Program-made: the position numbers and the translations under genes
Shown: positions 1 to 15,090 of the stretch, piece by piece
How the letters are laid out: every line of letters starts with the position of its first letter
Position numbering within the stretch: the stretch's first letter is position 1
The notes under the pieces: generated by a model
Told to the model about the DNA's origin: nothing
The model's database searches: none
What the model saw: the letters and a program-made list of their open reading frames with translations, nothing else
Source: Acidimicrobiales bacterium
Lineage (GTDB): Bacteria > Actinomycetota > Acidimicrobiia > Acidimicrobiales > SHLQ01
Direction of reading: 5' to 3'
Assembly: GCA_013002375.1 (NCBI GenBank)
Contig: JABDJW010000268.1
Coordinates: 1-15,090 of the forward strand
Length of the DNA: 15,090 nt

Positions 1-1076
1 GCGCAGGCATGGGTGTCGCCGGCGGCGACGGCGGCCACACCGCTCAGCGTGCCCGAGCCTCCGGGGCCCACGACAGGCACCGGGAACATCGAATCCGCCT
101 TCGTATTGTCTCCGAGCTGGCCATCGGCGTTGTCCCCCCAGCACCACGCGCCACCAATGGCATCCGATGCGCAGTTGAAGCTGTCGCCCGACCCGATTCC
201 GGTGATACCGGTGAGACGCCCGATCCCGCCCGGCCCGACAACTTCGACCGGTGTCAGACGATCAACTGTGGTGTTGTCACCCAGCTGGCCCTTGTTGTTC
301 TCGCCCCAGCACCAGACGAATCCTTCGGTGCGGGCGAGGCAGGCATGGGTCAACCCGCCGTCCACATCGATGATCGACTTCCATTGTTCGACCGCGAAGG
401 AGCTGTTTGCGGTCGAGGTCGGATCACCGAAAGCGGCGTCGGAATCGCTGACGGGGTTCGCCACGGTGGCGACGATCGCCAGACCGAGAACCACCGCGCC
501 GATCGGCATCGCGGCGACACGAGCGTTCGGGCTCGCGGCCGGGAGATCGCGACGCGCTCGCCATTGGTTGTGCAGGTCCTGGAGCATCCACCGTGAGGCC
601 AGCGCCGCGACGACGAGCGCGGCTGCTGCGGCCAGGAGCCGCAGCACGTCCCCTCGCTCGAGCCACACGAGCGGTGTGCCGATCACCGGAACGACGACCT
701 TGCCGATCCCGCGGATCGCCTCCGGCTGAACCGGGGTGGAGTCGACGCGGGGGTTGGCGTCGCCCTGGGTGACGTACGCCCCCGAAGGATTCCGGCTCAC
801 CACTCGATGGGTGACCAGACCGGCACCCGAAGGGTTCTCGAAGACGATGATCGTGCCGGGATCGAGCTGCTGACGCTCGTCGGGAGACGACGTGATCAAG
901 ACATCGCCGACCGACACCGACGGGGCCATCGACCCGGATGTCACCGCGACCGAATCCCAGCCCCGGGCGAGAGGCAGCACCGTCACCCACAGCACGAGCC
1001 ACGTGAGCGCGGCCAGCACCGTCAGGCTCACCAGCCCGATGATGTATCGCGAGACTTCTATGGTTCGGGCGGTCAT
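1..1076 (-). CDS. Archaeal/SipW-type signal peptidase I (S26B) continuing in frame into an RCC1/BLIP-II-like beta-propeller repeat domain; partial, C-terminus beyond the left window edge
   Basis: Minus-strand ATG at 1076 in a frame with no stop down to position 1. The ORF track omits it only because it has no in-window stop. My translation begins MTARTIEVSRYIIGLVSLTVLAALTWLVLWVTV (TM1), then ...VTSGSMAPSVSVGDVLI (SipW catalytic Ser box, SGSMxP), then ...GLVTHRVV (catalytic His about 40 residues later, as in B. subtilis SipW), then a C-terminal hydrophobic anchor LRLLAAAAALVVAALA at about residue 165. From about residue 189 there is an in-frame Met (507-509) followed by a second signal-peptide-like segment. 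After that come three visible RCC1-type blades: GGLTHACLARTEGFVWCWGENNKGQLGDNT, GDSFNCASDAIGGAWCWGDNADGQLGDNT and GDTHACA. Confidence 0.7.
   Translation of the reverse strand, partial: MTARTIEVSRYIIGLVSLTVLAALTWLVLWVTVLPLARGWDSVAVTSGSMAPSVSVGDVLITSSPDERQQLDPGTIIVFENPSGAGLVTHRVVSRNPSGAYVTQGDANPRVDSTPVQPEAIRGIGKVVVPVIGTPLVWLERGDVLRLLAAAAALVVAALASRWMLQDLHNQWRARRDLPAASPNARVAAMPIGAVVLGLAIVATVANPVSDSDAAFGDPTSTANSSFAVEQWKSIIDVDGGLTHACLARTEGFVWCWGENNKGQLGDNTTVDRLTPVEVVGPGGIGRLTGITGIGSGDSFNCASDAIGGAWCWGDNADGQLGDNTKADSMFPVPVVGPGGSGTLSGVAAVAAGDTHAC
423..509 (-). other. Internal SipW-cognate-like signal peptide at the junction of the peptidase and RCC1 parts (n-region RARRD, h-region MPIGAVVLGLAIVATVA, c-region NPVSDSDAAFGD)
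   Basis: Translated minus strand reads ...HNQWRARRDLPAASPNARVAAMPIGAVVLGLAIVATVANPVSDSDAAFGDPTSTANSSF. The AAFGD-PTST-xx-SF stretch closely mirrors AAFTD-STST-xx-SF in the neighbouring TasA-like gene and resembles the TasA-class AAF(N/T)D motif. The Met at 507-509 falls exactly where a normal ~190-aa SipW would end. Confidence 0.5.
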
Positions 1077-1098
1077 GAGGGTTCCGGCCGGGCGCGTC

Positions 1099-1722
1099 CT
1101 AGGACTGGACTTCCCAGGCAAACGTGAGCGCAGTGACCGACTCACCTTGCTCGGAGTCGGGCGCCGCCGCGTCGAGGCTGACGGTCACGCGGTAGGTCTT
1201 CGTATCCGGCGTCGCGGCGGGATCCCACAATCCGGCTCCCGTGGCGTAGTCGGTGTGCGTGGTGTCGAAGTCGGCGAGCGTCCCGCCCATCTCGATGATG
1301 CTGTCGGGTACGAACCCCGCACAGTTCCCGAACGACCCGCCGTTACCTTCTTCGATGGTGAGGTTGAGGTAGGTGCCGAGGTCGCCGGAGTCGGTGTAAC
1401 CGCCCGAATACAGCTTCACAGCCGCCGGGTCGGCCACCGTGCCTTGGTACGTCACGAGAATGCAGTCGCTGACCGCCTGACCGGGAACCAGATCCGGCAC
1501 GGAGAACATCACCGCGTCCAGGTCGTCGTCGATCAGATCGACCGTTCCGGCCGTGAAGGAGTTGCCCGACGTCGACGTCGAATCAGTGAACGCCGCAATC
1601 GAGCTGGTGACGACCACCGCGCTCACACCCACCAAAGAGGCCATCGCCGCGAGTGCGAGCACGACCATCTTGGCCGTGCCGCCGCCCGGCGTTCCCGTCG
1701 AAACACCTTGTCCTGCCATCAT
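1099..1722 (-). CDS. Small secreted protein with a SipW-cognate (TasA/camelysin-class) signal peptide, the putative substrate of the adjacent SipW
   Basis: 207-aa ORF. N-terminus MMAGQGVSTGTPGGGTAKMVVLALAAMASLVGVSAVVVTSSIAAFTDSTSTSGNSF has a hydrophobic h-region followed by the AAF(T/N)D signature of SipW-dependent proteins such as TasA. It sits 22 nt upstream of the sipW-type gene on the same strand. AGGGA lies 5-9 nt before the ATG. GC3 is high. Confidence 0.65.
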   Translation of the reverse strand: MMAGQGVSTGTPGGGTAKMVVLALAAMASLVGVSAVVVTSSIAAFTDSTSTSGNSFTAGTVDLIDDDLDAVMFSVPDLVPGQAVSDCILVTYQGTVADPAAVKLYSGGYTDSGDLGTYLNLTIEEGNGGSFGNCAGFVPDSIIEMGGTLADFDTTHTDYATGAGLWDPAATPDTKTYRVTVSLDAAAPDSEQGESVTALTFAWEVQS

Positions 1723-1920
1723 TCATCCCTGAGTCTCGTTTTCGAATACCTGGCGGTGTATCGACGAATGACCAGCCGTTCTTGACCGATCGGACGGAAA
1801 TGAGCTGTATGACCCGGTTGAGGACACCACGGAATCGCCCCGCTCCTGAAGGGGGCGCGCCGGAACCCACATCGACCGCGGCGGAGGGTCGGGGCAGGGG
1901 CGGCGACAACTCGACCGGGA

Positions 1921-3162
1921 TCAGGCCCCGGTCAGCAGTCGGTGGGCCGCAGCAGCAGCCTCGGCGCCCGACCGAAGAGCGCCATTGATCGATGCGTCGT
2001 GGCGATGGTCGCCGGCGACGATCGCACCCGAGGGCGCTGTGGTGATACCGAGCGCGGTCTGGCCCGGCGGCTGGCGCGGCTGGGCCCGATCGACGCGGTC
2101 GACCCGCAAGAGATCCCACCCCTCGACCATCGGGCCGTACCAGTCTCGGAGCTGGGCGCGGAGTTGATCAGCGATGTCGGGGGCCGAGCGAGCCGGCGTC
2201 GCGACCGACGACGCCACGACGAGCTGACGGCCCGTCGGCGCATACATCGGACTGACCGCCGCCAGATTGGCCACCGAGTTCACCGGACCGGATCCGGTGC
2301 TGTTCAGCACGAGGGTCGACCCGATGGGCACCGGTTGGTTCGACGAGAACCAACAGCTGGTCACGCCGTTCCACCCTCGATCGTCGACACCGGCCAGCTC
2401 GGCGGCCTCGGTCATGCCGGTGGCCACGATGACGGCGCCGGCGTCGACCCGTTCGCCACCGGCCAGCAGGATTCCGTTGCCGTCGACCTTGGCGACCGGT
2501 GTCTGCAGGTGGACCGTGTCGTCGGGCAACCGAGCCAGCAGGTGTTCGCCGATCTGGCCCATCCCGCCGGCGGGAACCACGGCATCGCCGATGGCCAACA
2601 TCCGGAACACGAAGTCGAGCACTCGGCTGGATCCCGACAAGGTGGGATCGAGGGTGATGCCGGCAAACAACGGCTGGAAGAAGCGCTCGATCATGGTCGA
2701 CGAGAAGCCCAGGTCCTCGAGTCGGGCCTGGGCCGTCTGCTCCGGCGCCGACCAGAGTTGGGCGAGGGATTGCCTGGTGACCCGGCGGCGATACCGCAGG
2801 ATGCGCAGCTTGTCGGTCAACGAGCCGACCGGCGCCCGAACGGTGGGCACCAGGTCGGCTGGACGCCGAAAGGGGTCGCCGACGCGGTGGAACGACCCAT
2901 CGATACGCAGCTCGACTCCGGGCTGAAACGGCCGCAGATCGAGGACGTCGTACCGCAACAGCTGCTGAGCCTCCGGGTAGGCATCGAGCAGGATCTGGAA
3001 GCCTCGATCGAGCCGGTAGCCGTCGACGACATCGGTCCGCACTCGCCCACCGGGCCCGTCGGCCCGCTCGAACACGACGACGGATCGACCGGCTTCGCAA
3101 AGCCGAATCGCGGCGGCGAGGCCGGCCAGGCCGGCACCGACGATGGCGACGTCGGCGGTCAT
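1921..3162 (-). CDS. FAD-dependent oxidoreductase of the flavin amine oxidase / protoporphyrinogen-phytoene desaturase-like family
   Basis: True start is probably the ATG at 3162 (MTADVAIVGAGLAGLAAAIRLCEAGRSVVVFERADGPGGR = Rossmann GxGxxG ... E ... GGR dinucleotide fold). The C-terminal ...AIVAGDHRHDASINGALRSGAEAA motif is typical of this family. The ATG overlaps the upstream esterase TGA as ATGA (3159-3162). The listed 522-aa form adds an Arg-rich 5' extension that looks spurious. Confidence 0.75.
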   Translation of the reverse strand: MTADVAIVGAGLAGLAAAIRLCEAGRSVVVFERADGPGGRVRTDVVDGYRLDRGFQILLDAYPEAQQLLRYDVLDLRPFQPGVELRIDGSFHRVGDPFRRPADLVPTVRAPVGSLTDKLRILRYRRRVTRQSLAQLWSAPEQTAQARLEDLGFSSTMIERFFQPLFAGITLDPTLSGSSRVLDFVFRMLAIGDAVVPAGGMGQIGEHLLARLPDDTVHLQTPVAKVDGNGILLAGGERVDAGAVIVATGMTEAAELAGVDDRGWNGVTSCWFSSNQPVPIGSTLVLNSTGSGPVNSVANLAAVSPMYAPTGRQLVVASSVATPARSAPDIADQLRAQLRDWYGPMVEGWDLLRVDRVDRAQPRQPPGQTALGITTAPSGAIVAGDHRHDASINGALRSGAEAAAAAHRLLTGA

Positions 3163-4652
3163 CGCACGCCCGACCAACAATCGATGGTGTCGATCACCGG
3201 GTCGGGGCGCCATGTGGTCGTCGTGTCGAAATCGATCAGCGAACGTTGCTCGGGGCTGTAGGCCAGCCATTCGGGTCCGCCATCGAAGCCGGGCCGGCCG
3301 TGGCGCAGGAACGAGATCCACGTCGCATGCATGATGTCGGCGACGGGCTGCGGATCGGGGCCCGGGCCGATGAAGAGGTCGACGCCCGGCTGATGGAGGT
3401 TGTCGAACACGAAGGGAATCTCCAGGGCATGGCATGCGCCGAGCGCGCCCTCGAAGGCCCGTGATTGCCAGCTGAACCGGTACATCCAAGTATCGGCGCC
3501 GTGCGCGGCTCGAGCGTCGGCCATGCGGACCGCCGGCACGCCGAACATGGCGTCACCACCGATCGCCACCGCCAGGTCGCCGGCCGACGTGGCCCGACCG
3601 GCCTCCCGGTACCGGTCGATCGCGGCGGCCGGATCGGGATGGGTGCGAGCCACGAACCCTTCGAGTCGATCGTCGGTGGTCTGCTGGGTGCCCCACAGAC
3701 GGGTCTCGTCGGCATTGGTGCCCATCAGCACCGGTTTGTCGCAACCGACGCCGGCCGCGATAGCGTCGATCGGCCGGCGCGGTAGGACGACGCCATCGAC
3801 CACCGGGTAGAACGGCGAGTTCATCAAGCCCAGCTCGGCCGGGGAACGGCCGTAGAGCTCCTCCTGGGCGTCGAGCAGCCGCTCGGCGCCGAGCGACCGC
3901 AGGCCCTCGACCGAGCCGGACGCCACGCCGGCGGCCTCGAACAACCAGCGGGCCACCCCTTGGCCTTGTTCGGCGTCGTGGACGGCGTGCGCGGCCCCGC
4001 TCTGGAGGATCGCCTGGGCGAAAAGGGGCTGGGCGGCCGGCAGCGAGAGCAACGTACCGACGCTGAACGCCCCGGCCGATTCGCCGGCGATCGTGACCCG
4101 CTCGGGATCTCCCCCAAAGCTCGCGATGTTGTCCTGCACCCACTGGAGCGCGGCCAGCTGATCCAGGATGCCCACCACCCCGGAGCCGGCCAGCTCATCG
4201 TCGAGATGGTCGAGGTAGGTGAACCCGAAGGCGCCCAGCCGATAGTTGATCGACACCACGACGACGTCGCCCTGCTCGGCGAAACGGGCGCCGTTGTACC
4301 AGGGGATCGCGCCCATGCCGTGGCGGAAGTCGCCGCCATGGATCCACACCATGACCGGCCGAGCGCCATCGACCGCCGGCGTCTGCACGTTGAGCGAGAG
4401 GCACTCGGCTTCATCCCAGGGCAGAGCAGCGGCGCTGGTGAGCCCGTCGCCGGGGCGCTGAGGCGCCCCCTTGGTGAAGCGGGTGGCGTCGCGGGGCTCG
4501 GACCAGGCTTCGACCGGTTGCGGCGGCCCAAACCGGTTGTGGCCGACGGGAGGGGCAGCATATGGAATGCCGGCGAACGAGAGCACGCCGTCGCGTTCGC
4601 GCCCGAAAACCGGACCGGACGTTGTGGTTGCGACTGGACTCGAGTTCACCAT
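3159..4652 (-). CDS. Carboxylesterase/lipase type B family (para-nitrobenzyl-esterase-like)
   Basis: Nucleophile elbow VTIAGESAGAFSV (G-E-S-A-G). N-terminus MVNSSPVATTTSGPVFGRE...FAGIPYAAPPVG matches the family's N-terminal block. I prefer the ATG at 4652 over the listed GTG at 4742, which would overlap the upstream gene. The stop TGA overlaps the next ATG. Confidence 0.8.
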   Translation of the reverse strand: MVNSSPVATTTSGPVFGRERDGVLSFAGIPYAAPPVGHNRFGPPQPVEAWSEPRDATRFTKGAPQRPGDGLTSAAALPWDEAECLSLNVQTPAVDGARPVMVWIHGGDFRHGMGAIPWYNGARFAEQGDVVVVSINYRLGAFGFTYLDHLDDELAGSGVVGILDQLAALQWVQDNIASFGGDPERVTIAGESAGAFSVGTLLSLPAAQPLFAQAILQSGAAHAVHDAEQGQGVARWLFEAAGVASGSVEGLRSLGAERLLDAQEELYGRSPAELGLMNSPFYPVVDGVVLPRRPIDAIAAGVGCDKPVLMGTNADETRLWGTQQTTDDRLEGFVARTHPDPAAAIDRYREAGRATSAGDLAVAIGGDAMFGVPAVRMADARAAHGADTWMYRFSWQSRAFEGALGACHALEIPFVFDNLHQPGVDLFIGPGPDPQPVADIMHATWISFLRHGRPGFDGGPEWLAYSPEQRSLIDFDTTTTWRPDPVIDTIDCWSGVR

Positions 4653-4663
4653 GCCCGCGAACG

Positions 4664-5650
4664 CTAGCCGAGCGCGGGCAGAACCGAGTCGGCGTACAAC
4701 TGGAGGCTCCTCCAGCCCTCGTCGATCGGCATGCCCCCGCACAGCGGGTGGTGGGTCATGAAGGCGAAGTCACCGGCGCCCTGCAGCTCGTCGATCGCCT
4801 CCTGCGGCGACAGCACCCGATAGATGCCCTCCTCGCGGAGCTCGGCCGGATTGCCGGCCGCCGATTTCACGGCTGATTTGTTCGACGGTGGTTGCCACGC
4901 GGCATAGACCGAAGCCTCGTTGAAGAAATACTGGCCGAGTTCGGCCCAGGCTTGATCCGGGTCTTCGTGAATGAAGTTCAGGGTGGTGTTGGGTGCCGGC
5001 ATGATGCACAGGCCGGTCTTGCCGTTGGCGGCCAGCTCATCGTTGTAGAGGGCTTCGAGATCCGGCAGGTGCGCGGCGGGGAAGAACGGCAACCCGAGTC
5101 GCGCCGCCCGCCTGGCCGATGCCGGGCTGGTGCCGCCGATCAGGAGCTGAGGATGCGGTTTGGAGATCGGGACCGGCGTGACCCGTACCGTTTCACCCTT
5201 GTAGTCGAACGGCTCGCCGGTCCACGCGGCCAACATCACGTCGAGCGCTTCGTCGAGCAGCTTGCCCCGACGCTTCCATTCGCGGTCGAGCAAGTGGTAC
5301 TCCGAAGGTCGGTACCCCAGCCCGGTGATGATCGACAACCGACCACCGCCCGAGAGCAGATCGGCCACCGCGATGTCTTCGGCCAGACGAACCGGATGGT
5401 GTTGCGGCACCAGCAGCGCCGAGATGCTGACGCCGATCCTCTTGGTCCGGGCGAACACCATGCAGGCCATGGCCAAGGGCGAGCAGCTCCAACCGTTCTC
5501 CGCGCCGTGGTGTTCCTCGAGGGTGATGGTCGAGAAGCCGTGTTGCTCGGCGAACTCGGCCATGTCGACAAACGCCTGATAGCGCGCCGACATCTCGATC
5601 GGCTCGAGGCCCGGCTGAATCATGTTGAACCGGGCGATGGACATCACCAT
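4664..5650 (-). CDS. LLM-class (luciferase-like monooxygenase) flavin-dependent oxidoreductase
   Basis: 328 aa with typical LLM blocks: ...TITLEEHHGAENGW..., ...LLVPQHHPVRLAEDIAVADLLSGGRLSIITGLGYRPSEY..., ...KPHPQLLIGGTSPASARRAARLGLPF. Strong SD AAGGGGG sits 8 nt before the ATG at 5650. Stop lies 11 nt before the esterase start. Confidence 0.8.
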   Translation of the reverse strand: MVMSIARFNMIQPGLEPIEMSARYQAFVDMAEFAEQHGFSTITLEEHHGAENGWSCSPLAMACMVFARTKRIGVSISALLVPQHHPVRLAEDIAVADLLSGGGRLSIITGLGYRPSEYHLLDREWKRRGKLLDEALDVMLAAWTGEPFDYKGETVRVTPVPISKPHPQLLIGGTSPASARRAARLGLPFFPAAHLPDLEALYNDELAANGKTGLCIMPAPNTTLNFIHEDPDQAWAELGQYFFNEASVYAAWQPPSNKSAVKSAAGNPAELREEGIYRVLSPQEAIDELQGAGDFAFMTHHPLCGGMPIDEGWRSLQLYADSVLPALG

Positions 5651-5750
5651 TGGCTGACCCCCTTGGTCGGGGCCCAGTTTCTGGCACGGCGACGGACCGG
5701 TGCCAGCTCAACGCCGTGAAATCTCGGCGCGGGTGGTGGCTCCGAAGCCG

Positions 5751-6953
5751 CTAGCGCTTGGTACCGGAGCAGACGATGCTGGCGTTTTCGCCCAGCGCGG
5801 TCTCGGCGGCGATGACCGCTCCGTCGACCTCGACCGCACAGCTCAATTCTCCGGTGCCCACTCGCCGCACGACCGCGACGTTGATTTCCTGTTCACCCTC
5901 GAAGACATCGATCGTGGTGCGATACGGCAGCCACACGTCGACCGACAGCGGCACGTTGATGCCATCGTCGATGCTGACCTGGGCCAAGCCCTCACCTTCG
6001 ATGACCACCGAACCCCGCTCGAGCTGACGACCCAGCACCTCGGCCGGTCGATCGCTCGTGGGGACACCATCGGAACCACCGCTGTTGGCGATGGCCAGAC
6101 CGCCGACGAAGAGCGCGGCGATGATCGACGCCGCACCGAGCGCCAGGTTCGTCTGCTGCTCGGGCCGCAGGATCGGCAAGCGACGATCGCTGACCTCGAC
6201 CAGGCCGCGAGCCGAGCGGGCGAAATCACCGTGCATCGAGATCGGCCACACCGTCGAGGAGTCGTACAGTGCGCCGTCGAACTTCACCGCCGTGACGGTC
6301 GCCGAACCGAGGTCGGCACCGCGAAGGTCGGCCTTGCGCATATCGGCGCCGGTCAGGTCGGCATCCCCGAAGCGGGCGTCGCGGAGATCGGCTTCTTCGA
6401 AATGCGCCTCTTGCAGGTTTGCTTTGAAGAAGCGCGCGCCCCGGAAGTCAGCTCGAAAGCCGTGCAGATCGAAGCCGTCGATGTTGTCGAAGCGAGCATC
6501 GCGGGCGTCGGATCGGGTCAAGACCGCGTCGGCCATGACCGTGCCGGTGAAATCGGCCTTGCGAAGGTTGGCGTGAGCCAATCGGATCGAGTTCATCTGC
6601 CGGTTGCGCAGGTAGGAACCGTCGAGGTTGGCCGCGGAGAAGTCGCAGGAGTCGAGCGGATTGCCGGTGTTGATCTGCATCTGCAGATCGCGGCGGCGAC
6701 GGGAACTCTCGCCGATGATGAACCCCCAGGTCACGATGGCACCCAACACACCGGCGCCGACCAGGACCAGACCGGCCTGACGGCTGGTCTCCGACGGCGC
6801 CCGGTCGACGACGACCGCGCCGACGCCGACGATGAGCCCGATGGCCAGAATCAAGGGGACCCATACGGCTCGCCGAATGGTGTCTCGCGCGGCCGCCAGG
6901 GACTGCATCAATCGTCCGGCCAGGGCCGCGGTTTGCTTCCGGAACTTCTTCAT
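5751..6953 (-). CDS. Membrane-anchored pentapeptide-repeat protein with three TM helices and a ~110-aa C-terminal extracytoplasmic domain of unknown type
   Basis: Tandem A(D/N)LxxA pentapeptide repeats: ANLRKADFTGTVMADAVLTRSDARDARFDNIDGFDLHGFRADFRGARFFKANLQEAHFEEADLRDARFGDADLTGADMRKADLRGADLGSA. Hydrophobic helices are AVWVPLILAIGLIVGVGAVVV, AGLVLVGAGVLGAIVTWGFIIG and LALGAASIIAALFVGGLAIA. Start set at the ATG at 6953 (MKKFRKQ...). The listed GTG at 7004 would overlap the divergent neighbour. The antisense 439-aa ORF is D/R/G-rich junk. Confidence 0.65.
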   Translation of the reverse strand: MKKFRKQTAALAGRLMQSLAAARDTIRRAVWVPLILAIGLIVGVGAVVVDRAPSETSRQAGLVLVGAGVLGAIVTWGFIIGESSRRRRDLQMQINTGNPLDSCDFSAANLDGSYLRNRQMNSIRLAHANLRKADFTGTVMADAVLTRSDARDARFDNIDGFDLHGFRADFRGARFFKANLQEAHFEEADLRDARFGDADLTGADMRKADLRGADLGSATVTAVKFDGALYDSSTVWPISMHGDFARSARGLVEVSDRRLPILRPEQQTNLALGAASIIAALFVGGLAIANSGGSDGVPTSDRPAEVLGRQLERGSVVIEGEGLAQVSIDDGINVPLSVDVWLPYRTTIDVFEGEQEINVAVVRRVGTGELSCAVEVDGAVIAAETALGENASIVCSGTKR

Positions 6954-7018
6954 GGTTTGCCAATCGGCACGAGGGACACCAAGTTGAACGGGTGGCTGCT
7001 TCACCCCGCCTGCTTCTG

Positions 7019-7729
7019 ATGATGGCCATGGAGGCTGAGGCCGACCCCGTGCGCCGGGCTCTCGGCATCACCGCCACGGGCCGGCCGGTTCACCCGCGTT
7101 TTCCGTTCGTGCTGTACCACCAGGCCGGCCGAGCCATCGGTGCCGGCGTCACCACCGACATCGCAGTGGCCGTGTACGGCACCGATCCGCGCTTCGGCGT
7201 CGACGCCATCGGCACGCAGCCCGCCGCAGTCGCCACCACCCTGGCCGCGGCCGAGACCGAGCCGACCTTGATCGTGTCGGCCGGGACGGCTGGGGGCTTC
7301 GCCAACCGGGGTGGTGCCATCGGTTCGGTGTATCTGAGCGCCGCGCCGGTCGTGTTCCACGATCGTCGTATCCCGCTGGGTGCCTTCGAGCCATATGGCG
7401 TTGGCTCGTACCCGACCATCGGCACCGACAAGATCGCCGAAGCAGCGGGCGTCGAGCCGGGCGTCGTCACGACCGGCAACTCCCTCGACGCGCCTGCAGT
7501 CGACCGGGCGACGATGGAGTCAGCCGGCGCCCATGCCAAGGACATGGAAGCGGCGGCCGTGGCCTGGGTGGCCGAATCGCTCGGCGTCGACTTCGCCGCG
7601 GTGAAGGCGATCACCGACTTGATCGACACGCCCGAACCCACCGCCGACCAGTTCGAGCGGAACCTCACCCACGCGACCGAGCGCCTGGCCGAGATGATCC
7701 CGGCCGTGCTGCGCGCCTTGTTGCGCTGA
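7019..7729 (+). CDS. PNP_UDP_1 family nucleosidase (5'-methylthioadenosine/S-adenosylhomocysteine nucleosidase- or futalosine-hydrolase-like)
   Basis: MMAMEAEADP (compare MtnN ...GAMEEE), VSAGTAGG (compare NTGSAGG), DMEAAAVAWVA (compare EMEATAIA), KAITDLID (compare RAISDxAD). Start placed at ATG 7019; the listed GTG 6992 is the alternative. Confidence 0.65.
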   Translation: MMAMEAEADPVRRALGITATGRPVHPRFPFVLYHQAGRAIGAGVTTDIAVAVYGTDPRFGVDAIGTQPAAVATTLAAAETEPTLIVSAGTAGGFANRGGAIGSVYLSAAPVVFHDRRIPLGAFEPYGVGSYPTIGTDKIAEAAGVEPGVVTTGNSLDAPAVDRATMESAGAHAKDMEAAAVAWVAESLGVDFAAVKAITDLIDTPEPTADQFERNLTHATERLAEMIPAVLRALLR

Positions 7730-7731
7730 CG

Positions 7732-8538
7732 CTATTCGCGGGCGCGGCTCACCGCCGCGGTGACGGCCCGTCGCACCGGGCCGGGCAGGCTGGCGTTCAC
7801 GCTTCGAAGCACCCGGTTCCGTTTGCCGGAAACCACGATGGCCTTGCCTGCCTCGGCGCCGACCAGACCCGCTTCTGCGACCTGCTCGGCCGTTTGCCAG
7901 ATCCAGTCGGGAACGTCGTTGATGTCGGAGCCGGCGCGCTCCTGGAACTCGGTGCGGGTCATGCCCGGCATCAGACAGGAGACGACGACACCGGAATCGG
8001 CCAGATCGACCGCAAGGGACTGCGAAAAGCTGTTCACGAAGGCCTTGGTGGCGTTGTAGGTCGCCGAGCCCGGTCCGACGAGTTCGGCCGCCACCGACGA
8101 CACGTTCAAGACGGTGCCGCCGCCACGGTCGCGCATCGCCTGGGCCGCGGCATGGCACAGGCGATGCAGGGCGACGACGTTCACGGCGACGACGGTGGCC
8201 TCGCCCGCGTAGTCGAGATCGGCAAACGGACCGTCGAACCCGATTCCCGCGTTGTTGACCAGCAGGTCGATCGGACGCTCGACGGCCGACACTCGGGCCG
8301 CGACACGGTCGAGGTCGGCAGGGTCGGCCAGGTCGGCCACCAGCACCTCGACCTGCACATCGTGGGCGGTCATGACGTCGACCGCCAGGGCATCAAGTCG
8401 TTCTTGATCCCGCGCCACGACCACCAGGTGCGTGGAGCGCTCGGCCAGCTGCTGGGCCATGGCCAGCCCGATACCCGAGGACGCCCCGGTGACGAGCGCC
8501 CGAGTCCATGTCGACTTCGGATGCAGCGTTGCGGTCAT
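7732..8538 (-). CDS. SDR-family short-chain dehydrogenase/reductase
   Basis: TGASSGIGLAMA (TGxxxGxG), NNAG, and a catalytic S...YNATK (YxxxK). 268 aa. Convergent with the nucleosidase gene, with a 2-nt gap between stops. Confidence 0.85.
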   Translation of the reverse strand: MTATLHPKSTWTRALVTGASSGIGLAMAQQLAERSTHLVVVARDQERLDALAVDVMTAHDVQVEVLVADLADPADLDRVAARVSAVERPIDLLVNNAGIGFDGPFADLDYAGEATVVAVNVVALHRLCHAAAQAMRDRGGGTVLNVSSVAAELVGPGSATYNATKAFVNSFSQSLAVDLADSGVVVSCLMPGMTRTEFQERAGSDINDVPDWIWQTAEQVAEAGLVGAEAGKAIVVSGKRNRVLRSVNASLPGPVRRAVTAAVSRARE

Positions 8539-8618
8539 GGGCCGAGACTACCGAGTGGCGGACCGGGCAGCCGGTCGCCCAGCTGGTTGAATGGGTGCAG
8601 CGGCAGTGGAGCGCATGA

Positions 8619-9533
8619 ATGAGCAATCGCGAACTGGTGGTTTTGGGCACGGCGTCGGCCGCGCCGACCCGCGAGCGCAACCACAACGGCTATGCGCTCC
8701 GATGGGACGATCAGCTCGTGCTCTTCGACCCGGGCGAAGGGTTTCAGCGCCAGTGCACGTTGGCCGGCGTACCGATCGCCCGGGCCACCGCGCTCTGCCT
8801 CACCCATTTCCACGGCGACCATTGCCTCGGCCTGCCCGGAGTCATCGCCAAGCGCGACATGGATCACCGCGAAGAGCTCCTCCCGATCTTCTACCCGGCG
8901 CAAGGCGAGCGGATCCTCCAGAGTTTGTGCTCCAGCACCGCCAACGACATGCAGATCAATCTGGACGCCACCCCGACGACCGCACCACCGGATCGGCTCT
9001 TGACCGCAGGCACGATCGGCCAGCTGACGGTCGAGGTCGCGGCCCTCGAGCACCGGGTCCCGACCCAGGGGTATCGGCTCACCGAGCCGGATCACCGGCA
9101 CTTTCTCGTCGACCGACTCGAGGCGGCCGGTATCGAAGGCGAGGCGATTGGCGAGCTGGCCGCCCACGGCGCGATCGAGACCGCCCGAGGCACGGTCCGC
9201 CTCGAGGACGTCTCCGAAATCACACCGGGCCGGCGGTTTGCGTTCGTGCTGGACACCCACCTCTGCCGCGGCGCCGAGTTGCTCGCCGATGGCGCCGACC
9301 TCATGGTGTGTGAGAGCACGTTCCTCGAATCCGAACGGCACCAGGCCGACGATTACGGCCACATGACCGCGGCGGACGCCGGACGGCTCGCCGCCGCCGC
9401 CGGCGTCAAACGCCTGGTGCTCACCCACTTCTCGTCCCGCTACCACCACTTCGAAGCATTTGCGGCCGAAGCCGGCCGATTTCACGACGATGTCTGGGCG
9501 GCCAACGATTTCGATCGCGTGCCCTTCGACTGA
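8619..9533 (+). CDS. rnz: Ribonuclease Z (tRNA 3'-processing endonuclease, metallo-beta-lactamase fold)
   Basis: LVVLGTASAAPTRERNHNGYAL..., CLTHFHGDHCLGLPG (HxHxDH zinc motif), C-terminal ...VLTHFSSRY. 304 aa. GGAG sits 8 nt upstream of the ATG. Confidence 0.8.
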   Translation: MSNRELVVLGTASAAPTRERNHNGYALRWDDQLVLFDPGEGFQRQCTLAGVPIARATALCLTHFHGDHCLGLPGVIAKRDMDHREELLPIFYPAQGERILQSLCSSTANDMQINLDATPTTAPPDRLLTAGTIGQLTVEVAALEHRVPTQGYRLTEPDHRHFLVDRLEAAGIEGEAIGELAAHGAIETARGTVRLEDVSEITPGRRFAFVLDTHLCRGAELLADGADLMVCESTFLESERHQADDYGHMTAADAGRLAAAAGVKRLVLTHFSSRYHHFEAFAAEAGRFHDDVWAANDFDRVPFD

Positions 9534-9605
9534 ACCAAAGGCCGTCGCGGGGCATCTCACCCAGTGGAAACCCCTCCACGACTGGCTGGCCCGAGCTGGC
9601 GTCCT

Positions 9606-9640
9606 GCCGGTTCGAAGCCGGTCGGTTGCCGGGGGTTTTG
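9606..9640 (+). terminator. Possible intrinsic terminator between the convergent rnz and thioesterase genes
   Basis: Two short GC hairpins (GCCGG-ttcgaag-CCGGT and CCGG-tcggttg-CCGG) followed by GGGGGTTTTG. The stems are only 4-5 bp, so this is weak. Confidence 0.25.
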
Positions 9641-9655
9641 AGGACTGCGGCTCAG

Positions 9656-10486
9656 CTAGGTCCGCTTGCGCACCATCGCCGACTGCGAGCCGATGGCGAG
9701 CAGGACGCCGTCGGGCGTGAACATGCGCACCATGCCGTGACCGAAGCCGGTCACGACCCCTTCGACCTGAATGTCGAGCAGGAACCATTCGGTCGGCTGG
9801 ACGTTCAGCACCCGGATCGTGTTGTCGAGGCTGTTGCTGGCCGTCGGGGCATCGAGCGCGACCGAAATCGCCATCGGAACGAAATCACCCAGCACCGCCA
9901 GCGCCGCAGCACTGCCATCGGTGAGCCCGGGCACCCGGATCCACATGCCCACCCGGCCCGGGCCGATCAGCCCCGGCCGGCGCTCGAGCCCCGCCGCATC
10001 GTTGGCCGCCAGCTCGGCTGATTCGGCCTGGAGCAACGCCATCCGCGACTCGAAGCGGCTACTGATGGTGCCGGGCGTGGTGGTGGCGGCCCGAAGCGGG
10101 CACTCCTCGGGCGGTCGCACCGGCGGCATCACCGGATGCAGGTAGGTGTCGGGGTAGTCCCGCCGCCCGAGCGCGGCGTTCACGGTGATGATCTCGCTGC
10201 CCCCGATGTGGCCGGTGGCCCGGGCCTGGGTCGTGGTGTTGCCCTCCGCGGCCAGGACGACGTCGATGTCGAGCACCGAACCTTCGGGTGCGAAGCTCAG
10301 GTAGTGGGCGGTGGCCCACACCACCGGCCGGCCCGCGGTGCCCTCCAACGCAACGATGGCCGCACCCAGTGCCGCACCGCCGAACAACGTGCCGTATCCC
10401 GAACACACGCCGAGATCGATCGGCAGCACCCAGCGGAACGGATTGTGGGTGGGCTCGACGCCGAGCCAGGTCCGACTGTCGCTCAC
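9656..10486 (-). CDS. Acyl-CoA thioesterase II (TesB-like, double hot-dog)
   Basis: Coding portion of the listed 521-aa ORF. Its Arg-rich N-terminal half is a different frame of the hydrolase gene. Start proposed at the GTG at 10486, overlapping the hydrolase TGA as GTGA. That gives 276 aa, matching TesB size. The body sequence (...NPFRWVLPIDLGVCSGYGTLFGGAALGAAI...) resembles the TesB family by recall. Confidence 0.55.
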   Translation of the reverse strand: MSDSRTWLGVEPTHNPFRWVLPIDLGVCSGYGTLFGGAALGAAIVALEGTAGRPVVWATAHYLSFAPEGSVLDIDVVLAAEGNTTTQARATGHIGGSEIITVNAALGRRDYPDTYLHPVMPPVRPPEECPLRAATTTPGTISSRFESRMALLQAESAELAANDAAGLERRPGLIGPGRVGMWIRVPGLTDGSAAALAVLGDFVPMAISVALDAPTASNSLDNTIRVLNVQPTEWFLLDIQVEGVVTGFGHGMVRMFTPDGVLLAIGSQSAMVRKRT

Positions 10487-11334
10487 CGCGGAAGGGCCTT
10501 TCGAATGCTCGCGGCGATCCGGGCCGGGTCTTGCATCGGCCCGAAATGGTTGAGGTCGGCCATCGACACGTAGAAGCCGTTGAGCAGGTGTTCGGCCACA
10601 GTCGGGGCGATCATCGACGGCGGGCCACCGTCGCCCGACCCGACCACGGTGGTGGGCGTCGCGATGGCACCCAGATTGGCGAAGACCTCGCCGTGTTCGG
10701 CCGAGAAGAAGGCCGCTTCGGTCGCGCCGCGGCACCGCAGCTGCACCGTGCCGTCGTCGAGATCGCCGAAGCCGTGTTCGACGTAGGCCCGCAAGGACGC
10801 CGGATCGGTCGTCGAGAACGGCGGTTTCGCTGCGTAGTTCTCGAACGCTTCGTCGCGACTGGCGAAGATCTCTCGACGGCGGCGGGCCGAATCGGCGAGC
10901 GGATTCGGGGCACCGGCCGGCCGGGCCGCCTCGGCCGGGAAGACGATCGGCTCGAACGCCCACAGGCTGCGAAACCGGCCCGCGACGGCTTGTTCGGCCA
11001 GCATCAGGCCGCACCCACCCATCGACCAACCGACGCCGTCGAGCTGACCCGGCTCCGCGTGCCCGGCTGCGTAGAGATGGTCGACGACCGCACTGACGTC
11101 GTCGCCCACGCCGTCCCACTCGTACGCCAGGTTGTCGGGGGTCCGCGAGACGCCGTGACCGCGGAGGTCGATGGCCCAACAGCGGGCGTCGGCCGCGAGG
11201 GCGTCGGCCACCGGCTGCCACACCCGCCCGTGCATTCCGTTGGCGTGCACCATCAACAGCGCCGGTCCGACCCCGCCGAGATCGTGCAGCGCGACCTCGA
11301 CCCCATCGGTCGACGGAATGTACGCAATGGTCAT
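10483..11334 (-). CDS. Alpha/beta-fold hydrolase
   Basis: MTIAYIPSTDGVEVALHDLGGVGPALLMVHANGMHG...GWSMGG (GxSxG nucleophile elbow). 283 aa, high GC3. Confidence 0.8.
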   Translation of the reverse strand: MTIAYIPSTDGVEVALHDLGGVGPALLMVHANGMHGRVWQPVADALAADARCWAIDLRGHGVSRTPDNLAYEWDGVGDDVSAVVDHLYAAGHAEPGQLDGVGWSMGGCGLMLAEQAVAGRFRSLWAFEPIVFPAEAARPAGAPNPLADSARRRREIFASRDEAFENYAAKPPFSTTDPASLRAYVEHGFGDLDDGTVQLRCRGATEAAFFSAEHGEVFANLGAIATPTTVVGSGDGGPPSMIAPTVAEHLLNGFYVSMADLNHFGPMQDPARIAASIRKALPR

Positions 11335-11365
11335 CAGCGCCCGAGCATAACGGCGCTACTCACCG

Positions 11366-11644
11366 GTGGAAGCGGGCAATACCCTGAGAATCGTGGATGG
11401 ATATGCCGGACCGGCTCGGGCCCTGGTCGACGGACGTGATGTCGGCCAGTGGCGGGTGGAACTCGAGCCATTGGCCGACGACCGCGACGAGCGCTCCTGG
11501 GGCGGCCGAGTCGCGAACAGCGACTACGTCCTGTGGGGCCTGGCCGGTCGGAGACTCGAGCTCGTCCTCCCGAGCGGCCACCGGGCCGCGTGCGTGGTAC
11601 GCCCGACCGGCGAAATCATCGGCCTCGGACCCGCCCCGTTCTGA
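11366..11644 (+). CDS. Hypothetical small protein (92 aa, GTG start), no recognisable family
   Basis: Most third codon positions are G/C, as expected for coding DNA here. It fills the gap between the divergent hydrolase start and hairpin repeat copy A, whose stem begins 10 nt after its TGA. Confidence 0.35.
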   Translation: MEAGNTLRIVDGYAGPARALVDGRDVGQWRVELEPLADDRDERSWGGRVANSDYVLWGLAGRRLELVLPSGHRAACVVRPTGEIIGLGPAPF

Positions 11645-11701
11645 CCCAACCCGATCTCTGATGCCTGAACCGCACTATGTACGGGTAGAGCGTCAGAGAT
11701 C
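11645..11701. repeat. Copy A of a ~56-nt conserved two-tier hairpin repeat
   Basis: cccaacccgATCTCTGATGCctgaaCCGCACtatGTACGGgtagaGCGTCAGAGATcg. An 11-12-bp outer stem with one G-U pair encloses an inner CCGCAC/GTACGG stem. It is about 88 % identical to the copy at 14186-14243. Confidence 0.7.
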
Positions 11702-11715
11702 GCGCTGTAATCCGC

Positions 11716-11744
11716 TTGACCTAGAGCCCATTAACAGCTACTAT
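11716..11744 (+). promoter_or_regulatory. Near-consensus sigma-A-type promoter driving the PadR-NfeD-flotillin operon, predicted leaderless
   Basis: -35 TTGACC (11716-11721), 17-nt spacer, -10 TACTAT (11739-11744). The A of the ATG at 11752 lies 8 nt downstream, so the transcript would begin at or next to the start codon. The region is unusually AT-rich for this window. Confidence 0.55.
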
Positions 11745-11761
11745 TCAACGCATGGTAGCTG
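11735..11761 (+). promoter_or_regulatory. Inverted repeat CAGCTAC-N13-GTAGCTG overlapping the -10 element and start codon; candidate PadR auto-operator
   Basis: Perfect 7-bp arms at 11735-11741 and 11755-11761. PadR regulators classically bind dyads overlapping their own promoters. Confidence 0.4.
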
Positions 11762-12156
11762 GCAATGCACCAGAGCCGAACGCTCTGACCACGTCGAAAC
11801 ATCACGCCCAGATCATGAAGGGCGTGCTCGACATGTGTTTGCTGGCCCGAATCGCCGAGGAACCGAGCTACGGCTACGAACTCGTCACCACCCTCAACGA
11901 CGGCGGTTTGCCCGTCGCCGGCGAGGGCAGCATCTACCCGGTGCTCAAACGTCTGAAACAACAGGGGTTGATCGAGGGTTACCTCGTCGACTCCCCCTCC
12001 GGACCGGCCCGCAAGTACTACCGAGCCACTCCTGAAGGGGATCTGGTGTTGGCCGACTGGAAAACCGATTGGACCAACGTGGCCAACGGTGTGAACGCCA
12101 TGTTGGCCACCCGGAACAAACCGACATCGAAAGGCAAGAAAGGAACCGCACGATGA
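11752..12156 (+). CDS. PadR-family transcriptional regulator
   Basis: ...MKGVLDMCLLARIAEEPSYGYELVTTLNDGG...EGSIYPVLKRLKQQGLIEGYLVDSPSGPARKYYRATPEG is the PadR winged-helix signature. The alternative internal start at 11815 (MKGVLD) removes a 21-aa lower-GC3 N-terminal extension. The stop overlaps the next ATG as ATGA. Confidence 0.8.
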   Translation: MVAGNAPEPNALTTSKHHAQIMKGVLDMCLLARIAEEPSYGYELVTTLNDGGLPVAGEGSIYPVLKRLKQQGLIEGYLVDSPSGPARKYYRATPEGDLVLADWKTDWTNVANGVNAMLATRNKPTSKGKKGTAR

Positions 12157-12797
12157 TCTGGATCTACCTCTCTGCCCTCATCTTCGGTGGCGTGTTCACG
12201 ATCCCGATGGTCCTCGGCGGCCTCGACTTCGATGGCGACGTCGATTTCGACTTCGACGCCGATGGTGATCTCGCCCTCGACACCGGCGATTTCGATGCCG
12301 GCGGCGACATCGACGTCAGTGAAACCAACACCGGCGGCATCGATACCGGCGGTGCGATCAGCGACTTCGTCGGCACGCTGCTGTCGTTCCGCTCGATCGT
12401 CTTCGCCCTCACGTTCTTCGGACTGACCGGCATCGTGTTCAACCTGTTCGATTACAGCGAACCGTTCCCGCTGCTGATGGCGGCCGGCCTTGGCTTCGTG
12501 GCTGCGGCGCTCAACGCGCAACTCTTTAGCATGCTGGGCCGCGGTGAATCCGACAGCCGACTGTCGAACCGCGACATCGAAGGCAAGCCGGCAACCGTCG
12601 TGCTGCCGCTCAACGAAGACCGCAAGGGGCGCATTCGTGTGCCCATCCGTGGCGAGACGATCTACATGGTCGCTCTGCCGTGGGACAAGGCAAACAGGCC
12701 CTATGCCGTCGGCGAGTCCGTCGTCGTCGTAGAAATTGAGGACGGGACTGCATTGGTGGCGCCGCTGCCAGGTCTCGAACTCGGGGAGGAAAGCTAA
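12153..12797 (+). CDS. NfeD-like (YuaF-type) membrane protein: three TM helices, an acidic D/G-rich loop and a C-terminal OB-fold beta-barrel domain
   Basis: True start is ATG 12153 (MIWIYLSALIFGGVFTIPMVLGG), not the upstream ORF start at 12069. TM2 and TM3 are TLLSFRSIVFALTFFGLTGIVF and FPLLMAAGLGFVAAALNAQLF. The C-terminus GKPATVVLPLNEDRKGRIRVPIRGETIYMVALPWDKANRPYAVGESVVVVEIEDGTALV looks like the NfeD short-form beta-barrel. It sits immediately upstream of a flotillin gene, as yuaF-floT does in Bacillus. Confidence 0.7.
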   Translation: MIWIYLSALIFGGVFTIPMVLGGLDFDGDVDFDFDADGDLALDTGDFDAGGDIDVSETNTGGIDTGGAISDFVGTLLSFRSIVFALTFFGLTGIVFNLFDYSEPFPLLMAAGLGFVAAALNAQLFSMLGRGESDSRLSNRDIEGKPATVVLPLNEDRKGRIRVPIRGETIYMVALPWDKANRPYAVGESVVVVEIEDGTALVAPLPGLELGEES

Positions 12798-12799
12798 CC

Positions 12800-14179
12800 A
12801 TGGAAGCAATCTTGATTGTCGCCGTCGTCGTGGCGATCATGTTCGTCGTCGTTCTGACCGCGGTGAAGAGCCTGATCATCATCTGCCCCCCGAACAAGGT
12901 GGCCGTGATCTCTGGTCGCCAAGTGAAGTTGGGCGACGGGTCCAAACGGGGCTACCGCGTCCTGCGCGGCGGCTTCACGGTTCGAATTCCGATGATCGAG
13001 AAGGTCGACTACATGGATCTCAACACGATCCCGATCGATGTCTCGGTATCCAACGCCTACTCGAAAGGTGCGATTCCCCTCGACGTGCAGGGCGTCGCCA
13101 ACATCAAGGTGTCGAGCCGCGATGGCGTTCTGGCCAACTCGGTCGAGCGCTTTCTCGGTCGTCCGCCGGAGTACATCCAGCAGATCGCCAAGGAAAACCT
13201 CGAAGCGAACCTACGCGGTGTGCTCTCGACGCTGACCCCCGAAGAGGTCAACGAGGATCGGCTGAAGTTTGCCCAGACCCTCATCGACGAGGCCGACGAC
13301 GACATTCGTACCCTCGGGCTCGAGCTCGACGTGCTGAAGATTCAGAACGTCACCGACCAGGTCGGCTACCTCGAAGCCGTCGGTCGGCGCCGCACGGCGC
13401 AGGTCATCAAGGAAGCCCGCGAGAGCGAGGCGCTGCAGTCCGCCGAAGCCGAGGAGGCCGAGGCCCAGAGCCGCAAGCGGGCCGAGCTGGCCAAGGTGCA
13501 GTCAAATCTGGCCATCGCCGAGGAGACCAACAAGCTGCGGGTACGGCAAGCCGAACTCGACGCCGAAGCCAACGCCCGGGAGGAAGAGGCTGGGGTGGCC
13601 GGTGAACGAGCCAAGGCCGCCGCGGAACAGCTGCTCGAAGACGAGCGCATCAAGCTCCAGAAACGGCGCCTCGAAGCCAACGTGGTTGCTCCGGCCCGGG
13701 CCAAGCGCGAAGCGCTCGAACTCGAAGCCAAGGGCAACGCGGCCCACATCATCGAGGACGGCAACGCCCAGATCGAAGTGTTCCGCCGGATGAGCAACGA
13801 GTATCGCTCGGCCGGTGCGGCCGCCCAAGAGGTCATGGTCATGCAGATGCTGCCCGACCTGGTGGACCAAATCGTGGGCACGGTCAACAACATGGACATC
13901 GGCAAGGTCACCGTCATCGACAACAGTGGCGGGGCCGGCGGCGGGGCTCTCCCCGGTGTCGCCAGCCAAATGCCCGCCGCGGTCATCGCCATCACCGAGC
14001 AGATCGAGGCGGCCACCGGGGTGAACATCCTGCACGCGCTGTCGAAGCCGTCGGCCATCGACGATGATGAGATCGTCGATGCCCAGGCCAAGATCGCCGC
14101 GGAGGCCTCAAACGATGCCGGCGACGGCGCGAGCGAGCCCAGCTCATCACTACCCCCACCGCCCCCCGCGGCCAACTAG
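12800..14179 (+). CDS. Flotillin-like SPFH/band-7 domain protein (FloT/YuaG-like)
   Basis: N-terminal TM AILIVAVVVAIMFVVVLTAV, then an SPFH block (VISGRQVKLGDGSKRGYRVLRGGFTVRIPMIEKVDYMDLNTIPIDV...QGVANIKV...), a long EA-rich coiled coil (AEAEEAEAQSRKRAELAKVQ...) and a Pro-rich tail. Strong SD GGGGAGGAAAG before the ATG. 459 aa. Confidence 0.85.
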   Translation: MEAILIVAVVVAIMFVVVLTAVKSLIIICPPNKVAVISGRQVKLGDGSKRGYRVLRGGFTVRIPMIEKVDYMDLNTIPIDVSVSNAYSKGAIPLDVQGVANIKVSSRDGVLANSVERFLGRPPEYIQQIAKENLEANLRGVLSTLTPEEVNEDRLKFAQTLIDEADDDIRTLGLELDVLKIQNVTDQVGYLEAVGRRRTAQVIKEARESEALQSAEAEEAEAQSRKRAELAKVQSNLAIAEETNKLRVRQAELDAEANAREEEAGVAGERAKAAAEQLLEDERIKLQKRRLEANVVAPARAKREALELEAKGNAAHIIEDGNAQIEVFRRMSNEYRSAGAAAQEVMVMQMLPDLVDQIVGTVNNMDIGKVTVIDNSGGAGGGALPGVASQMPAAVIAITEQIEAATGVNILHALSKPSAIDDDEIVDAQAKIAAEASNDAGDGASEPSSSLPPPPPAAN

Positions 14180-14185
14180 CCGAGG

Positions 14186-14243
14186 ACCCACCCAATCTCT
14201 GATGCCTGAACCGCACTATGTGCGGGTAAGGCATCAGAGATTC
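14186..14243. repeat. Copy B of the conserved hairpin repeat, placed as a bidirectional terminator between the convergent flotillin and P450 genes
   Basis: acccacccaATCTCTGATGCCtgaaCCGCACtatGTGCGGgtaaGGCATCAGAGATt. A perfect 12-13-bp outer stem and a perfect 6-bp inner stem, followed by a GTTTT run. It fills the gap between the flotillin TAG (14179) and the P450 stop (14242-14244). Confidence 0.7.
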
Positions 14244-15090
14244 AGGTTTTCGGCGCGGTCCAGGTGGCCGGAAGGGATTGGGGCTTGCGGAAGACGAGTC
14301 CGCTCGGGGCAGATCCGGCTGGGTCGGACAGCGTGAGATCCGGTAGCCGCCGCATGGCCCCTTCGAGCGCGAGGCGGGTCTCCAGCCGGGCCAGATGAAG
14401 GCCGAGACACACGTGCGGCCCCTGGGCAAAGGTGAGGTGGCGCCCGAGGTTGTCACGGTGAGGATCGAACCGATCGGGGTCCGGGAACGTGGCCGGGTCA
14501 CGGTTGGCCGCAGTGAGCGAAACCGACACGAGGTCGCCTGCTCTGATCGCGACGCCATCGAGCACGGTGTCGGTCGTCGCATAGCGATCGACGACGGCGG
14601 CGGCCGGCTCGATCCGCAGTGCTTCCTCCACGACACGCTCGAGCAACGTTACCCCTCCCCCATCCAGCTCGGCCCGAACCGATTCGGTCAGCTCGGGGTC
14701 GCGGAGCAGGTGAAACAACGCGGTCGCGATCGTTCCCTCGGTGGTCTCGATACCGCCGAACAGCAGCACGCCGACATTGGCCACCAACTCCTCGTCACTC
14801 AGCGTGCCCGATGCCGCCACGGCTCCGAGCAACGTCGGATCGGCCGGCGTGGGGCGGGCCGCACCGACATGGGCTCGCAGCGCGGCGAAGGCGTCGGCCA
14901 CCTCGGGCCCAACCGGTTCGCCGGCGGTGACCGCAGTGATGCCGGCCAAGAACGTGTCGTACCAGCCCAACATGGCATCGACCGATTCGACACCGAGCCC
15001 CAGCACGGACGCCATCGTGCGACCGGCCACCGGTGCGGCGAAGTCGCGCCGGAGGTCGGCCGCTTCGGTGGCGAGGAGCCCGTCGAGCAC
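14242..15090 (-). CDS. Cytochrome P450 (C-terminal ~280 aa; N-terminus beyond the right window edge)
   Basis: I-helix LLFGGIETTEG ((A/G)GxETT), K-helix EEALRIEP (ExxR), heme-binding loop FAQGPHVCLGLHLARLE (FxxGxHxCxG). Confidence 0.85.
   Translation of the reverse strand: MLDGLLATEAADLRRDFAAPVAGRTMASVLGLGVESVDAMLGWYDTFLAGITAVTAGEPVGPEVADAFAALRAHVGAARPTPADPTLLGAVAASGTLSDEELVANVGVLLFGGIETTEGTIATALFHLLRDPELTESVRAELDGGGVTLLERVVEEALRIEPAAAVVDRYATTDTVLDGVAIRAGDLVSVSLTAANRDPATFPDPDRFDPHRDNLGRHLTFAQGPHVCLGLHLARLETRLALEGAMRRLPDLTLSDPAGSAPSGLVFRKPQSLPATWTAPKT

Follow-up and report, generated by a model that had tools for sequence, protein, structure and literature searches.

At the end of the window analysed here, an entire contig of 15,090 bp, a SipW-like signal peptidase continues within the same polypeptide into a substrate-type signal peptide and an RCC1-type beta-propeller. 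This fusion is genuine and evolutionarily conserved, and it belongs to a large family of peptidase-cargo fusions with many types of cargo, which is found across many Actinomycetota and was missed by the first-pass annotation of this DNA. Signal peptidases are usually viewed as stand-alone enzymes that meet separately targeted substrates; here, a dedicated peptidase, a substrate-type signal peptide and a passenger form one polypeptide, which is conserved at 38-52% identity. Literature searches found no published peptidase-substrate fusion of such a design, and the combination of a peptidase with a Sec-type signal peptide and a passenger inside one chain is apparently undescribed. The enzyme probably releases this cargo itself by cleavage.

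Translation of positions 1-1076 of the window revealed a single open frame on the minus strand, which runs from position 1076 to 3 and comprises 358 codons and no stop, and the other two frames of this strand contain many stops in the same region. The encoded protein is identical to P0001, which bears the database name "signal peptidase I, partial"; the RCC1 part of the ORF ends with the contig. As the window is the complete contig, this record offers no further sequence to the left, and a search for other contigs that encode the neighbouring gene yielded no record. The GC content of third codon positions (GC3) in the ORF's own frame lies between 0.68 and 0.93 throughout the junction, and its periodicity is unbroken. 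The earlier observation that no stop codon separates the peptidase from the propeller is thus confirmed, and the GC3 continuity, together with the presence of the same architecture in many independent assemblies, makes the fused frame more than a product of chance. The features of the fused gene and of its upstream neighbour are listed in Table 1.

Table 1. Coordinates of the fused gene, its predicted parts and the adjacent TasA-like gene in the window. Residue numbers refer to the fused protein; KD19, hydropathy measure; a slash within a motif marks the predicted scissile bond.
Feature	Position (nt)	Strand	Residues and remarks
Fused ORF (peptidase, linker, internal signal peptide, RCC1 cargo)	1..1076	-	5' complete, 3' truncated at the contig end
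TM1, N-terminal peptidase anchor (predicted)	960..1049	-	10-39; KD19 maximum 2.29; helix 8-47 in P0005
Catalytic domain, archaeal/ER-type (SipW-like, S26B) signal peptidase I	618..1031	-	16-153; TIGR02228
Ser box S-G-S-M	927..938	-	47-50; Ser49 is the presumed nucleophile; S and M invariant in 83/83 long homologues
T-H-R	804..812	-	89-91; His90 is the presumed S26B-type general base; H and R invariant in 83/83
G-D-A-N-x-x-x-D-S box	738..764	-	105-113; conserved Asp residues; GDAN at 105-108
TM2, C-terminal peptidase anchor (predicted)	582..656	-	141-165; KD19 maximum 1.98; helix 154-172 in P0005
Basic linker QDLHNQWRARRDLPAASP	528..581	-	166-183; three Arg; presumably cytoplasmic; would serve as n-region
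h-region/TM3 NARVAAMPIGAVVLGLAIVATVANPVS (predicted)	447..527	-	184-210; KD19 maximum 2.39, the strongest of the protein; helix 204-221 in P0005
c-region and donor-strand-like motif	390..443	-	212-229; S-D-A/A-F-G-D-P-T-S-T-A-N-S-S-F-A-V
RCC1-type beta-propeller cargo, truncated	3..386	-	231-358; WCWG at 255 and 311
TasA/camelysin-fold protein gene	1099..1722	-	207 aa; SipW-class N-terminal signal peptide; stop 22 nt before the ATG of the fused gene

The N-terminal part of the protein was initially described as a SipW-like peptidase of the S26B type with a first transmembrane segment, a Ser box, a His about 40 residues further on and a C-terminal anchor, and this description is borne out by profile searches. 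TIGR02228, the model of archaeal-type signal peptidase I, matched residues 16-153 with 72.9 bits (cutoff 51.85), and the Peptidase_S26 model matched the fused ORF with an E-value of 3.8e-4. The TIGR02228 model is also matched by 83/83 long homologues at E<=0.01. His90 is located 41 residues C-terminal to Ser49, and the catalytic roles of these residues, with a His in place of a Lys, would follow from the membership in this family. Within the GDAN box, G105 and D106 are invariant among the 83 homologues, and the A, the N and the second D are at least 90% conserved. The second hydrophobic segment ends with SRWML, a variant of the SRWALLxRF/YDPW tail that is present in homologues, and TM1 and TM2 are predicted to flank an extracytoplasmic catalytic domain. 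The equivalog model of Bacillus SipW, NF046067, yielded 42.8 bits, which is far under its cutoff of 190; by its sequence, the peptidase is SipW-like in kind and no orthologue of Bacillus SipW.

Hydropathy analysis revealed three hydrophobic segments in the fused protein, the third of which lies between the peptidase and the propeller and is built like a signal peptide, of the class that the neighbouring gene product carries, as had been proposed. It is tripartite (n-h-c), P3 and P1 are occupied by small residues and P1'/P2' by Ala-Phe, and its tail, T-x-N-x-x-N-x-F, is like that of the neighbouring free substrates. The predicted scissile bond lies between A214 and A215 (nucleotides 435/434), with S at P3, A at P1, A at P1' and F at P2', and this fits the pattern of the family (see below). 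The c-region, which was formerly said to be nearly identical to that of the upstream neighbour, is only similar, with 9/15 identical residues (IAAFTDSTSTSGNSF vs DAAFGDPTSTANSSF). The proposed search with TIGR04088-type signal-peptide models was positive for the upstream neighbour, which scored 26.1 bits (cutoff 19), but the isolated 70-residue internal segment gave no match at E<=1, and neither did those of P0005, P0006 and P0092. Because TIGR04088 did not match the internal segments, a custom HMM was trained on the internal signal peptides of 71 homologues and controlled with 300 shuffles. The window ORF reached 17.1 bits with this model, and the best of the 300 shuffles reached 5.0; four TasA-like neighbours that are free-standing proteins scored 25-28 bits with their N-termini, which is above the value of the window ORF.

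The proposed topology with three membrane-spanning segments and an outer propeller is consistent with the hydropathy profile and with the AlphaFold model of the orthologue P0005, which consists of TM1, a confidently predicted catalytic domain, TM2, a disordered linker, a third helix and the propeller. Linker counterparts rich in Lys and Arg form the n-regions of the 71 homologues. In the P0005 model, the h-region helix has pLDDT values of 50-63, and residues 224-244, which correspond to the cleavage region, have a pLDDT below 50 and are not docked in the active site; as this is a low-confidence region of the model, it is uninformative with regard to docking. The downstream part of the window ORF was correctly recognised as RCC1, since PF00415 matched residues 231-357 with 65.6 bits (cutoff 21.7). 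PF13540 scored 46.5 bits (cutoff 22), and the window contains two full repeats. Instead of the "three or more" WCWG blades counted previously, the window contains two WCWG motifs and a partial third blade, and the whole-domain model PF25390 remained under its cutoff (71.6 vs 150) because the propeller copy in the window is truncated. Full propellers are present in the orthologues P0005, P0006 and L004, and that of P0005 comprises five repeats with a confident all-beta model.

The fusion is recurrent. P0005 (518 aa) and P0006 (584 aa) are full-length fusions that cover 96-97% of the query at 40-41% identity, and eight RCC1 fusions from independent assemblies, which were generated by different projects and with different assemblers, align without a break over the junction at 38-52% identity; the close examples all derive from metagenome-assembled genomes. 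The set of peptidase-domain homologues comprised 152 proteins, namely the 150 best representatives, P0005 and P0006. It derives from an exhaustive search of representatives, which was far more informative than a word-indexed search with residues 1-235 (18 matches). Of these, 86 are at least 300 aa long, and the peptidase is mostly located at the N-terminus and in a few cases at the C-terminus. Among the 83 homologues with a length of 300-1000 aa, the AAF column could be aligned in 77, and a hydrophobic segment lies just upstream of it in 71. The internal sites of these 71 proteins carry S, A or T at P3 in 66 cases, A or G at P1 in 68, A at P1' in 53 and F at P2' in 52. The cargo of the long homologues includes DNRLRE/CBM96 domains (17-18 proteins), FG-GAP (4), RCC1 (3), fn3 (3) and Laminin_G_3 (2), and the cargo identified by these domain assignments is of types typical of extracellular proteins. 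The comparison of orthologous loci suggested by the first-pass annotation revealed that the fused state is recurrent and that split pairs exist in other Actinomycetota: at locus L013, the peptidase gene overlaps by 4 nt with a cargo gene, whose product has an N-terminal signal peptide, and L070, L073 and L068 are similar. P0004 (452 aa) was considered as a free-standing RCC1 orthologue that would represent a split state, and it was rejected, as the peptidase ORF of locus L003 enters P0004 in a different reading frame. Both share the DNA TCACGGTGGATGCT but read it out of phase, which fits a 1-nt indel at gcggTTcacgg, and the gene with the frameshift in L003 is intact and in frame in L004 (1224 aa).

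The gene directly upstream of the fused gene encodes a TasA-like protein. In addition to the TIGR04088 match of its signal peptide, the protein scored 22.4 bits with the camelysin/TasA model PF12389, just under the cutoff of 22.5; this model is matched by five of six neighbour orthologues at E<=0.1 (best E-value 2.2e-6), and many homologues have a precomputed PF12389 match. At the sequence level, a profile search of the PDB with this protein yielded nothing meaningful, the best match being the MS2 coat protein with an E-value of 0.06. The AlphaFold model of the neighbour has a pLDDT of 83.1, and its only fold match in the PDB at E<=1e-3 is TasA (5OF1_B; E 2.6e-4, probability 1.00), which points to a jelly-roll fold of the TasA type, although the similarity is modest (TM 0.40/0.43, 13% identity). 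Of the 13 other fused loci that were scanned, 11 (L001-L005, L008-L011, L019 and L026) have, like the window, a TasA-like gene with the same class of signal peptide immediately upstream of the fusion. Furthermore, the motif AFGDPTSTANSSF, which follows the predicted cleavage site of the fused ORF and resembles donor strands, has a counterpart in the neighbour, AFTDSTSTSGNSF.

The unbroken frame, the identity of the domains, the anatomy of the signal peptide, the recurrence, the synteny and the split homologues are all observed; the membrane topology, the cleavage, its course in cis or in trans and the attachment to a fibre we infer as follows. The N-terminal 165 residues are a SipW-like Ser-His peptidase, which would have a TM1 anchor, an outer catalytic domain and a TM2 that leads back to the cytoplasm. 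The basic loop, the third hydrophobic segment and S-D-A/A-F would then act as a SipW-class signal peptide, by which the chain is exported again, and the RCC1 propeller would thus come to lie outside the membrane, beside the catalytic domain. The peptidase of the same molecule or of an adjacent copy would cleave between A214 and A215; the spent signal peptide would be kept on the enzyme as a third transmembrane helix, and the propeller would be freed. The N-terminus of the freed propeller, AFGDPTSTANSSF (beginning with AFGDPTST; neo-N-terminal peptide AFGDPTSTANSSFAVEQWK), would be the counterpart of the N-terminal donor strand by which TasA and TapA complement the following TasA subunit. The match of this post-cleavage motif to the donor strand, which had escaped the first-pass annotation, suggests, by analogy, a role for the cargo, and since the new N-terminus would correspond to that strand, the propeller would most likely bind to the TasA-like neighbour through strand donation, possibly as a low-copy nucleator, tip or adhesin comparable to TapA. 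The fusion would set a 1:1 ratio of enzyme and minor subunit, and the minor subunit would be released at the site where the major subunit is processed. Taken as a whole, a self- or trans-processed fusion, which is encoded after a TasA-like fibre subunit in a module of two genes and whose cargo is released and attached in a TapA-like manner, is the reading we favour with moderate confidence. A more elaborate and rather speculative version, which we consider unlikely, is a device for ordered assembly: each peptidase would be made with its first substrate threaded beside it, and the cut in cis would free one propeller as nucleator. The spent signal peptide, covalently retained as a third helix, would occupy or gate the substrate groove of the enzyme, so that processing of the abundant TasA-like subunit would only start once the nucleator has been freed at that place.

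Several alternatives have to be weighed against a processed fusion. The first-pass annotation considered an artefact, in which two genes, one for the peptidase and one for an RCC1 protein with its own signal peptide, were joined by a lost or mis-sequenced stop codon or base at their boundary. The contig does stem from a metagenome-assembled genome, an orthologous locus (L003/L007) has a 1-nt frame difference between both parts, and split pairs with overlapping stop and start codons occur in other lineages. However, the GC3 phase is unbroken at the junction, the eight RCC1 fusions of separate projects are all in frame there, the same layout is present in 71 further fusions carrying other cargo, and L004 carries the gene that is out of frame in L003 in an intact, in-frame form; moreover, no conserved Met or start codon precedes the internal signal peptide at its beginning. 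Recurrence in independent assemblies and conserved synteny effectively exclude this explanation. It is also very improbable that the cargo is mainly a separate product of an internal start, such as Met190 in AAMPIG, and that the read-through fusion is incidental: an ATG is indeed located at the start of the h-region, but Met190 is not kept in orthologues, a Shine-Dalgarno-like sequence was not found upstream of it by eye, the resulting product would be without the basic n-region, and ribosomes would read through anyway as there is no upstream stop.

Greater weight may be given to the idea that the fusion stays uncleaved, with a permanent TM3 and a tethered propeller that either anchors the TasA-like fibre or serves as an ectodomain for substrate recruitment or regulation, although this still appears unlikely to us, if less so than the other alternatives. 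The AlphaFold model leaves the motif outside the active site, and TapA has been described as an anchor of TasA fibres that co-localises with the membrane (PMC10151520, PMC9674648). In addition, SipW-like peptidases are also fused to GGDEF-EAL and sortase parts and to DUF5305 (PMC11821415); as these parts are clearly non-substrates, extra domains on such peptidases need not be removed. On the other hand, the small-residue rule at positions -3 and -1 is kept (66/71 and 68/71) together with A-F at P1'/P2', and the same site pattern occurs in the adjacent free substrates and in the split homologues, where it is part of an ordinary signal peptide at the N-terminus. Without selection on cleavage, conservation of this kind would be difficult to explain. 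Cleavage by another enzyme, be it the housekeeping signal peptidase I of the LepB type or a further SipW-like paralogue, with the fusion only coupling expression and membrane targeting, is quite improbable. The sequence is silent on which enzyme cuts, and the window covers about 15 kb of the genome; yet the site has a Phe at P2', as does that of TasA, where this residue disfavours E. coli LepB and hence leads to the use of SipW in B. subtilis (PMC10269814). The motif is also shared with the neighbour, which has a SipW-cognate signal peptide, and the peptidase and the site reside in one molecule, adjacent to each other at the membrane.

The arrangement occurs widely among Acidimicrobiia and other Actinomycetota and carries cargo of types typical of surface proteins. 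If self-cleavage holds true, the family would offer a natural system for comparing substrate recognition by a signal peptidase in cis and in trans, in which the cleaved signal peptide remains on the enzyme. It would further add Actinomycetota that are little studied and mostly uncultured to the bacteria with TasA/TapA-type donor-strand fibres, whose tips would here be modular, for example RCC1 propellers or carbohydrate-binding modules, and it would account for hundreds of database entries of 300-2000 aa that are labelled just "signal peptidase I". Should the ordered-assembly version apply, the protein would be a self-priming signal peptidase, whose signal peptide is a permanent regulatory part and whose cargo heads are interchangeable in many Actinomycetota, and such a use of a signal peptidase would be new to the literature.

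The locus resembles tapA-sipW-tasA of Bacillus subtilis in that the gene of a dedicated archaeal/ER-type peptidase adjoins that of a TasA-fold subunit, both substrates share a special class of signal peptide with Ala-Phe at P1'/P2' and donor-strand-like residues after the predicted cut, and the minor substrate would be expressed in step with the enzyme. The donor strand of TasA comprises residues 28-38, right after the SipW site, and the N-terminus of TapA, which nucleates fibres, is similar (PMC9674648). TapA and SipW are both scarce and translationally coupled, and the tapA stop codon overlaps the sipW start in B. subtilis (PMC10151520). Unlike in that system, the putative minor substrate is here covalently joined to the C-terminal end of the peptidase via an internal signal peptide, and the tasA-like gene precedes that of the peptidase-cargo fusion; an RCC1 propeller serves as cargo, or elsewhere DNRLRE/CBM96, FG-GAP or fn3, whereas TapA is Ig-like, and the host belongs to the Acidimicrobiia and not to the Bacillota. 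The split pairs of Actinomycetota (L013, L068, L070 and L073) share with the window a homologous peptidase followed by a cargo protein with the same motif (e.g., VRA/SFTDATSNDGNTF) and TasA-like genes nearby, but they consist of two ORFs whose stop and start overlap by 4-17 nt, with an ordinary N-terminal signal peptide on the cargo, and the window represents the fused state.

The export of an RCC1-like beta-propeller by an actinobacterium is reminiscent, by description, of BLIP-II of Streptomyces exfoliatus, which is a secreted, free-standing, seven-bladed RCC1-like propeller with an ordinary signal peptide; we know of no peptidase fusion or TasA-type motif in BLIP-II. The haloarchaeal TafD has four transmembrane segments and two outer domains, and fusions of a peptidase with DUF5305 are known (PMC11821415). 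Both are, as the protein of the window would be, dedicated SipW-type peptidases of donor-strand fibre systems with extra membrane-spanning and extracellular parts (PMC11821415); the added part of the window protein, however, starts with a substrate-type signal peptide, and theirs have not been described as substrates or as bearers of a signal-peptide cleavage motif. In a general analogy, the fusion also resembles self-processing polyproteins and autotransporters, in which a processing or export device and a released passenger are contained in one polypeptide, but the enzyme of the window is a signal peptidase of the general type, and a Sec-type signal peptide is placed inside the chain.

The fused ORF (database record P0001) runs from an ATG at 1076 to base 3 on the minus strand and translates into 358 sense codons with no stop; stops occur throughout the remaining two frames of the same region. 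It is cut off by the end of the window, which is the entire 15,090-bp contig, part of an Acidimicrobiales MAG, and the contig record lists its product as 'signal peptidase I, partial'. HMM searches bore out the first-pass annotation of an N-terminal archaeal-type signal peptidase I (TIGR02228, residues 16-153, 72.9 bits, cutoff 51.85) and of downstream RCC1 repeats (PF00415, 65.6 bits, cutoff 21.7), and the Bacillus SipW equivalog model scored 42.8 bits, below its cutoff of 190. At least three RCC1 blades with WCWG had been claimed; however, the window holds only two WCWG motifs (residues 255 and 311) and a partial third blade. The third of the hydrophobic segments is the strongest by hydropathy. 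A tail right after TM2 (W-x-S-R-W-A-L-L-x-R-F/Y-D-P-W; SRWML at 582-600 in the window) is conserved family-wide and common to fused and stand-alone actinobacterial peptidases. In B. subtilis SipW, the C-terminal tail reportedly has a second role, which is independent of peptidase activity.

Features of the fused ORF, its neighbour, the full-length fused orthologue P0005 and the split locus L013
Feature	Position	Strand	Basis or remark
TasA-like neighbour gene	window 1099-1722	minus	207 residues, 22 bases upstream of fused ORF
Fused ORF, Ser box SGSM	residues 47-50		sequence position
Fused ORF, T-H-R	residues 89-91		sequence position
Fused ORF, GDAN	residues 105-108		sequence position
Fused ORF, hydrophobic segments (n=3)	residues 10-39, 141-165, 184-210		hydropathy
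Fused ORF, basic stretch QDLHNQWRARRDLPAASP	between second and third hydrophobic segments		sequence
Fused ORF, S212-D-A214-A215-F216-GDPTSTANSSF	after third hydrophobic segment, then RCC1 repeats		sequence
P0005, TM1 helix	8-47		AlphaFold2, long
P0005, TM2 helix	154-172		AlphaFold2
P0005, disordered linker	173-203		AlphaFold2
P0005, third helix	204-221		AlphaFold2, pLDDT 50-63
P0005, motif-containing stretch	224-244		AlphaFold2, low confidence
L013, split state	within 94-1898		peptidase ORF ends 579; 440-aa ORF from 576 begins MKTVITVAVVGALLMLLSVIPTVRA|SFTDATSNDGNTF

When the peptidase domain alone was searched exhaustively against 1.84 billion cluster representatives, 11,914 matches were obtained at E<=1e-3. 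The best 150 of these representatives were examined together with the full-length fused orthologues P0005 and P0006 (n=152); 86 of the 152 have at least 300 aa, with the peptidase N-terminal in most and C-terminal in a few. All 83 sequences of 300-1000 aa match TIGR02228, and their cargo domains comprise DNRLRE/CBM96 (17-18), FG-GAP (4), RCC1 (3), fn3 (3) and Laminin_G_3 (2), the extensions of most remaining members being without a Pfam domain. The family is large and its cargo interchangeable; its fused proteins are named plainly 'signal peptidase I' or, wrongly, 'BamB' in databases. Two very long fusions, P0148 (1455 aa) and P0171 (1959 aa), in which the peptidase is followed by fn3-like repeats and propellers, are called 'outer membrane protein assembly factor BamB' by JGI, apparently a wrong name prompted by the propeller. 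The single ORF of P0122 (364 aa) encodes a tandem pair of SipW-like peptidase domains; the second of the pair starts where relatives have the internal signal peptide.

The closest relatives, which stem from MAGs of Acidimicrobiales, Ilumatobacteraceae, Microthrixaceae and Nitriliruptoraceae, are fused; the distant ones, in Bacillota, Archaea and some other Actinomycetota, exist as stand-alone enzymes of 165-220 aa, and split states fall between the two. In the unfused loci L013, L070, L073 and L068, the peptidase gene shares 4-17 nt with the start of a gene encoding an N-terminal SipW-class signal peptide. The overlap is 17 nt in L070 (3851-7472) and L073 (3851-6314), where the peptidase is followed by a large protein with an N-terminal signal peptide, which in L070 consists of 1009 aa with a TasA-like N-terminal domain and Laminin_G domains; in L068 (3944-7015), the peptidase, a TasA-like gene and the cargo follow one another. 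From these true split states it follows that the fused genes' internal signal peptide is the counterpart of the ordinary N-terminal one of a downstream, translationally coupled gene. Regardless of cargo type, a TasA-like gene whose signal peptide is of the same class lies upstream of the fused gene in the window and in L001-L005, L008-L011, L019 and L026.

A stop codon lost or misread at the gene boundary had been raised as the alternative to a true fusion. GC3 in the ORF frame stays at 0.68-0.93 in every 40-codon window over the junction, which disfavours a hidden frameshift. P0005 (518 aa, JGI) and P0006 (584 aa, Acidimicrobiia MAG), which come from unrelated assemblies, show 40-41% identity over 96-97% of the query and the same order of peptidase, linker, hydrophobic segment, motif and RCC1, and a TasA-like gene of 190-192 aa is located immediately upstream of each. 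Further in-frame RCC1 fusions are P0286 (Actinomycetota MAG) and those found by scanning one genome per GTDB species in L004 (1224 aa), L011, L019 and L026; the junction is uninterrupted in all eight aligned RCC1 fusions. Together with the recurrence of the architecture with other cargo and the correspondence of the split states at the same boundary, this essentially excludes an artefact.

P0004, a 452-aa protein, was considered as a free-standing RCC1 orthologue, i.e., a split state, and rejected because of a frame difference in L003 and an intact version in L004. In L003, the peptidase ORF runs into the common DNA stretch TCACGGTGGATGCT with a phase shift of one base. The 1-nt difference lies at gcggTTcacgg (~7985-7995) in the peptidase-RCC1 gene (7507-9359; contig shared with L007) on a 1.17-Mb long-read contig, and gene callers give only P0004; the gene is intact in L004, which is from the same project. 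The break reflects either an assembly error in a homopolymer or a recent pseudogene. The L003 module of TasA-like and peptidase-RCC1 genes is flanked by two GGDEF-EAL genes (4000-6543 and 11334-13430) and by a phage-type integrase (9679-11001), surroundings that hint at regulation through c-di-GMP or at a mobile module. P0002, an RCC1-only partial protein of 622 aa on a 5668-bp Acidimicrobiales contig, is 58% identical to the window propeller and starts with MFPVQVVGAGG (window counterpart ...MFPVPVVGPGG); it could represent the C-terminal portion that the window gene lacks, or else a paralogue, encoded on a different contig of a related genome.

An 'AAF' column aligns in 77 of the 83 sequences of 300-1000 aa, and in 71 a strongly hydrophobic 14-mer, mostly with several Lys or Arg before it, is found just upstream. 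Around the predicted scissile bond of these 71, P3 is S/A/T in 66, P1 is A/G in 68, P1' is A in 53 and P2' is F in 52 and L/W/Y in 15 more; distal preferences are T at P6' (53), N at P8' (48) and P11' (44), and F or L at P13' (48). This pattern combines the -3/-1 rule of signal peptidase I with the Ala-Phe of the TasA site, which has Phe at P2' (PMC10269814). A custom HMM of the internal segments of the 71 homologues scored 25-28 bits on the N-termini of four free-standing TasA-like neighbours, 17.1 bits on the window ORF, 9.1 bits on B. subtilis TasA and at best 5.0 bits on 300 shuffles. The curated TIGR04088 model gave no score on the internal segments of the fused proteins and did not recover them as members. 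There is very little doubt that the ORF is a genuine fusion with a bona fide signal-peptide-type segment.

The signal peptide of the neighbour is SipW-cognate (TIGR04088, 26.1 bits, cutoff 19), and the protein lies near the threshold of the camelysin/TasA Pfam family (22.4 bits, cutoff 22.5). Its own family comprises more than 120 clusters, many with a precomputed PF12389 match, and is labelled 'predicted ribosomally synthesized peptide with SipW-like signal peptide' by JGI. The sole PDB match at E<=1e-3 for its AlphaFold model (pLDDT 83.1, 50 homologues in the alignment) is B. subtilis TasA 5OF1_B (E 2.6e-4, TM 0.40/0.43). The cleavage regions of the neighbour (IAAFTDSTSTSGNSF) and the fused ORF (DAAFGDPTSTANSSF) are identical at 9/15 positions and thus similar, though not nearly identical as first described. 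The other genes of the 15,090-bp contig are ordinary metabolic ones (amine oxidase, carboxylesterase, luciferase-like oxidoreductase, pentapeptide-repeat protein, SDR, thioesterase, NfeD/SPFH, P450), among which no further link to the module was seen. The longest ORFs of the amine oxidase (1921-3489, minus) and the carboxylesterase (3159-4742, minus) overlap by ~330 nt; since the Pfam match of the amine oxidase begins at residue 110, its true start probably lies a good distance past the first TTG, and the overlap is an ORF-extension effect.

An AlphaFold2 model of P0005, built with an 83-sequence alignment (pLDDT 82.6), has a very confident catalytic domain (pLDDT ~95) and a confident, all-beta propeller, and supports the predicted domain layout and three-helix topology. 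In SipW-type enzymes, TM1 is N-in, the catalytic domain lies outside, and a C-terminal anchor leads the chain back to the cytoplasm. From knowledge of SipW, TasA and TapA and the anatomy of the fused ORF, we infer every functional step of a four-step sequence: the precursor would insert via three TM segments with the propeller outside, the peptidase would cut between A214 and A215, either in cis or by a neighbouring copy, the signal peptide would stay on the enzyme as third helix, and the released propeller, with the N-terminus AFGDPTSTANSSF, would donate that strand to the TasA-like protein, thereby serving as nucleator, tip or adhesin in a 1:1 ratio with the enzyme. During TasA polymerisation, residues 28-38, the first after the SipW cut, insert into the next subunit, and the N-terminus of TapA, which nucleates fibres, resembles the TasA donor strand (PMC9674648); TapA and SipW, which are encoded by overlapping genes, are both of low abundance (PMC10151520). 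By this analogy, strand donation by the cargo may or may not occur, with the balance about even.

The predicted site is probably cleaved, as its conserved residues suggest. It is possible that the propeller stays uncleaved and tethered at the membrane, as SipW-like peptidases are also joined to the non-substrates GGDEF-EAL and sortase as well as DUF5305 (PMC11821415); however, this would leave the conserved -3/-1 pattern unexplained. The protein's own peptidase domain is the somewhat better candidate for the cut, cleavage by a housekeeping enzyme being disfavoured by Phe at P2' (PMC10269814), and a reaction strictly in cis can be suggested only tentatively. Internal initiation at Met190 is unlikely, since this Met is not conserved and no Shine-Dalgarno-like sequence was seen upstream.

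A second class of fusions of ~1000 aa occurs in Acidimicrobiales (L017:3905-6853, also L016, L021, L022 and L025), in which a SipW-like peptidase is followed by a multi-TM region (GIGWVL.ALPIIEAA.RFRLTGALVHWM), GGDEF and EAL; no signal-peptide motif was found in these proteins, which would tie a fibre-processing peptidase physically to c-di-GMP signalling. Fusions of a SipW-like peptidase with a sortase are present in gut MAGs (L040:3971-5290 and L062:840-2174, the latter from an uncultured Lachnospiraceae bacterium; Pfam Sortase E=2e-7 and 5e-11).

The S26B peptidase, the SipW-class signal peptide, the TasA fold and RCC1 repeats are each already known; their combination in one polypeptide via an internal substrate-type signal peptide appears to be new. 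A published description of a peptidase-substrate fusion was not found in the full-text collection searched, which covered few subscription journals. Specialists in secretion would find the fusion surprising, and it lends itself to simple tests. The nearest published systems are TafD, which has four TM segments, and the described peptidase-DUF5305 fusions (PMC11821415).

Follow-up and report, generated by a model that had tools for sequence, protein, structure and literature searches.

Two adjacent genes at the left end of a contig from an Acidimicrobiales MAG seem to encode a fibre module of the TasA donor-strand type, in which a signal peptidase would free the propeller of its own polypeptide and the strand of that propeller would dock into the fibre subunit. 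We put the probability of this reading at about 0.5. The window, i.e., the whole stretch of DNA that was analysed, is the entire 15,090-bp contig, and the gene order is subunit first, then a peptidase fused to RCC1 repeats:

1099..1722 (−), gene for a TasA-superfamily precursor of 207 aa (ORF list, TIGR04088, PF12389, AF2 model and PDB fold match)
1077..1098 (−), intergenic spacer of 22 nt between two genes on the same strand (sequence)
3..1076 (−), peptidase-RCC1 fusion, one ORF that continues past the contig end (the frame opened by the ATG at 1076 has no stop within the window)

Promoter and terminator scans of window positions 1-2200 found none, and an Rfam scan of the whole window gave no match.

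TasA-type fibres are a main scaffold of Gram-positive and archaeal biofilms, and their start, anchoring and binding specificity are still debated. The fusion of the dedicated peptidase with what is presumed to be the nucleator or tip argues strongly, as a "Rosetta stone", that both functions act together. It would also be an unusual instance of a signal peptidase made in one chain with its substrate. In the literature searched, neither a signal peptidase joined to its own substrate nor RCC1 in a TasA locus was described.

The two genes and their products

The 207-aa ORF spans exactly 1099-1722 (−), is identical to the deposited protein HKN26_10780 and is the only M73-like gene visible in the window before the contig end. 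Its product is divided as follows:

1594..1722 (−), signal peptide, aa 1-43, ending in S41-I42-A43, with the predicted cut at A43/A44 (TIGR04088 match at aa 27-61)
1543..1593 (−), predicted N-terminal donor strand AFTDSTSTSGNSFTAGT, aa 44-60 (conservation; counterpart of TasA residues 28-38)
1102..1545 (−), acidic jelly-roll beta-sandwich body, aa 60-207, with invariant C87 and C134

The first-pass annotation had given this protein a SipW-cognate signal, and the model for such signals, TIGR04088, bears this out (26.1 bits against a cutoff of 19). The AAFTD motif occupies residues 43-47, running from window position 1596 downward, behind a hydrophobic stretch. An assignment to the RER_14450 type did not hold up, as TIGR04089 gave no match to the 207-aa protein at E ≤ 1; the other SipW-linked NCBIfam models likewise gave none. 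The putative cut was set at A43/A44 on the model of TasA, in which the mature form begins with A28-F29 (PMC10151520), and the predicted mature subunit has 164 aa. Among 74 relatives, S41 and A43 are near-invariant, with serine at −3 in 97% and alanine at −1 in 99%. Beyond the predicted cut, F45 is invariant in these relatives and T49 and G59 are near-invariant; the conserved strand AFTDSTSTSGNSF, counted from the cut (A|AF.D...F), has D at +4 in 70% and F, L or V at +13. In TasA, the donor strand comprises residues 28-38, immediately past the SipW cut (PMC9674648, PMC10151520), and by analogy AFTDSTSTSGNSFTAGT may serve as the donor strand here. Residues 41-52 fall below pLDDT 50 in the AF2 monomer model, which has a pLDDT of 86.9 as a whole.

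The body has a jelly-roll beta-sandwich fold like that of TasA, which was the best PDB match to the AF2 model, with matches to non-fibre jelly rolls nearly equal to it. The family model PF12389 (Peptidase_M73, camelysin/TasA) is matched by 51 of the 74 close relatives at E ≤ 1e-3 (best, 7.2e-9), and the TasA equivalog NF046066 is matched by five. The earlier description as TasA/camelysin-like is supported by the fold and the relatives, while the window protein itself stays just under the PF12389 gathering threshold (22.4 against 22.5 bits, over aa 25-96 only). A PDB sequence profile search with the 74-sequence alignment returned chance matches only, without TasA among them.

The peptidase and the RCC1 repeats form a single reading frame, 1076..3 (−), because no stop codon lies between them, and only the first 358 aa are visible because the ORF runs off the contig. 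NCBI annotates it as "signal peptidase I, partial" with 359 aa. An RCC1 protein adjoining a dedicated peptidase, as first described, therefore has to be redrawn: the two belong to one polypeptide, with the peptidase as its N-terminal half. The order is TM1, archaeal/ER-type signal peptidase I, TM2, a basic loop, TM3, S-D-A|A-F and the RCC1 propeller:

975..1043 (−), TM1, aa 12-34 (hydrophobic stretch; model helix 2-38)
618..1031 (−), archaeal/ER-type signal peptidase I catalytic domain, aa 16-153 (TIGR02228)
930-932 (−), candidate catalytic Ser49 in SGSM (conserved motif)
807-809 (−), candidate catalytic His90 in THR (conserved motif)
759-761 (−), candidate catalytic Asp106 in GDAN (conserved motif)
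588..647 (−), TM2, aa 144-163, ending in SRW (hydropathy; model helix 144-177)
510..587 (−), predicted cytoplasmic loop, aa 164-189, containing WRARRD (sequence; the positive-inside argument would place it in the cytoplasm)
459..509 (−), TM3, the internal signal-peptide h-region, aa 190-206 (hydropathy)
435..458 (−), c-region NPVSDSDA, aa 207-214, with the predicted cut after S-D-A at A214/A215 ([S/A]-x-A|A-F pattern)
387..434 (−), donor-strand-like segment AFGDPTSTANSSFAVE, aa 215-230 (likeness to the subunit segment)
3..386 (−), RCC1 beta-propeller repeats, aa 231-358, cut by the contig end (Pfam)

The fusion matches TIGR02228 (MEROPS S26B type) with 72.9 bits against a cutoff of 51.85, and TSGSMxP, GLVTHR and GDAN are present in the consensus of 27 peptidase sequences. 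In line with what is known of SipW, Ser49, His90 and Asp106 are assigned candidate catalytic roles, and by its sequence the domain looks active. The Bacillus SipW equivalog NF046067 reached 42.8 bits against a cutoff of 190; judged by such scores, the window peptidase is SipW-like and not a SipW orthologue. A variant of the conserved SRWALLDxFDPW motif opens the loop at aa 164-189.

The RCC1 repeats are matched by PF00415 (65.6 bits against 21.7), PF13540 (46.5 against 22) and PF25390, and this part of the AF2 fusion model has a pLDDT of ∼95. Residues 186-232 lie below pLDDT 50, so the model is uninformative on docking of the cut site in the active site; AFGDPTSTANSSFAVE, also below 50, is accordingly predicted to be flexible. 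The body of the accessory part is an RCC1 propeller, and in an NCBIfam scan the fusion matched peptidase models only, with no TIGR04087/TapA-type match. A separate RCC1 protein starting at the internal Met190 was considered and rejected, as there is no upstream stop and no conserved Met at this position in the homologues P0125 and P0126. With no Cys close to either cut site, a lipoprotein (SPase II) site was likewise dismissed.

Shared motif and related loci

The subunit segment AAFTDSTSTSGNSFTAG recurs as AAFGDPTSTANSSFAVE directly before the RCC1 repeats, at residues 214-230 of the fusion ORF (window 387-437, −). The first-pass annotation had called the two alike almost residue for residue, which overstates a match of 9 identities in 17 positions, and had placed the RCC1-side region at 423-470, which is roughly right and covers the c-region and AAFGD. 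Its central claim, that the RCC1 protein and the subunit share a cleavage and N-terminal motif, is confirmed: the ungapped BLOSUM62 score of the pair is 41, compared with 14.5 ± 4.1 for shuffled sequences, and none of 300 shuffles of the 170-aa region reached 41. The motif is also conserved in homologues. The 74 TasA-like relatives and 62 distinct peptidase-fused cargo segments have a common position pattern that extends out to +15 (S/A at −3, A at −1, A at +1, F at +2, T at +6, N at +8, G at +10, N at +11, S at +12, F/L/W at +13 and A at +15), and among the 62 fused segments, 84% have A at −1 and 83% have S/A at −3. That both cargos bear the same dedicated signal is true of the motif but not of the signal model: TIGR04088 detects the subunit's signal and gave nothing at E ≤ 10 on the RCC1 side, either with the isolated 69-aa segment or with fused and standalone RCC1 homologues. 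With a profile built from the TasA-like family, the RCC1-side signal of the window scored 6.9 bits, and P0124, P0127, P0128 and P0129 scored 16 to 26 bits.

Subunit and cargo strands are more similar within the same locus than between different loci (31.4 compared with 26.5; P ∼ 3e-4 by permutation; n = 25), also without near-duplicates (P ∼ 0.003) and in a stricter earlier set (P ∼ 5e-5; n = 15). The window's own pair ranks 5th of 25. This co-variation is modest, and a fit of both strands to the peptidase would explain it as well as a fit to a groove in the subunit.

The full-length homologues of the fusion, P0125 (518 aa) and P0126 (584 aa), are 40 to 41% identical to it over 96 to 97% of the query and contain a complete RCC1 propeller. 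The same peptidase-RCC1 architecture is found in P0125, P0126 (locus L001), L003, L010 and P0395, and in L001 the module consists of just these two genes. No C-terminal anchor motif or hydrophobic tail was evident by eye in the full-length RCC1 fusions. More widely, an extended peptidase with the same motif lies beside a TasA-like gene in ∼32 of 39 related actinobacterial loci, and of the 150 top-ranking cluster representatives for the peptidase domain, 72 are extended by over 100 aa. The cargo domains on extended peptidases are swappable (RCC1, FG-GAP propellers, CBM96/DNRLRE and Laminin_G_3), and these varied domains are binding modules.

In unfused equivalents (L038, L012, P0127 and P0128), the motif belongs to an ordinary N-terminal signal peptide, which occupies the position of TM3 in the fusion. 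The order in Nonomuraea L038 is RCC1, TasA-like gene, short peptidase, while in L012 the peptidase is followed by a separate cargo gene. RCC1 does recur in sipW-like neighbourhoods, a point that the first-pass annotation had raised, being fused in L001, L003, L010 and P0125 and encoded by a separate gene in Nonomuraea L038 and Actinoplanes L047.

Proposed mechanism and its alternatives

In the mechanism that we propose, gene 1 (1099-1722) would encode the major subunit, whose signal would be cut after S-I-A to leave a strand of ∼15 residues ahead of the acidic jelly-roll body. Like the strands of TasA, AbpA and AbpX, it would fill the groove of the next subunit (donor-strand complementation). 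Gene 2 would encode a single membrane protein with an extracellular peptidase domain and with TM3 plus S-D-A|A-F-G-D... before the propeller. TM3 and the motif would amount to an internal copy of the subunit's signal peptide, so that the peptidase domain would be expected to cut there, in cis or from a neighbouring molecule. The cut would free the propeller, and its new N-terminus, AFGDPTSTANSSF, would mimic the donor strand of the subunit. The freed propeller could then give its strand to the first subunit, starting or capping the fibre, and would sit at one fibre end as a binding module, a role proposed for TapA, AbpB and the pilus tip adhesin. The fusion would set a 1:1 ratio of peptidase to nucleator and bring both to the same membrane site. 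The earlier suggestion that the propeller may be a partner of the fibre fits the evidence.

It is also conceivable, if rather unlikely, that the propeller is a mere second substrate, released free or wall associated and with no part in a fibre, and that the motif is the extended site of the peptidase. The motif straddles the cut site and includes the −3 and −1 residues, a need for subunit and cargo to fit one peptidase would produce their co-variation just as well, and the standalone RCC1 proteins P0127 (L050) and P0128 carry the motif with no adjacent annotated TasA-like gene. However, the L050 contig is only 3.4 kb long, and the P0128 locus has unannotated genes of 226 and 192 aa. Conservation of the motif reaches ∼+15, a good deal further than signal peptidases I are known to read. 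The strand is kept while the cargo domains differ widely, cargo genes nearly always come with a TasA-like partner gene, and in TasA the same stretch is the donor strand (PMC9674648). We consider it improbable that the extension stays uncut, as a three-TM peptidase with a permanent extracellular RCC1 accessory (a substrate-recruiting or surface module) whose motif is a tethered pseudo-substrate or an anchored strand at the fibre base. Unfused homologues use the same segment as an N-terminal signal peptide, which is necessarily removed for export, and the small −3 and −1 residues are kept in the fusions. There are known precedents for an SPase I with an extracellular accessory domain, namely, DUF5305 fusions and TafD, with its four TM segments (PMC11821415; bioRxiv 10.64898/2026.01.04.697558), but Pfam found no DUF5305 in the window fusion or in ten related fusions. 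The failure of TIGR04088 to score the RCC1-side segment and the lack of AF2 support for the site reaching the active centre, a region below pLDDT 50, would agree with an uncut extension.

The subunit could itself be non-fibrous, a monomeric secreted protein such as a camelysin-type protease or an adhesin, although we find this a shade more improbable still. The Pfam family is named "camelysin metallo-endopeptidase" and non-fibre jelly rolls match the fold nearly as well as TasA does, but the 207-aa protein has a single His and lacks the zinc-type HExxH motif. Its conserved strand and the invariant F at +2, moreover, match the polymerisation feature of TasA/AbpX (PMC9674648). An assembly or annotation artefact, through a lost stop codon or a frameshift, is very hard to credit. 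The contig is metagenome assembled, and in the L002/L028 relative the peptidase and cargo parts lie in different frames; nevertheless, the same in-frame architecture occurs in independent assemblies at 40 to 50% identity and, with other cargos, in the ∼32 of 39 related loci, in line with the extensions among the peptidase-domain representatives.

The fibre reading offers a simple testable system of one protein expected to cut itself and one subunit. We suggest only tentatively that many Actinomycetota make their TasA-type fibres with a self-processing "peptidase plus tip" protein, which would carry a single copy of its own substrate via a TM hairpin, keep the signal as a third TM helix and release a module (RCC1, FG-GAP, CBM96 or LamG) that seeds or caps the fibre through its N-terminal strand. 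If true, such proteins would make up a class of enzyme-substrate fusion that has so far gone unrecognised, and the fibres would form an actinobacterial adhesive family with swappable tips. Judging from these loci, a large and as yet unstudied group of surface fibres, with binding heads that can be exchanged, may exist in actinobacterial lineages for which fibres of such a kind have not been characterised (Acidimicrobiia, Nonomuraea and Actinoplanes).

Comparison with known systems

The tapA-sipW-tasA locus of Bacillus subtilis, like the window, has a dedicated ER/archaeal-type peptidase and a jelly-roll subunit with a strand at the cut (A|AF.D). It also has a low-abundance accessory protein with a strand-mimic N-terminus that nucleates fibres, to which the window propeller is likened by its proposed role only. 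The N-terminus of this protein, TapA, resembles the TasA donor strand, and the stop codon of tapA and the start codon of sipW overlap, with translational coupling (PMC9674648, PMC10151520). In the window, by contrast, the accessory is covalently attached behind the peptidase via two additional TM segments and has an RCC1 propeller in place of the V-set Ig fold of TapA; the subunit comes first and the host is an Acidimicrobiales actinobacterium. The mature window subunit, at its 164 aa, is furthermore not detectably similar to TasA by PDB sequence search. In the sipW-calY1-bc_1280-calY2 locus of B. cereus, a SipW-type peptidase adjoins Peptidase_M73 proteins, much as the window peptidase adjoins the M73-like subunit gene, and one paralogue of this camelysin/CalY locus has been proposed to take the TapA role (PMC10151520), but the locus has neither a fusion nor a propeller.

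The archaeal AbpA/AbpB bundling pili and the products of AbpX loci are donor-strand filaments of the TasA superfamily. They resemble the window module in having the subunit gene beside that of a TIGR02228-type peptidase and in their acidic subunits, which carry aromatic side chains at +2 and acidic ones at +4 (PMC9245690; bioRxiv 10.64898/2026.01.04.697558). AbpX loci contain an SPase I, minor subunits and variable tip proteins of varied folds (PMC9245690; bioRxiv 10.64898/2026.01.04.697558), the tip proteins being predicted to co-assemble by strand donation (bioRxiv 10.64898/2026.01.04.697558). Unlike in the window, archaeal tip proteins are encoded by separate genes, no peptidase-substrate fusion has been reported, and the AbpX-associated peptidase is described with ten TM helices. 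The SPase I-DUF5305 proteins (TafD/TafG type, for example, Anaerolinea thermophila E8MZY1) resemble the window fusion as dedicated peptidases of TasA-like loci with extra TMs and a second extracellular domain (PMC11821415; bioRxiv 10.64898/2026.01.04.697558). DUF5305 is regarded as a permanent accessory subunit, whereas the fused part in the window opens with a copy of the substrate signal and cut site.

An analogy with pilus tip adhesins has been drawn for AbpB and TapA (PMC9245690). FimH-type chaperone-usher tip adhesins, like the proposed module, have a variable binding domain at the end of a strand-complemented fibre, although the assembly pathway of these pili is unrelated to the window module. 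A chaperone-usher tip adhesin also accepts a strand and does not donate one. Bacterial secreted RCC1-like propellers are not known to be linked to fibres or to a dedicated peptidase. BLIP-II of Streptomyces is a secreted seven-bladed RCC1-type propeller and an extracellular protein-binding module.

A TasA-like gene and a peptidase-propeller fusion

The window makes up an entire contig (15,090 bp) of an Acidimicrobiales metagenome-assembled genome. The gene for the 207-aa protein lies exactly where the first-pass annotation had placed it, and its product is identical to deposited HKN26_10780. An ATG at position 1076, 22 bases downstream on the same strand, opens a second frame that runs without a stop to the contig edge at position 3 and is named "signal peptidase I, partial" by NCBI. 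The first-pass annotation had treated the peptidase and the RCC1 cargo as separate items; because a single stop-free frame holds both, they form one polypeptide.

Features of the candidate fibre module, with the parts of the fusion in order
1099-1722, minus strand: TasA-like secreted protein, 207 aa
1076-3, minus strand: peptidase-propeller fusion
Part 1: N-terminal TM helix
Part 2: signal peptidase I domain with motifs SGSM, THR and GDAN
Part 3: second TM helix
Part 4: loop of 26 residues including WRARRD
Part 5: third hydrophobic helix
Part 6: NPVSDSDA-AFGDPTSTANSSFAVE
Part 7: RCC1 repeats, directly after part 6

The remaining genes of the window are metabolic and unrelated to the module, and scans found no promoter-like or terminator-like features in 1-2200 and no Rfam match anywhere in the window.

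The SipW-cognate signal that had been read on both proteins was recovered on the 207-aa protein (TIGR04088, 26.1 bits with the cutoff at 19, residues 27 to 61), whereas TIGR04088 did not detect the cargo-side copy. TIGR04089, the other model that had been proposed, gave no match on the 207-aa protein in the NCBIfam scan. The camelysin/TasA family PF12389 reached 22.4, the gathering score being 22.5, over residues 25 to 96 only. Among 74 relatives (49 to 71% identity), 51 matched PF12389, 17 matched TIGR04088, and 5 matched the TasA equivalog model. At the sequence level, a profile of the 74-sequence alignment found no relative in the PDB. The AlphaFold2 model built from this alignment (mean pLDDT, 86.9) shows, with confidence, an eight-stranded sandwich that starts at residue 60, whereas residues 41 to 52 are modelled at low confidence, and its best Foldseek match in the PDB, the sole one at an E value of <1e-3, was TasA (5of1_B). 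The mature product has 164 aa, 15% Asp plus Glu, and a pI of 4.05. The protein has two invariant Cys residues, and a metalloprotease role is unlikely, as it contains one His and lacks HExxH. Taken together, signal, family, fold, and context support a secreted subunit of the TasA superfamily.

The fusion is real, and its architecture is conserved. Two homologous proteins, P0125 (518 aa) and P0126 (584 aa), share 40 to 41% identity with 96 to 97% of the window fusion and have the same order of peptidase, two more TM segments, motif, and RCC1 propeller; more RCC1 fusions occur in loci L003 (a 1,242-aa frame) and L010 and in protein P0395. The P0126 gene directly follows a TasA-like gene of 190 aa, and since the next gene is on the opposite strand, that module consists of two genes only. 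In L002/L028, a single change of frame near the conserved SRW separates the peptidase half from the RCC1 half (L002 7438-9356, on a 1.17-Mb long-read MAG contig shared with L028; switch near AAALCAVHGG / SRWML); it may reflect an indel in the assembly, a pseudogene, or a genuine frameshift. The fusion's peptidase domain is above the TIGR02228 cutoff (72.9 versus 51.85) and below that of the Bacillus SipW equivalog model (42.8 versus 190). In the AlphaFold2 model, the peptidase and the RCC1 blades are confident; residues 186 to 232 fall below pLDDT 50, which has no bearing on cleavage but would suit a flexible N-terminal extension.

Shared motif and breadth of the arrangement

The two window segments, AAFTDSTSTSGNSFTAG and AAFGDPTSTANSSFAVE, both contain A-F-x-D and are identical at 9 of 17 residues, so the earlier wording "almost residue for residue" was too strong. 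Their similarity is nevertheless above chance, with an ungapped BLOSUM62 score of 41 versus 14.5 ± 4.1 for 300 shuffles of the 170 residues that follow the peptidase domain, none of which reached 41. Across relatives, 62 distinct fused-cargo segments mirror the 74 subunits in position-specific composition from −3 to +15 (S/A at −3, A at −1 and +1, F at +2, T at +6, N at +8, G at +10, N at +11, S at +12, F/L/W at +13, and A at +15).

RCC1 proteins recur in these loci, a point that the first-pass annotation had proposed to check, in both fused and unfused form. Nonomuraea sp. CA-141351 (L038) has, in this order, an RCC1 protein, the TasA-like gene, and a short peptidase, and the RCC1 protein has an ordinary N-terminal signal ending in ASA, followed after the predicted cut by AFRAITSTTGTW. 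Elsewhere, a short peptidase precedes a separate motif-bearing cargo gene (L012), or a motif-bearing RCC1 gene is divergently oriented (L047, Actinoplanes). A TasA-like-family profile scored 17.6 to 25.8 bits on the N-terminal signals of three standalone RCC1 proteins (P0127, P0128, and P0129) and 6.9 bits on the window's internal copy. Judging by their sequences, these unfused cases show that the segment, when at an N terminus, is a predicted cleavable signal. The first-pass observation is confirmed and its interpretation partly supported, with the fusion as the one important correction.

When each species was represented by a single genome, 47 loci were found to encode relatives of the 207-aa protein, mostly in Acidimicrobiia but also in Nonomuraea, Actinoplanes, Kineosporia, Nocardioides, and MAGs labelled Dehalococcoidia or Tepidiformaceae. 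The last group includes L011 and L014; the family may extend outside Actinomycetota, or these bins may be mislabelled. A peptidase ORF lies immediately downstream in 39 of the 47 loci and extends at least 100 residues past TM2 in about 32 of those 39. The extension comprises TM2, an SRWALLDxFDPW stretch, a basic loop, TM3, the motif (approximately AAF..T.N.GNSF), and a variable domain, assigned by Pfam to RCC1, FG-GAP propellers, CBM96, or Laminin_G_3 and by NCBIfam also to DNRLRE; by eye, many of these domains start with an FN3-like module. Queried with nothing but the peptidase domain, an exhaustive HMMER search returned 11,967 proteins at an E value of ≤1e-3, and 72 of the best 150 cluster representatives had an extension of >100 residues, most of them with the motif.

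The conserved, putatively cytoplasmic SRWALLD(R/K)FDPW stretch after TM2 has equivalents in L003 to L046, as well as in the unfused peptidase of L037, and reads SRWMLQDLHNQW in the window (552-596; fusion aa 161 to 175). Very large fusions (>1,100 to >1,900 aa; L032 6537-12503, L031 6564-10586, and L030 3497-7063) also occur, in which the motif is followed by as many as 25 FG-GAP repeat matches; the ORF of L032 continues past the end of the fetched locus. Some loci encode at least two TasA-like paralogues (L011 4564-5202 and 5878-6516, L049, and L027 8147-9151), which may be minor subunits. Two GGDEF-EAL proteins surround the L002 module (4000-6543 and 11334-13430), and the standalone gene for P0128 is flanked by two PilZ genes and one GGDEF gene; such cyclic-di-GMP genes would fit biofilm-matrix control.

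Possible role of the propeller

In Bacillus subtilis, the TasA donor strand (residues 28 to 38) starts at the SipW cut, its residues F29, I32, and F39 contact neighbouring subunits, and TapA, whose N terminus is similar to this strand, nucleates fibres (PMC9674648). Residues 44 to 57 of TapA are enough for a biofilm to form, and the stop codon of tapA overlaps the start codon of sipW (PMC10151520). In archaea, AbpB has been proposed to provide the first strand and to serve as an adhesin (PMC9245690), and AbpX loci combine a TIGR02228-type peptidase with tip proteins of varied fold, for which AF3 predicts co-assembly by strand donation (bioRxiv 10.64898/2026.01.04.697558).

By analogy, the window may encode a TasA-type fibre module whose subunit would polymerise. 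From the positive-inside rule, the N terminus and the Arg-rich loop of the fusion would be cytoplasmic, with the catalytic domain and cut site outside, near the membrane, a topology that agrees with this reading. The peptidase, acting in cis or in trans, would release its own C-terminal propeller by cutting S-D-A-A-F between the two alanines, and the new N-terminal strand of the propeller would dock onto and complement a subunit. The propeller would thereby seed or cap the fibre and put a binding domain at one of its ends. No C-terminal anchor motif or hydrophobic tail was evident by eye in full-length RCC1 fusions; if there is indeed none, nothing visible other than the strand would attach the propeller.

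The main alternative is that the propeller is a plain secreted second substrate of the peptidase. Within a locus, the strands of subunit and cargo resemble each other more closely than when the two are taken from different loci (means, 35.5 versus 27.2 with strict extraction; n = 15; permutation P ≈ 5e-5). A wider, cruder extraction gave 31.4 versus 26.5 (n = 25; P ≈ 3e-4, or P ≈ 0.003 without two near-duplicate loci), with the window's own pair ranking 5th of 25. This modest co-variation shows, at the sequence level, a shared constraint, whose common partner may be either the peptidase or the subunit groove. We regard a TapA-like or tip role for the propeller as the best-supported reading, with a probability of about 0.5, and the plain-substrate explanation as about half as likely.

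The type of system is already known: a dedicated peptidase, a TasA-like subunit, and a strand-bearing accessory protein. Peptidases of TasA-like loci that are fused to DUF5305 or have extra TM segments have also been described (PMC11821415; bioRxiv 10.64898/2026.01.04.697558). In the DUF5305 fusions, however, the fused part is taken as a permanent accessory subunit, and Pfam scans of the window fusion and ten related fusions found no DUF5305. In the limited literature searched, which cannot prove novelty, no signal peptidase was described that carries, as a fusion, a copy of the signal and cut site of its own substrate, and no RCC1 propeller was described in a TasA locus. The covalent joining of peptidase and substrate, how widely it occurs in Actinomycetota, and the RCC1 head appear not to be known.

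Other features of the window

The minus-strand gene at 5751-7004 encodes a protein of 417 aa that contains pentapeptide repeats and, around residues 50 to 70, a hydrophobic stretch. It has no evident connection to the fibre module and overlaps the start of the adjacent phosphorylase-family gene by 13 nt. A direct repeat of 55 nt, without an Rfam match, occurs at 11646-11700 and 14187-14241 (89% identical), and each copy is imperfectly palindromic, ATCTCTGATGCC...GGCATCAGAGAT. Between the copies lie the genes for a PadR regulator (11752-12156), a membrane protein of 242 aa (12069-12797), and an SPFH/flotillin protein (12800-14179).

Follow-up and report, generated by a model that had tools for sequence, protein, structure and literature searches.

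Two closely similar hairpins stand at the two ends of a single operon in the genome of an uncultured Acidimicrobiales bacterium, each just past a stop codon. Are they ordinary terminators, members of a repeat family, or the trace of a recombination event? The question arises from one 15,090-bp contig of a metagenome-assembled genome (MAG); this contig is the whole stretch that was analysed (the window), and copy counting within the genome covers exactly this contig. The initial annotation had proposed a dispersed repeat, REP- or MITE-like or recognised by a protein or an RNA. Here we describe the two copies and their gene setting, compare the locus with its relatives and with known elements, and weigh the possible explanations.

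Two copies of one element

The copies lie where the initial annotation had placed them. A repeat search of the window aligns positions 11646-11700 with 14187-14241 (55 nt, 89% identity), and self-BLAST of the window pairs the copies over 52 nt at 90.4% identity (E 1.3e-11). Reading of the sequence extends the repeat units, about 58 nt each and in direct orientation, to 11643-11700 (copy A, + strand, 58 nt) and 14185-14241 (copy B, + strand, 57 nt). This pair is the sole long non-coding repeat family that the repeat search found in the window. Half-site searches found no third copy in the 15,090 bp, and the 47-mer of copy B gave 0 chance matches in 200 shuffles.

Each unit has two parts: a C-rich 5' extension and a 47-nt two-tier hairpin. 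The extension is GACCCAACCCG in copy A (11 nt, 11643-11653) and GACCCACCCA in copy B (10 nt, 14185-14194), with one indel between them. The repeat is asymmetric: the copies share sequence 5' of the hairpin, and none 3' of it.

The copy B hairpin (14195-14241) is perfect, and reads ATCTCTGATGCC / TGAA / CCGCAC-TAT-GTGCGG / GTAA / GGCATCAGAGAT. It consists of a 12-bp outer stem (arms 14195-14206 and 14230-14241); a 4x4 internal loop (TGAA, 14207-14210; GTAA, 14226-14229); a 6-bp inner stem (14211-14216 and 14220-14225); and a TAT loop (14217-14219). All stem positions are paired, and the stem can be extended by one A-T pair (14194/14242) into the stop codon of the neighbouring P450 gene. The copy A hairpin (11654-11700, + strand) follows the same plan: outer 5' arm, 11654-11665; internal loop TGAA, 11666-11669; inner stem, 5' side, 11670-11675; loop TAT, 11676-11678; inner stem, 3' side, GTACGG with one mismatch, 11679-11684; internal loop GTAG, 11685-11688; and outer 3' arm AGCGTCAGAGAT, with one U.G and one C.A, 11689-11700.

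The two hairpins differ at four positions, all of them transitions and all in the 3' half. Within the 23-nt interior 21 positions are identical, one fewer than had been counted, the changes being G to A in the inner stem and A to G in the 3' internal loop. Nor is the drift in copy A purely stem-preserving, as had been claimed: read on the + strand, its three stem differences give one U.G pair and two C.A mismatches (on the - strand, two G.U and one A.C). Compensatory double changes number zero, so the two copies provide no evidence from covariation, and the hairpin structure rests on palindromy and energy instead. Both copies do fold strongly. Copy B in context reaches -46.4 kcal/mol (z = -8.1); copy A reaches -29.0 kcal/mol on the + strand (z = -4.0) and -35.7 kcal/mol on the - strand (z = -5.2).

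Loops, asymmetric 5' flank and stems are all conserved between the copies. The hairpins therefore share an ancestry: they are copies of one element, and did not evolve independently as two terminators.

A transcription unit between two hairpins

The gene order around the pair is: an alpha/beta hydrolase gene (-), orf92 (+), copy A, a promoter, padR/nfeD-like/flotillin (+), copy B, and a cytochrome P450 gene (-). The two copies bracket one complete transcription unit from promoter to 3' end, namely padR/nfeD-like/flotillin.

Copy A lies immediately 3' of orf92 (11366..11644, + strand), and overlaps the last two bases of its stop codon (TGA, 11642-11644). The gene encodes a hypothetical protein of 92 aa with no Pfam match; its G+C by codon position (0.77/0.53/0.78) is typical of coding sequence. 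The padR promoter, TTGACC-17-TACTAT (11716..11744, + strand), begins 15 nt past copy A and is the only sigma-70-like site in the 15-kb window. The padR ATG follows 7 nt past the -10 box, an arrangement of the leaderless type. The operon itself comprises padR, for a PadR-family regulator (NNE74150.1; 11752..12156, + strand); a gene for an nfeD-like membrane protein (12153..12797, + strand), whose start overlaps the padR stop (ATGA, 12153-12156), suggesting translational coupling; and a flotillin/SPFH gene (12800..14179, + strand), the protein of which is 100% identical to NNE74152.1.

From the flotillin stop codon (TAG, 14177-14179) it is 5 nt to the copy B unit and 15 nt to its hairpin. From the other side, the P450 gene (14242..15090, - strand; the C-terminal part, cut at the contig end) converges on flotillin, and its stop codon (14242-14244, - strand) directly abuts the hairpin end at 14241. 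The placement of the copies after stop codons, with copy B between convergent stops, is thus as first described. Relative to the + strand gene upstream, the two copies point the same way, and each starts 0-5 nt from the stop codon of that gene.

Between the copies the G+C content is about 0.60, against 0.69 elsewhere. This is no sign of foreign DNA: third-position values for the operon genes (0.74, 0.80, and 0.84) match those of the neighbours (0.78-0.85). The drop is confined to codon positions 1 and 2, and therefore reflects protein composition. Pfam matches of the window genes include no recombinase, integrase, or transposase.

Elsewhere in the window two - strand genes, for an amine oxidase (1921-3489) and a carboxylesterase (3159-4742), have longest ORFs that overlap by about 330 nt; the amine-oxidase domain begins at residue 113, and the true start probably lies further downstream.

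Strong hairpins with few terminator features

Neither copy was called by a scan of the window for canonical terminators, which have a G+C-rich stem with a U-tract immediately after it. The only U-tract-like feature beside either copy is a TTTT run (14247..14250, + strand) that lies 5 nt past hairpin B; copy A has no T run next to its stem. An Rfam scan of the window gave as its sole match a spurious miRNA, which scored 24 bits where the gathering score is 95, and at E<=1 nothing real was found over the window and three other loci discussed below (L003, L012, and L013). The spurious match, to mir-598, comes from positions 12223-12360 inside the nfeD-like gene, where short tandem direct repeats encode an Asp-rich DxDxD sequence.

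Other gene ends in the window look different. Between convergent genes for an MBL-fold protein and an acyl-CoA thioesterase, at about 9569-9641, an unrelated long G+C-rich hairpin is followed by TTTT. It is a terminator of the canonical type, probably a bidirectional one, and its presence indicates that the organism also uses ordinary terminators. At 7729-7732, a PNP-family gene (+) and an SDR gene (-) converge with their ends 2 nt apart, and the gap holds no hairpin.

Relatives keep the operon and change the hairpins

Related loci were traced through flotillin homologues at 75-79% identity. The padR/nfeD-like/flotillin operon is kept across the Acidimicrobiia and, with the same promoter, is present in L003/L004, L005, L006-L008, and L017, where the promoter follows the pattern CTTGAC...TAnnnT...ATGGTA. 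The genes that flank the operon differ in every relative lineage.

At the two sites occupied by the repeat, these relatives have hairpins of other sequence. Immediately upstream of the padR promoter, strong hairpins unrelated to the window element are found in L005 and L003, and L006 has a weak one only. Directly after flotillin, strong hairpins that have T runs, again unrelated, are present in L005, L006, and L017. Since the relatives place unrelated hairpins there, the two repeat sites are generic terminator or insulator positions, whatever the sequence that fills them. This undercuts the earlier argument that conservation of the loop speaks against a terminator. A covariance model built from both copies (R1) found no homologue in about 195 kb of the loci compared, bar contigs that had been preselected by pattern. 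For a comparison with an empty site by way of the neighbouring hydrolase gene, the relatives are too distant: its nearest homologues share 55-57% identity, and on the orf92 side the gene order is not kept.

L003 and L004 contain a hairpin pair of their own, so repeated hairpins do occur in this clade. Their 49-nt repeat, GATTTGTGAACCGAAACAGACGATATTGGTCGCTTT(C/G)GGTTCACAAATC, is unrelated in sequence to the window element. Its two copies (L003:1251-1299 and 2250-2298, equal to L004:5851-5899 and 6850-6898) are 98% identical and lie 999 bp apart, around one DUF559/MTES_1575 nuclease-like gene. The last codons of this gene run into copy 1, which also contains its stop codon; copy 2 falls between divergent genes, 20 nt ahead of the padR -35 box. 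Among eight distinct Acidimicrobiia loci (about 110 kb), intra-locus hairpin repeats were seen only in the window and in L003/L004, each with exactly two adjacent copies. Such pairs may arise locally, through recombination at a hairpin.

The search for further copies

Do other copies exist outside the window? An exact 19-mer from the element, searched against one genome each of 185,579 GTDB species, gave only two chance matches, in Bacteroidota. The 23-mer interior has no match in JGI metagenomes or in IMG/VR; BLASTN of copy B against plasmids and phages gave chance-level partial matches only; and the element translated in its three open frames yielded no ORF candidate among 5.8 billion proteins. 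In the literature the arm sequence turned up only in unrelated primers.

A gapped pattern of the arms alone, ATCTCTGAYGCY-N15-30-RGCRTCAGAGAT, had no match in IMG/VR and found three JGI contigs: L012, L013, and L014. In L014 (GC 0.47) the match is an ordinary T-rich terminator. The hairpins of L012 and L013 have the same 12-14-nt arms, CGATCTCTGAYGCC...GGCRTCAGAGATCG, with different apices and no 5' extension (L012:4700-4753, L012:4779-4828, and L013:3248-3299; arms CGATCTCTGACGCC...GGCGTCAGAGATCG). L012 (GC 0.76) has two such hairpins in tandem downstream of etfA, past the etfA terminator. L013 (GC 0.73) has one, downstream of a small-protein gene (metallopeptidase-like, HExxH) and upstream of a sigma-factor gene; on the strand of the small-protein gene it reads CGATCTCTGACGCCTGAC...GGCGTCAGAGATCGCGG, and it resembles copy A beyond the pattern itself, in its CG flanks and a TGA after the arm (31 bits with model R1). 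At arm position 9, copy B has a U-A pair, copy A has U.G, and L012 and L013 both have C-G.

By a rough estimate, the arm pattern should match about once by chance in random sequence, and more often among real hairpins. The shared arms of L012 and L013 thus hint at a wider family with a conserved stem base, or else are a chance match. (Both contigs also carry perfect or near-perfect palindromes of 51-72 nt at their ends, at L013:1-72, L013:9468-9524, and L012:5698-5748; these probably are assembly artefacts.)

The idea of a repeat element, with which the initial annotation began, therefore stands in part. Shared ancestry, placement at gene ends, and the arms in L012 and L013 favour it; the 19-mer, 23-mer, and translated searches came back empty outside the window.

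Comparison with known elements

The closest likeness is to the TRIT element of Mycobacterium tuberculosis, a palindromic, bidirectional hairpin present in 147 copies that lie narrowly at stop codons (PMC3152330, Gardner et al. 2011). Its sequence conservation has been taken to suggest a protein partner (PMC3152330). The existence of TRIT contradicts the earlier view that elements of this kind are uncommon in high-GC Actinobacteria. Both elements come from Actinobacteria; both are hairpins conserved in sequence and in structure; both are palindromic and hence bidirectional; both keep to a tight window around stop codons, the units described here overlapping or abutting stops on both strands; and both do without a canonical U-tract. 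By the features that define TRIT, the window holds 90% identical palindromic copies that start 0-5 nt from + strand stops, with copy B abutting a - strand stop as well. There are also differences. The 147 TRIT copies are restricted to Mycobacterium, whereas two copies are visible here, in an Acidimicrobiales MAG; and TRIT mostly starts inside the coding end (at about -8), whereas the window element lies at or past the stop. The likeness was drawn from the described structure and placement of TRIT.

REP sequences offer a second comparison. These are 20-40 bp long, with a single stem of 5-13 bp and a GTAG/CGTC tag (PMC3733652, Di Nocera et al. 2013), and the survey reported no families from Actinobacteria (PMC3733652). 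Like REPs and BIMEs, the window element lies outside genes, between gene ends, and is an imperfect palindrome that carries an unpaired, asymmetric flank on one of its sides; REP families are species-specific and comprise tens to thousands of copies per genome, and roles in termination and mRNA stabilisation have been proposed for them too. The window hairpin differs in its size (47 nt, or 57-58 nt with the flank) and in its combination of 12-bp and 6-bp stems. The foot of the stem has no GTAG/CGTC tag, the adjacent bases being ...CCCG/CCCA (5') and CGCG/TCAG (3'); GTAG occurs only within the internal loop of copy A, where copy B has GTAA. Pfam matches of the window genes include no RAYT (Y1 transposase). 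Membership in the tagged REP super-family thus fails on size and on tag.

With intrinsic terminators the element shares a position and a strong hairpin, and ordinary terminators occupy the same sites in relatives. It differs in that no U-tract directly follows the stem; in that the stem base is A/U-rich; and in that it is repeated at 90% identity, unlike independent terminators.

The attC sites of integrons carry the core sites RYYYAAC...GTTRRRY. Here too, structured imperfect palindromes of about 57 nt, in direct repeat, bracket a gene unit, and the two-tier stem, unpaired in its central spacer, is similar in outline to a folded attC. Yet the repeats have no R''/R' core sites, no GTTRRRY at the 3' arm, and no extrahelical bases; the window has no integrase; and the "cassette" comprises three genes together with a promoter of their own. 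The attC reading fails on core sites and integrase. CRISPR and riboswitch readings were rejected on anatomy.

What the hairpins may be

The element is most likely of a known kind, and we see no sign of a new mechanism. The explanation we prefer, at about even chances, is that the copies belong to a lineage-specific, sequence-conserved hairpin of the REP/TRIT kind, located at gene 3' ends, which marks the ends of transcripts and insulates neighbouring genes. Its role in ending or stabilising transcripts is an inference, as are additional copies in the rest of the genome; a dispersed family is plausible.

Such an element would settle in short spacers just past stop codons, and would form the 3' end of the transcript of the gene before it: orf92 for copy A, and for copy B flotillin and, on the opposite strand, P450. 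The two-tier hairpin, with its 12-bp and 6-bp stems, would set the transcript 3' end through pausing or termination by RNA polymerase, through a block to 3'-5' exonuclease, or through both; for copy B, the nearby UUUU might assist. Copy A would shield the padR promoter from orf92 read-through, and copy B would keep the transcripts of flotillin and of the converging P450 gene apart. Of the 3' ends mapped in M. tuberculosis, only 2-4% fall at predicted U-less hairpins and TRITs (bioRxiv 10.1101/2022.06.01.494293). By that figure, exonuclease block or collision-type termination between convergent genes is as likely as true intrinsic termination.

A gene-end family is supported by a repeat far beyond chance with a strong fold on both strands; by the stop-adjacent placement of both copies, in the same orientation to the upstream gene; by the hairpins of other sequence that relatives have at these two sites; by the GC3 of the operon, which equals that of its neighbours; by the arm-sharing hairpins at other gene 3' ends in L012 and L013; by the separate hairpin repeat of L003/L004; and by the precedent of TRIT. 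Several observations count against it. Exactly two adjacent copies at each repeat-bearing locus also fit a local origin. No further copy appeared in species genomes, JGI metagenomes, IMG/VR, proteins, plasmids, or phages. Neither copy has a U-tract right after its stem; covariation is lacking, and copy A has two + strand mismatches; and one copy of the L003 repeat is flanked by divergent genes and hence is not at a 3' end.

A local origin would take a specific form. The pair could be private to this locus, with no wider family, and could be the footprint of a recombination event in which a resident terminator hairpin served as the crossover site by which the padR/nfeD-like/flotillin module came in or was relocated. 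A circular module that brought along a hairpin copy would leave one direct repeat on each side. We rate this, the main rival, as unlikely; it accounts for direct repeats that bracket exactly one autonomous promoter-to-terminator unit, for an operon that is conserved next to different neighbours in every relative examined, and for copies found nowhere else among species genomes, JGI metagenomes, IMG/VR, or proteins. It also accounts for the same geometry in L003/L004, where 98%-identical 49-nt hairpins flank a single gene at a distance of 999 bp, and for the restriction of both repeat-bearing loci to exactly two adjacent copies with no others. However, loss of synteny would be expected anyway at such divergence, and the relatives (best hydrolase homologue 57% identical, synteny lost on the orf92 side) are too distant to reveal an empty site. 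The window offers no recombinase, integrase, or transposase gene to perform the exchange; GC3 of the operon matches that of its flanks; the arms recur at the unrelated loci L012 and L013; and the copies have diverged by about 10%, making any such event an old one. A bolder version holds that hairpins are recombination sites that delimit mobile gene modules in the Acidimicrobiales: hairpin-bounded cassettes with attC-like logic, though with unrelated sequence and enzyme. It fits in that the window operon and the DUF559/MTES_1575 gene of L003/L004 are each bracketed by direct hairpin copies, of different hairpins, and it strikes us as improbable. In a weaker variant, the shared arm CGATCTCTGAYGCC may mark a cross-taxon superfamily of actinobacterial hairpins with a dedicated recognition protein.

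In another reading the repeat would be a miniature transposable element, either MITE-like or the terminal inverted repeats of an IS standing alone as a pair; a transposase encoded elsewhere would read the 12-14-nt arms and the hairpin would be a by-product. The perfect 12-nt inverted repeats of copy B fit this, as does the position of one L003 repeat copy between divergent genes; and the same arms with different interiors, twice in L012 and once in L013, look as if only the termini were recognised. But chance alone would be expected to give a match of that order among the scanned hairpins, the two copies have no consistent target-site duplication (flanks CG/CG in copy A, CA/TC in copy B), and a terminal-repeat model needs neither the conserved asymmetric 5' extension nor the conserved interior. 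At 47-58 nt the element is at or under the lower MITE size limit, and there is no transposase in the window. On balance a transposable origin seems quite unlikely. More improbable still is a double-stranded DNA site for a regulator or recombinase, for example with CCGCAC-TAT-GTGCGG as a PadR operator at both ends of the operon. The inner 6-3-6 palindrome is shaped like an operator, the padR -35 box begins 15 nt past the end of copy A, and the loop sequences are conserved. Yet the PadR orthologues of L003, L005, L006, and L017 retain the winged-helix region and the promoter with no such palindrome near their promoters; the covariance model likewise found no homologue at any of the relatives' loci; and copy B is 2.4 kb away from the promoter, on its downstream side. 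The PadR operator consensus, ATGT-N8-ACAT, is absent as well. The PadR-operator idea was rejected on the strength of the orthologous loci without the palindrome. Finally, chance similarity or an assembly artefact would be scarcely credible: the contig is metagenome-assembled, and other metagenome contigs do carry palindromic artefacts at their ends, but both copies here are internal to the contig, differ from one another at several positions, occupy clean intergenic spacers between intact genes, and match with a pairwise E-value of 1e-11.

Implications

Either a gene-end hairpin family or a recombination footprint would extend known phenomena (REP, TRIT, and terminator hairpins), from the two copies that are visible here. 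If the hairpins are recombination footprints, they would be crossover points at which small operons are shuffled. If instead they represent a gene-end family, it would be, as far as we have found, the first sequence-conserved family of its kind to be described in the Acidimicrobiia, a class known almost only from metagenomes. Such a family would provide a handle on how transcript ends are marked in high-GC, terminator-poor genomes, and a marker of operon boundaries for the annotation of MAGs.
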